A stretch of DNA of 41,514 bases, from the IMG/VR virus record IMGVR_UViG_2690316276_000005; one strand, written 5' to 3'. The notes under the pieces are model-generated. The model was given only the letters and a program-made list of their open reading frames with translations. It was not told the DNA's origin and ran no database searches. Below are positions 1 through 41,514 of the stretch, piece after piece. Within the stretch, counting starts at the first letter, position 1; each line of letters opens with the position of its first letter. This DNA comes from a virus. Taxonomy: Duplodnaviria > Heunggongvirae > Uroviricota > Caudoviricetes. The position numbers were made by a program, and so were the translations under genes.

Positions 1-776
1 ACCTCGGTTTACGAGAACTCGGCACAAGCGGGGAGAAAATACCGTTACTCAGTACAGCGAATACCTGGACTAATCGACAAACATTCAGCGGTGGCCTTTC
101 TGGTGAACTATCCGGCAATGCTTCTACAGCTGCAAAATTAAAAACTGCCAGGAAAATAAGCAATGTGGCTTTTGATGGTTCCTCCGATATCACATTAAAA
201 GCAAGTCATGTTGGTGCGTTTGCCTTAGGGAAAACAGGAAGCACCGTTGCGAATGATAAAGCAGTTGGATGGAACTGGAGTAGCGGAGCCTATAACGCAA
301 CTATTAGTGGTGCATCAACGTTAATTATTCATTTTTATATGGGAGAAGGAAGTTGTCCTGCAGCTCAGTTTCGGATTAATTATAAAAATGGCGGTATTTT
401 TTATCGTTCAGCCCGTGATGGTTATGGTTTTGAAGCCGACTGGTCCGAATTTTACACCACCAGAAAACCTTCAGCAGGAGATGTTGGTGCACTGCCGTTA
501 TCTGGTGGTCAACTGAATGGTGCACTGGGTATCGGAACATCCAGTGCTCTTGGCGGTAATTCGATTGTATTGGGTGATAATGACACGGGCTTTAAACAAA
601 AAGGCGATGGTAATCTGGATGTTTATGCTAATAACGTCCATGTTATGCGCTTTGTCTCCGGAAGCATTCAAAGTAATAAAACCATAAATATTACGGGACG
701 TGTTAATCCCTCGGATTACGGTAACTTTGATTCCCGCTATGTGAGAGATGTCAGACTTGGCACACGAGTTGTTTAG
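1..776 (+). CDS. Tail-fibre protein, C-terminal variable region (partial; reading frame is open from the window edge, GTG at 165 is only the ORF-caller start)
   Basis: Frame 0 is open from position 3; translation ...NASTAAKLKTARKISNVAFDGSS... then [18 protein letters not shown], matching the P2 H / lambda Stf C-terminal family. Ends at in-frame TAG 774-776; homology continues in the same frame to 926. Confidence 0.8.
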   Translation, partial: LGLRELGTSGEKIPLLSTANTWTNRQTFSGGLSGELSGNASTAAKLKTARKISNVAFDGSSDITLKASHVGAFALGKTGSTVANDKAVGWNWSSGAYNATISGASTLIIHFYMGEGSCPAAQFRINYKNGGIFYRSARDGYGFEADWSEFYTTRKPSAGDVGALPLSGGQLNGALGIGTSSALGGNSIVLGDNDTGFKQKGDGNLDVYANNVHVMRFVSGSIQSNKTINITGRVNPSDYGNFDSRYVRDVRLGTRVV

Positions 777-928
777 ACCATGAAGAAAGGCGTGATGTAT
801 GAAAAATCAGGCCATGTAATCACGGGGCTTGGTATTATCGGTGAAGTCGATGGTGATGATCCGGCAGTATTCAGACCAATACAAAAGTTAATTAACGGAA
901 CATGGTATAACGTATCGCAGGTATAATC

Positions 929-1344
929 ATGCAGCATTTAAAAAACATTGTCGCAGGTAATCCAAAAACCGTTGAACAATACCAGCTAACAAAGAATTTT
1001 GATGTTATCTGGTTATGGTCCGAAGATGGAAAAAATTGGCATGAGGAATTAAAAAACTTTCAGGAGGATACAATAAAACTGGCTTACACAGTTGAGGGAA
1101 TAATTATTGCTATAGACAAGGATGTATCAGCAATTAATCCAGAAGGTTTAAGTGTCGTTGAGTTGCCTGATATTACAGCAAATCGCCGGGCTGATATTTC
1201 GGGCAACTGGATGTTCAAAGATGGTGCGGTGATAAAGCGAACTTATACCGAGGAAGAGCAAAGGCAACAAGCGGAAAATGAAAAGCAGAGCCTGCTGCAG
1301 CTCGTCAGGGATAAAACCCAGCTGTGGGACTCTCAGCTACAGNN
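929..1344 (+). pseudogene. tfa: Tail-fibre assembly protein (Tfa), 3' end truncated at IS boundary and NN
   Basis: [22 protein letters not shown]... is paralogous to the tfa ORFs at 2878 and 3647-4174. Starts 2 bp after the fibre stop. About 138 codons versus about 175-245 for the paralogs; abuts the IS left end at 1345. Confidence 0.75.
1343..1344. other. Ambiguous bases (NN) at IS left boundary
   Basis: Two N characters directly 5' of the IS terminal TGAGG. Confidence 0.95.
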
Positions 1345-1408
1345 TGAGGTAGCCTGAGTTTAACGGACACTCCTTCCTGAAATAGAATGGCATCAGAAGG
1401 AGCTAATA

Positions 1409-1711
1409 ATGAGCAGAAAAACCCAACGTTACTCTAAAGAGTTCAAAGCCGAAGCTGTCAGAACGGTTCTTGAAAATCAACTTTCGATCAGTGAAGGCGC
1501 TTCCCGATTATCTCTTCCTGAAGGCACTTTAGGACAATGGGTTACCGCCGCCAGAAAAGGGCTCGGTACTCCTGGTTCCCGCACGGTGGCTGAACTGGAA
1601 TCTGAAATTCTGCAACTGCGTAAGGCGTTAAATGAAGCTCGCCTTGAGCGAGATATATTAAAAAAAGCAACAGCGTATTTTGCACAGGAGTCGCTGAAAA
1701 ATACGCGTTAA
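1409..1711 (+). CDS. IS3-family transposase OrfA (HTH / leucine-zipper part)
   Basis: MSRKTQRYSKEFKAEAVRTVLENQ... is typical IS3-family OrfA. Confidence 0.85.
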   Translation: MSRKTQRYSKEFKAEAVRTVLENQLSISEGASRLSLPEGTLGQWVTAARKGLGTPGSRTVAELESEILQLRKALNEARLERDILKKATAYFAQESLKNTR

Positions 1712-1746
1712 TCGAACAATGGCGACAACAATTTCCCATTGAAGCG

Positions 1747-2565
1747 ATGTGTCAGGTATTTGGTGTATCCAGGAGCGGTTATTACAACTGGGTACAGCAT
1801 GAACCCTCAGACAGAAAACAAAGTGATGAGCGGCTAAAACTGGAGATTAAGGTGGCACATATCCGCACTCGCGAAACATATGGAACCCGGCGGCTCCAGA
1901 CGGAGCTGGCAGAGAATGGCATCATCGTTGGTCGTGACCGACTGGCACGTCTTCGTAAGGAGCTAAGGCTACGCTGTAAGCAGAAACGCAAGTTCAGAGC
2001 GACTACGAACTCGAACCACAATCTGCCAGTTGCGCCAAATCTGCTGAACCAGACGTTCGCTCCTACAGCACCAAATCAGGTCTGGGTGGCGGACCTGACG
2101 TATGTTGCCACACAGGAGGGATGGTTGTACCTCGCTGGCATCAAAGATGTTTATACGTGCGAAATTGTCGGCTACGCCATGGGAGAGCGCATGACAAAAG
2201 AGCTGACAGGTAAAGCCCTGTTTATGGCGCTCAGGAGCCAGCGCCCACCTGCCGGGCTAATCCACCACTCTGATCGAGGTTCACAGTACTGCGCATACGA
2301 TTACCGGGTCATACAGGAGCAGTCTGGTCTGAAAACATCAATGTCGCGTAAAGGTAACTGTTACGACAACGCTCCGATGGAAAGCTTCTGGGGAACGCTG
2401 AAAAATGAGAGCCTGAGCCACTATCGTTTTAATAACCGGGATGAAGCCATCTCAGTAATACGGGAATACATTGAGATTTTCTACAATCGTCAGCGTCGTC
2501 ACTCTCGTCTGGGGAATATCTCCCCGGCAGCCTTCAGGGAAAAATATCATCAGATGGCTGCTTAA
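1747..2565 (+). CDS. IS3-family transposase OrfB (DDE catalytic part; normally made as an OrfAB fusion by -1 frameshift)
   Basis: Integrase-core motifs (...WVADLTYV..., HSDRGSQY, ...NRQRRHSRLGNISP) in the frame that is -1 relative to orfA. Confidence 0.85.
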   Translation: MCQVFGVSRSGYYNWVQHEPSDRKQSDERLKLEIKVAHIRTRETYGTRRLQTELAENGIIVGRDRLARLRKELRLRCKQKRKFRATTNSNHNLPVAPNLLNQTFAPTAPNQVWVADLTYVATQEGWLYLAGIKDVYTCEIVGYAMGERMTKELTGKALFMALRSQRPPAGLIHHSDRGSQYCAYDYRVIQEQSGLKTSMSRKGNCYDNAPMESFWGTLKNESLSHYRFNNRDEAISVIREYIEIFYNRQRRHSRLGNISPAAFREKYHQMAA

Positions 2566-2608
2566 AAAAAGAACAAATGGTAGTGTCCGCTATTGCCAGT
2601 ACACCTCA

Positions 2609-2875
2609 GAGTTTTACACCACAACCCGCAAACCCTCTGCGGGAGATGTTGGTGCATATACGCAGGCAGAATGTAACTCAAGGTTTATTACAGGTATTCG
2701 CCTTGGTGGTCTGTTATCTGTTCAGACATGGAATGGTCCCGGATGGTCTGACAGGTCAGGTTATGTTGTTACCGGTTCCGTTAACTCAAACAGAGATGAA
2801 CTAATTGATACAACTCAGGCAAGGCCAATTCAGTATTGCATTAATGGGACGTGGTATAACGCGGGGAGTATTTAA
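2609..2875 (+). pseudogene. Tail-fibre C-terminal variable fragment (5' part missing, begins at IS right end)
   Basis: SEFYTTTRKPSAGDVGA...[16 protein letters not shown] parallels SEFYTTRKPSAGDVGA...INGTWYNV of the other fibres. The N-terminal part of ORF 2471-2875 is IS sequence. Confidence 0.7.
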
Positions 2876-2877
2876 CG

Positions 2878-3618
2878 ATGATGCACTTAAAAAACATTTC
2901 TGCTGGTAATCCTGAAACAAAAGAGCAATACCAGCTAACGAAACAATTTAACATCAAATGGCTTTATACAGAGGATGGGAAAAACTGGTATGAGGAACAA
3001 AAGAACTTTCAGCCTGATACGTTGAAAATGGTCTATGACCACAACGGCGTTATTATTTGTATTGAAAAGGATGTTTCAGCAATTAATCCGGAAGGCGCAA
3101 GCGTCGTTGAGGTTCCTGATATTACAGCAAATCGCCGGGCTGATATTTCGGGCAACTGGATGTTCAAAGATGGTGCGGTGATAAAGCGAACTTATACCGA
3201 GGAAGAGCAAAGGCAACAAGCGGAAAATGAAAAGCAGAGCCTGCTGCAGCTCGTCAGGGATAAAACCCAGCTGTGGGACTCTCAGCTACAGCTGGGCATC
3301 ATTTCNNNNNNNNNNNAGGTTCCTGATATTACAGCAAATCGCCGGGCTGATATTTCAGGTAAATGGATGTTCAAAGATGGCGTAGTGATAAAGCGAACTT
3401 ATACCGGGGAAGAGCAGAGGCAACAAGCGGAAAATGAAAAGCAAAGCCTGCTACAGCTCGTCAGGGATAAAACCCAGCTATGGGACTCACAGCTACGGCT
3501 GGGCATTATTTCCGACGAGAATAAACAAAAATTAACCGAGTGGATGCTCTATGCGCAGAAGGTCGAATCCACAGACACCTCCAGCCTGCCAGTAACGTTT
3601 CCCGAACAACCAGAATGA
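2878..3618 (+). CDS. tfa: Tail-fibre assembly protein (Tfa) with internal tandem duplication around an N-run
   Basis: [22 protein letters not shown]...; the block [60 protein letters not shown] occurs twice, separated by N 3306-3316. Confidence 0.7.
3306..3316. other. Assembly gap (11 N) inside tfa
   Basis: Run of N between two near-identical tandem copies. Confidence 0.95.
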
Positions 3619-3646
3619 AACAAGGCCCGATATCGGGCCTTAATTT

Positions 3647-4174
3647 TTACTCAGGCTTTTGTGGCCATTCTGGCTTTGCCGTATCCACACGGCTGACCAG
3701 AACACTGTAGCGTTCCCATGCTTCCAGTCGTGTGCGTTCCTCGTCTGTTGCCATATTCAGCCTGACAGCGCGTTCCAGCGGCTGGATGACTGATTCAGCT
3801 TCGGAAAGCAATGCGGCCTTTTGTGATTCGGCCTGTTGTTGCTGTTCGTCAGCCGTATAAATCCGTTTAACCACAGCTCCGTCCTTAAACATCCACTTAC
3901 CGGAATCATCAGCACGACGATTAGCTGTAATATCAGGAACCTCAACGACGCTATAACCTTCAGGGTTAAGCGTGGAGGCATCTTTGGTGATGGCGACAAT
4001 AATATTATTTGCATCGTAAACAATCTTTATTGTGTCTGGCTGAAAGTTCTTCACTTCCTCATACCAGTTTTTTCCGTCCTCAGAGTAAAGCCAGATGACT
4101 CCGTGCTTCTTTGTTAACTCATACTGCTCCACTGTTTTAGCATTACCTGCTTTTATGTTCTTTAAGTGCATCAT
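3647..4174 (-). CDS. tfa: Tail-fibre assembly protein (Tfa)
   Basis: [22 protein letters not shown]... paralogous to the plus-strand tfa copies. ATG lies 1 nt after the stf stop. The ORF-track extension to 4207 overlaps stf and is unlikely to be real. Confidence 0.85.
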
Positions 4175-4175
4175 A

Positions 4176-7079
4176 TTAAATACTCGCCACATTATACCAA
4201 GTGCCATTTATATACTTTTGCACTGGCCTGTAATGAACGCCTGCAATATTATCGGCAGAGTTTTTTCCGGTATCCTGTACGTTAATCCCCGTCAGTACAT
4301 AGCCTGACGGGCACTGAAAATTCCATGTTTGCCAGTTGTTCACTCCATAATATTGCTGTGAACCAAGTCGAACATCTTTCACATATCTGGAATCAAAATT
4401 GCCATAGTTGCCGGGAATAACTTGCGAGCCGCAAAGCCAGTTCCCGTTATTATCCATGTACGCCTGACCATCGGTGCCATTGGCTGTCCTTGAGTTATTA
4501 ATCATGTAGATGCCAAATTGCTTATTTCCCAGACCGCCAATCATAAATTTGCGGTCGGCATGGTCCTGACGGAGCAAAGCCTGAGCACCATCAGTGGATA
4601 CCGCATTACGTCCCAAAATAACATTCTGGTCACGCATATGAATCCACATGCCGGTACTACTGTTAATTGCAAAACGGTTTGCAAATATATCCCCTGTAAC
4701 ATCAAGACCATGCCCCATGCTTATCCGGCCAGTTCTGAGATTAAGCGTAAAGGGGCGTAGTGGCCCTATATTACCATTTTCCCCTTCATTCTCTCGTGTA
4801 GGGATGATATGCAGGCATTCTTCAGAACGACGAAAAATGGCACCAAAAGATGAATTAAATATCCTCAGTGCATTGACTGTCGATATTTTCACTTCACTGC
4901 TGAAAAGGGCTTCAACAAGAACAGACAAAGCATTCCATTTAAGATTCATCAGGTCTTTAGGCCGGGTGCCAATGATGCGGTGTCTCCATTTGAAATATTC
5001 ATTGCCGTTGTTGCCTGTTTCAAACCACATGTAGGAATCGGTGTCTGCATCCGAATTATTTTTAAACCCAATCTTTGCCCAGTCAGTATTTCGAATCCAG
5101 GCAAGGATTGAGTCGTTTTCAAAAGTAAGTCCACCGGACAACGTATCGCCATTTTTTTGCACGGCGTTACCAGCCTTGTTTACCGTTTCCTGTAAACCGA
5201 GGTATTCGATAACGGCGGCAACGGTCGATTTCGCAAGAATATCCCGCCCGACTTTTGTCAGGGTTGCCAGGCTGGCGACATCATTCCCCGTAAAATACGG
5301 AAACTTGCCTGCCGCAGTAGTAAGTCCGGCCAGCGCCGTCAGGGTGGCATCTTTCGGTTGCTTACCCGCAAGCGCGTTAGTCATGGTGGTCGCAAAATTC
5401 GGGTCGTTGCCCAGCGCCGCAGCCAGCTCGTTCAGCGTGTTCAGTGCATCAGGTGACGAATCTACAAGGGCGGCAATCGCAGCCATAACGAAAGCCGTGC
5501 TTGCGATTTGGGTATTATTCGTTCCCTGTCGCGCAGTTGGTGTTGTTGGCGTTCCGGTCAGTGCAGGACTATTTAAGGGCGCTTTCTTGTTCGTTTCACC
5601 CATTACCGCCTTAACCGCTTTTGGCGTTGCCGCCAGTGACTCGGAAGTGCTGTTGGTCGCACTGCTGAGCTGTACTATCCCCTTTTTCGTCGTGCTCGCA
5701 TCCTCAAGCGCCACGGCGGATGCAATATCCTCTGCCCGTTTTGCTGCTGTCTCGGCGCGCGTTGCCGCGGATTCAGCAGCAACTTTGCTCTGAGATGCAG
5801 CCGTCGCACTGCCTGCCGCCTCTGATGCTTTCGTTGTTGCTGTCGTGGCACTACCTTTCGCTGCTGACGCTTGTCTGGTCGCCTCATCTTTTGAAGCAGA
5901 CGCAGATGATGCCGATGACGCCGCTGAACTGGCTGACGATGCGGCTGCTGCCTTAGAGGAAGCAGCATTGTCTGCTGAAGTCTTTGCATTTGTTTCAGAG
6001 GTTTTTGCTGCAGAAGCAGACCTCGCTGCTGCAGTGGCTTGCTCAGTGGCTTTGCCAGCCTTCGTTGTGGCTGTTGAAGCGGATGATGCGGCGCTTTCTG
6101 CCGATTTTCCGGCGGCGGTGGCACTGGCTGAGGCCTGCCCGGCACTTGTTGACGCGGCGCTGGCAGACGACGCAGCCGCTGTTTTTGAGCCTGCCGCAGC
6201 TGAGGCACTCTGTCCCGCTGCCGTTTCAGAAGACCTGGCGTTCGTCTCGGACGTTTTGGCCGCCTTCGCAGAATTTGCAGCCGCCGTCGCCGAGGAAGCT
6301 GCGCTACTGGCGCTTGATGATGCGTTCGTTTCTGATGATTTTGCCGCCTCTTTTGAAGCCGACGCATCCCGGGCTGAGGTGGCAGCTTCTGACGCTTTCG
6401 TGGTCGCGGTGGATGCAGAAGTGGCTGCTGATTGTTGTGACGCTGCCGCATTCGTTTCTAACGTTTTCGCCGCACCGGCACTGGTAGCCGCCGCGCTTTT
6501 TGAGGACTCTGCAGCGGCAGCACTTTTTGAGGCTTCAGTGGCCTTTGTTGATGCCGTTCCTGCGCTGGAAGACGCTGACTGAGCCGACGAAGCGGCCTGT
6601 CCGGCTGACGTGCTGGCTGCACGTGCTGAATCTGCAGCATCAGTCGCATGGGTTGCCGCCTCACGGGCTGATGTGCTGGCATCGCTGGCTGATTTCTTCG
6701 CGGCTGCCGTGTTCTGTGCCACCGCGGACGCGTTACGCGCCACCTCTTCCACCATCAGCTCAAAACGGCGCAGTGCCTCCGGACGGGCATCATCCTCCGT
6801 CATGGCACCGAGAAAATCATTCAGCGTACCGGGTCGGGAATCTTCATACACGGTGATGGTCCCGGCATGTGACGGCGGGAATCCTTCCACCAACAGAATA
6901 ACGCTGTACTGACCGTACTCAACGTCCATGCTGTAACGCCCGGCTTCATCCGGATTTTCTGAGGCCAGCGTGTTCACCACCACCGTGGTGCTGTTACGTT
7001 TTGCTTTCAGCTGGATTGTGCAGTTCTGTACCGGTTTTCCTGTGCCGTCTTTCAGTACACCTGAAATCTTTACTGCCAT
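4176..7079 (-). CDS. stf: Side tail fibre protein (lambda Stf-like N-terminus, long Ala/Ser/Thr-rich repeat region, P2 H-like distal part)
   Basis: N-terminus [26 protein letters not shown]... as in lambda Stf; central low-complexity A/S/T repeats; then [33 protein letters not shown]...[10 protein letters not shown]... shared with the P2-H-like fragment at 15804-16594; ends ...[13 protein letters not shown]. True ATG at 7077-7079 (ORF track starts at GTG 7085). Confidence 0.9.
5187..5212. other. Gin/Hin/Cin/Pin-family crossover-like site (imperfect dyad) inside stf
   Basis: TTCCTGTAAACC GA GGTATTCGATAA: two 12-bp imperfectly inverted half-sites around a 2-bp core, resembling the Mu gix site as recalled. 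The reverse complement of window positions 1-17 (TTCTCGTAAACCGAGGT) matches it 15/17. Both lie at the EYLGL codons. Confidence 0.45.
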
Positions 7080-7115
7080 ATTCACCCCACAAAAAAGCCC
7101 GCCTGAACCGGCGGG

Positions 7116-7116
7116 N
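7116..7116. other. Single ambiguous base (N) at contig-like junction
   Basis: N within the hairpin just upstream of the stf start, at the start of an inverted duplication. Confidence 0.95.
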
Positions 7117-7272
7117 TGGTTCAGCGCGTATGCGATGGCGGGTGTGGCTTACAGCCGTGTGTCGACTTTTTCCGGGGATTATATCCGCGTAACTGACAAT
7201 AAGGGGAAAACGCACGATGTGCTGACCGGAAGTGATGACGGTCGCCACAGCAACACGTCTCTGGCGCACTGA
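7117..7272 (+). pseudogene. lom 3' fragment (inverted relative to intact lom)
   Basis: Plus-strand translation WFSAYAMAGVAYSRVSTFSGDYIRVTDNKGKTHDVLTGSDDGRHSNTSLAH matches an internal segment of the intact Lom at 8817-9416 (minus). Confidence 0.6.
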
Positions 7273-7334
7273 CGGTTTCATCGTGGGTGTCGGTTATAAA
7301 TTCTGATTAGCCAGGTAACACAGTGTTATGACAG

Positions 7335-7740
7335 CCCGCCGGTTCAGGCGGGCTTTTTTGTGGGGTGAATATGGCAGTAAAGATTTCAGGTGTACTGAAA
7401 GACGGCACAGGAAAACCGGTACAGAACTGCACAATCCAGCTGAAAGCAAAACGTAACAGCACCACGGTGGTGGTGAACACGCTGGCCTCAGAAAATCCGG
7501 ATGAAGCCGGGCGTTACAGCATGGACGTTGAGTACGGTCAGTACAGCGTTATTCTGTTGGTGGAAGGATTCCCGCCGTCACATGCCGGGACCATCACCGT
7601 GTATGAAGATTCCCGACCCGGTACGCTGAATGATTTTCTCGGTGCCATGACGGAGGATGATGCCCGTCCGGAGGCACTGCGCCGTTTTGAGCTGATGGTG
7701 GAAGAGGTGGCGCGTAACGCGTCCGCGGTGGCACTGGCTG
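7335..7740 (+). repeat. Inverted duplicate of the stf upstream hairpin and first ~123 codons
   Basis: 7335-7367 is the reverse complement of 7085-7115. 7371 onward encodes [10 protein letters not shown]...[11 protein letters not shown], identical to the N-terminus of the minus-strand stf. At about 7740 the sequence switches to a minus-sense stf copy, so ORF 7365-8189 is chimeric. Confidence 0.7.
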
Positions 7741-8665
7741 AGGCCTGCCCGGCACTTGTTGACGCGGCACTGGCAGATAATGCAGCCGCTGTTTTTGAAC
7801 CTGCCGCAGCTGAGGCGCTCTGTCCCGCTGCTGTTTCAGAAGACTTAGCGTTCGTCTCGGACGTTTTTGCCGCCTTCGCGGAATTTCCTGCCGCCGTTGC
7901 CGAGGAAGCTGCACTACTGGCACTTGATGATGCATTCGTTTCTGAAGATTTCGCTGCCTCTTTTGAGGCCGCCGCACCCCGTGCCGAGGTGGCAGCTTCT
8001 GACGCCTTCGTGGTCGCTGTGGATGCAGAAGTGGCTGCCGATTTTTGTGATGCTGCGGCATTCGTTTCTGACGTTTTCGCGGCACTGGCGCTGGTAGCTG
8101 CCGCGCTTTTTGATGACTCTGCAGCAGCACTTTTTGCTGCTTCACGGGCCTTTGTCGATGCCGTTCCTGCGCTGGAAGACGCTGACTGAGCCGACGACGC
8201 GGCCTGTCCGGCTGACGTGCTGGCGGCACGTGCTGAGGCTGCAGCATCGGTTGCATGAGTTGCCGCCTCGCTGGCTGATTTTTTCGCGGCTGCCGTATTC
8301 TGTGCAACCGCGGAGGCGTTACGTGACACCTCTTCCACCATCTGCTCAAAGCGGCGCAGTGCCTCCGGTCGGACATCATCCTCCGTCATGGCACCGAGAA
8401 AATCATTCAGCGTACCTGGTCTGGAACCTTCATAGACGGTAATGGTCCCGGCATGTGAAGGCGGAAAACCTTCAACCAGCAGGGTGACGCTGTACTGACC
8501 ATGCTCAACATCCATGCTGTAACGTCCGGCTTCATCCGGATTTTCAGAGGCCACCGTGTTCACCACCATCGTGCTGCTGGTTCGTCTGGCCTTCAGCACA
8601 ATGGTGCAGTTCTGTACTGGTTTTCCTGTGCCATCTTTAAGCACGCCAGAAATTTTTACTGTCAT
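7740..8665 (-). pseudogene. Second stf 5' copy (about 308 codons, diverged paralog), truncated at the inverted-duplication junction
   Basis: [58 protein letters not shown]... then A/S/T repeats. Roughly 90 percent similar at protein level to the stf N-terminus, with a DNA direct repeat of about 6115-7079. Confidence 0.65.
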
Positions 8666-8816
8666 ACTTTTCCACCAATAAAAAAAGCCCGCAGCAGTGA
8701 CGCCACGGGCTTCAGGACAGTGTAACTTTACGTTTCCTCAAACGCAGTTCACCCCATAAGGTGGATGAACCTGCGTATCATAACAATATTTACAGAAGAT
8801 AAATCGGCGTCTGTTG

Positions 8817-9416
8817 TCAGATACGGTATCCGATACCAACAATAAATGCATCCGTTCGCCAGTCACCACTACCGGAACCTTCATAAGCAAGGTCAATGGT
8901 CACGGATTCGGTCGGGTTAAACTGCACGCCAGCCCCCCACGCCAGAGACGTGTTGCTGTGGCGACCGTCATCACTTCCGGTCAGCACATCGTGCGTTTTC
9001 CCCTTGTTGTCAGTTACGCGGAGATAATCCCCGGAGAAAGTCGACACACGGCTGTAAGCCACACCCACCATCGCATACGCGCTGAACCATTCATTCACGC
9101 GTACAGACGGCCCCGCCATCACGCTGAACCAGCGGTTACGCACGGAATCTTCATGCCAGCGGGTATCGCTGTAGTGCGTTTTTTGCTCATCCTCAGCATT
9201 GGCATAACTGAAGGACGTAATCAGCCCCAGCGCGTCCGTAAACTCATAACGGTATTTCACGTTAATCCCGTTCAGATTATCGCTGCCGGGAGCGTTCGTA
9301 CGGGCATGAAGATACCCCGCGCTCAGTGTGGACTGATGTTCAGACGCCCATGCAGGCGCACCGGATACGGCCAGGCAAATGGCTGCGGACAAAATGGCTG
9401 CACAAACTTTACGCAT
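8817..9416 (-). CDS. lom: Lom-like outer membrane protein (Ail/Lom/OmpX family)
   Basis: Signal peptide MRKVCAAILSAAICLAVSGAPAWA; beta-barrel body ending ...AFIVGIGYRI; sits between J and stf as in lambda. Confidence 0.9.
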   Translation of the reverse strand: MRKVCAAILSAAICLAVSGAPAWASEHQSTLSAGYLHARTNAPGSDNLNGINVKYRYEFTDALGLITSFSYANAEDEQKTHYSDTRWHEDSVRNRWFSVMAGPSVRVNEWFSAYAMVGVAYSRVSTFSGDYLRVTDNKGKTHDVLTGSDDGRHSNTSLAWGAGVQFNPTESVTIDLAYEGSGSGDWRTDAFIVGIGYRI

Positions 9417-9440
9417 AATTACCTCTCGCTTTTCTGCAAT

Positions 9441-9464
9441 AAAAAAGGCGCCATTTCTGGCGCC
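9441..9464 (-). terminator. Rho-independent terminator-like hairpin downstream of J
   Basis: On the minus strand GGCGCC-AGAAAT-GGCGCC followed by a T-run; lies between J stop and lom start. Confidence 0.5.
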
Positions 9465-9483
9465 CGTATATGGGTTATAAAAT

Positions 9484-12400
9484 TCAGCTGATACTGATGC
9501 CTGCGGTGGCTTTCTTCATCACCACAACCAGCAAATCGCTGATACTTGCTGTGGGATACCAGTTATTCACCAGCCATGCTGACACCGAAAACTCCAGCGT
9601 CATGTGGCCGCGACCAGCTGGCATATCAATAACACCACTGTAAATCAGCGTATTATCCAGCGCGGTACGGTTATAAATTTCAGCACCGTTTTTCCGTACT
9701 ATCAGGCGGCATGACGAATAAATATCGTTATTCTCCCGCTCATGTTTAGCGCCGCTGAATGCCACCGCCGGAATAACAATTTGCCTGTCAAAAGGCTGAT
9801 CGTCATAAATCCTGACGGTAATGGTCCCTGATGGCCACCGCTCCGGTGCCCGGGAGTCCCGCGGAAAAGCCTTACCCACTGTTTTGACTATATCGCCTTC
9901 AATCTGGTTGGCTGACAGTTTCCCCTTAATCTGACAGTTCTCATTAATTGTGACATTGTTGAGCGTCCCGGCGTTCGCATTCACACTGCCACTGATATCT
10001 GCATTTTTAGCGGTCAGTTTTCCGTCCGGTGTCAGGGAAAATGCCGGAGGATTACCGCCGCTGGTAATGGTGGGAGCCGTCAGGCGTTTCAGGAACACGT
10101 CGTTCATGAATATCTGATCGCCCTGACCAACAAACATCGGCTTTGTGTTGCCATTCGCAGGATTAATCATCGCAATCCTGTCTGCCGCCAGCAGCACCTG
10201 ACTCTGCATTCCTGCTGGCGTATTCTCAATACCGGCACCGATACCCGCAATATAAAGGCGTCCGTCCTTCATCTGTTGCAGCTTCACAGCCCACATGCTG
10301 TTCAGATTATTATTTGTATCAACCTGAACCTTCTGTATCTGCTGGATTGCCGCACTCTGGTCTTTCAGTTTCTTATTGACAGTCTGCGTGATTTCATTGC
10401 TGACATCCGTAATGGACGTCCTGATTTCAGCCAGGTCAGGCGCAAGCTGACCGTTATCAATCTGCGTCCACAGCTCCTGAGCCAGATGTGTTTTCCCTAT
10501 CTCTCCTTTGAAAAAATCCAAGTAACCTTCCGCATCATCGCTCGCCCGACCGACAGCCTCCACGAATGCCGATTTGCCAACGGTGTTCACACTGCGAACG
10601 TAAAAATAATAATCATGGCCCGGTTTGATATTGATACTGGCGGCTATCCAGTACAGCGCCGTGCCAAGATAGCGTGCTGTGGTTTCAACCTGCCTGATAT
10701 CCGCAATCCGCTTTTCCGAGAACCAGAACTCAAACTGTACCGTCGGGTCATAAACGGCAAGATGCGGCGTTGCGGTTATCTGAAAATAGCCCGGCGTCAG
10801 CTCAATCCGCGACAGCGCTGCCGGTGCGGCAATCCGGAACGATACCGACGCCGGATCGCCCTGCTGCCCCCACGCATTTACTGCCCGGACTGTCAGCCTG
10901 TAGTTCCCCAGCGCCAGTTGTGTGAAGCGGTAAGTGGTTTCCGTCGTCCGGGCCGTGCTGACCAGCCGCTCACTGCCGTCATCCGCTGTTACGGTCAGAC
11001 GGAGCAGGAAGCTCACGCCCTTCACCACCTTCGGCGTGTCCCAGCGCGCCAGCACCTGATATTCCCCGCTGTCTGCGGTGACTTCGGCAGTCAGGTGCTG
11101 CACCGCTGGCGGCGTGACACCATTCACCGTGCCGCTCTGGTCGCCGTCAAAGTGCGCCCCGTTATCCACGATGGCTTCTTTTTCCGGCACATGCTGCACG
11201 GCGGTGATGGCATACGTGCCGTCGTCGTTCTCACGGATACTCACGCAGCGGAACAATCGCTGGTGCAGCGTCGGCAGCTTCAGCCCCCACACGCTGTATT
11301 CAGCAACACCGTCAGGAACACGGCTCACTTTTACCTTCACGCCGTCGGTGACGGACTGGACCTCCACGCTGACCGGATTCCCCTGCCCGTCAACCAGGCT
11401 TATCAGCGTGGTGCCGGAGGATGGCAGCGTGATTTCACGGTCGAGCGTCAGCGTCCGGGTCTGGCTGTTCACCGCCAGCACGCGCCCGCCGGTGCGGATA
11501 CCGGCATAGTCATCATCGCAGATTTCAATGACATCGCCCGGTACATGACGAAGCCCTTCAGCACCCACGCTGAAATCCACGGTCTGCGTCTCCAGCAGTT
11601 CCGTTTTAATCAGCCACAGCCCGGCGCGGTGTGCCTGCCCCCGGCTGGTACAGCCAAAGGCATCCATCTTCGTGACGTTACGACCGTAACGGACAATGGC
11701 CTGCGTATCCTCCACAAGCTCTGTCGCCGTCTCCCAGCCGTTATCCGGGTCAATCCAGTTCACCTCAACGGCATTATGGCGGTCTTTCAGGGCGCTGAAA
11801 CTGTAGCGGAACGGCGCGCCATCATCCGGCATCACCACATTACTGCGGTTATAGGCCCACACCTTATCCGACTGTCGGTCCTGCACGAACGTCAGCGTCT
11901 GCCCGTTCCATACCGGCATACAGCGCATCGCCGAGCAGAAATCACTGAGCACATCCCACGCCTTGCGCTGTGTGGTCAGCCAGGCATTACAGGTGATGCG
12001 CGGCTCCGTGCTGCCAAAGCCGTCCGGCACCGACTGGTCACAGTACTGGCCGATGACATACAGCGCCCATTTATCCACATCTGCCGCACCAAGACGTTTC
12101 CCCATGCCATAGCGCGGATGGGTCAGCATATCCCACAGACACCAGGCCATGTTGTTGCTGTATGCCGGTTTTAACGTTCCGTCCCAGATACCGCTGTATT
12201 GCCGCGTCTGCGGATTATAGTTCGACGGCACCTGCAGAATGCGCCCGCGAAGATGATAATTACGGCTCACCTGCTGGCTGCCGAACTGCTCCGAATCCAC
12301 CTGTACGCCGACCAGTGCCGTGTTCGGGTAGCACTGTTTCACATCGATGATTTCGGTGTATGACGACCAGAGCGTTTTGTTCTGCAGCTGGTCTGTGGTG

Positions 12401-12963
12401 CTGTCCGGCGTCATTCTGCGCATCCGGATATTAAACGGGCGCGGCGGCAGGTTATCCACCACCACCGAGGCCAGATACTGCGAGGTGGTTTTGCCCTTAA
12501 TGGTGATGTCTTTTTCCGTCACCCAGCCACCGTTACGCTGTATCTGAACCAGCAGGCGAACTTCAGACGGATTCCTGTCTCCCTTTGAGGTGGTTTCCAC
12601 CAGTGCCTGTACACCGAAGGTAAAACGCAGTCGGTCAATGTTTGCCGACGTGATGGTCCGGGTGATCGGCGTGTCATATTTCACTTCCGTACCCAGCACC
12701 GTCTCGGAGCCGGAGGATTCAAATCCCTCCGGCGGTGACTGCTCCTGCTCACCTGCCCGGAACACCACCGTGACGCCGGAGATGTTGGTATTCCCCTCAC
12801 TGTCCAGCACCGGCGTACTGTTCAGCAGCACGCTTTTTAATCCATCCACCGGACCTTCAACCGGCCCTTCGCTGATGGCATCGATCACACTCAGCAGCTG
12901 CGTGGACTTCAGGTTGTCCTTCGCTTCGCGCGGGGTATGCCCCTTACTGCTGCCTTTACCCAT
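9484..12963 (-). CDS. J: Tail tip / host specificity protein J (central tail fibre)
   Basis: 1159 aa; [54 protein letters not shown]... is collinear with lambda J as recalled. Confidence 0.95.
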
Positions 12964-13023
12964 TCGTCATGCTCCATAAACGATAAAACCGCCCGGAGGC
13001 GATTTCACATAAAACATTTTGCA

Positions 13024-13695
13024 TCAGCGACCAATCACCACAACCTGACCACCGTCCCCTTCGTCTGCCGTGCTGATCTCCTGAGATACCACACGTGACC
13101 CCACGCGCATTTCACCATACAGAACAGGCATAACATTGCCCTGGGCAACCATGTTATCCAGTGAGGAGAAATAGATGTTCTGCTTACCGTTATCCGTTGT
13201 CTGTGTGCGGGGAGTTCTGGCTTTCGGTGCCAGCATCTGAGCCACACCGCCGAGCACCATACTGGCACCGAGAGAAAACAGAATGCCGGTCATACCACCG
13301 GCACCAATGGCAGCCCCCCATGCTGCAAGGGTGGCTCCGGCGGTAAAGAATGATCCGGCAATGGCGGCTGCTCCCAGGACAATCTGGAATACACCACCTG
13401 ACTTGGCCCCGGCGACTCTGGGAACAATATGAATCACAGCGCCGTCAGGCAGAGCCTCATGTAACTGCGCCGTTAATCCGGACGTGCTAACATCCTGCCC
13501 GGCAATACGCACCTGATACCAGCCGTCGCTCAGCTTCTGACGAAACGCAGGGAGCTGTGTGGCCATCGCCCGGATGGCTTCGGCACCCGTTTTCACACGA
13601 AGGTCGATGCGGCGGCCAAATCGTTGCAAATCCCCGTAAAGGCAGATGCGTGCCATGCCCGGTGACGCCAGAGGGAGTGTGTGCGTCGCTGCCAT
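13024..13695 (-). CDS. I: Tail assembly protein I
   Basis: 223 aa, MAATHTLPLASPGMARICLYGDLQRFGRRIDLRVKTGAEAIRAM... resembles lambda I; position after K. Confidence 0.88.
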   Translation of the reverse strand: MAATHTLPLASPGMARICLYGDLQRFGRRIDLRVKTGAEAIRAMATQLPAFRQKLSDGWYQVRIAGQDVSTSGLTAQLHEALPDGAVIHIVPRVAGAKSGGVFQIVLGAAAIAGSFFTAGATLAAWGAAIGAGGMTGILFSLGASMVLGGVAQMLAPKARTPRTQTTDNGKQNIYFSSLDNMVAQGNVMPVLYGEMRVGSRVVSQEISTADEGDGGQVVVIGR

Positions 13696-14336
13696 TTGTC
13701 GGTATACCTCTCTCGTTTGCTCAGTTGTTCAGGAATATGGTGCAGCAGCTCGCCGTCACCACAGTAAATGGCGGCATGATTCGGCACCGATGAACCAAAA
13801 CAGCACAGCAGCACATCGCCCGGCTGCGCCGCTGACAACGGCACCTGATACAGCCCTGTGGCCTCCAGATTATCCAGATAGAGATTCTGACCGTGACGCC
13901 ACCAGTCATCCTCACGATGAAAATCCGGCATCTCAATCCCCGCCAGATGGTAAGCATCCCGGAACAGCGTGTAACAGTCCGTCACCCCGTGCTCAAAGCG
14001 CCGCCCGGTAAGATGTGGCACACAGCGGAACTTGTGAATCGCCCCCCGGCAGACCAGCCACCACGGCAAATCACTCTGCACCTGCAGCCGCCGGTCGGCC
14101 TCACTCAGCCAGGGCAGACCACCGGGGTGGCTGTGGACCAGTGCCACAATCTCACCCTGCATCTCTGCCTGCAGCCAGTCTTCCGGCGACATACGGAAAT
14201 ACGCCTCCGGCTCACCGGAGATATTCACGCAGGGGAAATATCTTTCCCCCTCCGGCGTTCTTACCACGAAGCCGCACGACTCCGCTGGAGCACATCGCCG
14301 GGCGTGCGCCAGAATCGCTGATTCTGTCTCTGTCAT
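13593..14336 (-). CDS. K: Tail assembly protein K (MPN/JAB plus NlpC/P60 domains)
   Basis: MTETESAILAHARRCAPAESCGFVV...HSHPGG (JAB motif) ...DCYTLFRDAYH (NlpC/P60 Cys). The ORF as drawn overlaps I by about 100 bp; the true 3' end is uncertain. Confidence 0.85.
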   Translation of the reverse strand: MTETESAILAHARRCAPAESCGFVVRTPEGERYFPCVNISGEPEAYFRMSPEDWLQAEMQGEIVALVHSHPGGLPWLSEADRRLQVQSDLPWWLVCRGAIHKFRCVPHLTGRRFEHGVTDCYTLFRDAYHLAGIEMPDFHREDDWWRHGQNLYLDNLEATGLYQVPLSAAQPGDVLLCCFGSSVPNHAAIYCGDGELLHHIPEQLSKRERYTDKWQRRTHSLWRHRAWHASAFTGICNDLAAASTFV

Positions 14337-14341
14337 GGGAT

Positions 14342-15040
14342 TTACTGCGAAAGTTTGTTAATGGAAAGGAAGCCGCCAAAGTTGCCGACGTTATTGCGAA
14401 ACTTACAGCCACTCAGGCATTTGCTGCATTTATCCTTCGTGATGTCGGACGTTGGCTGGTCATATTCATCCGCGACCGCCGGACCGTGATAACCGCACTC
14501 ATCGCCGCGATAGGTCCAGGTGCAGGTGTTGGCCAGCATGATACGTCCCGGAAAAACAGCGCCATCTGTTTCCGTCGGCGTGGACAGTACAAAAGAGGCA
14601 CTCACCGCGCTCAGTTCGCTGCACTGCTCAATGCGCCAGCGGCTGATCACCTCCTGCTCCGGATCGGCGTCACTGTTTCCGTTGACGAAGTTCACCGCAT
14701 CCAGAAAACGGGCGTAAACCTTACGCCGGACCACCGTTCCGCCGACCAGACTCTGTAGATCTTCCGCCATCCCGGTGACCATACCGTACAGGTTAGAAAC
14801 CATCAGCGTGGGGCGCGTACTGGTGCCTTTGCCATTCAGTTCAAAACCACTCCCCTGAATGGGATACGGCTGATACTGTCGCCCCTGCCAGGTGACCGGC
14901 TCACCTTTTTCGTTCTGCTCATTACAGAAAAAATAACGTTCTCCACCGACCTCTGTCAGATCGATTTCCCAGAGCACCACGCTGGCCGACTGCTCCGCAC
15001 GGGTGCATTCATTCAGTGTTTCCTGCCGGATATCCTGCAT
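14342..15040 (-). CDS. L: Minor tail protein L
   Basis: 232 aa, MQDIRQETLNECTRAEQSASVVLWEIDLTEVGGERYFFCNEQNEKGEPVTWQGRQY... lambda L-like. Confidence 0.9.
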   Translation of the reverse strand: MQDIRQETLNECTRAEQSASVVLWEIDLTEVGGERYFFCNEQNEKGEPVTWQGRQYQPYPIQGSGFELNGKGTSTRPTLMVSNLYGMVTGMAEDLQSLVGGTVVRRKVYARFLDAVNFVNGNSDADPEQEVISRWRIEQCSELSAVSASFVLSTPTETDGAVFPGRIMLANTCTWTYRGDECGYHGPAVADEYDQPTSDITKDKCSKCLSGCKFRNNVGNFGGFLSINKLSQ

Positions 15041-15369
15041 CAGTTCACCACCTGTTCAAACTCTGCGCTGAACTCAACACGCAGCATACTGACCCGCGAC
15101 GACCATTTTGCGCAGGTCACCTTTATCTGCCGCCACTCATAAGGCGGCGTCCACAGAAAGGCTTTCCAGCCCCCGTGCTCTTCCAGAAACGACTCCAGTA
15201 CCATGGCCTCCTCACGGGGGACAGAAAGCGTCACGCTGTACGTTTTCAGGTTGGCATTCAGCCCGGCAGGCGCTCGCTGGGAATAGCCATCACCAAAGCG
15301 CACCTTTCTTACAGAAGGGGCCGAAGCCACATCCATACCGGGTTTCACTTTCCAGCGGAAGGTTTTCAT
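15040..15369 (-). CDS. M: Minor tail protein M
   Basis: 109 aa, MKTFRWKVKPGMDVASAPSVRKVRFGDGYSQRAPAGLNANLKTYSVTL... lambda M-like. Confidence 0.9.
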   Translation of the reverse strand: MKTFRWKVKPGMDVASAPSVRKVRFGDGYSQRAPAGLNANLKTYSVTLSVPREEAMVLESFLEEHGGWKAFLWTPPYEWRQIKVTCAKWSSRVSMLRVEFSAEFEQVVN

Positions 15370-15792
15370 CGTCCACCTCCGGAGAACTGGCCACCATCAC
15401 GCATCTGTGTCTGAATTTCATCACGGGCACCCTTGCGGGCCATGTCATACACGGCCTTCATCATCTGTGGACCTGGCAGACCATTCGTACCGTCGTTCTG
15501 AATCACCACGTGATTGTTCTGATTAAAATTAATGCCTTCAGCCCGCCGCATCTGCGCCGGACTTCCGGCACCGCCCACATAACCACCTTCCGCATAGCCG
15601 CGCATCAGCCGGTAGAGATTCCCCACGCCAATCCGGCTGGTTGCCTCCTTCGTGAAGACAAATTCACCACGGTGAACAATCCCCGCTGGCTCATATTTGC
15701 CGCCGGTTCCCGTAAATCCCCCGGTTGCAAAATGGAATTTCGCCGCAGCGGCCTGAATGGCTGTACCACCTGACGCGGATGCGCCGCCACCA
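15369..15792 (-). pseudogene. H: Tail tape-measure protein H, C-terminal fragment only (cut by the N gap)
   Basis: The frame is open from the gap to the stop; it ends ...MRDGGQFSGGGR and overlaps the M start as in lambda. Only about 140 codons are present of an expected roughly 850. Confidence 0.7.
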
Positions 15793-15803
15793 NNNNNNNN
15801 NNN
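15793..15803. other. Assembly gap (11 N) joining lambda-like and P2-like modules
   Basis: N-run; the flanking sequence on the P2 side (15804-16080) is a near copy of stf 5421-5700. Confidence 0.95.
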
Positions 15804-16594
15804 GCCAGCTCGTTCAGTGTGTTCAGTGCATCAGGCGAAGAGTCTACAAGTGCGGCAATCGCAGCCATAACGAAAGCCGTGCTTGCGATTTGGGTATTAT
15901 TCGTTCCCTGTCGCGCAGTTGGTGTTGTTGGCGTTCCGGTCAGTGCCGGGCTGTTTAATGGGGCTTTCTTGTTCGTTTCATCCATTACTGCCTTAACGGC
16001 TTTTGGTGTCGCTGCCAGCGTTTCAGACGTGCTGTTGGTGGCGTTGCTGAGCTGGACAAGGCCTTTTGCGGTCAGCGAGGCGTCCGGGTGACGTCGTGAC
16101 TGTTCATGCTCTTTCAGTTTGTCATCCACGTAATTCACTGTGGCCATCACCATGGTGTTATCCACGGTAAGCGCCACAGTGGCAGTGCTGGATACGGTCA
16201 GAATGGTGCGAAATGTTTGTGCACGTCCGGATCCTTCGGCAACGGTTGGCTTGTAACTTTCGGCAGTATTGCCTACCGCGATCAAATCGCCGTGCTCATC
16301 AAACACACCAATTTCCCGGATCCAGAATCCGCCCGTTTCAGGAGGAATAACCAGCTCCGCAATAATGTGGTTCTGATGTGTTGCGTCCAGGGTGACGCGA
16401 TTAACGGTATGTCGCCACACCTCATGCACAAGACGGGTCTGCTTACTGTCTGGCGTGGGTAAAGTACCGCCGCCGTCACCCACGGCCATATGTGTCAGGC
16501 GGACAGGTTTCCCATCTGGCGCGGTTGCCTGCGCTAATTTTTTTGCACCCGTATCGGTGATAATGGTTTTAAATTTTCGTGTTGTGGTACTCAT
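15804..16594 (-). pseudogene. P2 H-like tail fibre, N-terminal portion only (cut by the N gap)
   Basis: MSTTTRKFKTIITDTGAKKLAQATAPDGKPVRLTHMAVGDGGG...ELVIPPETGGFW...YVDDKLKEHEQSRRHPDASLTAKG...[11 protein letters not shown] then gap. Directly follows baseplate gene I as in P2. The tail of ORF 15605-16594 beyond the gap is an out-of-frame reading of H. Confidence 0.75.
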
Positions 16595-16596
16595 GC

Positions 16597-17160
16597 TTAA
16601 TCGTCCGGATAAATGGTAATGACTTCACCGTCGTAAGTTGCTGCTGCCGCGAAAATATCTCCCTGAATCTCCTGAATGATATTCAGCCCTGTCATGTGGC
16701 GGCTGACCGGGCGGGCATCAGCAATCAACCGCTCCATTTCCAGATACATTTCCTCCGTCACGCCACTGTCCAGCGTGCCAACATCAATCTTGAATGTTCC
16801 GGGTTCGCCGTTGAACTCCCACCACTCAGACACGCGAATGAGGTATCCCAGCGGCTCAATGGCCCGTCGCAGGGCGCTGATGGTTCCTTTGTGTCGGTGT
16901 ATCAGCCATGCATCACGAATCACCTGTCGCTTTGTCTCTTCCGGCCAGTTGCGATCCCAGCGGTCAACGGAAAACGCCCAGGCGAGATAAGGCAGCAGAT
17001 GCACCGGGCAGGTGTCCGGCGACCACAGCGTGTTGAGGTCTGCCGGAATGTCTGTAATGCGTGTTCCGACGGCTTCGGCACAACGCATGAAATTGCTGGC
17101 TGATGGTGGTAACAGTGAATTACTCATTACGCCCACCTTCGCTGATGGTGAATGACTCAC
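16597..17160 (-). CDS. Baseplate assembly protein (P2 gpI-like)
   Basis: ...LWSPDTCPVHLLPYLAWAFSVDRWDRNWPEETKRQVIRDAWLIHRHKGTISALRRAIEPLGYLIRVSEWWE... resembles P2 gpI. Confidence 0.85.
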   Translation of the reverse strand: MSHSPSAKVGVMSNSLLPPSASNFMRCAEAVGTRITDIPADLNTLWSPDTCPVHLLPYLAWAFSVDRWDRNWPEETKRQVIRDAWLIHRHKGTISALRRAIEPLGYLIRVSEWWEFNGEPGTFKIDVGTLDSGVTEEMYLEMERLIADARPVSRHMTGLNIIQEIQGDIFAAAATYDGEVITIYPDD

Positions 17161-18016
17161 AGCGCGCCGCCTGTATGTCGCTGATGGCCATATTCTGTGT
17201 GGGTTCGATTATCTCCACGCGTTGCACACCGTGCACATGCAGTGCGGCAGCAATGGCGGACAACGCCACGTCCTGACCGATAAGCCCCTGCTCAGCCAGC
17301 CACTTCCTGAACGACGATTCAGCCGCAGCCAGAATAGGTTCGGATTCCGGACCGGGGTAAAAGTACAGTTTTGCATTCAGCCGCCATGTCACGATTCTGG
17401 CACTCTGTACGGTCAGGCGGTCGGCCACCGGGCGGGTATCCTCTGCATTCAGAACGGCGCGAACGGTATTAAGCAACGCCTCCGTTGCTGTGCCGTCGCC
17501 CTCAGTGGACAGGATGGAAACCGTCACATTTGCCGGAGACGGACTGATGGCCCGCGCATCGCGCACCAGACCGCTGGCGCTGCGGGCAAAATACTCGTAT
17601 GCGCCTGACGGGCCTGCAACACTCAGGCCGTCATACGCCCGCTGCGCCCGCAGTCTCAGCGAGGTGTCGTTCTCCATCACCACGTCGGTGGTATCCGTTG
17701 CCGGAGTGATAACCAGGCGCTTTGTGTTCATATTGCCCGCGAGGTTGTCCAGGTCTGTTCCGGCGCTGTGGCTCAACATGCAGGCGCGTGCGGCCTCATT
17801 GACCCGCTGGCGTAACAGCATTTCACGAAACGACATGGTTTGAGCGATAACGTTCAGGGGTTCCGATTCCAGTTCCAGTGCGGCGGAGACGACTTCACGC
17901 TGTTCGGCGGGATAAGCTGCAATCATCATGGCCTTTGTGTCAGCCAGAATTGCCTCAAAGTCAGGCTCCGCGATGATGGCGGGTTCCGGTAACTGGGAAA
18001 GGTCAACGGCAGGCAT
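17120..18016 (-). CDS. Baseplate assembly protein (P2 gpJ-like)
   Basis: 298 aa; ...RVNEAARACML...RPVADRLTVQSARIV...PGPESEPILAAA...LHVHGVQRVEI; P2 order W-J-I. Confidence 0.85.
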   Translation of the reverse strand: MPAVDLSQLPEPAIIAEPDFEAILADTKAMMIAAYPAEQREVVSAALELESEPLNVIAQTMSFREMLLRQRVNEAARACMLSHSAGTDLDNLAGNMNTKRLVITPATDTTDVVMENDTSLRLRAQRAYDGLSVAGPSGAYEYFARSASGLVRDARAISPSPANVTVSILSTEGDGTATEALLNTVRAVLNAEDTRPVADRLTVQSARIVTWRLNAKLYFYPGPESEPILAAAESSFRKWLAEQGLIGQDVALSAIAAALHVHGVQRVEIIEPTQNMAISDIQAARCESFTISEGGRNE

Positions 18017-18019
18017 GAT

Positions 18020-18370
18020 TTACTCCCTCAGCGTGATGGTTAATTCAACATTCTGCATGGTCTGCATGACAGTGCCCGACAGCGTCACCCCGGCGTGGCC
18101 TCCTGCCTTCCAGACAACGTCGATGGCGTTCAGGGCAATGCGTGGTTCCCATCGTGTCAGTGCAATCACGGTAGCACTCATGCATTGCAGACGCGTGGTG
18201 TTATTCATGGGTTCGTCAATCAAATCAGGCACAAGGCTGCCATATTCCCGTCGCATAACCCGGCTTGCCAGCGGGGTGGTCAGGATGTCCCTGACTGACT
18301 GTTTCAGGTGCGCCATATCGTTCAGGTTTCCCGTCCCGTCCGGGTTCATTCCTGTGTAGCGGGTTGTCAC
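18020..18370 (-). CDS. Baseplate wedge protein (P2 gpW-like, GPW/gp25 family)
   Basis: 116 aa; ...ILTTPLASRVMRREYGSLVPDLIDEP...; position between V and J. Confidence 0.8.
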   Translation of the reverse strand: MTTRYTGMNPDGTGNLNDMAHLKQSVRDILTTPLASRVMRREYGSLVPDLIDEPMNNTTRLQCMSATVIALTRWEPRIALNAIDVVWKAGGHAGVTLSGTVMQTMQNVELTITLRE

Positions 18371-18948
18371 TGCGGGCCTCCTGTCGAATCGCTGCCACCT
18401 TTAACGCCACCGTGCTTATGCGTATGCACTGTGATGCCGTTTGAGGTGAAATCGCCGCCGCTGTGCGTGATATTGCCGCTCATCGTTCCCCCTTTTGTGA
18501 CGTCAAGCGTCGCTGTTCTCAGAAGGTCTGTGCATTCCACGACAGGCGTGTTCAGTGTCACGCTGATGGATGCCTGCAAAGTGGCCGTTTTCATGCCGCT
18601 TGCGCTCAGTGCGCCTGCGTCCGCGTCGTAGCGGAACACCGCGCCGTCCGGCGCGCTGACCACGATTTCTTTCAGGCTTTTGCCGGGTGCCGGAATGGCA
18701 TCACTCCACAGGCTGCCGATTATCATGGCGGTTTCCGGGTTGCCGCCGATGCAGGCAATTGCCACCTGTTCGCCTGGTGATGGCGGAAACCACACGTTGA
18801 AGTCTCCCGCGCGCGTGGTGTTCCAGCGCAGCCAGCCTGTTTCCAGTTCGCCGCTGCGAACGCGCACGCACCAGGATTCCTCATCAACTTCAGAGATGAT
18901 CCCGGTGCGGATGATATTGCTCAGCAGTCGCATGAGTTCTGCGCTCAT
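18367..18948 (-). CDS. Baseplate spike / tail spike protein (P2 gpV-like)
   Basis: 193 aa; ...WFPPSPGEQVAIACIGGNPETAMIIGSL...TKGGTMSGNITHSGGDFTSNGITVHTHKHGGVKGGSDSTGGP, a gpV-type C-terminus. Confidence 0.8.
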   Translation of the reverse strand: MSAELMRLLSNIIRTGIISEVDEESWCVRVRSGELETGWLRWNTTRAGDFNVWFPPSPGEQVAIACIGGNPETAMIIGSLWSDAIPAPGKSLKEIVVSAPDGAVFRYDADAGALSASGMKTATLQASISVTLNTPVVECTDLLRTATLDVTKGGTMSGNITHSGGDFTSNGITVHTHKHGGVKGGSDSTGGPQ

Positions 18949-19580
18949 CGTACAGCCTCCGCAATCCGGCCCAGCACCGTGTTATAAATCAGGCGCTCAT
19001 CTGCCTGGCTGATACCCAGCAGCTCACGTACCGGGTAATCGGTGAAAATGCCCGGCGCAACCTGATCGCGCTCACCGAACTGATGAACGCGTGCAATACG
19101 TGCGGCCACGCCGCTGTAACCCACCGTCACACCGGAAGCATCTGCACGGGCTTTCAGGTAGCGGGCGGTGCGCAGTTTTACGAACATGGAGACGCGCCTG
19201 GTGCTGTCCTGGTTGATGCGCCGGGTGCGTATTTCCAGAAAACGGTCGATGTCATCCCGGTAAAACGTGCGGATATTGTTTTTATCCTCATCCCACCCGG
19301 TGATGGTTCGCCCGTATTTCCCCGTGTCGTGATGCCAGTTTTTCAGCGTGCGTGCTTCGTTATTCCAGATAAAGCGAATGCGCTCCTGTATCCGGGTTAC
19401 GCGGCGTCTGCGTGGTGTCCATGCGGTCCCGTCCGGCGCTTTCTGTGACCGGATACGCGCCTGCTGGGCGCGGCGTAAATCCTGTGCCAGCTTTCTGGCG
19501 ATGTTATTAATGGCCTGCTGATTCAGGCTGTCGCGGATAGCCTCAAAGGTTTCATCCACGCGGGTGAATGCCTTATCCAT
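18945..19580 (-). CDS. Tail completion / virion morphogenesis protein (P2 gpS position)
   Basis: 211-aa ORF between the R and V homologs; assignment is mainly by synteny. Confidence 0.55.
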   Translation of the reverse strand: MDKAFTRVDETFEAIRDSLNQQAINNIARKLAQDLRRAQQARIRSQKAPDGTAWTPRRRRVTRIQERIRFIWNNEARTLKNWHHDTGKYGRTITGWDEDKNNIRTFYRDDIDRFLEIRTRRINQDSTRRVSMFVKLRTARYLKARADASGVTVGYSGVAARIARVHQFGERDQVAPGIFTDYPVRELLGISQADERLIYNTVLGRIAEAVR

Positions 19581-20040
19581 CGCTTTCCCCCCACGTCACA
19601 TCCTGGAATACATGCGACCAGTCGCCTTCGGAAGAGGGCAGGCGGGGTTTTGGCTCCGGCAGGTGTTCTGCCTGCGGTGTGCCCTGACTGCTGCGCGTGA
19701 TGCGAACGCGTTCCCGCAGGGGGAGCGTAAACAGGAGATCGGCGCTGTCATCGTCATTGATAACGGCGGAAAATTTGATGTCCTGATTACGCTCCGGATT
19801 GAGCAACAACTGTGGCTGATTTTCGGATAACCACGCCAGCAGCGGCAGCGTGAGGTCGTCCAGCTCTCCGGCGTAATCCATGACAAACATCACTATCTGA
19901 TAGCGGTAAACAAACGATGGGGTTTCTCCGGTCGTTTCAATGTTGCCGCTCTCCACGAAAATGGTGAATTTTTCCGGGTTGGCATGACACCACCGGCATG
20001 AACGGGTCATGGCTTCACGCAGGGAATCAGTTTTCAGCAT
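19573..20040 (-). CDS. Tail completion protein (P2 gpR-like)
   Basis: 155 aa, MLKTDSLREAMTRS...FTIFVESGNIET...LPLLAWLSENQP... resembles P2 gpR in length and N-terminus. Confidence 0.75.
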   Translation of the reverse strand: MLKTDSLREAMTRSCRWCHANPEKFTIFVESGNIETTGETPSFVYRYQIVMFVMDYAGELDDLTLPLLAWLSENQPQLLLNPERNQDIKFSAVINDDDSADLLFTLPLRERVRITRSSQGTPQAEHLPEPKPRLPSSEGDWSHVFQDVTWGESDG

Positions 20041-20347
20041 GGTTGTTGTCCTCGTTGTTCAGTCGTTGCAGCCTGCGCTGTTCCAGTAATTCAATGGCCC
20101 GCTTATCGGCGTTACAGGTTTCCAGTGCGTCCATGAGGCTGTCGCTCCATATCCCGATGTTTCCCCATGATGGCGTCACCGGAAACGGCGGGGGAAGTAC
20201 GGGGGCGGTCAGCCCTTCCGGGATGAAACGGAACGACGGCGGCGGCGCGGACGCGTTCTGCGTGCTGGTGCAACCGCTCAGTAAAGCGAGCGTCAGGAAC
20301 AGCGCGGGCACATGCATCTGTCGTGATATCGTTGCGTAGCTGTTCAC
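20027..20347 (-). CDS. Outer-membrane spanin lipoprotein (LysC / Rz1-like), partly embedded in the i-spanin gene
   Basis: Lipobox LLSGC after a signal sequence, Pro-rich mature part, out-of-frame overlap with 20112-20585. Confidence 0.6.
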   Translation of the reverse strand: MNSYATISRQMHVPALFLTLALLSGCTSTQNASAPPPSFRFIPEGLTAPVLPPPFPVTPSWGNIGIWSDSLMDALETCNADKRAIELLEQRRLQRLNNEDNNHAEN

Positions 20348-20585
20348 GTCGGATTTCCCCTTCCTGTTGTCGGTTCTGGCGCGCTGTCATGACGTCACGC
20401 AGTACACCGGATGCGGTGCTGATGATGGTGCCGGCCTCTTTCAGGGTCCGGCTGTAATCGTCCAGTTGCGCCTGTGTATAACGGTTGTGTCCGTCTTCCT
20501 GCCCCAGTCTGAATGTCTGCCAGAGTGTTATGGTCAGCAGCGTGAGGACGGTCAGTGCCATCATCAGGATGTAACGCACTTTCAT
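20112..20585 (-). CDS. Inner-membrane spanin (LysB / Rz-like)
   Basis: N-terminal TM (MKVRYILMMALTVLTLLTITLW) followed by a charged helical region; sits between endolysin and R. Confidence 0.6.
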   Translation of the reverse strand: MKVRYILMMALTVLTLLTITLWQTFRLGQEDGHNRYTQAQLDDYSRTLKEAGTIISTASGVLRDVMTARQNRQQEGEIRREQLRNDITTDACARAVPDARFTERLHQHAERVRAAAVVPFHPGRADRPRTSPAVSGDAIMGKHRDMERQPHGRTGNL

Positions 20586-20670
20586 GACTGGCCTCCGGTG
20601 TCACGTAAGCACCATGCACGAAAATCAGTACGACGGTTAACCAGTCCCTGTGAGCGTTCGCCGCCGCTGT

Positions 20671-21126
20671 TCACGAAGTCAGTCTGTTGCACATGTCAGG
20701 CCAGTTGTGCGCCTGTGCATGTTTCCAGATAGTGGTGCGGTGGTAGTTACGGTTCTTATCCCTGAACCACATAAGATTTCTGCATCCAAGATTAAAGGCG
20801 GCATCTGTCATTGCCTCAAACGCGGACTGTGGCATGGCGTTGCCGCTGAAGTTCTGATTTATGCAGTTTTCTGCATGTTGCATATCATTAACCCAGCGCC
20901 CGGCGACTTCCGTTTCGGTGTACAGACGATTTTCCACATGCCCGGTCGAGCCGCACCCCACGGTCATTACCCCGGCAATATCCCGGTAAGGCGTTGCGCG
21001 ACAGTCCTCCCATGTGGCAATGCGGATTTGCGCTTCCGGGCTGGTCCGGAGTTTGTGAGGGGCAATGGAGAACCCCAGCGCCACAATGGCGGCTACGGCG
21101 TAACGTTTAACGGGCAGCTTTATCAT
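20671..21126 (-). CDS. SAR-type endolysin (phage lysozyme)
   Basis: N-terminal signal-anchor-release-like hydrophobic segment (AVAAIVALGFSIA), then YRDIAGVMTVGCGSTGH typical of P1 Lyz / phage 21 R-type lysozymes. Confidence 0.8.
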   Translation of the reverse strand: MIKLPVKRYAVAAIVALGFSIAPHKLRTSPEAQIRIATWEDCRATPYRDIAGVMTVGCGSTGHVENRLYTETEVAGRWVNDMQHAENCINQNFSGNAMPQSAFEAMTDAAFNLGCRNLMWFRDKNRNYHRTTIWKHAQAHNWPDMCNRLTS

Positions 21127-21412
21127 GTGTATCGTTATCCCGCAGAATGTTCAGAGCCTGACGCTCACTGTCGTGAAGTGGCCGTGCGTCTGACTGCGCC
21201 AGGATACTGGCGATGAGTTCATTGCGACGCTGCATGGCGGTTTCCATCAGGCGGCGATGTCGCCAGGCATGTAATGCAGACAGAGAACCGAGTAACAACC
21301 CGGCAAGGGCGATTTTTTCACTGATGGTCATCACGCCTATTGTGGTGGCTGTGACTGATGCCCAGAAGGTGATCCAGTCACTCACCCGCAGAAAAAAACC
21401 TGTTACCATAGC
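21107..21412 (-). CDS. Holin (two predicted TM helices); start codon uncertain
   Basis: Internal Met gives about 101 aa with TM segments DWITFWASVTATTIGVMTI and IALAGLLLGSLSALHAW and a charged C-terminus; immediately upstream of the endolysin. The first 68 codons of the ORF-track call overlap X and look non-coding. Confidence 0.5.
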   Translation of the reverse strand, partial: AMVTGFFLRVSDWITFWASVTATTIGVMTISEKIALAGLLLGSLSALHAWRHRRLMETAMQRRNELIASILAQSDARPLHDSERQALNILRDNDTHDKAAR

Positions 21413-21600
21413 TGTATCATCTCTCGTTGTTTTTTCTTCTCCGGCTCCGGCATTTCCACCTCCTGTCCGGCTTCCAGAAATACCTGTCGGCAGAGTCCGG
21501 GGTTGGCATCCAGCACCTTTTCGGTGACGCCCTGCGTCGTGCCGTAGTACCGGAAACAGAGCGAATCCACGGTGTCGCCTTCCAGTGTCTTCACTTTCAT
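21403..21600 (-). CDS. Tail protein X (P2 gpX-like, LysM-like)
   Basis: MKVKTLEGDTVDSLCFRYYGTTQGVTEKVLDANPGL... resembles P2 X as recalled; internal start of ORF 21403-21633. Confidence 0.75.
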   Translation of the reverse strand: MKVKTLEGDTVDSLCFRYYGTTQGVTEKVLDANPGLCRQVFLEAGQEVEMPEPEKKKQREMIQLW

Positions 21601-22103
21601 CAGCACAACTCCGCAAAGATTCGCGGGCGGCACAGAATGTCAGAGATGGCCCAGCTCACATCGCGCCACAAATCCGATGTCTGTATATCCAGTGCGTCCG
21701 CCCGGCGGTCGCCCTTGTCCGTTGTGTCCGCATCGCGGTAACGCTCCAGAATCAGGGCGCGTGTGGCGGTATAAACAGCATTGCGCCAGTGCCAGAGATT
21801 GACGCTTTCTCCGTTAATTACAGGTGCCGGAACATCGGCCAGCGTCTGATGGCCAGCCGCCTGCTGTTCCTGCTGCCATGCTTCCAGCTCGCGGGTAACG
21901 TGTGCCACGGCCCCGGTGGCGGTATGCAGCAGGCGGGAGGTGGTCACGCGGCCCGGCAGTCGTACCGCCAGACGCAGCTCGCGCAGCACAATATCCGGCC
22001 AGAATGCACCCGCTGAAATACGGGTATCGCCATCTTCGGTGTCGGTGATGTCGTCCTCTGCGGGTCCGGGTTCAGTTCTGGCAACCATACTCATGGGGTT
22101 CAC
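21600..22103 (-). CDS. Head completion / stabilisation protein (P2 gpL-like)
   Basis: 167 aa; ...GAFWPDIVLRELRLAVRL...ADVPAPVINGESVNLWHWRNAVYTATRALILERYR...DLWRDVSWAI... Confidence 0.8.
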   Translation of the reverse strand: MNPMSMVARTEPGPAEDDITDTEDGDTRISAGAFWPDIVLRELRLAVRLPGRVTTSRLLHTATGAVAHVTRELEAWQQEQQAAGHQTLADVPAPVINGESVNLWHWRNAVYTATRALILERYRDADTTDKGDRRADALDIQTSDLWRDVSWAISDILCRPRIFAELC

Positions 22104-22195
22104 TCCTGAAAAAATCGGGCGGTGGGTGCGCGGTGTAAACGGTCACGGAGCCAAACCGGAACACCGCGCACGCCGCCCGCTGACGGGGTCAGTCG

Positions 22196-22996
22196 TTAAC
22201 CGCGCTTCGCCTTCTGCGTCGCGGTGGTTTTTCGTGTTGCAGGCTTCCGCGTTGTCTTTTTACTTTCGCTGCTTTCGTCCTGCGCCTGCTGTGCGCTGGC
22301 GTCTTCTGGTGCGGCTGCGGAATCGGCTTTTTTCAGGGCGCGGGAAAGGGTTGCAATCTCGCGTTTCACACCTGCGTTCTGGTTCAGATGCATCGCTTCG
22401 CGCAGCAGCTTCAGTGATGAGGCCATGCTGTCCGCATCGCTCAGGCCACGGCGGGCAAAGGCGCACGCCTTGCATAATTTGGCGCGCACTTCGTCCGGCA
22501 TATCCTGGTTGGCGACAATTTCCCAAAGTGTGTCCAGTGGTTCGATAAAGACGGACAAATCCGCGTCGGCATCCGTCCCGGCCTGCGTCAGTACCGGATT
22601 GCAGATTTCTTCGGTCAGCACTGTGGCAGCAGTACGGCCAAAGTTATCCGGCATGATGAGGTTGTGACGGACCGCATACGCACCAATACGCAGCGCAAGC
22701 GGAAGATCGCCGCAGTCAATCGCCCACACCATCAGCGTGGCAATCACTTCGTCCTGTTGCCCGCCGTCAGCCTCCAGCGTTCCCTCAATCCAGCCGGAAA
22801 AGTCCGGCAACAACGCTTTTTTGATGTCGGCTTTCGCGCTTCTGGCCTGTACGCCCTTAAGCCGGGCCTGTGCCAGACGCAGACGATACAGCACCTCTTC
22901 ATGCGCGGTACGCGCGGCGTGGTCCACACCTTCATTCGCCCGGCCTGCGCGCTGTGCCATCACGTTCTGCCAGTGTTGCTGTGCAGGAGTAATCAT
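22196..22996 (-). CDS. Terminase small / endonuclease subunit (P2 gpM-like)
   Basis: 266 aa; ...DMPDEVRAKLCKACAF...AGVKREIATLSRALKK... and basic C-terminal tail; position between N and L. Confidence 0.8.
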   Translation of the reverse strand: MITPAQQHWQNVMAQRAGRANEGVDHAARTAHEEVLYRLRLAQARLKGVQARSAKADIKKALLPDFSGWIEGTLEADGGQQDEVIATLMVWAIDCGDLPLALRIGAYAVRHNLIMPDNFGRTAATVLTEEICNPVLTQAGTDADADLSVFIEPLDTLWEIVANQDMPDEVRAKLCKACAFARRGLSDADSMASSLKLLREAMHLNQNAGVKREIATLSRALKKADSAAAPEDASAQQAQDESSESKKTTRKPATRKTTATQKAKRG

Positions 22997-23041
22997 TTTT
23001 TCTCTCCGTTACAGGCGGGCATGATGCCCGCCGTGAGTTGA

Positions 23042-24094
23042 TTAGCTGTCGGCGAACTTCAGGCCAGTGACCATCGCGCACTTGCCATAGTCTTCAACGA
23101 CATAAGCGTCATTGATGGACTGGTAGGTGGCGATGCGGTTGTATTCCGGTTCGTCTTTCATCAGACGACGCATTGAACCTTTCTGCCAGTAAATCGACAG
23201 GTTGTTGAATGAGGTGATCAGCATCGTTGCATCCGGGAAGAACGGTGCAAGGAACACACCCAGCCCGCCAATGGTGCGCGATGACAGGATGAGCTGCCCG
23301 GCAAGTAATTCCGCATTGGGATTCTGGCCGCTGATGCTGTTCAGCACTGGCAGACGCAGCGAGTTAAACAGGTTGCGCCCCATAATCACCACGAGGTCGT
23401 CAGCTTCCTTGTGCCATTCATCCAGCAGAGATGAGCGCGCGTCCTGTACCAGTGCATCAGGGTTCGCGTATTTACCCGCGTGCGCCACGGTGTTGTCCAT
23501 GTTGCGGGAAGTCAGCGTCACGTCATTCATTACGCGCTCGCTGGCATTGGTTCTGATGTGCTCCAGCCACCCCACGTTAACGTCCTGAAGCAGCTTGTTG
23601 GTGCTGAAGTTGGACTCATCCGCGTGAGATGTGCCGTTGAAACCGATCATGATGCGGTCAAGTGCCACCTGTCGGGCAATCTGTGCGCTGATGCGGGACT
23701 GAAAATCGCTGTGTGCCGACCAGGCATCAAGCTGCGGATACGAAATAAACGTGTCGTAGTTCACCTGTTCGCACTGGTATTTGCGGTTTTTCAGATCAAC
23801 CACGTTATTCGGGTTACGGCGTTTTGTTCCGTCATAACTGGTATTTGTGCGTGCAATCGGTCCTGTGGTGTCCAGGAGGATTTTTTCGCCTTTCTGGTCG
23901 GTCACGCCGATCACGTTAATTTTTTTTGTAAGTTCGGTGCTATCCTTTGAGGCGTTTTCAAAACGTTGCTGCACCGCAGGTTCCACGGTAAATCGCGATA
24001 CCAGTGCAGAAACCGGGATATTGTTAAGCGACGCCTGCTGCGCCATATAGCAACCCAGCTTGTTGCGGGTAATATCTGACATCACCAGATTCAT
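23042..24094 (-). CDS. Major capsid protein (P2 gpN-like)
   Basis: 350 aa; ...FTVEPAVQQ...MIGFNGTSHADESNFSTNKLLQDVNVGWL...DLVVIMGRNL...LSIYWQKGSMRRLMKDEPEYNRIATYQSINDAYVVEDY... Confidence 0.85.
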   Translation of the reverse strand: MNLVMSDITRNKLGCYMAQQASLNNIPVSALVSRFTVEPAVQQRFENASKDSTELTKKINVIGVTDQKGEKILLDTTGPIARTNTSYDGTKRRNPNNVVDLKNRKYQCEQVNYDTFISYPQLDAWSAHSDFQSRISAQIARQVALDRIMIGFNGTSHADESNFSTNKLLQDVNVGWLEHIRTNASERVMNDVTLTSRNMDNTVAHAGKYANPDALVQDARSSLLDEWHKEADDLVVIMGRNLFNSLRLPVLNSISGQNPNAELLAGQLILSSRTIGGLGVFLAPFFPDATMLITSFNNLSIYWQKGSMRRLMKDEPEYNRIATYQSINDAYVVEDYGKCAMVTGLKFADS

Positions 24095-24117
24095 AAAAAA
24101 TTTGCTCCTTTGTCTTA

Positions 24118-24954
24118 TCAGAAGTCAGCCAGCTGGTCGGAGGCTGCGCCCGTTGCGGTGAACCGGTTCTGCGGATCGCCGTCCTGCGTGCGCAGTTTTT
24201 CCTTCAGTGCTGTCAGCTCCGTGGTCAGTAAAGTGATTTTCTGGCTGTCCTGCTGATGGCGTGTTTCCAGCGCATTAAAACGGTCGATAATGTCGGCCTG
24301 TGACGTTGCGACGCTTTCCACCGCTTCCTGAATACGGGAGAAACTGGCGTCATCCGCTTTGCGGCCACGACCAATAATCCCCATTACGCGGTTAAACCAC
24401 TGGGTGCCTTCTTCCTGGCGTTGTTCTGCCATTTCGATGATTTCAGACTCGATGGCTTCGGAGATAAGCGGTGCTTCACCCTGGATACTGTTGAACGTCA
24501 TCACCGCCTGACGTTGCTGTGCCGTGAATTTCAGGCGCTCAGTGCCCAGGCTTGCCGGGGTGTCGGTCATCGCCAGCCCGACCAGATAGGCGCGCCCGTT
24601 AACGGAGAACTGCGGGTGCAGTTCGATACTGGAATAGATTTTCTTGCCGTCCGCGACAAGCTGCTTCATGCGCTCGGTCGGTTCGATTTCTGCATACAGC
24701 GCAGTACGTCCGGCCAGCGGACCTTCCGTAATGTCTTCCGTACTCAGTGCGGTGACATCGCCCATTGCGGAAAATTCGCTTGACGGGCATGGCGAGAGAT
24801 AGTGCTCAACGTTCACGCGGGCAGCGTAAACATCCGGGTTGAAGTTCTCGGCGGCTTCACGCAGATGCACCGGACTGATTTCACGGCCATCAACAGTTGA
24901 TCCGGAGACAGCCACGCGAAACTTTTTGCGGGATGTCTTTTTTTCATTAGCCAT
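24118..24954 (-). CDS. Capsid scaffolding protein (P2 gpO-like)
   Basis: MANEKKTSRKKFRVAVSGSTVDGREISPVHLREAAENFNPDVY...; internal start of ORF 24118-24987; divergent from terminase P. Confidence 0.8.
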   Translation of the reverse strand: MANEKKTSRKKFRVAVSGSTVDGREISPVHLREAAENFNPDVYAARVNVEHYLSPCPSSEFSAMGDVTALSTEDITEGPLAGRTALYAEIEPTERMKQLVADGKKIYSSIELHPQFSVNGRAYLVGLAMTDTPASLGTERLKFTAQQRQAVMTFNSIQGEAPLISEAIESEIIEMAEQRQEEGTQWFNRVMGIIGRGRKADDASFSRIQEAVESVATSQADIIDRFNALETRHQQDSQKITLLTTELTALKEKLRTQDGDPQNRFTATGAASDQLADF

Positions 24955-25108
24955 AGTTTTTGCCCCTCTGACTGGTTCTTCAGTCATGATGGCAAAGCGT
25001 AACAGGCTGATACAAAGGGCTTTTGTTGTAAGAAAACGGCCAGAACAGGGGGTTAAGGAGAACGGTTTCGCGCGCGGGTAATCTTCCTGTAATTACTCAG
25101 GGGGAGCA

Positions 25109-26860
25109 ATGATTCAGGACGCTTTTGTGCGCCAGCGTGCGCGGCAACTTTACTGGCAGGGTTATCCGCCCGCAGAAATATCACGTCTGATGGGAATAAA
25201 CCCGAACACGATTTATGCGTGGAAAAAACGCGACCAGTGGGATGAAACGCCACCCGTGCAGCGTGTCACGCAGTCCATCGATGCGCGCCTCATCCAGCTT
25301 ACTGAAAAACAGAATAAAACAGGTGGTGACTTTAAGGAAATAGACCTGCTGACCCGGCAGCTTAAAAAACTGCATGATGGCCAGCCGGATGCGACGGCCA
25401 CAGGAAAGAAAGGCCGGGCGAAAAAACTCAAAAATCATTTCACGCCGGAACAGATTGCCGCACTGCGGGAAAAAATCATCAGCAGGCTGGAGTGGCATCA
25501 GCGGGGCTGGTTTGACTCCCTGACGCTTTGCAGGGAAGCCGGGATACGTAACAGGATGATCCTGAAATCCCGACAGATTGGGGCGACCTGGTATTTTGCA
25601 CAGGAAGCACTGCTGATGGCGCTGCGTGACGATGTGGCACAACCTTACCAGCGTAACCAGATTTTTTTGTCTGCGTCGCGTCGTCAGGCGTTCCAGTTTA
25701 AAAGCATTATTCAGAAGGCCGCGGCTGAAGTCGATGTGGAGCTGAAAGGGGGCGATAAAATCATCCTCTCCAACGGCGCAGAGATGCATTTTCTCGGCAC
25801 TTCTGCTGCGACGGCGCAATCTTACACGGGCAATTTTTATTTTGATGAATTTTTCTGGGTCAGTCGCTTTGCTGAACTGCGCAAGGTGGCTGGCGCTATG
25901 GCAACCCTCAGCGGACTGCGGCGCACCTGCTTCTCCACGCCATCCACCGAAACGCACGAGGCATACGCCTACTGGAACGGCGACCGCTGGAACGAGAAAA
26001 AGGCCGCGCATAAACGCCAGCGTTTTTCTGTGGACTGGAAAACGCTGCATAACGGGCTTATCTGCCCTGACCGGACGTGGCGGCAAATTGTCACGCTGGA
26101 AGATGTGGTTAATCACGGCTGGAAACACACCGATATTGATGAAATTCGTGATGAAAACACCGAAGACGAGTTCCGCAATCTCTATATGTGTGAGTTTGTC
26201 CGCGAAGGGGAATCGGCATTTAACCTGAATATCCTGATTGGCTGCGGTGTTGACGGATACGACGACTGGAAAGACTGGAAACCCTTTGCCCCCCGCCCGA
26301 TGGGGAATCGTCCGGTATGGATTGGGTATGACGCAAACGGCAGCAGTGGTAACGGCGACAGCGGCGCTGTGTCCGTGGTGGTTCCTCCGGCTGTTCCTGG
26401 TGGTCGTTTCAGAACGGTGGAGACGCGACGCGTTCAGGGGCTGGAATTTGAAGAGCAGGCCAGAGTTATTGAAGAGTTCACGTATCGCTACAACGTGGAA
26501 CACATCGGCATTGATGCGACGGGAGGGCACGGGGATGCCGTCTATCAGATAGTGAAACGGTTTTTTCCCGCCGCCATCCCTTACACCTTCACGCTGTCAT
26601 CAAAACGGTCGCTGGTACTGAAAATGCTGCAAATAATGCGTGCCGGGCGGTGGGAATACGATCGCGCCGAACGCGAGCTGGTTGCGGCCTTTAACGCCGT
26701 GCGTAAGGTGAAAACACCGGGCGGTTTTATCACTTACGAAACGGACCGCGCGAGGGGGATCAGCCACGGCGACCTTGCGTGGGCAACCATGCTTGCTGTC
26801 ATTAACGAACCGATTGGCGGCGAAGGAGAAAACGAGCGTTTCACGGTTATGGAGTTCTGA
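25109..26860 (+). CDS. Terminase large (ATPase) subunit (P2 gpP-like)
   Basis: 583 aa; ...KSRQIGATWYFAQEALLMAL..., ...KTGGDFKEIDLL..., ...HGDLAWATMLAVINEP... Confidence 0.9.
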   Translation: MIQDAFVRQRARQLYWQGYPPAEISRLMGINPNTIYAWKKRDQWDETPPVQRVTQSIDARLIQLTEKQNKTGGDFKEIDLLTRQLKKLHDGQPDATATGKKGRAKKLKNHFTPEQIAALREKIISRLEWHQRGWFDSLTLCREAGIRNRMILKSRQIGATWYFAQEALLMALRDDVAQPYQRNQIFLSASRRQAFQFKSIIQKAAAEVDVELKGGDKIILSNGAEMHFLGTSAATAQSYTGNFYFDEFFWVSRFAELRKVAGAMATLSGLRRTCFSTPSTETHEAYAYWNGDRWNEKKAAHKRQRFSVDWKTLHNGLICPDRTWRQIVTLEDVVNHGWKHTDIDEIRDENTEDEFRNLYMCEFVREGESAFNLNILIGCGVDGYDDWKDWKPFAPRPMGNRPVWIGYDANGSSGNGDSGAVSVVVPPAVPGGRFRTVETRRVQGLEFEEQARVIEEFTYRYNVEHIGIDATGGHGDAVYQIVKRFFPAAIPYTFTLSSKRSLVLKMLQIMRAGRWEYDRAERELVAAFNAVRKVKTPGGFITYETDRARGISHGDLAWATMLAVINEPIGGEGENERFTVMEF

Positions 26861-27906
26861 TGAGCAGAAAAAATAAAAAAGTGCGCATGAGTTCACGCAT
26901 TGATCTCGCTGATGCGCTCAGGAAAGAATCGTCGCTCAGTGCATTCACATTTGATGGTCCTTACCGCCTGACCGGGCATGACCTGCTGGACAATATGTAC
27001 TGTGCTGATAACGGGCGGTGGTATGAAACCCCGGTGGACTGGTACGGTCTGGCAAGAGCTGCCCGGCAAACGTCCTGGCATCAGTCTGCGCTTTACTTTA
27101 AGCGCAATGTATTGCTCGGCTGCTATATTCCGCACCCGCTGCTTTCCCGGCAGGATTTCTCGGCGCTGGCGCTGGACTGGTTTGTGTTCGGTAACGCATT
27201 CCTTGAGCTTCGGAGCAATATGCTCGGCGAACCGCTTAAATTACGGCACGCCCTGGCGAAATACATGCGACGCGGAAGCGATCTTGAATCATGGTGGTAT
27301 GTGCAGGATGGCAAGGATGCGTTTCAGTTTCGTCCTGGCAAAGTGTGCCACCTGATGAATCCGGATATTAACCAGGAAATCTACGGCATGCCGGAATATC
27401 TTGGCGCATTACTCTCGGCCAGCCTTTCTCATTCGGCGGACATGTTCAGAAAACTGTACTACGACAACGGATCCCACGCCGGGTGCATCATCTACATCGG
27501 TGCAGCGCAGGTAAACCGCGAAAGCATGGACTCCCTGAAAGAAACGCTACAGGGGGCACGTGGTGGTGGTGCGTTTAAAAACGTGCTCATTCATGCGCCC
27601 AACGGGGGCAAAGAGGGGGTGCAAATTTTGCCGTTCCAGCAGATCACCGCAAAGGATGAGTTCATGAATGTTAAGGCGGCATCCCGTGATGATGTGCTGG
27701 CTGCGCACCGCGTTCCGCCGCAACTGATGGGGGCGATGCCGGGCGAAAAAAGTGCGTTTGGTGATGTGGAGAAGGCCGCGCGGGTTTACGCAATTAACGA
27801 GCTGATGCCCGTCATGGAGGCCATGAAGCACATCAATGACTGGCTTGGCGAAGAGGTGATCCGCTTTAACCCTTACGCACTGTTAGACACCCAGCCCACA
27901 TCCTGA
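26860..27906 (+). CDS. Portal vertex protein (P2 gpQ-like)
   Basis: 348 aa; ...FVFGNAFLE...PDINQEIYGMPEYLGALLSASL...AHRVPPQLMG...FGDVEKAARVYAINELMP...; start overlaps P stop (ATGA). Confidence 0.85.
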   Translation: MSRKNKKVRMSSRIDLADALRKESSLSAFTFDGPYRLTGHDLLDNMYCADNGRWYETPVDWYGLARAARQTSWHQSALYFKRNVLLGCYIPHPLLSRQDFSALALDWFVFGNAFLELRSNMLGEPLKLRHALAKYMRRGSDLESWWYVQDGKDAFQFRPGKVCHLMNPDINQEIYGMPEYLGALLSASLSHSADMFRKLYYDNGSHAGCIIYIGAAQVNRESMDSLKETLQGARGGGAFKNVLIHAPNGGKEGVQILPFQQITAKDEFMNVKAASRDDVLAAHRVPPQLMGAMPGEKSAFGDVEKAARVYAINELMPVMEAMKHINDWLGEEVIRFNPYALLDTQPTS

Positions 27907-27933
27907 CGCGCTTCGCTTGTCTGCTGCTTCGCC

Positions 27934-27956
27934 GGGGCATAAAAAATTTATGCCCC
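27934..27956. terminator. Strong hairpin just downstream of the portal gene
   Basis: GGGGCATAAA-AAA-TTTATGCCCC: 10-bp perfect stem flanked by A/T. Confidence 0.5.
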
Positions 27957-28397
27957 GACTCTCCAGCTCCTGTATCAGTCAGATAATTTCACGACGCTTT
28001 CCTGCTGATTGCCATCATCGACAGTCAGACTCTTACGCAATCCCACCTCGTTGACTGCATATTCTCGCCGTCTCAGTGCGATTTTGACGGCCTTACCTTT
28101 CACCCCATCAAATCAAAAGCCCTCACGTCTTTTTCACGCTCAGCGTGAGAAATACAGCCATTCTGTTGTATCTCTGCGACATCGTTCAGGGAATGCTATT
28201 TACCCCCTGAAACGCGGGCTGTTCCCCCGTCACCTGCGCGCAGAAAAAACGCGTTTTTTTGTGCATGCACGGATCCTTGACGGATCCAGCCGCCACGCGG
28301 GCCGGAAGGGCAAAAAGTCGTTCAAAAAAATTGTGCAAATTTGTGCACTATTGTGCATTTATAAAATCAACTAAAAAACACCTAGTGTGACTTACCT

Positions 28398-28583
28398 CTA
28401 CCACTCGATCGGCACGTAGTCATTAAGTTCCGGAGACCAATTGCACTTTTCACATCTGTGTTTTCCATTCTGGCAGATACATAAACGATAACGGCCACAA
28501 TGCGGGCACCCATTTTCACCATTATCATAATCACCGAGCGACCATTCCTGCATAAGCAGCTCTTCTTCATCATCATTTAGCAT
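28398..28583 (-). CDS. Small Cys-rich (zinc-ribbon-like) protein, function unknown
   Basis: 61 aa with CPHCGRYRLCICQNGKHRCEKC; last gene of a co-oriented cluster between replication gene A and portal Q; GC visibly below the flanking structural genes. Confidence 0.5.
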   Translation of the reverse strand: MLNDDEEELLMQEWSLGDYDNGENGCPHCGRYRLCICQNGKHRCEKCNWSPELNDYVPIEW

Positions 28584-28597
28584 TAATCCCCCTTGAG

Positions 28598-28837
28598 CTA
28601 TTTACTCTTCTCGGCCCTCAAAATCATACGAGAACCATCATCCAGCTCCCAATTAATTTCACCGCCTTCTGCCATGACTAGATGCCAAACGAGTTGAGCG
28701 GCCTCGTTGGTTACATCGCGACCGCGATCATTTCCTACGCGGCGTTTTGTTCCGTCTCCTAAGTCACGCATTTTTGCCAATACGATGGTTTTTGATAGCG
28801 GTGAAAAACCAAGCTGTAGTCGTGCTGAATTACTCAC
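28598..28837 (-). CDS. Hypothetical protein (79 aa)
   Basis: Start overlaps the stop of the upstream 174-aa ORF by 4 nt (operon-like coupling). Confidence 0.45.
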   Translation of the reverse strand: MSNSARLQLGFSPLSKTIVLAKMRDLGDGTKRRVGNDRGRDVTNEAAQLVWHLVMAEGGEINWELDDGSRMILRAEKSK

Positions 28838-29358
28838 TGGCTGCCCCCTTTGTACTGTGTTAACTCTTCCTGCTCCTGCATCATGCGATTGACCTGAACG
28901 CGTGTGCGTCGAACGGCAAAATTAAATTGAAACATGAGCCGGAACATTTCTGATGCTTCCGTGTGAGCATCACGGATAGGTGACAGGCGGTACAGTTCTG
29001 CCTCCGTAGCTTGTTGAATCAATGACAGATCAAATTGAAGTGCGGGTCTGGTACATTTTGCACATCTGGCAGCAAGCTCCGGTATTAGTCTCTTAACGAA
29101 GGTGTTTTGCACCGCTTTGTTGATTTGTGTCTGCATCCAAATCGCAAATTTCAGCGAACGCATAAGTTTGATAGCCTCGGGCAGCGGCAGATAGATCATG
29201 CTGGTAGATTTGGGTGGTTGGTGAACCATCTTCACGGATACGCGATTTCGCAGCGTTCGGAAAATCGTGTTCCCAACAACAGCTTCTACGGATACAGGAC
29301 AGGGAGCCAGACCAGCCCGCAGTGCTTCTTTCATTAGCATGTATTCGTATTTTTTCAT
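28834..29358 (-). CDS. Hypothetical protein (174 aa)
   Basis: Uninterrupted ORF, first of three coupled small genes; no family recognised by eye. Confidence 0.5.
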   Translation of the reverse strand: MKKYEYMLMKEALRAGLAPCPVSVEAVVGNTIFRTLRNRVSVKMVHQPPKSTSMIYLPLPEAIKLMRSLKFAIWMQTQINKAVQNTFVKRLIPELAARCAKCTRPALQFDLSLIQQATEAELYRLSPIRDAHTEASEMFRLMFQFNFAVRRTRVQVNRMMQEQEELTQYKGGSQ

Positions 29359-29418
29359 CGTGTTTTCCTCGTGCGGGGCGACAGTGCACCCCGATAAAAT
29401 TAAAAGCCGTCAAATTCG

Positions 29419-29730
29419 TCATTCAGGAAATAATGCCCGGATATTCCCTGCTATCTGACTGGTTATCTGTGCGGTTGGTACTGGCTGTGGCACGGGGCGT
29501 TCTGTCCTGGTTTGTGTCACCGATAACGCCTCATCGTCAGCCCATGCAGCCAGTCGGTAAGCCTCTGCTGGATTCATTTTCAGAAGTGCCAGCCCGGCCA
29601 GAAAAGCCACGCGTTGGCCGCTTTTGCGGGCTTCTGGTGTAAGGCTGCCCAGCCAGGCGCATGCTTCGCTTTCGTTCTTGACGGCCGCAGGCTTCAGATA
29701 GAAACTTATCCGTCTGGTTGGTGTCGTCAT
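29419..29730 (-). CDS. ParR-like ribbon-helix-helix DNA-binding protein (putative adaptor of the ParM-like ATPase)
   Basis: Starts 5 bp after the parM-like stop; about 103 aa; RRISFYLKP...ESEACAWLGSLT...RVAFLAGLALL resembles the R1 ParR N-terminal RHH pattern as recalled. Confidence 0.5.
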   Translation of the reverse strand: MTTPTRRISFYLKPAAVKNESEACAWLGSLTPEARKSGQRVAFLAGLALLKMNPAEAYRLAAWADDEALSVTQTRTERPVPQPVPTAQITSQIAGNIRALFPE

Positions 29731-29734
29731 TGGT

Positions 29735-30694
29735 TTACTCCTTGTCCATTGCGTACAGCCCATTAACCAGAGCAAACTGTGGCACCCCGTCCGCGATGAA
29801 AGTCGCATTAACTCCGCAGGCTTCGCGGATAGCGGGTGCCACAATCTCCGCCCCTCCACCGACAACCATCACCCGCCCGTAACCCGAAAAACCCGCCAGC
29901 GCGCGGATCACGCGTTGTTTCAGTGTTTCTTCCTTTTCACGAATAACCGCCATCAGGCTGGCGTAATGCGCGTCATTGTGGATGTGCTGGCGCAGCCAGG
30001 CTTCATCATGGCGATGTTCGATAATGGTATTGGCGATGTGGTGACTGGTGCGCATACCGTTAGTGGCCATCACCGACAGTACGGCATCGGCCATCAGAGA
30101 AACGCCTACGTGTGGATCGCAAAACACCTGGCTGATACCTGCCAGTTGCCCCTGAACCTTTGCCACATCCAGCGTGGTTCCGCCCAAATCCACAATCAGC
30201 AGGGATTCAAACGGACTCATGTCAGCCAGTGCCTTAAAGCCAGCCGGAATGGATTCAGGCATAACCCGCACGTTACGGATAGTGAATGCTTCGCCGTTCT
30301 GGTACTCCACCGGGCGCATAACGTTCGCTTTTTTGCGGTTGATGTTGGCCATGTCCGGCTGTGCGTTTGTGTCGAAATACTCGCTCAGTGGCAGGGTGAC
30401 AACCACATCCACCTCCTGTGGCGTGATGCCTGATTTGACCAGCGCGTGATGAATGGCAATGACATTTACATCGCTGTACTGGTATTGCGTGTCGGTTGTC
30501 TGGACAAAGCGATCGCTGACCGGATCAAAACCATAGCGCACGCCATCAAGCATGTAGTTCGCGGGCTGCATGCCACCGAACGGCGCAGACCATTCCGACT
30601 TGAAGCTGTTCGGGCTGATGGCGTTGCGGCGTTCGCCGTTCTCAGTCCATGCCAGCTTGATGTTGGTGGAGCCGTCGTCGATACAAATTTTCAT
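29735..30694 (-). CDS. ParM/StbA-like actin-fold ATPase
   Basis: [35 protein letters not shown]... parallels R1 ParM [21 protein letters not shown]...ISPNSFKREW; also ...[13 protein letters not shown]... and ...[12 protein letters not shown]... phosphate/adenosine motifs. Confidence 0.85.
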   Translation of the reverse strand: [319 protein letters not shown]

Positions 30695-30723
30695 GTCGCT
30701 TTTCCTTATGTTGATTAATTAAT

Positions 30724-30839
30724 CGTTTACGGGATTCTGAAATCCCGTTTTTGCCTGTTTTGTGCGCGCTTCATATATCGCTGCGCGTTTTTTGCTCATT
30801 TACGGGATTCGTGAGTCCCGTTTCTGTCTGTTTTTTGTT
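30724..30839. repeat. Two direct repeats of about 40 bp, each containing a palindrome (ACGGGATT-N4-AATCCCGT); candidate parC-like centromere or origin
   Basis: Repeat 1 at 30724-30764 (palindrome 30729-30748); repeat 2 at 30797-30839 (palindrome 30802-30821, one arm mismatch). Directly upstream of the parM-like start and overlapping the 3' end of gene A. Confidence 0.5.
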
Positions 30840-33593
30840 TCCACTGGTCAGGCCACCCCGCAGCAGGTCTGCTTTGCGGCGGGCGCGTTCAGTGGTTTCA
30901 CTGATTCTCTGTGCGTGCTCTGCGTCGCGGATGGCGCGCAGCATGTCAGAAAGCACGGTAACGGGTGTTTTCATGGTGTTCTGGTCCTGCTGAAGTGTGG
31001 ATGCCAGGCGTGCGGCGGCTTCAGGGTCTGATGCCCCCAGCTGTGTCAGATAGCTGGCGACCGGGTTATGGCGGATCTCCGTGCTGCTTACGCCATGATT
31101 ACGGCTCAGGCGCTGCCAGAGCTGCGTGATTCGGCTGTCCGGGCGGGTATCCGGTTTGCGTACAATTTCAAATCCCTGCGGTGCAATGATGCTGCCGTCA
31201 ACGTACAGACTGCCGCCCCGTAACAGGTGCTGCATCTGTTGTTCACCGATATGCAGGCCGAGAGATTCAGCAGACTCCCGCCATTCTTTAGCGAGTAATT
31301 CGTGGTTATCAGGCAAAGGCCGCTGCTGTTTGCGGCTCTGTGTCCAGCTCTGCATTTCATCACTGCTGTTTTTTGCCTGTTTGTCACGAAGCGAACGCAT
31401 CAGCGCCCGGCGTTCGTGCCGTTTCAGTGAGCGCATCCATTCATCCACATCAACGCCGTCAGGGAGCTGCGGCCACGGTGCTGGCCGTTCTTCCGGCTGT
31501 TCTGTCCCGTTGTTGTCCGTTTCCTGTACACGGGGACAGTTATTGCCACGAGTCCAAGGGGCGGCAGGGCCGCCCTGAAGGTCAAAACCATTTTCGCGGG
31601 CGCTGTCTTCCGCTTCCGGTTTGCGTCTTACCAGCTTCCAGTTATCCGGATGCGTGCACACACGGGAGGATTCCCCGATGAGTGGTGACCAGATCCCGTA
31701 AATCTGTACGCTCTGTTCGCCGTAATCGTTCAGCTCATCGGCGAGGTCGTAGGCGGTGCGAATCAGGTAGTCTTTGCGTGGAACAAGTACGCCGCCCTGT
31801 TTCTCTATGTAGGTGGCAAAACATCCGGCATCAGCGGCGGCAAGAACCGCATCCATTGCGTCATCCTTCAGCCGTTGCGGGCCTTCCGGGTTGCGTGCCA
31901 TCTGGCTGGCAAGGCGGCGCAGTTCACGCCATACCTGGCGGGAGGGGATGCCAAAGAACTGGAACTGGCGGACCCGGTGAAGGCGCGCCCAGCCGATGGC
32001 GCGTTCCACGCTCTCGGCCATTGATTTTCCGGTTTCGTGGTCAACGCGTGGCTTGCCCGTTTTCGGGTCGATGCCATCCACGGCGCGGCTGTCCAGGTTT
32101 TTCCCGATGTAGGTGGCGATGTAGCTGGTTGGCGTGCCTTTTGAGCCGTCTACATACTCCGCCTTAAAGCGCGGAGTTATGTCATCGCCCAGCTCGTGAC
32201 GATCTTCCTGAATGGCAATATCGCGGGTGTGGGACACAATGGTGTCGATTTCTTCCGGATGAGCAAAGACCATCATATGCCAGTGCACGGTGCCGTCATG
32301 GTGAGGCTCCGCCGTGCGGATGCCATACCAGCGCAGGCCGTCGCGGTTCAGTTTTTTGCGGACCGTCGCAAAAAACGTGTTAACCAGGTAATCGCTGGAG
32401 TCGCGCATTGTGGCCCCGTTCCATTTGGGATTCGGATGACCGTTCTCCGTTGTGGCGTGGTATTTTGACGGGCAGGTGACAGTCAGAAACACCGCTTTGT
32501 CGCCACGGGCTTCGGCCAGAAGTTCCAGCCCCTTCATGGTGGCCATCATTTCTGCCTTACGGTGAACCGGGTTACTTACTCCCGCGTAATACACCGTCTC
32601 GAGATCAATCGTGAACCCGTCTTCATTTTCCAGCATGAAACTTTTCAGGAAATCGCGTGTTTTCTCGCGCTGTGCGCGAAACTCGCTTAACGCGTCCTGG
32701 CTCAGATAGGGCGATGTTTTTCTGGAAACCAGACAGGCGGCGCGAAGTTGTTCTTCTCTCCACTCGCAACGTAACAGCCACAGTTTGCGTTTCCACCATT
32801 CCGCACAGGTCAGGCGAAGGATTGCGCCCGGCAGCAGTTCTGTGTCCGGTTCGTGCCTCCGGTCTTTGTCTGTTGTCAGTGCGTCATAATGCGGAGGCAT
32901 GGCGTGTAAGTGTAACGCCATGCGGGCCAGCATCTGATACGCCTTCAGCGTTACATCCATGGTCAGCTCGCCATCAGTCGCGCCAAAACCATCGCAGAGT
33001 TTTTCGAAGGTGCTGCTGAACATCGCCGCCGTCATGGTGGCCAGCGTCTGTATCTGGTGTTTGTTGAGTTGCGGCAGGTAAAGCAAATCGTCCAGGCGTT
33101 CACGTCCGGCAAGGGAGCGATAACCCGGTGTCAGCCAGTGTCCGTCAGTGCGATCCAGACGTTCGAATATTTTGCGCAGGGTTCCGCGTGCATAGCGTTC
33201 CGCCTGCCAGCTCTTTTTGCCTTTCCGGCGATCGGCTTCCTGTTTTTTGCGCAGGAAGGAGAGGTGGCGAATAAGCGGATCGCGCAGATAGGACGGCAGC
33301 AGGCGCAGCGAGGCCATGGCTTCATCCACCGCGCCGCGTGCCTGTTTTCTGGCGTCTCCTGCCAGTGTGATGGTTTTGTCCTGTTTTTCCTGTGCGTCCA
33401 GGCTTTTATTAATCAGGTTGCCCAGTGGCGTGGCGGAGAACGCCGCATCAGCCATTTCCTGGCGGCGCTCGTTCTCTGCCCGGTGGGCATCCAGCCAGGA
33501 GGAAAGCGCGGATTCAGGAGCGGGGATCCCCGTTCCTTCACGCCCCACTGCGTGGCGCGGTTGTTGCCAGTCCCTGATGTACTCTGCCGTCAT
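30771..33593 (-). CDS. Replication initiation endonuclease (P2 gpA-like, rolling-circle HUH family)
   Basis: 940 aa; ...DGTVHWHMMVF... (HUH-type motif) and ...TPTSYIATYIGKN... (active-site Tyr region); position between the early genes and the cos-proximal accessory region. Confidence 0.8.
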   Translation of the reverse strand: MTAEYIRDWQQPRHAVGREGTGIPAPESALSSWLDAHRAENERRQEMADAAFSATPLGNLINKSLDAQEKQDKTITLAGDARKQARGAVDEAMASLRLLPSYLRDPLIRHLSFLRKKQEADRRKGKKSWQAERYARGTLRKIFERLDRTDGHWLTPGYRSLAGRERLDDLLYLPQLNKHQIQTLATMTAAMFSSTFEKLCDGFGATDGELTMDVTLKAYQMLARMALHLHAMPPHYDALTTDKDRRHEPDTELLPGAILRLTCAEWWKRKLWLLRCEWREEQLRAACLVSRKTSPYLSQDALSEFRAQREKTRDFLKSFMLENEDGFTIDLETVYYAGVSNPVHRKAEMMATMKGLELLAEARGDKAVFLTVTCPSKYHATTENGHPNPKWNGATMRDSSDYLVNTFFATVRKKLNRDGLRWYGIRTAEPHHDGTVHWHMMVFAHPEEIDTIVSHTRDIAIQEDRHELGDDITPRFKAEYVDGSKGTPTSYIATYIGKNLDSRAVDGIDPKTGKPRVDHETGKSMAESVERAIGWARLHRVRQFQFFGIPSRQVWRELRRLASQMARNPEGPQRLKDDAMDAVLAAADAGCFATYIEKQGGVLVPRKDYLIRTAYDLADELNDYGEQSVQIYGIWSPLIGESSRVCTHPDNWKLVRRKPEAEDSARENGFDLQGGPAAPWTRGNNCPRVQETDNNGTEQPEERPAPWPQLPDGVDVDEWMRSLKRHERRALMRSLRDKQAKNSSDEMQSWTQSRKQQRPLPDNHELLAKEWRESAESLGLHIGEQQMQHLLRGGSLYVDGSIIAPQGFEIVRKPDTRPDSRITQLWQRLSRNHGVSSTEIRHNPVASYLTQLGASDPEAAARLASTLQQDQNTMKTPVTVLSDMLRAIRDAEHAQRISETTERARRKADLLRGGLTSGNKKQTETGLTNPVNEQKTRSDI

Positions 33594-33599
33594 AGTGAT

Positions 33600-33965
33600 T
33601 TACTTCGTCATGCCATTCAGGGTGTCGCGGCAGACTGTAGCCAGCCGCTGAATTTCCAGCACGGTGTCTTCTGTGTCGGCATGGCGATGTGTGATGCGGA
33701 TGCTGTCGGCAATCACATCGACGATTGCAGAGGATGGGCGCTGGTAAATGCCAATAACGGACGGGGTGCCACCTTCAATGCGGTAAAGCCTGTAATTTCC
33801 CTCGTGGCTGTCAATCATGTAGCGACCATCAATAACAATCTTTCCGTCAGCGAGCTGCGGTACAGGCAGGGATTTCAGGTACATGTCATAACGATCACGC
33901 ACGCGAGCGGCAAGATCACGCTCTGTGTTGAGCAGGTATTCAAGAAAGTCGTTGGCGAGAATCAT
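33600..33965 (-). CDS. Hypothetical early protein (121 aa), immediately upstream of gene A
   Basis: ORF ends 7 bp before the A start; occupies the P2 gene B position but no similarity was recognised. Confidence 0.45.
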   Translation of the reverse strand: MILANDFLEYLLNTERDLAARVRDRYDMYLKSLPVPQLADGKIVIDGRYMIDSHEGNYRLYRIEGGTPSVIGIYQRPSSAIVDVIADSIRITHRHADTEDTVLEIQRLATVCRDTLNGMTK

Positions 33966-34106
33966 TGCGGCAATCCTCTTGTTACAGATGTGCGAAGGCC
34001 TCCCGCCGCAAGGTGCAGGAAAGGCCCGGAACAGGAATTAATGGAGTTTGTTTTGCTGCCGGATGAGCTGCTGAAGCCCGACGTGGTTTCCGGCAGTTGG
34101 AGGTGC

Positions 34107-34352
34107 TCATGCTCTGATTTCCCTCAGTAGCTGGTTGAACATCTGGGTTAGTGGGTTGCTACACCCAAACGGCATCAGGTTTACCTGATAAGAAAAGCGA
34201 CCGCCTGTTTTGCGCTCTTTTCTTGTGACTAAACCGCTGCGCCAGAGACGGCGTAGCTCCGCATTAATGGTTGTGGTTGGTGTATTCAGTGCTGCGGCGA
34301 TTTCTCCACTGCTACAACCCGGATTGGCAGCGATGTAGTCCAGAATGGTCAT
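34107..34352 (-). CDS. Small winged-helix-like DNA-binding protein
   Basis: 81 aa; ...SSGEIAAALNTPTTTINAELRRLWRSGLVTRKERK... is a helix-turn-helix / wing pattern. Confidence 0.5.
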   Translation of the reverse strand: MTILDYIAANPGCSSGEIAAALNTPTTTINAELRRLWRSGLVTRKERKTGGRFSYQVNLMPFGCSNPLTQMFNQLLREIRA

Positions 34353-34552
34353 CTGCGTGACTCCTGTACCTGTCTGATAAGATTCACCTGCACCACGTTG
34401 GTGGCGCAGAAGTAAGTGCCGTCAGTGAGATAGATATGATGTGCATCCTTTTCTGAACGGTGTTTGTCGATTGTGGTAATCAGGCGTTCGTCAACTTCGT
34501 ATTCACGTCCTCTGGAGGTGAAACGAACGACAGGAAAATGCTTAATTGCCAT
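34349..34552 (-). CDS. Hypothetical small protein (start taken at internal Met)
   Basis: MAIKHFPVVRFTSRGREYEVDERLITT...; stop overlaps the next start by 4 nt. Confidence 0.4.
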   Translation of the reverse strand: MAIKHFPVVRFTSRGREYEVDERLITTIDKHRSEKDAHHIYLTDGTYFCATNVVQVNLIRQVQESRR

Positions 34553-34748
34553 TACGCCTCCTTGGCGTGTGCGAATACCTCCGCGAATGCGGATTGTTTT
34601 CACATTTTCTTATTTAACCTGGGGTCTTATTTGCGCGGTTATTCTTCAGTGAAAAAGCGTTCAATCTTTTTTACTGAATTAATAATTCGCATAATCCCAA
34701 TGGCGCAGACCACCGAAATAATCAGAACAAGCCATGAAATAAATATAC

Positions 34749-34994
34749 TCATGCGATATTTCCCAGCTTATACGGTTCAATATGTTCCCCGCATTCTGCG
34801 GCACAGATCAGCTCGGAAAGTTCGTTAAGTGCATCCAGATCATCAGCGTAAAAAGCCACGTCATACAGACTTCGGATTGCTCTGGTCAATGAGTCACGGG
34901 CCGCACGTTCAGCATGAGCGCCTGATGCACTTAAGCGAAAATAAAAACGCTCAAGTGCTTTGTTAATGAGAGTTTTATATTCTTTGCCCATCAC
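34749..34994 (-). CDS. Hypothetical small protein (81 aa)
   Basis: ORF in the early-region string, co-oriented with gene A. Confidence 0.4.
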   Translation of the reverse strand: MMGKEYKTLINKALERFYFRLSASGAHAERAARDSLTRAIRSLYDVAFYADDLDALNELSELICAAECGEHIEPYKLGNIA

Positions 34995-35002
34995 AACGCC
35001 CT

Positions 35003-35290
35003 TTAATCTGCTTTCTGTATTTCAGCTTCTGAATCCATACAAATAATTTCGATATAGGGTTCATCGCCATTAACCTGGCGTGCCTTTTCATCTTCGCTGA
35101 TGATTTCTCGTACGGTCTGGTACGGAAGTTCCACAAGCAGTCGCGTGCCGTTCAGATAAACGTAAGTGGCTTCGTCGGCTCCGTTTTTACCCGCCGGAGT
35201 CACTCCGTCAATAGCGGATGCACGTAATAACAGTTCACCGCGAAAATCAATAAAACGGATAAATACACCTTGTGCATTGTCTTTGGTCAT
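35003..35290 (-). CDS. Hypothetical small protein (start at internal Met)
   Basis: MTKDNAQGVFIRFIDFRGELLLRASAIDG...; co-oriented early gene. Confidence 0.4.
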   Translation of the reverse strand: MTKDNAQGVFIRFIDFRGELLLRASAIDGVTPAGKNGADEATYVYLNGTRLLVELPYQTVREIISEDEKARQVNGDEPYIEIICMDSEAEIQKAD

Positions 35291-35300
35291 AAAGCACCTG

Positions 35301-35639
35301 TTATAAATCAGCCTGTTTAATAAAACTTTGCCCGCGAAGCAGACGATCAACCGTGCGAAGTGCTTCGTATAATGTGAAATCCTGCCCGAACTGATTGTCG
35401 CCACAGCTCAGTGCAAAAATGCGGTTTCCGGTAAACGGATTGCGTGGGCATTTGTGGATCACGATTCCAGCTTTCTCAATCAGCCAGGCGTGCTCGCCGA
35501 TTTGTTTTACTGGGTAGCCATCCGGCGTTGCGTGTGTATCACTCAGGCTGTAGCGGATGTTGCTGCGTGATGCACTGGTAGTGAAACGGTTAGCGTGGCG
35601 TTCTGTTCCGGTACAAAAATTACGGCGTTGCTTCAGCAT
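35301..35639 (-). CDS. Hypothetical early protein (112 aa)
   Basis: ORF in the early operon; no family recognised. Confidence 0.4.
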   Translation of the reverse strand: MLKQRRNFCTGTERHANRFTTSASRSNIRYSLSDTHATPDGYPVKQIGEHAWLIEKAGIVIHKCPRNPFTGNRIFALSCGDNQFGQDFTLYEALRTVDRLLRGQSFIKQADL

Positions 35640-35653
35640 AAAATGACACCTCG

Positions 35654-35932
35654 TTATTTTGTCATCTGCACGTATTTCTCTGCGTTTCTGATGGTTTTCA
35701 GGAAAATTGCGAAGAGATTTACTTTGCGTTTTGTGTTTCTTCCTTCTTGAGTAACGGGAATTACCGATCTATCAGCCTGCCTTCTTACAGCGAGAATGCT
35801 TTGATTTGTGCGTTTCGCATAATCCTCTAGGCTTTCTTCAAGTACCGGTAGCCCATGTTCATTACGGTATGGGTAGAACGCCGCCAAACGCTCAAAATCC
35901 GCTTGTTCGTATGTGTTAAGGACTTTTGCCAT
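35654..35932 (-). CDS. First early-operon gene, divergent from the repressor (Cox/Apl position; identity not recognised)
   Basis: 92-aa ORF starting about 95 bp from the repressor start on the opposite strand; assignment by position only. Confidence 0.4.
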   Translation of the reverse strand: MAKVLNTYEQADFERLAAFYPYRNEHGLPVLEESLEDYAKRTNQSILAVRRQADRSVIPVTQEGRNTKRKVNLFAIFLKTIRNAEKYVQMTK

Positions 35933-36027
35933 GGTGTGATAACCTATTCAATCTGGTGCTATTTGTGGCTCTTTGTAGCGTCAAGTGGTACTCAACTGAT
36001 AACCAATATAGTATTCAGGTGCACACC

Positions 36028-36339
36028 ATGTCAATAGAGATATCAAAGAAGCTAAAAGCAATTCGAGAATCTGAGGGGCTTAGTCAGGCAAAGTTCGCGG
36101 ATTCAATAGGTATTGCGGTTGGTACGGTTAAGCAATACGAGACTGGTATTCGAGGTGTGGGAACGGAGGTTTTACTGAAAATCACAATGCACCCGGAATT
36201 TAAAAAATACACTACGTGGTTGATGAGTAACGAAACAAATGAGGCTGCTGGGCAGATCAGTCCTTCTCTCTCCCCTGATGGGCCAGAAAACACATCGTCT
36301 TCTCAAAAATCCCGCAAGACTGGCACACAGCCCGGCTAA
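36028..36339 (+). CDS. Immunity repressor (P2 C-like)
   Basis: MSIEISKKLKAIRESEGLSQAKFADSIGIAVGTVKQYETG...MHPEFKKYTTWLMSNETNEAAGQISP parallels P2 C (...TPQFTKYTLWFMTNQIAPESGQIAP...) as recalled. Confidence 0.75.
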   Translation: MSIEISKKLKAIRESEGLSQAKFADSIGIAVGTVKQYETGIRGVGTEVLLKITMHPEFKKYTTWLMSNETNEAAGQISPSLSPDGPENTSSSQKSRKTGTQPG

Positions 36340-36388
36340 TCATGGAACGCTGGGGGCATGGTGGTCTTGTAACGCTGGGGCTTCACGA

Positions 36389-37366
36389 ATGAGCATAAAA
36401 TCAATTCCGGGAGGGTATCTTCTTGACATGCGTCCTGAGGGGCGTAAAGGCAAACGCATTCGCAAAAAATTTAAAACGAAATCGGATGCAGTTTTATATG
36501 AGCGGTGGGTGCTGGCGCAACAGCATAACAATGAGTGGAAAGGAAACTCCATTGATCGCCGTCCGCTGTCAGTGCTTATTGACTTGTGGTGGAAATACCA
36601 CGGCCAGCTAATGAAGTCAGGGCATAACACGCGCCTTAAATTGCTGCGCTTGAGTGAGGCAATGGATGACCCGTGCGTGCATAAACTTAATACAACGATG
36701 CTCACCGAGCTACGTGTGTCCAGGATAGAGCAGGGGATACAGCCCAGCACCATAAATCGAGAGATTGGGGCGTTAAGCGCGATGTTTACCGCACTCATCT
36801 CATCCGGCCATTTTCTTAACGATAACCCCGTTCAAGGCCTTAAAGGAATGAAGGTTAACGAGCGTGAAATGGGATATCTGAGTAAGTCTGAATGTGTTCA
36901 GTTGCTGGATGCACTGGCTGAAAATCCCGATGAACGGCTGGCCGTCGAAATCCTTCTGTCGACCGGGGCGCGATGGGGCGAGGTAGCGGCACTGGAGCAG
37001 CGCCGTGTTCTTCATTGTCGAATCACTTTTTCAAAAACGAAGAACAGCAAAAACCGTACCGTTCCTATTTCTGAAAGCCTGTTTGAAAAGATCAAAAAAC
37101 GGGGCGGGAAACTGGTGTTTCCGACGCTGGATTATTCATTGGTTCGCGATGTCATCAAAACGGTCGCACCTGATGTTCCTGACGGCCAGGCTGTTCATGC
37201 GCTGCGCCACACCTTCGCCAGTCATTTCATGATGAACGGCGGCAATATTCTGACGCTCCAGAAAATTCTGGGGCACGCAAAGATTCAGACAACGATGATT
37301 TATGCCCATCTTGCGCCGGATTACTTGCAGGATGCGGTGAGGTTTAATCCCTTGGGAGGAATGTAA
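36389..37366 (+). CDS. int: Tyrosine integrase (P2-type)
   Basis: MSIKSIPGGYLLDMRPEGRKGKRIRKKFKTKSDA... N-terminal arm; catalytic region ...LLSTGARWGE...HALRHTFASHFMMNGGNILTLQKILGHAKIQTTMIYAHL (R..H-x-x-R..Y). Confidence 0.9.
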   Translation: MSIKSIPGGYLLDMRPEGRKGKRIRKKFKTKSDAVLYERWVLAQQHNNEWKGNSIDRRPLSVLIDLWWKYHGQLMKSGHNTRLKLLRLSEAMDDPCVHKLNTTMLTELRVSRIEQGIQPSTINREIGALSAMFTALISSGHFLNDNPVQGLKGMKVNEREMGYLSKSECVQLLDALAENPDERLAVEILLSTGARWGEVAALEQRRVLHCRITFSKTKNSKNRTVPISESLFEKIKKRGGKLVFPTLDYSLVRDVIKTVAPDVPDGQAVHALRHTFASHFMMNGGNILTLQKILGHAKIQTTMIYAHLAPDYLQDAVRFNPLGGM

Positions 37367-37368
37367 CT

Positions 37369-37869
37369 ATGGAAATAAAAAAACCTACAAAAAAAGAGTT
37401 ATATGACTATTTACTATCGAAATATATAGAAGATAAATGCAAAGAAGAAGCTGATGAAATCAATAAGAAGTCGATGAGTCGTGTCAAAAAACATAAAGAG
37501 CGGCTGATGGAGATTACGCCAGAAATCTTCTTCCGTTTCTTGTCTGAGAAGGGGGTCTCCAGTGTCTGCCCTTCATGTGGATCGTCGCGATTATCTGTTC
37601 CAGAAAGTATGGATCTTTGCTGGGATAAAAATAAGAAACCAGAAAATTTTAACAATCTACCCCTGGAGGAACAGAGTGAGTTAATTAAAGAGAACATAAA
37701 GCATTATGTATCTTATGCTTTTTTGGGTGATGTTAAGAGCATACCTGATATGCGCAAAACTTATTACACGCTGCATTGCCTGAATTGTGGTTACCTGAGC
37801 CTTTATCGTACGTCTGCGGTGCTGAAGTGGTTGGAGAAAGACAAAGCGCAGGATGGTGATAATGGGTAA
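37369..37869 (+). CDS. AT-rich hypothetical protein with two CxxC pairs (zinc-ribbon-like)
   Basis: 166 aa, very Lys/Glu-rich, CPSCG ... CLNCG; codon usage visibly AT-rich versus neighbours; starts 3 bp after int stop. Confidence 0.55.
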   Translation: MEIKKPTKKELYDYLLSKYIEDKCKEEADEINKKSMSRVKKHKERLMEITPEIFFRFLSEKGVSSVCPSCGSSRLSVPESMDLCWDKNKKPENFNNLPLEEQSELIKENIKHYVSYAFLGDVKSIPDMRKTYYTLHCLNCGYLSLYRTSAVLKWLEKDKAQDGDNG

Positions 37870-38407
37870 TGTAGCAAGAAATCTTTTCGGTAATTCAGCA
37901 GGTAGTGTGTCGCATTCTGAGCGTGATGTGCTTTATCATGGTGGCGATGGCGGCAGTAGTGGAGGCGGAATGTCAGATAAACTTGAAAGGCGAATTGAGC
38001 GGCTCGAAGGTGATTTATCGCTAACAAGAAACGACCTTGCGACGCTTGCTGAACGCACTACAAACCTCTCAACTAAAGCCGATGTTGGTGAGGTGAAAGG
38101 TGAACTCAAAGCAGACATAGCACATCTGAAAGGTGATCTTGAATGCGATATTGCGAATCTGAAAGGTGAGCTTAAATCTGATACAGCTAACCTGAAAGAG
38201 CAGCTCAAATCAGACATTAACAGCCTGAAGGGTGAGCTTACCGAAGCGATGGATAAACGCTTTGACAAGATTATGGATGAGATGAATCGGCGGTTTGACA
38301 AGGTTGATGATAATACGAAGTGGCGTTGGAGTGGCATTATTGTGCCAGTGTGCACAACCATTTTCACAGCGGCGGTTGCTGTATTTGTTGCTAAATTTGT
38401 TGGCTGA
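37853..38407 (+). CDS. Coiled-coil protein with C-terminal transmembrane anchor (XhlA-like architecture); likely true start near 37970
   Basis: Heptad-like repeats (LKGDLECDIANLKGELKSDTANLKEQLKSDINSLKGEL) and C-terminal hydrophobic helix IIVPVCTTIFTAAVAVFVAKFV. Confidence 0.55.
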   Translation: MVIMGNVARNLFGNSAGSVSHSERDVLYHGGDGGSSGGGMSDKLERRIERLEGDLSLTRNDLATLAERTTNLSTKADVGEVKGELKADIAHLKGDLECDIANLKGELKSDTANLKEQLKSDINSLKGELTEAMDKRFDKIMDEMNRRFDKVDDNTKWRWSGIIVPVCTTIFTAAVAVFVAKFVG

Positions 38408-38516
38408 TGATCCACAAATTGACCACATCTCTGTTATTTGTTGTGGTTGGCTGTGTTTTTGTGTGTCTGTAAGTCTTTGATAATTACCTAACTTATTGAT
38501 TTTTGTTTGTGTTTAT

Positions 38517-38539
38517 GGCCGCTCTGCGGCCTTTTTTCT
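38517..38539 (+). terminator. Rho-independent terminator upstream of btuC
   Basis: GGCCGC-TCTG-GCGGCC followed by TTTTTTC. Confidence 0.5.
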
Positions 38540-38599
38540 TTTCACTGTCGAAGAGTCACCGTAAAATCAACGCCATGACACTTCAGCAGAACGGATACC

Positions 38600-39580
38600 A
38601 TGCTGACACTTGCCCGCCAACAACAGCGACAAAATATTCGCTGGTTATTATGCCTGTCAGTTTTGATGCTGCTGGCGCTTCTCTTAAGCCTTTGCGCCGG
38701 TGAACAATGGATTTCGCCAGGTGACTGGTTTACTCCTCGTGGCGAACTGTTCGTCTGGCAAATTCGCCTGCCACGTACGCTGGCTGTATTGCTGGTTGGT
38801 GCGGCGCTGGCTATATCCGGCGCTGTAATGCAGGCGTTGTTTGAAAATCCTCTGGCAGAACCTGGACTACTTGGCGTCTCTAACGGCGCAGGCGTGGGGC
38901 TTATCGCCGCGGTATTGCTTGGGCAAGGGCAACTCCCCAACTGGGCGCTAGGGCTGTGTGCGATTGCTGGCGCGCTTATCATCACTTTAATACTCTTACG
39001 TTTCGCCCGTCGTCATCTTTCGACCAGTCGGTTATTGCTGGCTGGCGTTGCATTAGGGATTATCTGTAGCGCACTAATGACGTGGGCTATCTACTTTTCC
39101 ACCTCTGTTGATTTACGTCAGCTGATGTACTGGATGATGGGCGGTTTTGGCGGCGTAGACTGGCGGCAAAGCTGGCTGATGCTGGCATTGATCCCCGTGT
39201 TGTTGTGGATCTGTTGTCAGTCCAGGCCGATGAATATGTTAGCACTTGGCGAGATCTCGGCGCGGCAACTGGGTTTACCCCTGTGGTTCTGGCGCAATGT
39301 GCTGGTGGCAGCGACCGGCTGGATGGTTGGCGTCAGTGTGGCGCTGGCGGGTGCTATCGGCTTTATTGGTCTGGTGATCCCACATATTCTTCGGTTGTGT
39401 GGTTTAACCGATCATCGCGTATTACTTCCCGGCTGCGCGCTGGCAGGGGCGAGCGCAGTGCTGCTGGCCGATATTGTAGCGCGCCTGGCATTAGCTGCCG
39501 CAGAGCTGCCTATTGGCGTGGTCACCGCAACGTTGGGTGCGCCGGTGTTTATCTGGTTATTGTTAAAAGCAGGACGTTAG
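38600..39580 (+). CDS. btuC: Vitamin B12 ABC transporter permease BtuC
   Basis: 326 aa, [44 protein letters not shown]... matches E. coli BtuC as recalled. Confidence 0.95.
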
Positions 39581-39642
39581 CCGCAAAAAGACGGTCTATG
39601 ATTAAAAGCTAAGATTTTTACTGACCACACCCAGGAGAAACG

Positions 39643-40194
39643 ATGCAAGATTCCATTCTGACGACCGTAGTGAAAGATATCGACGGTGAAGTGACCACGC
39701 TGGAGAAGTACGCCGGTAATGTGCTGTTGATTGTCAATGTCGCCTCAAAGTGTGGCTTAACGCCGCAATATGAGCAGTTGGAGAATATTCAGAAAGCCTG
39801 GGCCGATCGAGGTTTTGTGGTGCTGGGATTCCCGTGCAACCAGTTTCTGGAACAAGAACCGGGCAGCGATGAAGAGATTAAAACTTACTGTACCACCACA
39901 TGGGGGGTGACGTTCCCGATGTTCAGTAAGATTGAAGTTAACGGCGAAGGACGCCATCCGCTGTATCAAAAATTGATTGCCGCAGCGCCGACCGCAGTCG
40001 CGCCGGAAGAGAGCGGATTCTATGCCCGTATGGTCAGCAAAGGTCGTGCACCGCTGTACCCTGATGATATTTTATGGAATTTTGAGAAATTTTTAGTTGG
40101 CAGGGACGGATTGGTCATCCAGCGTTTTTCCCCGGATATGACGCCGGAAGACCCCATTGTGATGGAAAGCATTAAACTGGCGTTGGCAAAATAA
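39643..40194 (+). CDS. btuE: Glutathione peroxidase-family protein BtuE
   Basis: 183 aa, ...[20 protein letters not shown]...[13 protein letters not shown]...[12 protein letters not shown]... Confidence 0.95.
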
Positions 40195-40943
40195 TGTCTA
40201 TTGTGATGCAGTTACAGGATGTTGCGGAATCTACCCGCCTGGGGCCACTTTCTGGCGAGGTTCGGGCTGGGGAGATCCTGCACCTGGTGGGGCCGAATGG
40301 CGCGGGTAAGAGTACCTTACTGGCACGAATGGCCGGAATGACCAGCGGTAAGGGAAGTATTCAGTTCGCGGGGCAACCACTGGAAGCATGGTCCGCAACA
40401 AAACTCGCGCTGCATCGCGCCTATCTTTCACAACAGCAGACGCCGCCGTTTGCAATGCCGGTCTGGCACTATCTGACACTGCATCAGCACGATAAAACGC
40501 GTACCGAACTACTGAATGATGTCGCAGGGGCGCTGGCTCTTGATGACAAACTCGGACGTAGCACCAATCAACTTTCCGGCGGTGAATGGCAACGCGTACG
40601 TCTTGCTGCGGTGGTGCTGCAAATCACACCACAAGCCAATCCCGCAGGCCAATTGCTGCTTCTTGATGAGCCGATGAACAGTCTTGATGTTGCGCAACAA
40701 AGTGCGTTAGACAAAATTCTGAGCGCTCTGTGTCAGCAAGGACTGGCGATTGTGATGAGCAGTCACGATCTCAACCACACATTGCGTCATGCGCATCGGG
40801 CGTGGTTGCTAAAAGGTGGAAAAATGCTGGCCAGTGGACGCAGAGAAGAGGTGCTCACGCCGCCAAATCTGGCGCAGGCCTATGGGATGAATTTTCGCCG
40901 TCTGGATATCGAAGGTCACAGAATGCTGATTTCGACCATCTGA
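40194..40943 (+). CDS. btuD: Vitamin B12 ABC transporter ATP-binding protein BtuD
   Basis: 249 aa, Walker [10 protein letters not shown], signature [16 protein letters not shown], Walker B LLLLDEP. Confidence 0.95.
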
Positions 40944-41020
40944 TTTCATTAGTATCTTGAAAATCGGGTAATTACGACGCTAAATTAATGCAAGAATAAA
41001 AAACAGAGGAACCGTACGGA

Positions 41021-41485
41021 ATGCGTTTCTGCCTTATTTTGATCACAGCACTGTTTCTGGCCGGGTGTAGCCACCATAAAGCACCGCTGCCAAATGCCAG
41101 ACTTTCTGATTCGATTACCGTTATTGCCGGTTTGAACGACCAGCTACAAAGCTGGCATGGCACGCCGTATCGTTATGGTGGCATGACGCGGCGCGGTGTG
41201 GACTGTTCGGGATTTGTGGTTGTAACGATGCGCGATCGTTTCGATTTGCAGCTGCCCCGAGAAACCAAAGAACAAGCCTCTATCGGCACGCAAATTGATA
41301 AAGACGAGTTGCTGCCTGGTGACCTGGTCTTTTTCAAAACGGGTTCCGGACAAAATGGTTTGCATGTAGGTATTTACGATACCAACAACCAATTTATCCA
41401 CGCCTCTACCAGCAAGGGAGTGATGCGTTCCTCACTTGATAATGTCTATTGGCAGAAAAATTTCTGGCAGGCGAGACGAATCTAA
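41021..41485 (+). CDS. nlpC: NlpC/P60-family lipoprotein NlpC
   Basis: 154 aa, lipobox LAGCS, ...GVDCSGFVV... catalytic Cys; follows btuD as in E. coli. Confidence 0.9.
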   Translation: MRFCLILITALFLAGCSHHKAPLPNARLSDSITVIAGLNDQLQSWHGTPYRYGGMTRRGVDCSGFVVVTMRDRFDLQLPRETKEQASIGTQIDKDELLPGDLVFFKTGSGQNGLHVGIYDTNNQFIHASTSKGVMRSSLDNVYWQKNFWQARRI

Positions 41486-41514
41486 ATAGCTGCGCGGAAT
41501 AGTAGATCACTTTG

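Follow-up and report, generated by a model that had tools for sequence, protein, structure and literature searches.

Does the left end of this stretch hold one invertible host-range segment, in which several alternative tail-fibre ends are offered to a single fibre gene? The stretch analysed (the window, 41,514 nucleotides) is the entire draft contig CXBB01000028.1 of assembly GCA_001254295.1, and an earlier note, made from its letters alone, had proposed a single 5.2-kb segment with three cassettes and, if the system is intact, an invertase gene just upstream of position 1. Closed Shigella sonnei genomes match the window piecewise at approximately 100% identity, and when the pieces are followed in these genomes, the apparent three-cassette switch seems to have been pieced together from three separate tail-fibre loci: the biology is ordinary and the assembly misleading.

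Crossover sites and fibre cassettes

A complete 26-bp gix-like crossover site (TTCCTGTAAACCGAGGTATTCGATAA) lies at 5187-5212, where it is read in frame within stf (..IEYLGLQE..). It is unique in the window, the chance expectation being 0 matches, and is identical at 18 of 20 positions to the native core of the Mu gix site (CTGTAAACCGAGGTTTTGGA; PMC5175349). At the left end of the window stands an inverted partner site, of which the contig start leaves only the inner 17 nt (1-17, plus strand): ACC, three nucleotides of the outer half-site, then TC as the central dinucleotide (GA when read on the opposite strand), then the inner half-site GGTTTACGAGAA. Relatives have an outer half of GGT followed by ATTCGATAA on the constant side of the fibre gene and of GGT followed by TTTAGATAA towards the recombinase; the last base common to these two alternative outer flanks is the one with which the contig begins, and the outer half-sites diverge one base beyond. 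The contig presumably starts at the crossover point as a result of reads carrying both outer flanks, the one hint that the isolate itself might harbour both orientations. An undetected second copy of the 5' end of the leftmost cassette (Sv-1) could also create a fork at position 1; in closed genomes, this end is present in one copy only. The crossover sites stand at the boundary between the constant and the variable part of the fibre gene. A third site was not found in the window, even with mismatches allowed, which leaves two sites where a Min- or shufflon-like system would have more, with every cassette carrying one at its 5' end. As an IS600 abuts the middle cassette, that cassette lacks a site within the window.

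Three variable fibre ends are present, all of which carry the motif INGTWYN and differ internally, as had been noted before, and each has its own tail-fibre assembly gene (Caudo_TAP matches at 929-1342, 2878-3304 and 3647-4174). The leftmost end (Sv-1*, 3-926, plus strand; PF12604 gp37_C) is in frame from position 3 and is followed by the first 138 codons of tfa-1 (929-1342, plus strand; PF02413 Caudo_TAP). A second set of fibre end and tfa had indeed been placed here, and it exists at 1-1342; in translation, however, an in-frame TAG (774-776) interrupts the fibre end, and tfa-1 is cut short because of an NN scaffold join, not by an IS. In closed genomes, tfa-1 is intact at 177 aa, with no IS directly after it. 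The 48-aa tail ORF of Sv-1* is found in more than 2,200 collection blocks. Missing from the layout described in the earlier note is a complete IS600 (IS3 family, 1264 bp; 1345-2608, plus strand), 99.9% identical to an element annotated as “IS3-like element IS600 family transposase”, which parts the two plus-strand cassette sets and truncates the middle fibre fragment. The stretch has the size (~1.26 kb), the terminal inverted repeats (TGAGGT.../...ACCTCA) and both reading frames of the element, orfA (1409-1711, plus strand; HTH_Tnp_1) and orfB (1747-2565, plus strand; rve), each with the expected Pfam match. IS600 is a multi-copy repeat. No target duplication is seen around it in the window because its flanks are unrelated; the copy in closed genomes has a 3-bp GTT duplication.

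The middle fibre end is represented by the last 88 codons of a silent cassette (Sv'-2, 2609-2875, plus strand), which are 100% identical to the P2-like prophage of FDAARGOS_943 and S. sonnei; the contig lacks the 5' part of this cassette and, with it, the crossover site. The plus-strand tfa previously read from 2878 to 3618 does start at 2878, after this fragment, but it spans an 11-N scaffold gap (3306-3316), the two flanks of which share a 196-bp overlap (93% identity). Its 5' part (2878-3305, plus strand) is 100% P2-like in type over 2878-3149 and 100% tfa-1 in type over 3115-3305, which makes it a chimera, extended through 35 bp that both types share; its 3' part (3317-3618, plus strand) matches the P2-like prophage. 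The 246-aa product is an overlap artefact across the gap, the real tfa-2 gene of relatives having 534 bp and 177 aa. The spacer across which this gene converges with the third one was correctly given as 28 bp (3619-3646), and it holds a bidirectional terminator-like hairpin (AAGGCCCGATATCGGGCCTT). On its other side, tfa175 (3647-4174, minus strand; 175 aa; Caudo_TAP, E 2.5e-37) is cognate to the fibre end now joined to the constant part, namely Sv(P2) (4176-5186, minus strand), whose region differs from gene H of the FDAARGOS_943 P2-like prophage by 3 mismatches in ~2 kb. The exact tfa175 protein belongs to a P2-like prophage in 10 of the 10 places shown.

Three tail-fibre loci in one scaffold

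In closed S. sonnei genomes, positions 1-1342 are found, at 100% identity, in a lambdoid remnant adjacent to trp (Locus T; L007, L010 and L014 at 9222-10563), and the equivalent of 2609-5304 sits at a different locus, in a P2-like prophage (Locus P). The latter prophage is 99.85-100% identical to 2606-3149 and 3317-5304 and 99.83% identical to 15804-28858. The window also holds the true upstream partner that 5304-4176 has in closed genomes, the N-terminal 263 codons of gene H (15804-16594, minus strand; 100% identity to closed genomes), the two being contiguous in L021. Locus T would accordingly be ordered as stf-B constant part, site, Sv, tfa, convergent tfa-1 and Sv-1*, site and a 60-aa pin stub, with window 1-1342 representing its Sv-1*/tfa-1 cassette. 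Locus P would run from the H constant part through site, Sv, tfa175, convergent tfa-2 and Sv'-2 and a second site to a gin-like invertase and gpU; window 2609-5304 would come from it, and the same prophage would fill the window from 15804 to ~35600. Thus, the crossover sites at 5187-5212 and 1-17 are mutually inverted, but derive from different loci in closed genomes. A single three-cassette segment is not what these genomes contain, and the leftmost fibre essentially belongs to another prophage (Locus T), an outcome that the earlier note had itself named as speaking against its proposal.

The stf gene upstream of these cassettes leads to a third locus. The stf-tfa pair described as expressed is present as open reading frames (7085/7079-4176 and 4174-3647, minus strand), but the 967-aa stf (stf-A) is composite. 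Its “constant” part (5213-7085, minus strand) is 99.7-100% identical to Locus T stf-B over 5218-6158 and, together with sequence just beyond it, 100% identical to the stf of a further locus, Locus L, over 6054-7115; the zones in which the type switches, of 87 bp (5218-5304) and 105 bp (6054-6158), are identical in both parents. The 5' part of stf-B is left over elsewhere in the window (7725-8692, minus strand; 100% identity to L010 13057-14032) and is contiguous in closed genomes with window 6114-5161 (window 6115 being L010 13057). Leftovers and stf-A complement each other: the stf-B 5' part stops at L010 13057, and the T-type part starts exactly there. The 967-aa protein occurs in this contig and in no other assembly. 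It is a three-way mosaic of loci L, T and P and very probably a sign of chimeric assembly.

Gene conversion among fibre paralogues would also yield 100%-identical segments with breakpoints in shared stretches, and the mosaic might be a real recombinant, born of homologous or Gin-mediated exchange, with only the positions given to 1-1342 and to IS600 being scaffolding errors. Fibre modules are common to lambdoid and P2-like prophages (window 1-491 is 99% identical to the P2-like silent cassette of E. coli EC14, and all of 1-1340 agrees at 99.1% with the expressed end of a lambdoid stf in NCTC86), and the breakpoint at 5218-5304 adjoins the crossover site. This explanation is nevertheless improbable, given that the complementary parental leftovers lie in the same scaffold and end at the switch, the P2-like one (15804) within ~120 bp of it, and that the protein is in no other assembly while the flanking cassettes are in hundreds to thousands of collection blocks. 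Moreover, the switch zones (87 and 105 bp) are probably longer than, or about as long as, the reads used in this sequencing project.

The state of the assembly points the same way. Joins of N are found at 1343-1344 (NN, linking the Locus T piece to IS600, with unrelated genes on its flanks), 3306-3316 (11 N), 7116 (a single N) and 15793-15803, in what looks like the style of a Velvet/SSPACE/GapFiller scaffold, and a 1159-aa J is likewise present in this contig only, among the assemblies compared. Positions 1-7100 are therefore very probably a short-read scaffold threading three paralogous tail-fibre loci of one S. sonnei genome, the mis-threading being deduced from closed genomes of other strains. 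A genuine 5.2-kb segment, in which three cassettes follow a lambdoid stf between the sites at 1-17 and 5187-5212 with an intact pin or gin upstream, is by comparison extremely unlikely: two inverted sites do bracket 1-5212 in the scaffold, every cassette is of the right kind and multi-cassette systems such as Min of p15B are known, yet three N joins fall inside the region, all closed S. sonnei genomes examined place cassette 1 at a different locus from cassettes 2 and 3, the middle cassette lacks a site, a 60-aa resolvase stub is all that lies upstream of cassette 1 in closed genomes, and stf, which occurs in this contig alone, combines three loci. It is also very unlikely, if a shade less so, that the scaffold is correct because IS600 and Gin-mediated or homologous exchange fused the lambdoid and P2-like segments, such that the lambdoid stf expresses a P2-type end; if this were true, cassettes would be re-assorted between prophages through shared gix-like sites.

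One junction weighs against mis-threading and may be particular to the strain. The boundary between IS600 and Sv'-2 (2608/2609) falls within one contig piece, not at an N join, and is absent from every closed genome examined; therefore, this strain differs from the references. Since IS600 abuts Sv'-2 there, the P2-like segment may have lost its second site and may be frozen in this strain with tfa175 expressed.

Inversion and its recombinase

Within 1-7100, the scaffold very probably preserves portions of two distinct invertible host-range segments of the classical Gin/Pin type (Locus T and Locus P). In kind, the earlier assignment to the Gin/Cin/Pin type holds good, with sites at the constant/variable boundary, a tfa for each end and both orientations among closed relatives. 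It was also right that the 41.5-kb window contains no invertase gene, as no resolvase-type ORF was found in it (tblastn, best E 0.78). The intact invertase predicted just upstream of position 1 is not borne out: to the left of cassette 1, closed genomes have a 60-aa Resolvase stub or, if the segment is flipped, the constant part of stf-B. An intact, 195-aa Gin-like invertase (Resolvase+HTH_7) is encoded beside gpU in the P2-like prophage of closed relatives and accompanies the exact tfa175 in 10/10 places shown; the annotation of recombinase and fibres at these loci comes from E. coli relatives only, the loci themselves being present in closed S. sonnei genomes. The recombinase of closed relatives matches Mu Gin with E 4e-101, residues 1-113 being nearly identical.

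Such a serine invertase would pair two inverted 26-bp sites and cut at the central GA dinucleotide, after which the strands would rotate and rejoin and ~3 kb would flip, so that the constant N-terminal part of the fibre would gain the alternative receptor-binding C-terminus and, downstream, the tfa chaperone that belongs to it. In agreement with this scheme, Locus P is divided 5 vs 6 between the two orientations among closed genomes, L014 has Locus T in the opposite orientation to L010, L012 and L015, the exchange falls inside the shared site core at both loci, and the alternative fibres of closed genomes have 678/656 aa and 918/875 aa. Catalysis would be due to the 195-aa Gin-like protein, judging from its sequence. 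At Locus T, the only pin in closed genomes is the 60-aa stub and, therefore, action in trans would be required, presumably by this same protein. In E. coli K-12, Pin enzymes do act in trans on the segment of another prophage (PMC12529663).

It is rather unlikely, if less so than the other alternatives, that the cassettes are inert relics, that inversion no longer takes place in S. sonnei and that the break at position 1 is a repeat effect. Decay is visible in the nonsense codon of Sv-1, in the pin stub of Locus T, in the IS600 copies that several closed genomes carry in tfa-2 and in one crossover site, and in the truncation of stf-B by IS600, with loss of its site, in many closed genomes. Against this, closed genomes with the same IS600 insertions have the P2-like segment in opposite orientations (L021 vs L019/L023), Locus T is flipped between genomes with exchange inside the site core, and the 195-aa invertase is intact. 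As a separate observation in closed S. sonnei, inversion has evidently gone on at a crossover site in which an IS600 end had taken the place of the outer 8 bp, and also at the locus whose own pin is a stub.

Known inversion systems and consequences for annotation

The e14 P segment, served by PinE, is a substrate of PinQ and PinR in trans as well (PMC12529663). Locus T shares with it a defective lambdoid prophage in which stf and tfa are followed by a convergent tfa and stf' and then pin, and the systems described here further resemble it in that inversion makes chimeric fibre genes, both orientations occur among sequenced genomes and, by inference here, invertases of other prophages act in trans. 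They differ from e14 in site sequence (its repeats are TTGGTTTGGGAGAAGG), in the reduction of the Locus T pin to a 60-aa stub and in that one cassette is a nonsense pseudogene. The likeness to the Mu G segment and Gin lies in 26-bp inverted sites with 18/20 identity to the gix core, in a site placed where the constant part of the fibre gene gives way to the variable one, in two convergent, S/U-like cassettes of Sv and tfa, and in the recombinase of closed relatives, which matches Gin at E 4e-101 and has almost the same catalytic domain. Unlike in Mu, the segments here are carried by a lambdoid remnant and a P2-like prophage (with H/G genes), the relatives' recombinase diverges from Gin in its DNA-binding domain and the window itself lacks an invertase gene.

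The Min system of plasmid p15B performs multiple inversion with six crossover sites, one per cassette. The scaffold resembles it superficially in showing more than two fibre C-terminal cassettes in one region; only two sites are present, however, and the extra cassette comes from another locus. For Shigella itself, Tominaga et al. (1991, J Bacteriol) reportedly described an invertible B segment with pinB, pinD and pinF, covering S. boydii, S. dysenteriae and S. flexneri; as here, the invertases are of the Pin family and the invertible fibre segments lie in Shigella chromosomes.

Fibre switches of the Gin/Pin type are already known from Mu, P1, e14 and P2-like prophages and belong to textbook knowledge. 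The lesson of this contig is one of caution, since fibre paralogues with identical stretches of 87-105 bp, combined with IS600 and invertible DNA, give rise to chimeric genes and false gene orders, here a 967-aa stf, a 1159-aa J and a 246-aa tfa in a short-read scaffold; host-range or prophage typing by annotation of such contigs would be wrong.

Gene content and crossover sites of the fibre region

On the minus strand, the window carries an stf open reading frame (ORF; stf-A, 967 aa, 7085/7079-4176) with a phage_tail_N domain (PF08400), and a tfa tail-fibre assembly gene with a Caudo_TAP domain (4174-3647). On the plus strand, there is an 88-codon fibre-end ORF (2609-2875), a tfa-2-type gene starting at 2878 (Caudo_TAP), and a leftmost fibre end with a gp37_C match plus its tfa (1-1342). 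All of these ORFs had been listed in the earlier note and are indeed present, as are the INGTWYN motif that it reported at all three fibre C-termini and the 28-bp spacer between the convergent tfa genes (3619-3646), which contains a bidirectional terminator-like hairpin; its statement that the window holds no invertase gene also stands, since a resolvase-like ORF was not found anywhere in it. In contrast, the 246-aa tfa that it placed at 2878-3618 spans an 11-N gap (3306-3316), the two sides of which share a 196-bp overlap (93% identity), and the real gene has 177 aa. Two features had been overlooked, namely a complete plus-strand IS600 (1345-2608), recognized from its ORFs and an annotation match, and an in-frame TAG in the translation of the leftmost fibre, Sv-1 (774-776, plus strand), where Sv denotes a variable fibre C-terminal cassette.

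A 26-bp crossover site, TTCCTGTAAACCGAGGTATTCGATAA, lies in frame within stf (5187-5212) and occurs once in the window; it agrees with the native Mu gix core, CTGTAAACCGAGGTTTTGGA (PMC5175349), at 18 of 20 positions. Sequence comparison places the inner half, the core and 3 nt of its inverted partner at 1-17 on the plus strand.

Three parental loci and the build of the contig

The window corresponds to contig CXBB01000028.1 (41,514 bp) of assembly GCA_001254295.1 in full. Runs of N at 1343-1344, 3306-3316, 7116 and 15793-15803 show that it was scaffolded from five or more pieces, named C1 to C5. Since closed genomes, including that of Shigella sonnei 53G (HE616528.1; PMC5447701), match parts of the window at 100% identity, and since the neighbouring accession series CXBN, CXBR and CXBV are S. 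sonnei drafts of Holt et al. 2012 (PMC5447701), the source is almost certainly S. sonnei.

When compared with closed genomes, the fibre sequences fall into three separate loci. Locus T, a lambdoid remnant adjoining trp (53G, L010), has the order J, lom, stf-B (918 aa), tfa, a convergent tfa-1 (177 aa) with Sv-1* (203 aa, TAG, 48 aa), a crossover site, a 60-aa Resolvase stub and a methyltransferase. Window 1-1342 is its Sv-1*/tfa-1 cassette at 100% identity; in the closed genomes tfa-1 is intact at this locus and no IS follows it directly. Locus P, a P2-like prophage, is arranged as I, H, tfa175, convergent tfa-2 with Sv'-2, a crossover site, a 195-aa Resolvase+HTH_7 gene and gpU. Window 2606-3149 and 3317-5304 match it at 99.85-100% identity, 15804-28858 belongs to the same prophage (99.83%), and in closed genomes the H N-terminus, equivalent to window 15804 onwards, is continuous with the equivalent of window 5304 and below. 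Finally, Locus L, another lambdoid prophage (L028 in 53G), carries H, M, L, K, I, J (1165 aa), lom, stf (1027 aa) and tfa, and its stf 5' end and lom 3' end are 100% identical to window 6054-7115 and 7117-7734.

The stf-A gene draws on all three: 7115-6054 is Locus L (100%), 6158-5218 differs from Locus T at three positions in 1 kb, and 5304 and below is Locus P (100%); in the two switch zones, 105 and 87 bp long, both parents are identical throughout. Leftover fragments of the parent genes complement this mosaic: the stf-B 5' fragment in C4 (8692-7725) stops at L010 position 13057, exactly where the T-type part of stf-A starts (window 6115), and in C5 the fragment of P2 H runs out at 15804, a single base short of a T/P difference. 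Piece C2, in turn, passes from tfa-2 to tfa-1 within a 35-bp shared run. In an exact-protein look-up, stf-A (967 aa) and J (1159 aa) matched this contig alone, whereas the flanking cassettes recur in hundreds to thousands of collection blocks. A comparison with 5,426 complete E. coli genomes found no genome that covered at least 80% of 1-5300, and none with the structure at 5213-9500. The mosaic, its complementary leftovers, the contig-unique proteins and the switch in C2 argue that the region quite probably arose by graph mis-threading and gap-filling across paralogues and does not represent one real locus, even though the isolate does differ from the references at the IS600-Sv'-2 junction (2608/2609). 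In closed genomes, the three cassettes that the earlier note had placed in one segment belong to two separate loci, cassette 1 to Locus T and the other two to Locus P.

The J gene (9484-12963, minus strand) is a Locus L/Locus T hybrid, its N-terminal part (from ~9923) being 99.1% identical to Locus L and its C-terminal part (to ~10839) 99.7% identical to Locus T. Across the 11-N gap at 15793-15803, the last 140 codons of a tape-measure gene of lambda type run directly up to the middle of the P2-like fibre gene H, so that two unrelated prophages are scaffolded together. A perfect 403-bp inverted repeat (6716-7118 / 7332-7734), with the N at 7116 inside its first arm, matches Locus L of 53G in both arms; 7117-7734 holds the lom 3' end and stf 5' end of that locus on the opposite strand, and at 7734/7735 this piece meets the cut-off stf-B 5' fragment with an overlap of just 10 bp. 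The repeat looks like an assembly fold-back and not like biology. The P2-like prophage further contains genes (29735-30694 and neighbouring ORFs; L005, 22611-23886) that bear ParM and plasmid-partition family annotations in the near-identical copy of E. coli FDAARGOS_943; such genes are unusual in a P2-like prophage that is integrated.

Inversion at the parental loci and the IS600 junctions

In closed genomes, Locus P presents Sv(P2)/tfa175 on H in five loci and Sv'-2/tfa-2 on H in six, and among those of S. sonnei L014 has Locus T in the opposite orientation to L010, L012 and L015 (~9200-12150). The exchange point falls within the shared TAAACC-GA-GGT core in every case, and the outer half-site of the relatives reads GGTATTCGATAA at the fibre constant side and GGTTTTAGATAA at the recombinase side. 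The 195-aa recombinase is similar to Mu Gin (PDB 4m6f/3uj3; E 4e-101), with residues 1-113 nearly identical. By the classical Gin mechanism, dimers would bind and pair two inverted sites, become activated by Fis and an enhancer, cut at the central dinucleotide, rotate by 180 degrees and religate (PMC3575834); such a flip would exchange the receptor-binding end together with tfa. Locus T flips although its pin gene is a 60-aa stub, which implies that inversion there is catalysed in trans by the invertase of another prophage, for which PinQ, PinR and PinE acting on the e14 P segment offer a precedent (PMC12529663). The TAG splitting Sv-1 into 203-aa and 48-aa ORFs is common to more than 2,200 collection blocks; across S. 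sonnei the pseudogene state of cassette 1 is fixed, and the cassette flips all the same.

As for this isolate, Sv(P2) is joined in C3 to the constant-side half-site, so that at Locus P the expressed position is taken by tfa175. The contig starts at the last base (GGT) that two alternative outer flanks have in common before they diverge to A or T: the Sv-1 inner flank, ..CTCGGCACAAGCGG..TTCTCGTAAACCGAGGT, would meet GGTA (constant part) in one orientation and GGTT (pin stub) in the other. The simplest reading, on circumstantial grounds, is that the reads held both junction types, as in a mixed-orientation culture. The break at position 1 might also stem from a duplicate of the Sv-1 5' end elsewhere in the genome of this isolate; closed genomes have one copy each. 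Most short-read assemblies carry the Sv-1 cassette on 2-5 kb contigs.

In closed P2-like loci, some of them from S. sonnei, the outer half-site of the recombinase-proximal crossover site is interrupted by an IS600 that is not in the window and is accompanied by a GTT target duplication (L018 and L021, ~12038-13400 / 13305-14665; L019, L023 and L024, ~7630-9010). The hybrid half-site, GGTTTGAGGTGT, keeps 8 of the 12 original positions within a site composed of TTCCTGTAAACC GA GGTT/TGAGGTGT (whole site, TTCCTGTAAACCGAGGTTTGAGGTGT), which lies ~1.3 kb farther from the invertase gene owing to IS600. Since the same insertion occurs with the segment in either orientation, Gin-type inversion apparently continued through this half-IS600 site. 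In several closed genomes of S. sonnei (L019, L021, L023, ~10688-11951), a second IS600 breaks tfa-2, with a CAC target duplication at window-equivalent 3488-3490, where C3 is unbroken.

The join of tfa-1 to IS600 across the two Ns was rejected as an insertion into tfa-1: all closed genomes have that gene unbroken, the end of the second contig piece continues in tfa-1 sequence for 14 nt beyond the supposed insertion point, and the similar tfa-2::IS600 junction of closed genomes is 8 bp off the equivalent position. The IS600/Sv'-2 junction at 2608/2609, by comparison, lies inside a contig piece; it is absent from all closed genomes examined and had no match in a scan of species-representative genomes. 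It may reflect a simple insertion, with a possible GAG duplication, in which case the second site might survive on another contig; if it is instead a deletion next to IS600, with ~690 bp missing in comparison with L021, loss of the recombinase-proximal site would leave the segment frozen. A left flank ..GACTGGTCAGAG/TGAGGTAGCC of the IS600 abutting 2609 would mean simple insertion with the second site kept, and any other left flank deletion and a frozen segment.

Relation to known inversion systems

The Gin/Cin/Pin-type switch proposed in the earlier note is right in kind and wrong in its three-cassette layout. The region belongs to this family by its crossover site, the position of that site inside a fibre ORF and its convergent Sv and tfa sets, and the adjacent invertase gene, missing from the window, is found in closed relatives. 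A Min-like multi-inversion system was rejected, as there are two sites only and the middle cassette has none. The apparent oddity of three cassettes in one segment with a lambdoid stf in front is probably a product of assembly, and there is no departure from known systems.

Follow-up and report, generated by a model that had tools for sequence, protein, structure and literature searches.

A putative Gin/PinB-type tail-fibre inversion site in a mis-scaffolded prophage contig of the Escherichia/Shigella type

The window analysed here, a stretch of 41,514 nucleotides, is the entire draft contig CXBB01000028.1 (41514 bp, assembly GCA_001254295.1), and the window edge is a true contig end. There are four runs of undetermined bases in the sequence (1343–1344, 3306–3316, 7116, and 15793–15803), and the window is therefore a scaffold rather than one continuous stretch of assembled DNA. 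The features found in it are listed in Table 1. They comprise tail genes of a lambdoid prophage, a P2/P88-like prophage, several alternative tail-fibre ends with their chaperone genes, and an IS600 element. The source genome is of the Escherichia/Shigella type and rich in IS600.

Table 1. Features of the window, with positions counted from its first letter
Feature	Position	Strand	Remarks
Second site copy, incomplete	1..17	-	reverse complement TTCTCGTAAACC GA GGT; the contig ends here
Parts of the second copy	1-17		variable half-site 6-17; core 4-5; first 3 nt of the outer half-site at 1-3
Cassette A, alternative fibre C-terminus	1..776	+	starts with LGLRELGTSGEK
tfaA, chaperone of cassette A, first 414 nt	929..1342	+	stops at the NN scaffold join
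IS600 (IS3 family)	1345..2608	+	left join is NN
Cassette C, 3' end	2609..2875	+	cut off by IS600; window 2606-3305 corresponds to L003 11362-10663, 98%
tfaC, chaperone of the opposite cassette	2878..3618	+	contains the N gap 3306-3316
tfaB, tail fibre assembly chaperone for cassette B (PF02413)	3647..4174	-	
Cassette B, variable C-terminal receptor-binding end	4176..5186	-	99.7-99.9% to the P2-like prophage cassette of closed Shigella genomes
Proximal recombination site	5187..5212	.	identical to bixL
Parts of the proximal site	5187-5212		variable-side half-site 5187-5198; crossover dinucleotide GA 5199-5200; constant-side half-site 5201-5212
Lambdoid stf, constant N-terminal part (PF08400 phage_tail_N)	5213..7079	-	
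Lambdoid tail genes M, L, K, I, J, lom	7117-15792		
P2/P88-like prophage	15804-41514		99.9% to closed Shigella-type genomes; from H back to the integrase and chromosomal btuCED
P2/P88-like H, constant N-terminal part	15804..16594	-	stops at the N gap 15793-15803

The contig is a mis-scaffolded draft in which the tail region of a lambdoid prophage is tangled with a P2/P88-like prophage. The H gene of the latter ends about 207 nt before its own recombination site, and the segment needed to complete it is absent from its proper place. The stretch 2606–5216 is collinear with the invertible segment that closed Shigella and E. coli genomes have in their P2-like prophage (98–99.7% identity), and the 175-aa TfaB protein encoded in it recurs unchanged in the P2-like prophages of numerous genomes (601 blocks in the collection). 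The final ~115 nt of stf ahead of the site are identical to the P2-like H. A tangle extends over approximately 6716–8700, where the start of stf is repeated in inverted orientation without a mismatch over 403 nt and another stf allele is present, and the gap inside tfaC is flanked by a 196-nt imperfect duplication. The 3-nt flanks of IS600 (CAG and GAG) misfit one simple insertion. Exact look-ups of the Stf and J products found none beyond the window contig, and a look-up with Lom for the lambdoid prophage in closed genomes returned the sister drafts only.

Positions 5187–5212 read TTCCTGTAAACCGAGGTATTCGATAA. The minus-strand codons across the site are ATC GAA TAC CTC GGT TTA CAG GAA (IEYLGLQE), within a 967-aa tail-fibre ORF. 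In an alignment of tail fibres divergence begins directly past the site, which lies in frame at the switch point between the constant and variable parts. The imperfect dyad of two 12-bp half-sites described in the initial annotation is present, with 7 of 12 positions agreeing between the half-sites by manual count. Comparison with known sites gave identity at all 26 positions to the published bixL of Shigella boydii PinB, TTCCTGTAAACC GA GGTATTCGATAA (Din-family site list, Table 3, PMC3241671, from which both the bixL and bixR reference sequences were taken). The agreement with gixL and gixR of phage Mu, cut from AF083977 at the annotated G-segment boundaries, is 24/26 with both mismatches in the constant-side half-site, and there are five mismatches to P1 cixR and eight to e14 pixL. 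The proposal of the initial annotation, a Gin-family (Gin/Din) crossover site where a tail-fibre gene passes from constant to variable, stands; its concern that the half-sites might fall beyond the tolerated consensus of the family is removed by their exact match to a known active site.

The site therefore combines two imperfectly symmetric 12-bp half-sites, a 2-bp core, and a match to a known site. Its surroundings are those of a fibre switch, with an in-frame site at the boundary between a constant N-terminus and alternative C-termini, and with opposed pairs that each consist of a fibre end and its own tfa. The pattern shared by the two copies in the window, TTCNNGTAAACCGAGGT, occurs in exactly 2 places in the 41.5 kb and in none of 100 dinucleotide-preserving shuffles, and the full 26-mer family pattern occurs once in the window compared to 0 expected. 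The exact 26-mer is present in more than 120 prophage contigs. A scan of one genome per species yielded 0 matches to the exact proximal site, and its absence from these species representatives is taxonomically uninformative. Judged by its sequence, the segment 5187–5212 is a genuine copy of the already described Gin/PinB-type tail-fibre inversion site.

The reverse complement of positions 1–17 is TTCTCGTAAACCGAGGT. It matches the proximal site at 15 of 17 positions in inverted orientation (inverted pair I19), as the initial annotation had stated, and the GA core is common to both copies. Two further statements about this copy fared less well. Weak similarity was said to extend about 25 bp further into the constant side; over those 25 nt 7 positions agree, as expected by chance, and the stretch belongs to the cassette, hence to the variable side, since the edge copy breaks off with the contig 3 nt beyond the core and has no constant-side sequence. 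Both copies were also placed at the codons of a conserved EYLGL motif, which is correct for the proximal site, whereas the edge copy has the codons for LGL(RE) alone, without EY.

Window 1–1342 (cassette A and tfaA) matches at 100% the silent distal cassette that sister drafts L024, L026, and L027 have in their lambdoid prophage, and this prophage adjoins the same lom and J genes as the one in the window. In the sister drafts the site of cassette A continues as TTCTCGTAAACCGAGGTTTTAGATAA, which gives the full form TTCTCGTAAACC GA GGTTTTAGATAA, and beyond it lie an invertase stump and a methyltransferase gene. The sister-draft layout is also found in E. coli NCTC86, but with cassette A fused to stf. 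The inverted partner that the initial annotation saw at the window edge is thus real as an inverted copy, but the window's two copies probably do not bound one and the same segment, as the scaffold mixes two prophages, P2-like at 2606–5216 and lambdoid at 1–1342. The edge copy is joined to the rest of the window solely via the NN and IS600 joins, and the two sites may not be paired physically.

The contig ends after GGT, which is the exact base where the constant-side (ATTCGATAA) and invertase-side (TTTAGATAA) continuations part, and three unrelated IMG/VR contigs (L081, L091, and L096) stop at the same base. Such an end is what an assembler produces when the reads support both continuations. 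Both would be supported if the culture contained the two orientations side by side, or if the cassette were present in duplicate; NCTC86 has such an A/A' pair, with both flanks identical over at least 45 nt.

A tblastn search with Gin and the P2-like invertase detected no invertase gene in the 41.5-kb window, and a blastn search of the window gave no match to the invertase-side flank, GGTTTTAGATAAtggc. In the closed P2-like relatives, the distal site TTCCTGTAAACC GA GGTTTTAGATAA is bixR at 26 of 26 positions, the flank past it closely resembles the sequence upstream of Mu gin, and directly beyond it lies the gene for an intact 195-aa protein with Resolvase and HTH_7 domains. It shares 85.6% of its residues with Gin, 77% with PinE, and 73.5% with Cin. 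Nucleotides 19–90 of its gene are identical to Mu gin at 72 of 72 positions, in a stretch that corresponds to the annotated enhancer of P1 cin. Sister draft L021 carries bixR together with an intact invertase gene (19832–20499), and phage P88_4B11 shows the same arrangement with the gene annotated as ‘Phage DNA invertase’. According to the initial annotation, a genome devoid of any invertase would refute the crossover site; this contig has none, but close relatives and a sister draft carry an intact one next to the same segment. In the lambdoid relatives (NCTC86, ETEC6, strain 504838, the sister drafts, and IMG/VR loci) the neighbouring invertase is always a stump of 60–64 aa.

Comparisons among relatives show the segment in both orientations. 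In the P2-like locus L003, H continues into cassette C and the invertase has cassette B next to it; in L008 and L014, also P2-like, the cassette order is reversed, with the change of flank inside the 26-mer. Among the lambdoid prophages, the gap-free sister contig L027 has stf fused to cassette X with cassette A at the distal site. Its flanks are collinear with those of IMG/VR locus L118 (99.4% and 99.7% identity), while the 2950 nt between the sites are inverted (99.76%). When the X/A segment of the sister drafts was searched for in closed E. coli genomes, no place covered at least 80% of the query. In a set of 56 loci with both sites, the cassette pairs 8/A, 2/4, 2/6, B/2, and 4/9 were present in both orders, truncated-invertase loci included, and the segment between the sites measured 2.65–3.3 kb, with two longer outliers reaching 4.1 kb. 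P2-like prophage fibre segments have been reported to flip continuously in E. coli cultures (PMC4272514). Because near-identical prophages hold the segment both ways, with breakpoints within the sites, their sequences indicate that such sites do recombine in nature. The two orientations were seen in relatives and not in this strain, where the switch may be active.

These results lead us to propose, with a probability of roughly 0.85, that the 26-mer is the promoter-proximal, bixL-type site of a host-range switch driven by a serine invertase of the Gin/Hin/Cin/Pin (‘Din’) family, and that two such switches are tangled in this contig. In the Gin, Cin, and Pin systems, invertase dimers at inverted sites act together with a Fis-bound enhancer on supercoiled DNA, and cleavage at the site centre is followed by strand exchange and inversion. 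By the same scheme, the invertase would bind two inverted sites, cut at the central GA, and rotate the strands, and a 2.6–3.3 kb segment with two back-to-back pairs of fibre C-terminus and chaperone would be flipped. Either C-terminus could then be joined in frame to the constant N-terminal part of the fibre at the IEYLGLQE codons. The expected outcome is replacement of the receptor-binding C-terminus and its chaperone, and with it a change in the tail-fibre host range of the prophage. One switch would be the B segment of the P2/P88-like prophage, with cassettes B and C (2609–5212) and, in closed relatives, an intact invertase just past the distal site. The other would be the segment of the lambdoid prophage with cassettes X and A, represented in the window by 1–1342, where the relatives’ own invertase is a 60-aa stump.

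It is possible, although rather unlikely in our judgment, that the site is frozen in this strain, kept for coding the conserved IEYLGLQE after the invertase or the distal site was lost or disrupted by IS600. Phage Wphi provides an example of such a state, as its H gene contains a 24/26 relic of the site, TTCCTGCAAACCGAGATATTCGATAA, with a single cassette and without an invertase. The initial annotation names P2 H as another gene with such a relic but no inversion. Among 26 informative IMG/VR loci (those whose downstream sequence runs on for 3.7 kb or more past the site), six have the exact 26-mer with neither a distal site nor an invertase. Since it is found without them, the 26-mer is also kept simply as coding sequence, and the Wphi relic together with the exact 26-mer contigs that lack a distal site bear out the earlier caution that sequence alone does not prove activity. 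The absence of an invertase from the contig and the consistent truncation of the invertases in the lambdoid neighbours fit a frozen site as well. Moreover, IS600 lies within the outer half of bixR in the closed Shigella genomes L004 and L005 and truncates cassette C in the window; because IS600 is found in the distal site of several closed Shigella genomes and cuts a cassette here, the switch may be damaged in this strain. The opposed cassettes and the second site copy, on the other hand, are still present, sister draft L021 has an intact invertase with bixR, and both orientations occur even at loci with truncated invertases. The contig also stops where two possible junctions diverge, as expected from reads that support both, or from two copies of the cassette.

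The fusion of lambdoid stf to cassette B raises a separate question, namely whether the scaffold is literally right and represents one 5.2-kb invertible lambdoid region with cassettes A, truncated C, and B plus IS600, in which the fusion is true. Such a fusion is biologically possible, since 25 closed E. coli genomes have lambdoid stf fused to B-like cassettes (~92% identity), followed by an inverted tfa and cassette and then an invertase stump. Segments with multiple cassettes are likewise known, given segment lengths up to 4.1 kb among the 56 two-site loci and a three-repeat P2-like locus on record (PMC4272514), which we count in favour of a literal reading. We nonetheless consider this reading unlikely. 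The 967-aa product of the fusion is found in the window contig alone in the whole protein collection, and exact cassette B occurs elsewhere only with the P2-like H and a full invertase. The stretch 2606–5216 matches the P2-like segment at 98–99.7%, and the H gene of the same scaffold misses exactly that part. A SNP 12 nt from the site is of the P2 type (G), whereas the sequence from ~115 nt upstream is of the lambdoid type, and the homologous stf contig of the sister assembly breaks at the window-equivalent position 5278. In gap-free sister contigs the stf gene adjoining lom is the other allele (start at window 7538–8665), fused to cassette X with cassette A distal. The mismatch between the two flanks of IS600 also argues against an undisturbed region. 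Judging from these sequence comparisons, the fusion of lambdoid stf to cassette B may be an assembly chimera.

Still less probable, in our view, is that the fusion is real and arose from recombination between the sites or the flanking homology of two prophages in one chromosome. If true, it would mean that unrelated prophages trade receptor-binding modules, and a large rearrangement of the chromosome would come with it.

A chance inverted repeat without biological meaning is practically negligible as an explanation of the 15/17 match: further 17-nt inverted pairs with 88% complementarity exist in the first 9.5 kb (I20 and I21), but the identity to bixL, a published active site, the shuffled sequences, and the inverted twins L027 and L118 rule it out, and both copies lie at fibre constant/variable junctions.

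The PinB system with its invertible B segment in Shigella boydii (GenBank D00660) was reportedly described by Tominaga, Ikemizu, and Enomoto in 1991. The window site agrees with its bixL, and the distal site of the closed P2-like relatives and of L021 with its bixR, at all 26 positions. Unlike the B segment, the contig is without pinB and bixR, and the site is drawn inside a lambdoid stf in what is possibly a chimera. The resemblance to the G segment of Mu extends from the 24/26 site, with an identical variable half-site and GA core, to the first ~45 nt of cassettes B and C, which resemble Sv and Sv', and to the relatives’ invertase, 85.6% identical to Gin with an identical enhancer-equivalent stretch. 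However, the fibre has a constant part like that of P2 H / lambda Stf instead of Sc, and the backbone is P2/P88-like or lambdoid. The C segment of P1 has the same layout; the edge half-site TTCTCG is similar to TTCTCT of cix, and the start of cassette A, LGLRELGTSGEK, is similar to the Sv start, whereas the cix core is AA instead of GA and the invertases are 73.5% identical.

The P segment of e14 with Pin, considered along with PinQ and PinR of E. coli K-12, is likewise an invertible fibre segment in a defective lambdoid-type prophage, but the pix sites are more distant (8 mismatches in pixL, with an AA core). The H gene of Wphi shares the constant region (91.5% over 316 nt) and has its 24/26 relic at the same codons. 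It differs in having a single cassette, one tfa (G), and no invertase, whereas the window contains opposed cassettes and a second copy of the site.

Tail-fibre switches of the Gin/Cin/Pin/PinB type have been known for decades. The element is thus an already known one, correctly identified within a mis-scaffolded draft contig, and the value of the identification lies in annotation and assembly. The site marks break and mis-join points in short-read Escherichia/Shigella assemblies, because the site and ~115–450 bp of constant region are common to the P2-like H and lambdoid stf, and because cultures can mix orientations. It would be unwise to take the 967-aa ‘stf’ product predicted from this contig for a real protein.

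The lambdoid switches keep intact sites and occur in both orientations with an invertase stump only, which points to dependence on the invertase of a different prophage. Cross-prophage action of this kind, with a P2-like invertase working for a lambdoid segment left with a stump of its own, would have a precedent in PinQ, which inverts the P segment of a prophage other than its own (PMC12529663). As the sites are the same, we infer that the P2-like invertase may flip the lambdoid segment in trans.

By its four N-joins (window positions 1343-1344, 3306-3316, 7116 and 15793-15803), the contig is a scaffold, with 11 N forming the join between the P2-like prophage and the lambdoid tail region, and its gene order should not be trusted. 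The features concerned are listed in the table below. The second N-terminal allele of the side tail fibre gene stf is 86–90% identical to the first and is cut at 7725 in the window. Gap-free sister contigs show that this second allele is the real neighbour of the window's lom and J, with 100% identity over window positions 7725-10596.

Duplicated, fragmentary and P2-like features of the scaffold
Feature	Window position	Strand
Second stf N-terminal allele	7538-8665	-
Inverted duplication of stf start (perfect, 403 nt)	6716-7118 vs 7332-7734	
lom fragment	7117-7266	
Imperfect duplication across gap in tfaC (196 nt)	3110-3305 vs 3317-3512	
Genes in and beside the P2-like prophage (ParM-like actin, gpA, integrase; chromosomal btu and NlpC/P60 genes)	29735-30694, 30771-33593, 36239-37366, 38600-41485	

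The integration site of the P2-like prophage is marked by its integrase, which adjoins chromosomal btuC, btuE and btuD and an NlpC/P60 gene. In the same prophage, the ParM-like actin gene adjoins the gpA replication gene.

Three unrelated IMG/VR contigs (L081, L091 and L096) terminate at the same base of the recombination site as the window does (...AAACCGAGGT), and this base is a recurrent breakpoint of short-read assembly. The constant region upstream of the site contains a tail-fibre motif (window ~5386-5459). Over 240 Mycobacterium phages have minor tail genes that match a 59–74-nt stretch of it, with 80–90% nucleotide identity (for example, Bxb1 2936-2994). For a motif shared across phyla, this DNA-level conservation is unexpectedly high.

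The IS600 copy in the window is not a simple insertion, as its 3-nt flanks differ (CAG vs GAG, at 1340-1345 and 2606-2611) and it adjoins the chaperone gene tfaA, across NN, on one side and an internal point of the alternative fibre end, cassette C, on the other. Its context reflects either an IS-mediated rearrangement or a scaffold join. In two closed Shigella-type genomes, the site next to the invertase has IS600 inserted in its outer half (GGTT|TGAGGTGTACTGG; L004 12038-12063, L005 8963-8988), and yet the invertible segment has opposite orientations in the two genomes. Either the identical insertion arose twice or inversion still occurred after insertion.

In the lambdoid versions of the switch (L001, L019, L020, the sister drafts L026 and L027, the IMG/VR contig L118 and IMG/VR loci), the invertase is always a stump of 60–64 amino acids, the sites are intact and both orientations are found among them. 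This combination suggests that the lambdoid switch depends on the invertase of another prophage.

Follow-up and report, generated by a model that had tools for sequence, protein, structure and literature searches.

The locus described here raises the question of whether the tail genes of a P2-like and a lambda-like prophage have been fused into a single operon. On the minus strand of the window (by which we mean the whole stretch of DNA that was analysed, 41,514 nt), a P2-type tail fibre gene, H, stops at a run of 11 N (15793-15803), beyond which lies the very end of a lambda-type tape measure gene. The window is the entire scaffold CXBB01000028.1 of a draft Shigella sonnei whole-genome shotgun assembly (GCA_001254295.1); its source is a short-read draft. 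Because four N runs interrupt it (1343-1344, 3306-3316, 7116 and 15793-15803), the scaffold is built from at least five pieces, designated W1 (1-1342), W2 (1345-3305), X (3317-7115), Y (7117-15792) and Z (15804-41514) in what follows. The gap between Y and Z and its flanks had been placed correctly in a preliminary description of this DNA. The idea that the 15793-15803 run might be a mask imposed on the window was considered and rejected; the run is original, since public gene calls already cross the gap. Exact look-ups of the J protein, of a 967-amino-acid (aa) fibre and of a 141-aa tape measure fragment returned this record only, so that this route revealed no second, independent assembly of the strain, and a full-text literature search with the accession gave no relevant paper.

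Z carries the P2 side of the junction. H starts at position 16594 and extends for 791 nt on the minus strand to 15804, where it is cut by the contig end after 263 codons plus 2 nt (the preliminary description had put the cut at about 260 codons). Over these 791 nt the sequence is 100% identical to the start of the gene for a 678-aa fibre in a P2-like prophage of E. coli FDAARGOS_943. Full-length relatives of the cut H carry the PF12571, PF03406 and PF21446 domains. The remaining portion of the prophage (16597-37366) comprises genes I, J, W, V, S, R, the lysis genes, X, L, M, N and O on the minus strand, P and Q on the plus strand, and the replication and early genes, and includes the integrase gene (36389-37366); it is collinear with the prophage adjoining btuC in O103:H2 12009. 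Beyond its integrase end lie the chromosomal genes btuC-btuE-btuD-nlpC (38600-41485). The late genes were recognised from their Pfam marks (PF05944, PF05926, PF05489, PF06891, PF05069, PF04717, PF04965, Baseplate_J and PF09684). Their set and order (Q, P / O, N, M, L, X, lysis, R, S, V, W, J, I, H), together with an integrase at a chromosomal site, are those of a P2-like (Peduoviridae-type) prophage.

None of the contractile tail genes (sheath, tube, E, T, U, D) was found within CXBB01000028.1, and neither was the P2 invertase. In three relatives (the prophages of FDAARGOS_943, L001, and of O103:H2 12009, L006, and the locus on DAZPMN010000039.1, L010), the contractile tail genes sit directly after H, and their absence from the record is due to a contig break. 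Among the P2 parts initially listed as absent, the sheath, the tube, the P2 tape measure, U and D are indeed not in the window, but the fibre assembly gene is present, at 3647-4174. When a collection of genome contigs was scanned with a 40-mer conserved in the P2 E gene, the only matches were to a Salmonella chromosome and to a Vagococcus contig. A 226-kb contig of Vagococcus sp. WN89Y (NZ_JBQPOM010000071.1) contains 2.1 kb (L008, 1-2148) that are 96% identical to this enterobacterial P2-like tail region, which may represent a contamination of the Vagococcus assembly.

On the lambda side, the end of contig Y cuts a tape measure gene of which the last 141 codons and the stop remain (15366-15792, minus strand). 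The product matches the C-terminus of the 853-aa tape measure protein from a lambda-like prophage of E. coli KKo009 at 141 of 142 positions (141 residues plus stop). About 712 codons are missing, in line with the first estimate of some 140 codons left and 700 lost. The gene is followed on the same strand by the lambda-type distal tail genes M (15040-15369), L (14342-15040), K (13593-14336), I (13024-13596), J (9484-12963) and lom (8817-9416), which together span 8817-15369, carry the expected Pfam marks (PF05939, PF05100, PF00877, PF06805, the J domains and PF06316) and are 95.6-96.6% identical to their counterparts in complete lambda-like prophages (L004 and L002). The order H, M, L, K, I, J, lom, stf, tfa is that of a lambda-like distal tail, with H reduced to its last 141 codons. 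The entire series from M to tfa had been taken for lambda-type. From M to lom this stands on Pfam grounds, but the stf-tfa portion is composite, its C-terminus and tfa being P2-type.

A genuine hybrid should present itself as a determined, continuous sequence and should be met again in independent genomes. As written, with 11 N, the junction has no such sequence and the reading frame across it is broken; moreover, the N run implies that reads bridging 15793-15803 were probably lacking. The segment from 15000 to 16600 was compared by megablast with 5,426 complete genomes, the reference set being made of E. coli only. One flank or the other is matched in 4,054 of these genomes; both flanks together (within 1.3 kb) are matched in none of the 5,426, and exact protein look-ups gave no independent instance of the junction either. 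Among the matches listed, all terminate at 15792 or start at 15804. On the lambda side, complete genomes continue into the full 853-aa tape measure gene and further tail and head genes, and on the P2 side into the full 678-aa H, tfa, an invertible fibre segment, the invertase, U, the tape measure, E, the tube and the sheath.

The position at which Z stops is the edge of a repeat. The terminal segment of Z (15804-16067, minus strand), which is the P2-H version of a shared sequence (repeat D3), is 89% identical over 264 nt, and in direct orientation, to a segment of X (5422-5685, minus strand), the side-fibre version of the same repeat. This confirms the early remark that the P2 flank duplicates stf near 5421-5700. 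Position 15804 corresponds to 5422, so that Z ends exactly where the repeat does and X reads through. Two stretches are common without a mismatch to the P2 and side-fibre versions, one of 77 nt (5344-5420) and one of 95 nt (5470-5564).

The "stf" reading frame of X (4176-7085) is itself a composite. Its 5422-7085 portion (minus strand) is the N-terminal part of a lambda-type side tail fibre ("stf type A"; PF08400 at residues 3-136), with 93-100% identity to the stf genes of lambda-like prophages at the bio site (ETEC6 and BS15R-A). This is assembled onto a P2-type C-terminus, the last 415 codons being of P2-H type. The latter segment (4176-5421, minus strand; 415 codons plus stop) is the 3′ part of the P2-type H and the true continuation of 15804, as judged from the open frame obtained when the two are rejoined. 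Next to it lies the P2-type tail fibre assembly gene (tfa; 3647-4174, minus strand), G-like, belonging to the Caudo_TAP family (PF02413) and contained in the 3317-5304 interval, and further on part of an invertible fibre segment. The P2-type H C-terminus, the P2-type tfa and a part of the invertible fibre segment are therefore not missing; they are present in the same scaffold, the 3′ part of H lying 10.4 kb away from its cut end.

Several observations support joining 15804 to 5421. Aligned by local BLAST to the FDAARGOS_943 locus, the window gave two collinear matches, one in Z (15804-28596, 99.87% identity) and one in X (3317-5672, 98.6%), which overlap in the reference. The mismatches in X pile up at its right end, with 3 in the 1,988 nt of 3317-5304 and 7 in 5305-5421. 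Placing 5421..4176 after 16594..15804 generates an open frame of 2,037 nt, the same length as H of FDAARGOS_943, and the 678-aa product differs from the latter at 3 residues. When 5022-5421 and 15804-16203 were combined into one query, it matched as a single contiguous stretch in 432 complete genomes (best match, 99.1%). Finally, a search of a large protein collection showed the rejoined product to be identical to a 678-aa protein from S. sonnei (P0001). The gene for this protein is uninterrupted on the N-free S. sonnei contig DAZPMN010000039.1, which matches Z over 10.8 kb except for 7 mismatches and 1 gap and on which H is followed by tfa, tfa′, the alternative fibre gene, the invertase, U, the tape measure, E′, E, the tube, the sheath and D. 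P0001 occurs on 2 contigs as compared with 224 for the FDAARGOS_943-type fibre, and may itself be an assembly chimera; it thus supports the register of the rejoined gene more than its exact sequence, and we argue the rejoining from register and length. In these terms, the alternative join restores an intact, known gene.

Different assemblies thread the fibre region differently, as would be seen with a repeat-induced ambiguity. The DAZPMN010000039.1 contig switches from Z-type to X-type sequence inside the 95-nt stretch, and around the switch the five positions that distinguish X from Z within the last 48 nt of Z are the only ones at which it departs from the Z contig of the window. The 5305-5469 portion of H is found in three versions, one of them in FDAARGOS_943 and another, which changes residues 298, 302 and 303, in X and in DAZPMN010000039.1; the last 48 nt of Z agree with FDAARGOS_943. 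These variants arose either by gene conversion, with the P2 and lambda-type fibre genes as partners, or as chimeras that differ from one assembly to another. In other S. sonnei drafts, the fibre is represented by "partial" proteins that end at contig ends. The same C-terminal domain is also found in a stand-alone protein of 328 aa (P0138), which falls in the cluster of the 967-aa fibre and occurs on 348 contigs, some of them from complete genomes; a 321-aa member of the cluster of P0138 (P0139) is called "Bcv gene product" in one source. Given the occurrence of P0138, the receptor-binding domain of the fibre is also present at other Enterobacteriaceae loci, where it constitutes an additional source of repeats.

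Taken together, the N run at the junction, flanks that are never adjacent in finished genomes, and a contig that ends at a repeat boundary leave us in little doubt that the apparent P2/lambda tail fusion is a scaffold misjoin at a repeat and no real feature. Of the two possibilities named in the preliminary description, a recombinant and a scaffold join at a repeat, the latter had been preferred, and all tests bear this out, whether they concern the N runs, the absence of the join from complete genomes, the normal continuation of the flanks or the end of Z at the repeat.

Other readings were weighed as well. In the first, order and orientation of the contigs are right and the gap is far too small: two neighbouring prophages would be represented, with at least 35 kb hidden in the 11 N, made up of what remains of the P2-like prophage and of the lambda-like left arm. 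Tandem or neighbouring prophages occur in E. coli and Shigella, though nothing direct speaks for such an arrangement here. Against it, the C-terminus of the P2 fibre, tfa and the invertible segment are found in this scaffold, past the lambda-like module, the prophage at the btuC site of O103:H2 12009 has no lambda-like neighbour, and short-insert read pairs would not be able to span tens of kilobases. We consider this reading very unlikely.

Slightly less credible still is a real recombinant, in which an illegitimate deletion or rearrangement fused the P2-like H (at codon 263) to the lambda-like tape measure gene (at about codon 712), yielding a defective hybrid with a few unresolved bases in place of the 11 N. 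The scaffolder did link Z and Y in the given order and orientation, one insertion sequence is present within the scaffold, and S. sonnei genomes contain many such elements as well as decayed prophages. In addition, a gap of 0 or of a multiple of 3 nt would place the two truncated genes in frame (791 + 427 = 1,218 nt); this has a one-in-three chance of occurring, and the in-frame possibility is no evidence for a real fusion. Against a real recombinant, beyond the absence of the join from the 5,426 complete E. coli genomes, neither the 967-aa composite fibre nor the tape measure fragment of 141 aa is known from any other record. A gap of some 11 nt between unique sequences would be spanned by every read lying over it and hence should have been assembled. 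Furthermore, the P2 contig ends exactly where a repeat does, and the sequence that continues it in register lies in the scaffold. The flanks contain neither homology nor an insertion sequence end, and have only the 7-nt string GCGCCGC in common. The least plausible version of events is a dead hybrid locus, with the 263 codons of H fused in frame to the last 141 of the tape measure gene and a side fibre that has captured the fibre cassette. Homologous exchange between H and stf was also considered as the origin of the junction and rejected: it would give an H-stf fusion and not an H-tape measure one. Such an exchange may lie at the origin of the composite fibre gene at 4176-7085.

How might a misjoin of this sort have come about? 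The strain contains a P2-like prophage adjoining btuC and at least one lambda-like prophage, the tail fibre genes of which have in common the 89%-alike segment and, past it, sequence that the assembler could not separate. In a short-read assembly graph, the 77- and 95-nt stretches could merge the two paths. At the resulting fork, the assembler would have run the N-terminus of the lambda-type fibre into the shared C-terminal cassette, generating contig X (3317-7115), and left Z stranded at 15804, the base equivalent to 5422. With both Z and the Y+X chain lying upstream of one and the same cassette, the scaffolder would then have ordered Z, Y and X linearly, and probably set an N spacer of minimum size between Z and Y. 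The true P2 path leads from 15804 to 5421 and into an intact 678-aa H, tfa and the invertible segment. The invertase gene and those for U, the tape measure, the tube, the sheath and D of the P2-like prophage would come next, presumably on another contig.

This proposal can accommodate either two copies of the fibre cassette or one. We lean towards two copies, collapsed in the assembly, of which the P2-like prophage would have one and the other would lie behind a lambda-type fibre. Alternatively, there could be a single cassette, X being chimeric. A patch of variant sequence at 3150-3305 (see below) speaks for two copies; the uninterrupted DAZPMN010000039.1 contig of a relative speaks for one. 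Lambda-like prophages with the fibre cassette and an invertase remnant do exist in complete genomes, where, however, the cassette is only approximately 92.8% identical to the one here over 4700-6300. The near identity seen here (3 mismatches in 2 kb) would be either real, with two copies per cell, or made by the assembler. The junction between Z and Y is spurious whichever of the two arrangements applies.

The gaps at 3306-3316 and 7116 are likewise misassembled. The 2606-3512 segment (plus strand), identified by comparison with the FDAARGOS_943 locus, is the part of the invertible fibre segment that carries the end of the alternative fibre gene and tfa′, broken by the 11-N gap at 3306-3316. 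Positions 2606-3149 and 3317-3512 are 100% identical to that locus, and 3150-3305 is a 91% variant of 3357-3512. One 196-nt tfa′ segment is represented twice in tandem around the gap, by versions (3110-3305 and 3317-3512) that are 93% alike. This is a second scaffolding artefact, with the same signature as that at 15793-15803, and the variant patch suggests that a second copy of the fibre cassette is present in the genome. On the other side of the segment, an IS3-family insertion sequence (1345-2605; transposase reading frames 1409-1711 and 1747-2565) splits the alternative fibre gene. Its insertion point corresponds to 6347/6348 of the FDAARGOS_943 locus, and the 2-N gap (1343-1344) lies at the left end of the element.

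Around the single N at 7116, positions 6716-7118 are a perfect reverse complement of 7332-7734. Within the 213-nt spacer between them (7119-7331) is found an inverted piece (7117-7266) that is 97% like the lom segment at 8940-9089. At 7734/7735 the fold-back meets a second fibre N-terminus (type B; reading frame 7538-8665, 86-90% like type A), where the only string in common is the 10-nt GCGGTGGCAC. The 6716-7734 interval looks like a chimeric fold-back join, and it indicates that the strain has two lambda-type lom-stf loci.

Nothing at the Z-Y junction is new biology; it belongs to the ordinary class of scaffold misjoins. Yet gene models derived from this scaffold are already in public protein sets. 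Public gene calls from the record include a 329-aa reading frame through the gap (15605-16594), the 967-aa composite fibre (WP_072114722.1, 4176-7079), and a 246-aa doubled fibre assembly protein with two Caudo_TAP stretches (2878-3618). The 329-aa and 246-aa models are artefacts; WP_072114722.1, which is on no other record, may be one. Scans for hybrid or mosaic prophages should accordingly count N runs as breaks. The scaffold that carries the cut gene also carries its true partner, and the misjoin is therefore demonstrable with no recourse to reads: locating the in-register continuation at another place in the scaffold suffices.

The features of the junction are those of a short-read misjoin or collapsed repeat, in which, as here, an N run separates two contigs, contig ends fall at a repeat edge, versions of a segment follow one another and gene calls proceed through the N. 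It differs from the usual misjoin in that the correct partner of the cut gene is found in the same scaffold, and shows nothing else out of the ordinary for its class. The prophage itself resembles the btuC-adjacent P2-like prophages with an invertible fibre segment (O103:H2 12009, FDAARGOS_943 and DAZPMN010000039.1), with which it shares the order of genes from integrase to H (95-99.9% identity), the length of H once this is rejoined, and the cassette of tfa, tfa′ and the alternative fibre gene. Unlike these relatives, it is split in the scaffold, H being cut at codon 263 with its 3′ part displaced and the invertase and sheath block off the record. Within this P2-like lineage, the block from the sheath gene to U is convergent with V-W-J-I-H-tfa, the invertase lying between the two, an arrangement we take to be unlike that of phage P2 itself. 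The fibre cassette between invertase and H has opposite orientations in FDAARGOS_943 (L001, 5643-7946) and O103:H2 12009 (L006, 8992-11295), which is what a functional invertible segment should show. P2-, lambda-, Mu- and P1-type phages have long been known to have fibre segments and receptor-binding cassettes in common, and their tail fibre genes are reportedly mosaic. The genes examined here conform to this pattern: a middle segment is common to the P2-type H and the lambda-type side fibre, and so is a C-terminal receptor-binding cassette together with its assembly gene.

Follow-up and report, generated by a model that had tools for sequence, protein, structure and literature searches.

Why would a prophage that already has an integrase and a rolling-circle replication gene also carry what looks like a plasmid segregation module? 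The question is raised by a 41,514-nt stretch of viral DNA (IMG/VR record IMGVR_UViG_2690316276_000005; hereafter the window), in which an earlier note, made from the letters alone, had read a 319-aa ORF as an R1-type ParM, the 103-aa ORF behind it as ParR-like, and the surroundings as an integrating P2-like prophage. Three consecutive genes occupy the minus strand of positions 29419–33593: gpA, then parM, then parR (Table 1). The answer that we prefer, while holding it tentatively, is that parM, parR and two short upstream sites constitute a working type II (ParM/ParR/parC-type) cassette, which would segregate transient circular copies of the phage and not maintain a permanent plasmid prophage.

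Table 1. Features of the parMR cassette and its setting; positions are counted from the first letter of the window.
Feature	Positions	Strand	Basis or remarks
Variable cargo 3′ of parR	28398..29358	minus	174-aa ORF without family, DUF7446 ORF, 61-aa zinc-ribbon ORF
parR, 103-aa centromere-binding adaptor (candidate)	29419..29730	minus	PF10784, PHROG 2515, profile match
parM, 319-aa actin-fold ATPase, R1-type ParM	29735..30694	minus	Pfam, PDB match, motifs, selection
42-nt direct repeat	30723..30837 (copies 30723–30764 and 30796–30837)		Copies 81% identical; contains both palindromes
Proximal 20-bp palindrome, ACGGGATTTCAGAATCCCGT	30729..30748		gpA–parM intergenic, about −52 from the parM ATG; candidate parC half
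Distal 20-bp palindrome, ACGGGACTCACGAATCCCGT	30802..30821		Within the last gpA codons, about −125; candidate parC half
gpA, 940-aa rolling-circle replication initiator	30771..33593	minus	PF05840, 6.6e-131; 30% identity to P2 gpA
Homolog of the P2 ori nick region	31545..31575	minus	GCCGCCCCTTGGACTCGTGGCAATAACTGT versus P2 GCCGCGCCTCGGAGTCCTGTCAATAACTGT; position by homology
Tyrosine integrase (context, outside the cassette)	36239..37366	plus	Pfam Int_N 2.1e-28, Phage_integrase 5.7e-20

An R1-type ParM and a ParR-like adaptor

The 319-aa protein matched the Pfam StbA N-terminal domain (StbA_N, 2.7e-82) as well as the ParM C-terminal domain (1.3e-68), and a phmmer search of the PDB aligned residues 2–316 with R1 ParM (1mwk, E 8.5e-93). 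Its nucleotide-binding motifs are whole (DDGSTNIK at residue 6, MPESIPAG at 145, DLGGTTLD at 169 and GGGAE at 279), with both the phosphate-binding and the adenosine motifs undamaged. By homology and motif content the ORF is a full-length R1-type ParM with its ATPase motifs kept. This is the assignment that the earlier note had made by eye, and the profile matches likewise place the ATPase in ParM and not in another actin-fold family. NCBIfam held no model above its cut-off for either ParM or ParR.

Conservation and selection were assessed on a set of 85 related loci. Purifying selection on parM is very strong: over 67 alleles its pN/pS ratio was 0.054, versus 0.229 for the C-terminal half of gpA, and 85 of 87 loci had an undisrupted parM ORF.

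The parR start codon (ATG) lies 4 nt past the parM stop codon. Its product matched Pfam Plasmid_stab_B (PF10784, 2e-23) and PHROG 2515 (2.3e-56), and BLASTP aligned it with ParR of plasmid R100 at 32% identity across 56 aa, corresponding to the N-terminal domain (E 2e-7). A profile built from the phage ParRs together with R100 ParR matched the ribbon-helix-helix (RHH) ParR of pB171 (2JD3; E 1.5e-13), which bears out the type of N-terminus that had been proposed from the letters. On the strength of these matches the 103-aa ORF is a ParR/StbB-type adaptor. The AlphaFold (AF2) model of the monomer was of low confidence (pLDDT 58.8), too poor to inform on the fold.

The protein is laid out as an N-terminal RHH-type DNA-binding domain, a variable linker and a conserved C-terminal tail, NIRALFPE. 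The pN/pS ratios of these segments (0.15 for the N-terminal domain, 0.57–0.69 for the linker and 0.07–0.21 for the tail) point to the three-part pattern of an adaptor. The last residues of R100 ParR, KKNAMKLIN, can be aligned with the motif of this tail, (K/G)N(I/A)xx(L/F)FP, in which N96 and L100 are invariant between the two proteins. In the R1 system the C-terminal end of ParR is the part that contacts ParM, and the tail of the phage protein is predicted to be of the same ParM-binding type. Two ParR allele types were found alongside the same ParM.

Two palindromes upstream of parM as a candidate centromere

Repeats had been noticed upstream of parM, at 30724–30839, and they proved real: the 42-nt direct repeat contains two 20-bp palindromes with the arms ACGGGAyT and AATCCCGT, the proximal and the distal one being spaced 73 bp apart. 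The palindrome pattern gave four strand-wise matches versus 0.26 expected by chance. In each ~13-kb E. coli-type locus the pattern (GGG-N10-CCC-type) is confined to the two sites, and it was not found in the P2 segment (locus L013, record positions 25000–33593). The GGGATT/AATCC cores are retained in nearly all of 53 upstream variants while the loops vary; certain population variants weaken the palindromes, and neither compensatory arm changes nor co-variation with the two ParR allele types followed a consistent pattern. The repeat region gave single-strand folding z-scores of −5.5 and −5.0, Rfam returned no family match within 27900–31300, and on the opposite strand each palindrome resembles an intrinsic terminator.

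The position of two sites relative to parM is conserved in five lineages. They lie at −128 and −52 in Hafnia, where the upstream gene is not gpA, at −131 and −59 in Plesiomonas, and at −118 and −55 in the Serratia/Enterobacter group, where they take the form of two inverted arms similar to the iterons of a related plasmid clade. The plasmid relatives have many direct iterons, as against the two sites of the phage cassette. This layout across lineages, Hafnia with its different upstream gene included, supports the reading of the two palindromes as a candidate minimal parC with putative ParR-binding sites, one that would belong to the cassette and not to gpA or the origin.

We also considered the palindromes as a replication origin, and rejected this: the homolog of the P2 nick site lies ~0.75 kb from the region upstream of parM, and the Hafnia sites are kept without an adjoining gpA. 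The origin itself probably lies inside gpA, at about the position of that homolog.

An autoregulated promoter within parC, which is expected for a type II system, did not emerge from a consensus scan. Between gpA and parM the scan returned neither a sigma-70-like promoter nor a sense-strand terminator, though a weak promoter could escape such a scan. The simplest inference from the absence of these signals is that parMR is co-transcribed with gpA from the early lytic promoter. Since the cassette closes the early replication operon, next to gpA and within ~1 kb of the origin, ParM and ParR would probably be synthesised only when infection or excision has given a replicating phage genome outside the chromosome.

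The cassette in a P88-like prophage and its relatives

Judged by DNA similarity, the prophage in the window is P88-like (Xuanwuvirus, P2 family): from 15809 to 35603 it matches Escherichia phage P88 in blocks of 91–98% identity, with breaks at 20350–21406 and 28359–29418. Chromosomal-type genes border the copy in the window, and to the right of the integrase lie genes with btuC/btuE/btuD-type domains (FecCD permease, glutathione peroxidase and ABC ATPase). The matches of gpA and of the integrase (Table 1) agree with the combination that had seemed unexpected next to a segregation module. The only initiator in the region examined is gpA, which is of the rolling-circle type, and no plasmid-type (theta) replicon was seen there.

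The cassette is placed at the start of the gpA–portal interval. P2-like phages do not all have the module in their core, since P2 carries orf91/tin/old at the same position. Similarity among the relatives stops at the parR stop codon (29421), where the variable cargo begins; because the variation starts only there, the cassette is not itself part of that cargo. Neither the two cassette proteins nor the three cargo ORFs had a match in PADLOC.

Outside E. coli, the closest ParMs (54–63% identity) are all found in P2-like prophages of Hafnia, Plesiomonas, Serratia and Enterobacter, with the recurring order gpA–(0–2 small ORFs)–ParM–ParR (PF10784)–cargo–portal, while ParMs at 52% identity or less come from plasmid, integrated-plasmid or ICE contexts. 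The two prophage groups of ParM were not united by one split or clade in a neighbour-joining tree. These diverse relatives were drawn from exact-protein look-ups, because the contig scans gave few or near-identical loci: the scan of genome contigs with ParM returned only three near-identical loci, the first scan of viral contigs only near-identical E. coli-type loci, and the second three loci. The cassette belongs to the backbone of the P88-like and related P2-family temperate phages.

Abundance, replicon location and prior knowledge

A 1.6-kb region with the cassette is present in 1308 of 5426 complete E. coli genomes (~24%), as well as in 14 phage records. In the E. coli genomes it occupies 1456 places, 1454 of them chromosomal and two on plasmids. 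A 1601-bp query (29300–30900) aligned over 92–93% of its length to P88/Xuanwuvirus (Peduoviridae) records at 95–98% DNA identity, and ParM is 99% identical, as protein, to the ParM of P88-like phages; within the phage collection, this ParM is limited to these phages and the phage-plasmid D6 (48% identity). PLSDB has one circular ‘plasmid’ of 34,461 bp that amounts to a whole P88-like genome, integrase included; it shares 100% identity over 12.5 kb with an integrated prophage of another strain. A 26.8-kb Shigella ‘plasmid’ was considered as an episome and rejected, being a linear fragment that contains IS1, and the remaining PLSDB matches are large replicons.

With a prevalence of this order, the rarity implied by the earlier note is not supported, nor is the novelty. 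RefSeq labels the proteins ParM and partitioning/stability protein, and PHROG 691 and 2515 are ParM/ParR families, each named ‘partition protein’. Pfeifer et al. (2021) had already raised a possible episomal meaning for P88, which they scored with ‘plasmid-like replication genes’ (PMC7969092), and Rousset et al. (2022) suggested an episomal state for one in four of the P2-like phages of E. coli (PMC9122126). In the region examined, we did not reproduce the ‘plasmid-like replication genes’ of P88 beyond gpA. The cassette and its main interpretation are thus already known from remarks in the literature, where our search found no experiment on the function of the ParMR module in phage. Added here are the selection data, the conservation across genera, the exact boundary of the cargo and the two-site centromere candidate.

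Possible roles of the cassette

In the role that we favour, ParR dimers would bind the two short sites at about −125 and −52 upstream of parM, the C-terminal tail of ParR would capture the ends of ParM filaments, and the growing filaments would push sister phage circles apart. Each daughter cell would then receive a copy during a transient episomal phase, for which delayed integration, a carrier state and slow lytic development are all conceivable. The count of chromosomal versus plasmid locations (1454:2) speaks against a permanent plasmid prophage. There are counterpoints to transient segregation as well: P2-type lytic replication yields many copies, for which active partition seems needless; P2 and 186 do without such a module; and the candidate centromere has only two sites, whose palindromes look like terminators on the opposite strand.

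Pfeifer et al. (PMC7969092) and Rousset et al. (PMC9122126) raised the possibility, offered by the earlier note as well, of a facultative phage-plasmid, in which P88-like phages would persist stably as low-copy circles maintained by ParMRC. The circular PLSDB record speaks for this, as does the ParM of the same family in D6, a true phage-plasmid, but we think it unlikely. The lone circular record could just as well represent phage DNA that was excised or induced and then captured in an assembly, the second phage-sized entry in PLSDB is linear and IS1-ridden, and what remains are matches to large replicons. A phage-plasmid would have an extrachromosomal prophage in lysogens, whereas only two of the 1456 places in the 5426 complete genomes are on plasmids; it would also have a plasmid-type replication module besides its partition genes, whereas gpA is the sole initiator in the region examined. 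Nor did the consensus scan give a promoter from which parMR could be expressed under repression. We judge it improbable that P88-like phages are facultative integrative phage-plasmids whose two-site centromere and ParMR let the gpA replicon persist as a low-copy episome, for instance where attB is missing or already taken, or in a prolonged carrier state. If they were, roughly one E. coli strain in four would carry a prophage able to change between chromosomal and plasmid life. We are likewise doubtful of a lytic role resembling that of AlpAC, in which filaments would position or spread replicating circles within one cell and so aid replication or packaging, inheritance being irrelevant. The cassette does end the replication operon, near ori; AlpC/AlpA of the CGP3 prophage are induced early and needed for efficient phage DNA replication (PMC4446434); and the strong purifying selection is seen in an inducible family, P88 having been obtained by mitomycin C induction. 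The ParM described here, however, is close to plasmid-segregating ParMs and not to AlpC, and P2 and 186 replicate well without the module.

The cassette also lies inside the gpA–gpQ interval, which Rousset et al. described as a hotspot of anti-phage systems (PMC9122126), and it might by that token be cargo directed against competitors: a defence or incompatibility set, or one for lysogenic conversion, that destabilises ParMRC plasmids or related phages. We hold this to be very improbable. The variable region begins only past parR and the cassette itself is conserved, at a position that is constant across genera; PADLOC matched neither protein; and the genes share their strand with the early operon, the consensus scan having given them no promoter of their own. 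In addition, R100 has a different ParR and different sites, and for that reason we would expect no cross-incompatibility with IncF plasmids. That the cassette is an inactive relic of an old recombination between plasmid and phage is scarcely credible. Truncated database protein clusters exist (P0006, P0009 and P0017, each of which has hundreds of members), and in one phage record parM is in four pieces, but the selection data and the undisrupted ORFs disfavour decay, and the catalytic motifs and the gene order across genera are likewise kept.

A strongly selected cassette in about a quarter of sequenced E. coli matters under either kind of episomal life. If it segregates transient episomes, phages would have in it their equivalent of SXT/R391 ICE partition, with consequences for the efficiency of lysogenisation, for the stability of the prophage and for carrier states; were a true plasmid state supported instead, the P2-like phages would count among the phage-plasmids. 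As a target, the candidate centromere with its two sites is small and directly testable.

Comparison with known systems

The closest comparison is with R1/R100 ParMRC (parA/stb). Along their full length the two ParMs agree at about half of their residues, and they have the same ATPase motifs, parR follows directly after parM, and the candidate sites are just upstream of parM; besides the similarity of their N-terminal domains, phage and R100 ParR have the ..N-A/I-x-x-L.. tail in common. Unlike the plasmid system, the phage cassette is found on an integrating phage with a rolling-circle initiator. The phage ParR is shorter than that of R100 (103 versus 117 aa) and is without part of the helical domain. 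The R100 centromere consists of direct 11-bp iterons in two clusters that flank a promoter, whereas the phage has its pair of palindromes, with no promoter inside according to the consensus scan.

Two systems on normally integrated elements offer parallels, and we take them as precedents for the favoured role in a transient episomal phase. The srpMRC locus of SXT/R391 is a ParM-type locus on an element that replicates by the rolling-circle mechanism once excised, and it has been shown to curb the loss of the excised ICE (PMC4489591); it differs from the phage cassette in that SrpM and SrpR are distant from R1 ParMR, the element is conjugative and expression is controlled by SetCD. AlpC/AlpA of the Corynebacterium glutamicum prophage CGP3 likewise pairs a prophage-encoded actin-like filament protein with a DNA-binding adaptor, is induced early after excision of CGP3, and has an adaptor that binds upstream of its operon (PMC4446434, PMC5539076). 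It belongs to another actin-like family and a Gram-positive host, and its demonstrated role is in efficient replication and transport, not inheritance; the likeness would be one of analogy, without close sequence relation.

Among tailed temperate phages, D6 (P1-like, with StbA-type partition) has a ParM of the same family, 47.8% identical to the one described here; D6 is a 91-kb plasmid prophage, in contrast to the ~35-kb phage found integrated here. P88 and other Xuanwuvirus members have the same gene order and near-identical cassette DNA. They differ from the window in the cargo that follows parR and in the tail-fibre gene, which in the window copy is split by a lambda-like tail block.

Structure of the left part of the window

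In the window, the P2-like tail-fibre gene H is interrupted at 5422-16067. The insert consists of approximately 10.1 kb of lambda-like tail genes flanked by two 264-nt direct repeats, with the gene order tape-measure 3′ end, L, K, I, J, lom and the N-terminal parts of stf. When the complete E. coli genomes were searched, the junction at ~15792/15804 was spanned in none of the 5426. The lambda-like block in H represents either a rare recombination event or an assembly chimera, and the prophage copy in the window may be defective. Further left, at the window's edge, an IS3-family transposase ORF sits amid duplicated tail-fibre and tail-fibre-assembly cassettes.

Coordinates of features outside the parMR module
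Feature	Position	Remarks
IS3-family transposase ORF	1747-2565	rve and HTH_21 domains
Hybrid ORF	4176-7085	lambda Stf N-terminus and P88-like fibre C-terminus
264-nt direct repeats around the lambda-like block	5422-5685 and 15804-16067	
lom, in the lambda-like block	8817-9416	
J, lambda-like tail gene	9484-12963	
I, lambda-like tail gene	13024-13695	
K, lambda-like tail gene	13593-14336	
L, lambda-like tail gene	14342-15040	
Two ORFs without clear family, one coiled-coil-like	37369-38407	between the integrase and a btuC-like gene

Variation in ParR, ParM and the neighbouring genes

Two ParR allele types, distinguished by the sequences TPEARKSGQRV and PASERSRAQRA, were found among the window parR (29419-29730) and the comparison loci L014-L093. 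Across the same set the ParR linker is hypervariable, while ParM is ~99% identical, and we observed no difference between the two allele types in the palindromes upstream of parM. Truncated ParM proteins of 188-261 aa form three protein clusters (P0006, P0009 and P0017) with hundreds of members each, suggesting that a minority of prophages have a broken or mis-called parM; some of these truncated members are found on long contigs.

Three ORFs make up the cargo located directly 3′ of parR (28398-29358). One encodes 174 aa and matched no family, another is a DUF7446 ORF (phrog_1578), and the third encodes a zinc ribbon of 61 aa (phrog_24897). PADLOC matched 0/3 of them. In relatives, this position is occupied by other genes, for example those encoding a ClpX-type zinc-finger protein, HicAB or a KAP NTPase. 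On the other side of the module, gpA (30771-33593) encodes 940 aa, whereas P2 gpA has 761 aa; the window protein is extended considerably at its C-terminus, and the distal palindrome falls within the final codons of this extension.

Related records

A complete P88-like phage genome with an integrase is deposited in PLSDB as a circular 'plasmid' of 34,461 bp (NZ_CP148288.1, locus L002), from an E. coli isolated from a cat. Across 12.5 kb it is 100% identical to an integrated prophage of strain Z1323HEC0067. The record may represent either an episome or excised phage DNA. A ParM with 98% identity to the E. coli prophage ParM is also encoded on a 226-kb contig assigned to the Gram-positive Vagococcus sp. 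WN89Y (NZ_JBQPOM010000071.1, locus L004), which probably reflects contamination or mislabelling. Finally, the two ORFs beside the integrase may be either prophage-end cargo or host genes.

Follow-up and report, generated by a model that had tools for sequence, protein, structure and literature searches.

Palindrome-bearing direct repeats upstream of parM in a P88-like prophage: a putative ParR-binding cis site of a type II partition cassette

The stretch of DNA analysed here, referred to as the window, is 41,514 nucleotides in length and represents a P88-like prophage (Xuanwuvirus, Peduoviridae) of the P2 family. Gene A, a pair of direct repeats, parM and parR lie within it in that order, all on the minus strand. 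Gene A (30771..33593, minus strand) encodes a P2-type replication endonuclease of 940 aa, identified by the Pfam domain Phage_GPA (E 6.6e-131) and sharing 30% identity with the A protein of P2. Downstream of it lie parM (29735..30694, minus strand), encoding an actin-like segregation ATPase of 319 aa, and parR (29419..29730, minus strand), encoding a centromere-binding adaptor of 103 aa. The parM leader (30695..30722, minus strand) holds a conserved ATTAATCAA block and an AAGGA Shine-Dalgarno sequence. The extent of the ParMRC cassette is approximately 29419–30840, with gene A forming context outside of it and only the 3′ end of A overlapping the element described below.

The window ParM was found to contain a StbA_N domain (E 2.7e-82) and a ParM C-terminal domain (E 1.3e-68) and belongs to PHROG 691, "partition protein". 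Structures of R1 ParM match it over its full length, residues 2–316 (1MWK, E 8.5e-93; 4A62, E ~1e-92), and its identity to the sampled plasmid ParMs reaches at most ~53%, being ~47% to the R1 type. ParR was identified by PF10784 (E 3.2e-23), by PHROG 2515 and by the RefSeq annotation of the same ORF in relatives. In an alignment of plasmid and phage ParRs its N-terminal segment RRISFYLKP falls opposite the N-terminal strand region of R1/StbB-family proteins, and its C-terminal LFPE tail is conserved, a tail of the form (N)xxxLFP(E/D) being common to plasmid ParRs. Relatives of R1/StbB-family ParR are described as ribbon-helix-helix dimers. A search of the ParR sequence against the PDB gave no match, and a single-sequence AlphaFold model (pLDDT 53) was too poor for judging the ribbon-helix-helix fold. 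To judge from the matches listed here, the neighbours of the repeats are a genuine ParM and a genuine ParR. ParM and a partition protein are already annotated in public records of P88-like phages, and the record of phage-plasmid D6 notes similarity to "phage P88 StbA". The literature searched gave no account of a cis site, of ParR binding to such a site or of a role for phage-borne ParMR.

The region 29300–31100 matches 14 phage records with 95–99% identity, including phage P88, Citrobacter phage phiSM and Xuanwuvirus P884B11. It was also matched in 1375 of 5426 complete E. coli genomes, in which 1544 of the 1546 places of this stretch are chromosomal and two are on plasmids. Homology among P88-like phages starts at the parR stop codon, and the DNA beyond it, toward the portal gene, is variable cargo. 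Within the window this cargo (27917–29418, parR to portal, at the position of P2 tin/old) encodes a 174-aa protein of unknown function, a DUF7446 protein and a 61-aa zinc-ribbon protein. Cargo at three related loci (L001, 3000–3500; L174, 5450–6900; L176, 5411–6757) was a ClpX-type zinc-finger gene, hicAB or a KAP NTPase. PADLOC gave zero matches for the parMR pair and the neighbouring cargo, including the three cargo proteins of the window, and an anti-phage defence role for parMR and the cargo was rejected on this result.

Two records with unusual labels should also be noted. The first (NZ_CP148288.1), submitted as a circular "plasmid" from an E. coli isolate, is a complete P88-like genome of 34,461 bp in which integrase, cox, A, parM and parR are present along with every structural gene. 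Phage DNA that had been excised or was replicating could account for this record, as could episomal carriage. The second (NZ_JBQPOM010000071.1, labelled Vagococcus sp. WN89Y) is a 226-kb contig with a ParM that is 98% identical to that of the window, and its placement in a Gram-positive Vagococcus looks like assembly contamination or mislabelling.

A repeat search of the window recovered one direct-repeat family at this locus, with two 42-nt copies (30723–30764 and 30796–30837) that are 81% identical and start 73 nt apart. This agrees with an earlier note on this DNA, which had described two palindrome-bearing direct repeats of about 40 bp between A and the parM start, the second lying over the last codons of A. 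Common to both copies is the palindrome ACGGGATT-N4-AATCCCGT. Copy 1 (30723..30764, minus strand), the putative proximal ParR site, has a perfect palindrome at 30729–30748 (ACGGGATT CTGA AATCCCGT) with 8-bp arms and a 4-nt centre, preceded on the parM sense strand by an A-rich flank; its core GGG begins 52 nt upstream of the parM ATG. Copy 2 (30796..30837, minus strand), the putative distal ParR site, has its palindrome at 30802–30821 (ACGGGATT CGTG AGTCCCGT), and the single arm mismatch remarked on previously is real in the window but proved to be a minority allele among relatives. Because the stop codon of A is at 30771–30773 and parM starts at 30694, copy 1 falls in the 76-bp gap between A and parM and copy 2 in the 3′ end of A, within the last ~22 codons (roughly codons −8 to −22 before the stop). 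The spacer between the repeat units (30765..30795, minus strand) holds the A stop codon and is the most variable part of the region. The two palindromes are 53 bp apart and, with one 20-bp palindrome in each 42-nt repeat, provide four half-sites in total. An 11-bp sub-repeat (AAAACAGG / AAAACGGG) was also seen in the A-rich flank and is suggestive only.

Further copies of the palindrome, for which the earlier note had proposed a search, were looked for across the whole 41.5-kb window, and ACGGGATTNNNNAATCCCGT with up to three mismatches occurs at these two places only. By shuffling, 0.10 matches would be expected by chance, and one of 100 shuffles reached two. Autocorrelation of the repeat region gave a peak at a lag of 73 only, the spacing of AAAC being irregular.

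Conservation was first considered inside the P88 group, using approximately 136 related IMG/VR loci from two scans, one anchored on the palindrome and the other on the N-terminus of parM. The latter is unbiased toward the repeats because its anchor lies in parM and not in the repeats themselves. Site counts were made on the 118 loci with enough upstream sequence. The proximal repeat was present in all 118, and both sites were kept in 115, the spacing between them being 73 bp in 109 loci, 72 bp in three and 74 bp in three. Copy 2 is a perfect palindrome in most relatives, reading ACGGGATT CACA AATCCCGT on the parM sense strand. There is free variation at the 4-nt centres, with TCAG or TAAA found in copy 1 and CACA or CACG in copy 2; the CGGGATT/AATCCCG arms are rarely altered, and then by single transitions only. 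Mean nucleotide diversity was 0.034 for the CGGGA/TCCCG cores, 0.10–0.24 for the palindrome centres, 0.083 for the inter-repeat spacer and 0.071 for third codon positions of parM, these figures being approximate since the alignment carries some indel noise from mosaic A alleles. The extra conservation of the arms is modest, about twofold below synonymous-site diversity and over few columns, and is consistent with constraint but not decisive.

To look beyond this group, intermediate relatives were taken from a protein search and inspection of the contigs, a scan of genome contigs with ParM having given only three near-identical loci. The protein search found ParM homologues of 54–63% identity, and every one of these with readable upstream context sits in a P2-like prophage with the gene order gpA (at times with an extra ORF), parM, parR, cargo and portal. 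Identity to the window ParM was 63% in Plesiomonas, 62% in Hafnia, 58% in Serratia and 54% in Enterobacter. The intergenic DNA of Hafnia and Plesiomonas is not alignable with that of the window, yet each has two sites of the form GGGW-N6-WAWCCC. Those of Plesiomonas (distal GGGACAACAAAAACCC, proximal GGGACAACACTAACCC) are spaced by 72 bp with GGG at −131 and −59 from the parM ATG, and those of Hafnia (distal GGGATTGAGGAAACCC, proximal GGGTTCATTAAATCCC) are spaced by 73 bp with GGG at −128 and −55. The equivalent values for the window (distal GGGACTCACGAATCCC, proximal GGGATTTCAGAATCCC) are 73 bp, −125 and −52. On the parM sense strand this relaxed motif occurs at these two places only within the ~5–15-kb loci of the two-site lineages. 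In the window it gives four strand matches against 0.37 expected, three of the four being the two repeat sites, numbers which are descriptive because the motif was defined after the data had been seen. The remaining match (695–710, plus strand, GGGACGTGTTAATCCC) lies far from the par locus and may be due to chance.

In Plesiomonas the distal site overlaps the end of A, in Hafnia it falls within an unrelated ORF of 167 aa, and at a P88-like locus with a different upstream region (L050, see below) it is intergenic. On this comparison, the conserved feature of the distal site is its position relative to parM and not its coding context. The ParRs of Hafnia and Plesiomonas share the segment RR(I/V)SFYL with the window ParR. 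The earlier note had held that a lack of conservation in related elements would speak against its proposal; the repeats are kept, both in the P88-like loci and in Hafnia and Plesiomonas, and this two-site geometry, maintained across distant lineages, appears to be the strongest evidence that the repeats serve as a cis site of the cassette. The ATTAATCAA block was also found ~20–25 nt upstream of the parM start (window, 30700–30722; L171, 3965–3985; L173, 3969–3985). Together with the ribosome-binding site it is a leader feature common to the P88-like, Hafnia and Plesiomonas loci despite diverged surroundings, and it may represent a −10 region or another protein site.

The Serratia/Enterobacter branch (ParM 54–59% identical), examined at seven loci (L174, L176, L177, L179, L181, L187 and L190), counts against a reading of the repeats as a cis site of parMR, since its layout is different. 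It has 20-bp units in inverted arrangement and shares only the AAAACGGGA part with the sites described above. About 140 nt upstream of parM, a unit of ~20 bp (GGGAACGAnAnAGAAAAATG) and an inverted partner ~26–30 bp away flank a short G+C-rich palindrome, and a conserved TTTAAACGGC...TTTCAT block follows. An (ACAGG)CAAAAACGGGA block is common to this branch and copy 1 of the window.

Loci at which the upstream gene differs show what the repeats are inherited with. At L050 (6460–7000) the upstream region consists of a different gpA allele of 773 aa and an unknown ORF of 159 aa, and at L070 (1–830) other small ORFs take its place. Identity to the window starts 10–20 nt upstream of the distal palindrome at both loci and runs through parMR. 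With the start of homology placed shortly before the distal repeat at loci that differ in their upstream gene, the two repeats are inherited as part of the parMR module and not with gene A. At a further locus, L024, homology starts at the proximal repeat. At L169 (~10170–10320) there is a single hybrid copy, 73 bp having been lost and the last gpA residues rewritten; by its sequence, this copy would be exactly the product expected from recombination between the two repeats.

Such junctions could also be taken to mean that the second copy is a non-functional duplication or a recombination scar, as the homology breakpoints coincide with the repeat edges at L024, L050 and L070 and recombination between copies accounts for the 73 bp missing from L169. 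This is highly improbable, however, with two copies at a fixed spacing in all but three of the 118 P88-like loci and again in Hafnia and Plesiomonas, where the flanks are fully diverged, and with a distal copy whose palindrome, despite its location in coding sequence, is perfect in the majority of relatives.

The mosaic loci bear equally on whether the repeats form all or part of a P2-family origin recognised by the A protein. The earlier note had allowed for a centromere, an origin or both, and the origins of P2 and 186 lie inside the 3′ part of A (confirmed for P2 by its record), the distal repeat overlapping the A end. The origin part of that proposal was not supported. The P2 record (NC_001895) places the rep_origin nick site at 29892, inside A, and in a protein alignment this site corresponds to residues ~676–686 of the window A. 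The P2 rep_origin feature, the protein alignment and a DNA comparison place the predicted nick region, the counterpart of P2 ori, at 31540..31575 (minus strand). The DNA of the nick region (GCCGCGCCTCGG|AGTCCTGTCAATAACTGT in P2 versus GCCGCCCCTTGG|ACTCGTGGCAATAACTGT in the window, ~31575–31540) is conserved far beyond the 30% identity of the A proteins, and 31540–31575 is likely to be the replication origin of the prophage. The origin candidate thus lies ~730 bp from the repeats, and no A-protein nick-site sequence is carried by the repeats themselves, its counterpart, sought by alignment with P2, having been found inside A. Moreover, replacement of the A allele (L050) or the presence of other ORFs ahead of the repeats (L070, Hafnia) does not separate them from parMR. 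The window and P2 share phage family and neighbourhood, but such repeats are absent from P2, in which orf91 directly follows the end of A. The repeats were rejected as a P2-type origin on the mapping of the P2 ori to A, and this explanation is considered barely tenable.

Another explanation for palindromes of this kind is that they are intrinsic terminators or RNA stem-loops, acting on the plus strand as a stop for antisense transcription or, in the sense RNA, as stabilising or processing hairpins between A and parM. With a simple scan both appeared terminator-like on the plus strand, having 8-bp stems with four G-C pairs and tails of TTTTTGCCTG and TTCTGTCTGT, and the T-rich run after each hairpin on that strand means that antisense transcription into A could be stopped there. 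The predicted stems have energies of −10 to −13 kcal/mol, with z-scores of −1.8 to −2.6. However, only minus-strand genes are present from 28398 to beyond 33965, and the closest gene on the plus strand is that for the portal, with its end at 27906, at a distance of 2.8 kb. On the minus strand, which is the one transcribed, AAAC or AAAT and not a U-run comes after the stems. The sites of Plesiomonas (CGGGACAACAAAAACCCG) and Hafnia leave a possible stem of only 3–4 bp with loops of 8–10 nt and no T-run, and the distal Plesiomonas site on the plus-equivalent strand folds no better than shuffled sequences (z −0.47); the outer blocks and the 72–73-bp spacing are nevertheless kept in both lineages. 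Double compensatory changes were absent among relatives, the arm changes being single transitions, and these substitutions are themselves uninformative on RNA pairing because in every case a G-U pair is retained on one of the two strands. Strand logic, together with the loss of hairpin and T-run in Hafnia and Plesiomonas, led to the rejection of a terminator or RNA hairpin, which is regarded as very unlikely.

A sigma-70 consensus scan of the region, including the spacer at 30765–30795, detected no promoter. The best position-weight promoter score was 1.8 in the P88-like sequence and 8.5 in Hafnia, and above 10 in the parC regions of the R1 type and pOXA-48. In Hafnia the proximal site is overlapped by a promoter of moderate score (TTCATT-18-TATATT), with TTCAGA-16-ATTAAT at the homologous P88 positions, and on this basis a weak ParR-controlled promoter is possible in the P88-like sequence. 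It is equally plausible that parMR is transcribed by read-through from A in an early operon, with cox, A, parM and parR being co-oriented in one complete relative.

The question of promoters leads to the possibility that the sites act in transcription alone, as operators for ParR or for some other regulator of the phage, with no role as a centromere, and that ParMR has been repurposed, for example for positioning of replication or assembly sites or for manipulation of the host. The prophage is integrated in nearly all genomes, so that plasmid-style partition seems unnecessary, and two sites are far fewer than in known centromeres of the R1 family. Chromosomal ParMR systems with roles other than segregation have also been reported (bioRxiv 10.1101/2025.06.27.661541, PMC12270681). 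On the other hand, the P88-like sequence is without a good promoter on which to operate, the C-terminal tail of ParR is kept and ParM is full-length, matching R1 ParM at E 1e-92. That the 73-bp, same-face spacing is kept even where the distal site is in coding DNA would be expected of an architectural complex more than of a simple operator. A purely transcriptional role is considered unlikely.

The repeats are therefore best described as a putative ParR-binding cis site, acting as centromere and/or operator, of a ParMRC cassette, and this reading is held to be probable. Their position upstream of parM is the canonical position of R1 parC (PMC2241845). The parC-like part of the earlier proposal stands on this position, on the genuine ParM and ParR, on joint inheritance with parMR and on the two-site layout of distant relatives; its reference to iterons needs qualifying, because the element consists of two palindromic sites and not of an array of 11-bp direct repeats. 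The locus as a whole would represent a type II partition locus whose centromere is minimal and of atypical architecture.

It is proposed that ParR binds each of the 20-bp palindromes. The conserved core GGGA-N8-TCCC and its A-rich flanks make two dimers per palindrome probable, one for each half-site. As 73 bp corresponds to approximately seven helical turns, both sites would be on the same face of the DNA, and this could allow a folded ParR-DNA complex comparable to the U-shaped complex of R1 parC and ParR. The C-terminal tail of ParR would then couple the complex to growing ParM filaments, by which circular phage genomes could be moved or separated. As the proximal site lies at the place where a weak promoter would have its −35 region, ParR may also dampen expression of parMR, or else transcription of parMR may be no more than read-through from the early (cox...A) operon. 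A reasonable supposition, by analogy with the AlpAC system of the CGP3 prophage discussed below, is that the system acts on circular phage genomes as they replicate or before they integrate. The scenario in full, in which an integrating P2-like phage carries a minimal ParMRC with two palindromic ParR sites seven turns apart, expresses it from the tail of the early operon and uses it to move or separate monomeric circular genomes in lytic replication or prior to integration and not for plasmid upkeep, is put forward tentatively, as something possible that falls short of probable.

The analysis defines a compact and portable parC-parM-parR module of ~1.4 kb and marks the boundary between a conserved replication/partition block and the variable cargo beside the portal gene. 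Should the centromere consist of the two palindromes, the parC would be unusually small and well delimited, with four half-sites at a fixed spacing of 73 bp, and would be well suited to determining the number of ParR dimers required to engage or cap a ParM filament. It also sharpens the question of why a plasmid-type segregation system is carried by a chromosomally integrating phage of 1375 of 5426 E. coli genomes.

Among the known systems, a close comparison is with parC of plasmid R1, a site of 159 bp with two sets of five 11-bp direct iterons, each iteron bound by one ParR dimer, and with 39 bp between the sets that hold the par promoter, the whole folding into a U shape (PMC2241845). Both elements lie directly upstream of parM-parR genes of the same families (R1 ParM; R1 ParR/StbB, PF10784) and both are bipartite, with two ParR-binding regions (putative in the window) separated by 39 bp in R1 and 53 bp in the window. 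They differ in that the window has two 20-bp palindromes in 42-bp repeats instead of an array of 11-bp iterons, in that the strong promoter of the R1 spacer has no convincing sigma-70 counterpart in the window and in that the distal site of the window falls inside a replication gene, at its 3′ end. ParR of the R1 type has 116–117 aa compared to 103 aa in the window. No iteron array with a period of 10–11 bp was found in the window region by autocorrelation, and a hidden R1-like array was rejected, the only peak being that at lag 73.

The loci of the R1 type (L131), the pOXA-48 type, IncI, IncFIA, Arsenophonus and D6 all have short direct iterons upstream of parM. The ParMR (StbA/StbB) pairs of phage-plasmid D6 and of the IncL (pOXA-48-type), IncI and IncFIA plasmids are homologous to that of the window, with 47–53% ParM identity and repeats upstream of parM, and the two repeat clusters of the pOXA-48 type are likewise 73 bp apart. 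Their iterons (of TCTCA type in D6; CTGTATTTTT in pOXA-48) do not, however, form GGGA...TCCC palindromes, and these systems reside on autonomously replicating plasmids or plasmid prophages.

A prophage system that bears comparison is AlpA/AlpC/alpS of the Corynebacterium glutamicum prophage CGP3. It is described as likewise pairing an actin-like filament former with a DNA-binding adaptor for specific phage sites in an integrated prophage, although the host phylum and the type of phage are different. AlpAC is reported as needed for efficient viral DNA replication and transport (PMC4446434, PMC5539076). It provides a precedent, in functional terms, for an integrating phage with a ParMRC-like system, and the cassette described here would, if the proposed reading is true, be its Gram-negative counterpart, carried by roughly one in four complete E. 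coli genomes.

Follow-up and report, generated by a model that had tools for sequence, protein, structure and literature searches.

The lambda exclusion module RexAB is made of two genes, for a soluble and a membrane protein, that are transcribed in the lysogen together with the immunity repressor; RexB has four transmembrane helices. Lactococcal Sie2009 is a membrane-associated Sie protein of a lysogeny module. [quoted passage not shown] In P2, the int-att interval is a minor defence hotspot that accounts for 3% of the known P2 defence systems, and loci of unknown genes from P4 satellites protected against phages in six of eight cases (Nucleic Acids Res 2026, PMC13586616). In DUF1640 proteins, the C-terminal stalk begins with a beta-layer motif, [aliphatic]-A-T-K-[polar]-[D/E] (PMC4786415).

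We have analyzed a gene pair located between the integrase gene and the attachment site of a P2/186-like prophage integrated at the ihfA terminator, in a stretch of 41,514 nucleotides hereafter called the window. The reading that we favour, and to which we would give an even chance, is that the pair is a mobile int-attP cassette most likely protecting the lysogen from other phages. The locus contains the following features:

36028..36339, + strand: immunity repressor, C/CI-like HTH, 103 aa (RefSeq annotation, identical RM8426 sequence)
36389..37366, + strand: tyrosine integrase, 325 aa (Pfam Int_N 2e-28, Phage_integrase 6e-20)
37369..37869, + strand: gene 1, 166-aa cytoplasmic zinc-ribbon protein (predicted) of the phrog_4293 family (match 8e-23)
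37862..38407, + strand: gene 2, 181-aa tail-anchored coiled coil (predicted), DUF1640/CCDC90-like, its start overlapping the gene 1 stop by 8 bp
38408..38516, no strand: phage-side att arm, 109 bp, 32% GC, common to prophages with differing cassettes
38517..38541, + strand: attR core GGCCGCTCTGCGGCCTTTTTTCTTT, a copy of the ihfA terminator (alignment of empty site, attL and attR, and terminator scan)
38600..39580, + strand: host btuC, the first gene past the prophage

The repressor region (36028-36336) shows 100% identity in tblastn searches, and the lysogenic operon starts with the repressor, followed by int and then by genes 1 and 2.

Both AT-rich genes are prophage cargo. The attR core, defined with an attL sequence taken from RM8426, occupies positions 38517-38541 and both genes therefore lie inside the prophage; prophage-free genomes match the window from 38517 onward only, in agreement with a preliminary description of this DNA that had located the genes at the prophage/host boundary. 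The empty-site comparison proposed there did not reveal the two as conserved host genes present without the prophage. This alternative, by which both ORFs would be conserved host genes upstream of btuC and not prophage cargo, was rejected by that comparison, had no evidence in its favour, and retains practically no probability: btuC is found in all 5426 complete E. coli genomes whereas the pair occurs in 23-36, and in K-12-like genomes btuC directly follows ihfA, ~100 bp apart. A repeat search found no arm-type repeats in the att arm. A 100-aa ORF at 1409-1711 is not ihfA but orfA of an IS3-family transposase, so that attL must be sought beyond the window.

Among E. coli prophages at the ihfA/btuC site, int is 97-98.5% identical at the nucleotide level and the att arm 89-97% identical where the cassette differs, whereas the interval from int to the arm is just 15-65% identical. 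Being divergent between a conserved int and a conserved arm, this interval behaves as a swap slot, and it constitutes an int-att accessory hotspot of a P2-like prophage. The accessory status first proposed for the genes thus holds, since near relatives at the same site keep int and arm and hold other cassettes. Three of the four divergent slot occupants are versions of the same pair, namely a phrog_4293 zinc ribbon with a DUF1640-like coiled coil that is tail-anchored. Of the complete E. coli genomes, about 5% carry a prophage with the present int-attP slot (att arm in 296 of 5426), including Shiga-toxin-associated serotypes O157:H7, O145, O103, and O26, and the window's own cassette is present in 23-36 E. 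coli genomes. Of 263 genomes matching a query built from the other cassettes, 60 were examined as a spread sample: 20 had a divergent version of the pair (cassette D), four a short version (cassette B), and 35 an unrelated 131-aa gene (cassette C), one match being spurious; by these sampled proportions, ~45% of the slot-bearing genomes hold some version of the pair. The present occupants are absent from the report on the P2 int-att interval (PMC13586616) and from the P2-hotspot papers Rousset 2022 and Vassallo 2022. In the L011 allele, gene 1 is 54% and gene 2 92% identical to the window at the protein level, with eight of the 14 gene 2 differences within residues 1-21. Judging from these sequences, the divergence of gene 1, the N-terminal changes in gene 2, and the variable repeats of its stalk would compose an arms-race pattern. 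Even if the pair does not serve defence, the present data document a site within a lysogenic operon where cassettes are exchanged between clean boundaries.

Gene 1 starts, as initially described, directly next to int, with an ATG 3 bp past the end of the int stop codon that is preceded by a GGGAGGA Shine-Dalgarno sequence. Its protein is indeed rich in Lys and Glu (24% together) and contains two CxxC pairs:

37567..37578, + strand: first CxxC of gene 1 (CPSC, residues 67-70)
37777..37788, + strand: second CxxC of gene 1 (CLNC, residues 137-140)

The four cysteines (C67, C70, C137, and C140) are invariant in an alignment of 59 homologues, so that the CxxC motif is not due to chance; one Trp is also invariant in the same alignment. 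The AF2 model (pLDDT 82) has strands around the cysteines at residues 79-83, 110-118, 131-137, and 143-147, and the two invariant CxxC knuckles, placed on beta-hairpins, would form the predicted metal site of a zinc ribbon. No specific Pfam zinc-ribbon family was matched at cut-off by gene 1, and the best hit of a PDB sequence search with its profile had an E value of 0.5. The gene 1 family comprises 91 clusters at 50% identity among 1.84 billion representative proteins searched; the ten named clusters that were looked up are all from Enterobacterales, and all gene 1 variants match phrog_4293. A tblastn search of 50,697 phage records and 72,556 plasmids gave no match to gene 1. The AT-richness that the preliminary description attributed to both genes is strong for gene 1 (38.5% GC against a mean of 53.2%, sd 5.5%, for 501-bp windows across the prophage part of the window, just 0.1% of which reach such a low value) and, according to the GC figures, only moderate for gene 2 (45.2% GC, GC3 38.5%).

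Gene 2 probably starts at ATG 37862 (181 aa), with AGGA 8 nt upstream, and not at the in-frame position 37853 (184 aa) indicated earlier, because in divergent homologues its start overlaps the gene 1 stop by 1, 4, 8 or 14 bp. The RefSeq start at 37970 (145 aa), corrected by the present analysis, drops an N-terminal region that is kept in Salmonella, Providencia, Hafnia, and Yersinia. Hydropathy and the AF2 model bear out the coiled coil and C-terminal membrane anchor first described for this protein, in which we distinguish:

37940..37969, + strand: Gly-rich linker GGDGGSSGGG of the gene 2 N-terminal tail, behind a conserved RDV motif (kept in divergent homologues)
38066..38083, + strand: LSTKAD, matching the DUF1640 beta-layer motif with which the stalk starts (residues 69-74)
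38094..38198, + strand: 33-bp tandem repeat, 3.2 copies, encoding the 11-residue stalk repeats (Tandem Repeats Finder)
38330..38392, + strand: C-terminal transmembrane anchor (predicted), followed by only 4 residues

In the AF2 model of the monomer, residues 1-35 form a disordered N-terminal tail (pLDDT < 50), followed by helices at 37-69 and 72-146, with a break at residues 70-71, and by a transmembrane helix at 153-180, within which residues 159-177 are hydrophobic (mean Kyte-Doolittle 2.43). T71 is nearly invariant, and K72, D74, and the juxtamembrane Trp are invariant. Gene 2 has a self-identity of 49% at lag 11; the copy number of the stalk repeats differs between homologues, whose lengths step by 11 aa, from 101 to 156 aa and from 159 to 192 aa.

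The pair is conserved and uncharacterised, without a matching defence family, solved structure or paper. Several negative results speak against an anti-phage reading: neither protein matched an NCBIfam or Pfam family at cut-off or gave a significant match in PADLOC-DB 2.0, where the best matches were coiled-coil segments of LmuB, LeoBC, and ZorA (<=21 bits) and DUF3800_VII (14 bits), and no nuclease, NTPase or other usual effector domain was found in the pair. A literature search by RefSeq protein accessions retrieved no paper on either protein, a PDB sequence search with gene 2 gave a best E value of 0.06, and matches of gene 2 in Liberibacter and APSE phages were not informative. The family closest to gene 2 is DUF1640 (PF07798), which the window's protein matches at 24.5 bits (E 2.7e-5), below the gathering cut-off of 33.5 bits, and RefSeq names the protein as DUF1640 or CCDC90 family. 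Gene 2 possesses the beta-layer motif in the form LSTKAD, with Ser replacing Ala, while its relatives have FATKSD or LSTKAD; the C-terminal transmembrane anchor of the family is likewise predicted by the model. We found no bacterial function in the DUF1640 literature.

This kinship suggests another possible role, in which the pair would serve lysogenic conversion and affect host physiology instead of phages: gene 2 would be a scaffold bringing its zinc-ribbon partner, or else factors of the host, to the inner membrane, much as the MCUR1/CCDC90B scaffolds of the same family. ElaB and YqjD, ribosome-binding tail-anchored proteins, offer an alternative likeness. The match of 17 of 25 gene 2 family members to the DUF1640 model (E up to 0.01, best 6.4e-12), the combination of beta-layer motif and membrane anchor, the absence of an enzymatic domain, and a Flk_N tail-anchored protein (209 aa) that in Hafnia precedes the pair in the same operon all agree with such a scaffold. 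Nevertheless, we consider it unlikely: alleles are swapped at one fixed position, gene 1 diverges fast, and the pair is restricted to prophage edges, a combination better known from conflict genes, and an unrelated gene fills the slot in about half of the related prophages.

The two ORFs are consistently paired and so, from their sequences, form one unit: every gene 1 homologue with downstream sequence is directly followed by a gene 2-like ORF, usually with an overlap of 1-14 bp. The pair is spread across Enterobacterales, where it occurs after int, between repressor and int (Yersinia and Hafnia), at prophage ends or alone, as in the stand-alone copy that Pantoea/Mixta carries, flanked by host genes. 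In an episomal P2-like genome of Klebsiella, int is followed by gene 1-like and gene 2-like ORFs and then by tail genes, so that the pair travels with the excised phage, and since only two of 80 loci around integrase relatives of other species have it, it is not tied to the integrase lineage. The view of the genes as recently acquired therefore needs to be restricted to allele exchange, because the pair family is widespread in P2-like lysogeny operons and AT-rich everywhere. As for its expression, a promoter scan found no promoter-like site on the + strand from 36400 to 37369; nor did it locate the lysogenic promoter, a point against an anti-phage reading. Downstream of gene 2, the scan gave a single strong terminator-like site (six G-C pairs), the att core, and a weak one (three G-C pairs) lies inside gene 2 at 38366-38382. 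In the related prophage BTP5, repressor and int are transcribed in all tested lysogen conditions (PMC7067206), and the pair is probably expressed in the lysogen together with them.

Small two-gene units of this kind also recall addiction cassettes. Gene 2 would then be a membrane toxin and gene 1 its antidote, in a TA-like cassette stabilising the prophage and benefiting the element instead of defending the host. The putative antidote comes first, and the overlaps of 1-14 bp and the small sizes fit a type II TA layout; gene 2 has a single transmembrane helix and weak holin/haemolysin profile matches (phrog_689 at 0.004, phrog_1193 at 0.023); a stand-alone chromosomal copy exists; and a Hok/Gef gene at the opposite end of the RM8426 prophage indicates that TA-type cargo does occur in the element. 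However, the pair lacks its own promoter/operator, gene 1 shows no DNA-binding antitoxin fold, neither protein matches a TA family, and it is not obvious what a simple membrane toxin would do with a long cytoplasmic stalk of variable repeats. The pair is thus not a type II TA system by the usual features (an autoregulated promoter of its own, a DNA-binding antitoxin, and a recognisable toxin domain), just gene order and overlap fitting, and we regard an addiction role, which overlaps the abortive-infection form of our main explanation, as improbable.

It is even harder to accept that the pair serves the phage life cycle, either as an XhlA-like lysis accessory or as a modulator of Int-mediated integration/excision, and we deem this very unlikely. 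Gene 1 starts just 3 bp past int, and XhlA is the best Pfam match of short-form gene 2 relatives (E 5e-4 to 2e-3). Yet their scores (18.5 and 20.7 bits) fall short of the cut-off of 34.7, and gene 2 itself has no match to XhlA (PF10779) at E up to 1. The label "XhlA-like" given in the preliminary description therefore stands as an architectural analogy, the DUF1640/CCDC90-like proteins being closer, and the lysis role suggested with it is not supported and appears unlikely, as LysB and LysC are encoded at ~20.0-20.6 kb, ~17 kb from the pair and on the opposite strand. Regarding integration and excision, a Cox/Apl-like gene is already present at 35657-35932, and prophages with cassette C lack the pair while their int and arm are near-identical, which makes the pair dispensable for recombination. 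The stand-alone copies also argue against a service to the phage cycle.

Returning to the protection of the lysogen, the defence or exclusion role raised in the preliminary description is plausible, and the pair might work as follows. Without a promoter of its own, it would be read from a repressor-int-gene 1-gene 2 transcript ending at the att core terminator and would therefore be made in the lysogen. Gene 1 would be a soluble four-Cys zinc-ribbon protein and gene 2 would be anchored in the inner membrane by its C-terminal helix, its stalk and disordered tail projecting into the cytoplasm. Gene 1, the variable sensor or specificity part, would dock on the N-terminal tail of gene 2, a contact suggested by the linkage of the genes and by one recombination boundary in their sequences. 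Gene 2 would be the membrane effector or barrier, which might either block incoming DNA, in a Sie/Ltp-like manner, or kill the cell on infection, in a RexAB-like manner. Although more doubtful, it is possible that the pair represents a new two-component anti-phage system of Enterobacterales prophages, in which a DUF1640 stalk, fixed in the inner membrane and with its length set by the 11-residue repeats, carries a fast-evolving zinc-ribbon sensor on its N-terminal tail, and which upon infection blocks genome entry or permeabilises the membrane. If true, bacterial DUF1640 proteins, which are prokaryotic relatives of the mitochondrial MCUR1/CCDC90B, would thereby receive their first function. 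If the role is defence or exclusion, the pair would extend the P2 defence repertoire by a protein architecture new to it and provide a natural allele series for specificity, with four gene 1 types and stalks differing by whole 11-residue repeats.

Compared with known systems, the pair combines familiar traits in a distinct manner. It occupies the same interval as the P2 int-att hotspot, but its occupants here are not recognised by PADLOC. Gene 2 resembles XhlA of the Bacillus PBSX lysis cassette in its small size, N-terminal coiled coil, and C-terminal transmembrane helix; by contrast, the pair lies outside any lysis cassette, with no adjoining holin or endolysin. Gene 2 shares with DUF1640/CCDC90-like proteins, including MCUR1 and CCDC90B, the C-terminal transmembrane anchor, long stalk, and beta-layer motif, but its pre-stalk part would consist of one 33-residue helix and a disordered Gly-rich tail, its stalk consists of a varying number of 11-residue repeats, and it always has a zinc-ribbon gene as its partner and lies in the lysogeny operon of a prophage. 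With RexAB, the likeness is one of operon logic only: there is no sequence or fold similarity, with no Rex match in Pfam, PHROGs or PADLOC, and in contrast to RexB, gene 2 would have one C-terminal transmembrane helix and a long stalk. The Sie proteins Ltp and Sie2009 are similar in being membrane-associated, encoded in the int/repressor module, and expressed in the prophage. Nevertheless, Ltp is a single lipoprotein on the external side of the membrane, whereas most of gene 2 is predicted to lie in the cytoplasm and the pair always adds a second, soluble protein.

The window consists of E. coli DNA, and its positions 36200-38700 are 100% identical to the O26 strain RM8426 and to three other genomes. 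Two small genes, which we call gene 1 and gene 2, lie there between the integrase of a P2-like prophage and the host gene btuC:

Genes of the integrase-btuC region
36028-36339, plus strand: HTH immunity repressor
36389-37366, plus strand: tyrosine integrase (int)
37369-37869, plus strand: gene 1, 166 aa
ending at 38407, plus strand: gene 2
after gene 2 and before btuC: AT-rich spacer, 109 bp
beyond the 109-bp spacer, plus strand: btuC, btuE and btuD, in that order

Gene 1, preceded by a GGGAGGA Shine-Dalgarno sequence, starts 3 bp past the int stop, and its product is as initially described, rich in lysine and glutamate (24% together) with two CxxC pairs (residues 67-70 and 137-140). Its AT-richness was likewise borne out, with a GC content of 38.5% against 53.2% (sd 5.5%) in the prophage part of the window, a value as low being reached by only 0.1% of 501-bp windows. 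Gene 2 has 45% GC, and in every locus checked the module stays below its surroundings (39-45% versus 44-54%).

The preliminary description placed this cargo at the prophage/host boundary, and comparison with empty sites supports that placement. The btuC part of the region is matched by all 5426 complete E. coli genomes, int with both genes by only 23 and gene 2 by 36. In genomes devoid of the element, the match to the window starts only at 38517, which refutes the possibility that the pair are host genes present without the prophage; btuC lies ~100 bp after ihfA in a K-12-like genome. When the window's right junction is aligned with the empty site and with the left junction of RM8426, a 25-bp att core emerges, GGCCGCTCTGCGGCCTTTTTTCTTT (38517-38541), which is the ihfA terminator. 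Both genes therefore lie within the prophage, and 110 bp separate them from the core. The window does not reach the left junction; its left end lies in a tail-fibre region into which an IS3-family element has intruded (orfA 1409-1711, HTH_Tnp_1; orfB 1747-2565, rve). This element sits among three Caudo_TAP tail-fibre assembly genes (929-1357, 2878-3618 and 3647-4207, minus strand), so that the region 929-4207 is disrupted or rearranged; it differs from that of the RM8426 prophage. Cargo also adjoins att on the attL side of RM8426 (L004 10822-13159), where genes for a 500-aa PIN-domain protein and a Hok/Gef toxin flank ogr.

The phage-side arm (38408-38516, 109 bp) occurs in 296 of the 5426 genomes, always chromosomal and in single copy. 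When the window is aligned in turn to each of five E. coli prophages that occupy this site, identity is 97-98.5% in int and 89-97% in the arm, and drops to 15-65% from the int stop to the arm. By these alignments, the interval behaves as a sharply bounded swap slot, in which we found four kinds of occupant:

Occupants of the slot between int and att
Cassette A: the window's pair; in 23-36 genomes
Cassette B: pair of 127 aa + 99 aa; strain F344
Cassette C: single unrelated 131-aa gene, phrog_14142; O104:H4 and others
Cassette D: pair of 120 aa + 145 aa; CREC-591

A query of non-A cassettes (B, C and D plus the variant gene 1 allele of comparison locus L011) matched 263 genomes; of 60 sampled from these at even spacing, 35 contained C, 20 D and 4 B, and one was a spurious match. 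The gene of cassette C, the commonest occupant sampled (L094 3107-3502 in E. coli O104:H4 2011C-3493, and in many other genomes), encodes a protein without Pfam match, and phrog_14142 has no known function. Since cassette C takes its place, the pair is dispensable. A 2026 paper (PMC13586616) describes the int-att interval of P2-like prophages as a minor hotspot for defence that accounts for 3% of the P2 systems recognised; thus, the slot itself is a known kind of feature, and what is new is its occupant, an undescribed conserved pair without characterised relatives. Between the portal gene and gpA, at the classical P2 hotspot (27906-30771), the window carries plasmid-type segregation genes, ParM (29738-30694, minus strand) and a partition/stability gene (29422-29730, minus strand), the remainder differing from RM8426. 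An integrase 98% identical to that of the window is encoded on a contig of an assembly labelled Vagococcus sp. WN89Y, a Firmicute, likely through contamination or mislabelling; neither gene 1 nor gene 2 has a match at this locus.

Cassettes B and D proved to be diverged forms of A. The first gene of each matches gene 1 (B: tblastn 5e-14) and the same PHROG family, phrog_4293, and their second genes encode a coiled coil with a C-terminal TM helix, accompanied in D by a Gly-rich tail; in B, neither this tail nor the ATKxD motif is present. More generally, gene 1 and gene 2 form one conserved module, found in the same order in several arrangements:

Arrangements of the pair
Behind int: Salmonella (there, too, at btuC), Yersinia enterocolitica, and a P2-like genome of Klebsiella sequenced as an episome
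Between repressor and int: Yersinia massiliensis, Hafnia
At a prophage end adjoining tail genes: Salmonella, Enterobacter, Providencia
Alone among host genes: Pantoea/Mixta

The Pantoea/Mixta copy (L126 4001-4658) is a short-form pair (121 aa + 99 aa) flanked by a CdaR-like regulator and DUF3461/dapD/glnD, with no phage genes within 4 kb on either side; because this stand-alone copy exists, the pair appears self-sufficient. Two Salmonella loci (L123 and L124, 4700-6900) share the same pair-bearing prophage end next to different host neighbours (Peptidase_U32 versus a ribosome hibernation factor), implying that the element uses several insertion sites or is transposable. In Hafnia (L127 3350-3979), the lysogenic operon that holds the pair encodes a further tail-anchored protein (209 aa) with a Flk_N domain and a C-terminal hydrophobic helix, its gene lying after the repressor and before the gene 1-like one. 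According to gene calls, the gene 1 stop and the gene 2 start overlap by 1, 4, 8 or 14 bp, an arrangement that suggests translational coupling; the Klebsiella episome instead has a GTG start immediately after the gene 1 stop.

Searching 1.84 billion representative proteins with a gene 1 profile retrieved 91 clusters (100-180 aa). All ten named clusters among those looked up come from Enterobacterales and are annotated 'hypothetical', and neither the phage nor the plasmid collection contained a match. Four cysteines and one tryptophan are invariant, with an FFxFL helix before the first knuckle and an acidic C-terminus. In the AF2 model (pLDDT 82), a long helix at the N-terminus (8-46), which short forms lack, is accompanied by a small sheet bearing both knuckles and by a C-terminal helix.

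For gene 2, the overlap pattern in homologues makes 37862 the likely start (ATGGGTAA, 181 aa), correcting the preliminary description. The RefSeq start at 37970 (WP_005142454.1, 145 aa) omits 36 residues conserved across genera, an N-terminal tail with an RD(V/I/F) motif and a Gly-rich run, and many database entries of the family (101-156 aa) may be similarly truncated. The proposed coiled coil with a C-terminal membrane anchor holds: the protein has 49% self-identity at lag 11, coded by a 33-bp tandem repeat (38094-38198), and ends with a hydrophobic helix (159-177) plus four residues. Its AF2 monomer (pLDDT 63) is disordered over 1-35, followed by a helix (37-69), a break (70-71), a 75-residue helix (72-146) and a TM helix (153-180). 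Homologue lengths differ in steps of 11 residues, so the stalk grows or shrinks by whole repeats. Given the lack of a signal peptide and the four-residue tail beyond the TM helix, we expect most of the protein to reside in the cytoplasm. The XhlA-like architecture first suggested survives as architecture but not as kinship: XhlA gives no Pfam match to the window's protein and is the best Pfam match, far under cut-off, only of short forms (95-99 aa), which lack the beta-layer motif. The nearest family is DUF1640-like, RefSeq using the name DUF1640 or CCDC90. The DUF1640 profile PF07798 is matched by 17 of 25 relatives (best E-value 6.4e-12), although the window's protein scores 24.5 bits, under the cut-off of 33.5. 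DUF1640 proteins have a beta-layer motif, [aliphatic]-A-T-K-[polar]-[D/E], where the stalk begins (PMC4786415), and gene 2 has LSTKAD at that position, with K72 and D74 invariant and T71 nearly so. A host-directed membrane scaffold is an alternative reading of the pair that we consider unlikely.

A scan of the plus strand found no promoter-like site from the int start to gene 1, and past gene 2 the sole strong terminator-like site is the att core, a weak one lying inside gene 2 (38366-38382). The pair lies between repressor and int in two genera, and BTP5, a related prophage of Salmonella, transcribes its repressor and int under all conditions tested (PMC7067206). The pair is thus probably made in the lysogen from a repressor-int transcript. 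A role as phage life-cycle accessory seems very improbable to us.

Dispensability, apparent self-sufficiency, a documented defence slot, probable expression in the lysogen and allele exchange are traits of conflict genes. Between the window and L011, the gene 1 proteins are 54% identical and the gene 2 proteins 92%, 8 of the 14 gene 2 differences falling within the first 21 residues. Exchange therefore involves, as one unit, gene 1 and the N-terminal tail of gene 2, a hint that the two proteins touch and that gene 1 would be the variable specificity part. These traits and this exchange pattern lead us to favour a membrane-based exclusion or abortive-infection module, at roughly even chances; an addiction module would be a rather improbable alternative. 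Two results speak against the favoured reading: the pair has no recognisable effector domain, and no defence-family match was found. Despite the absence of homology to either, the exclusion or abortive-infection module that we favour resembles RexAB in its operon logic and can be likened to the Sie/Ltp genes of lysogeny modules (PMC3952083).
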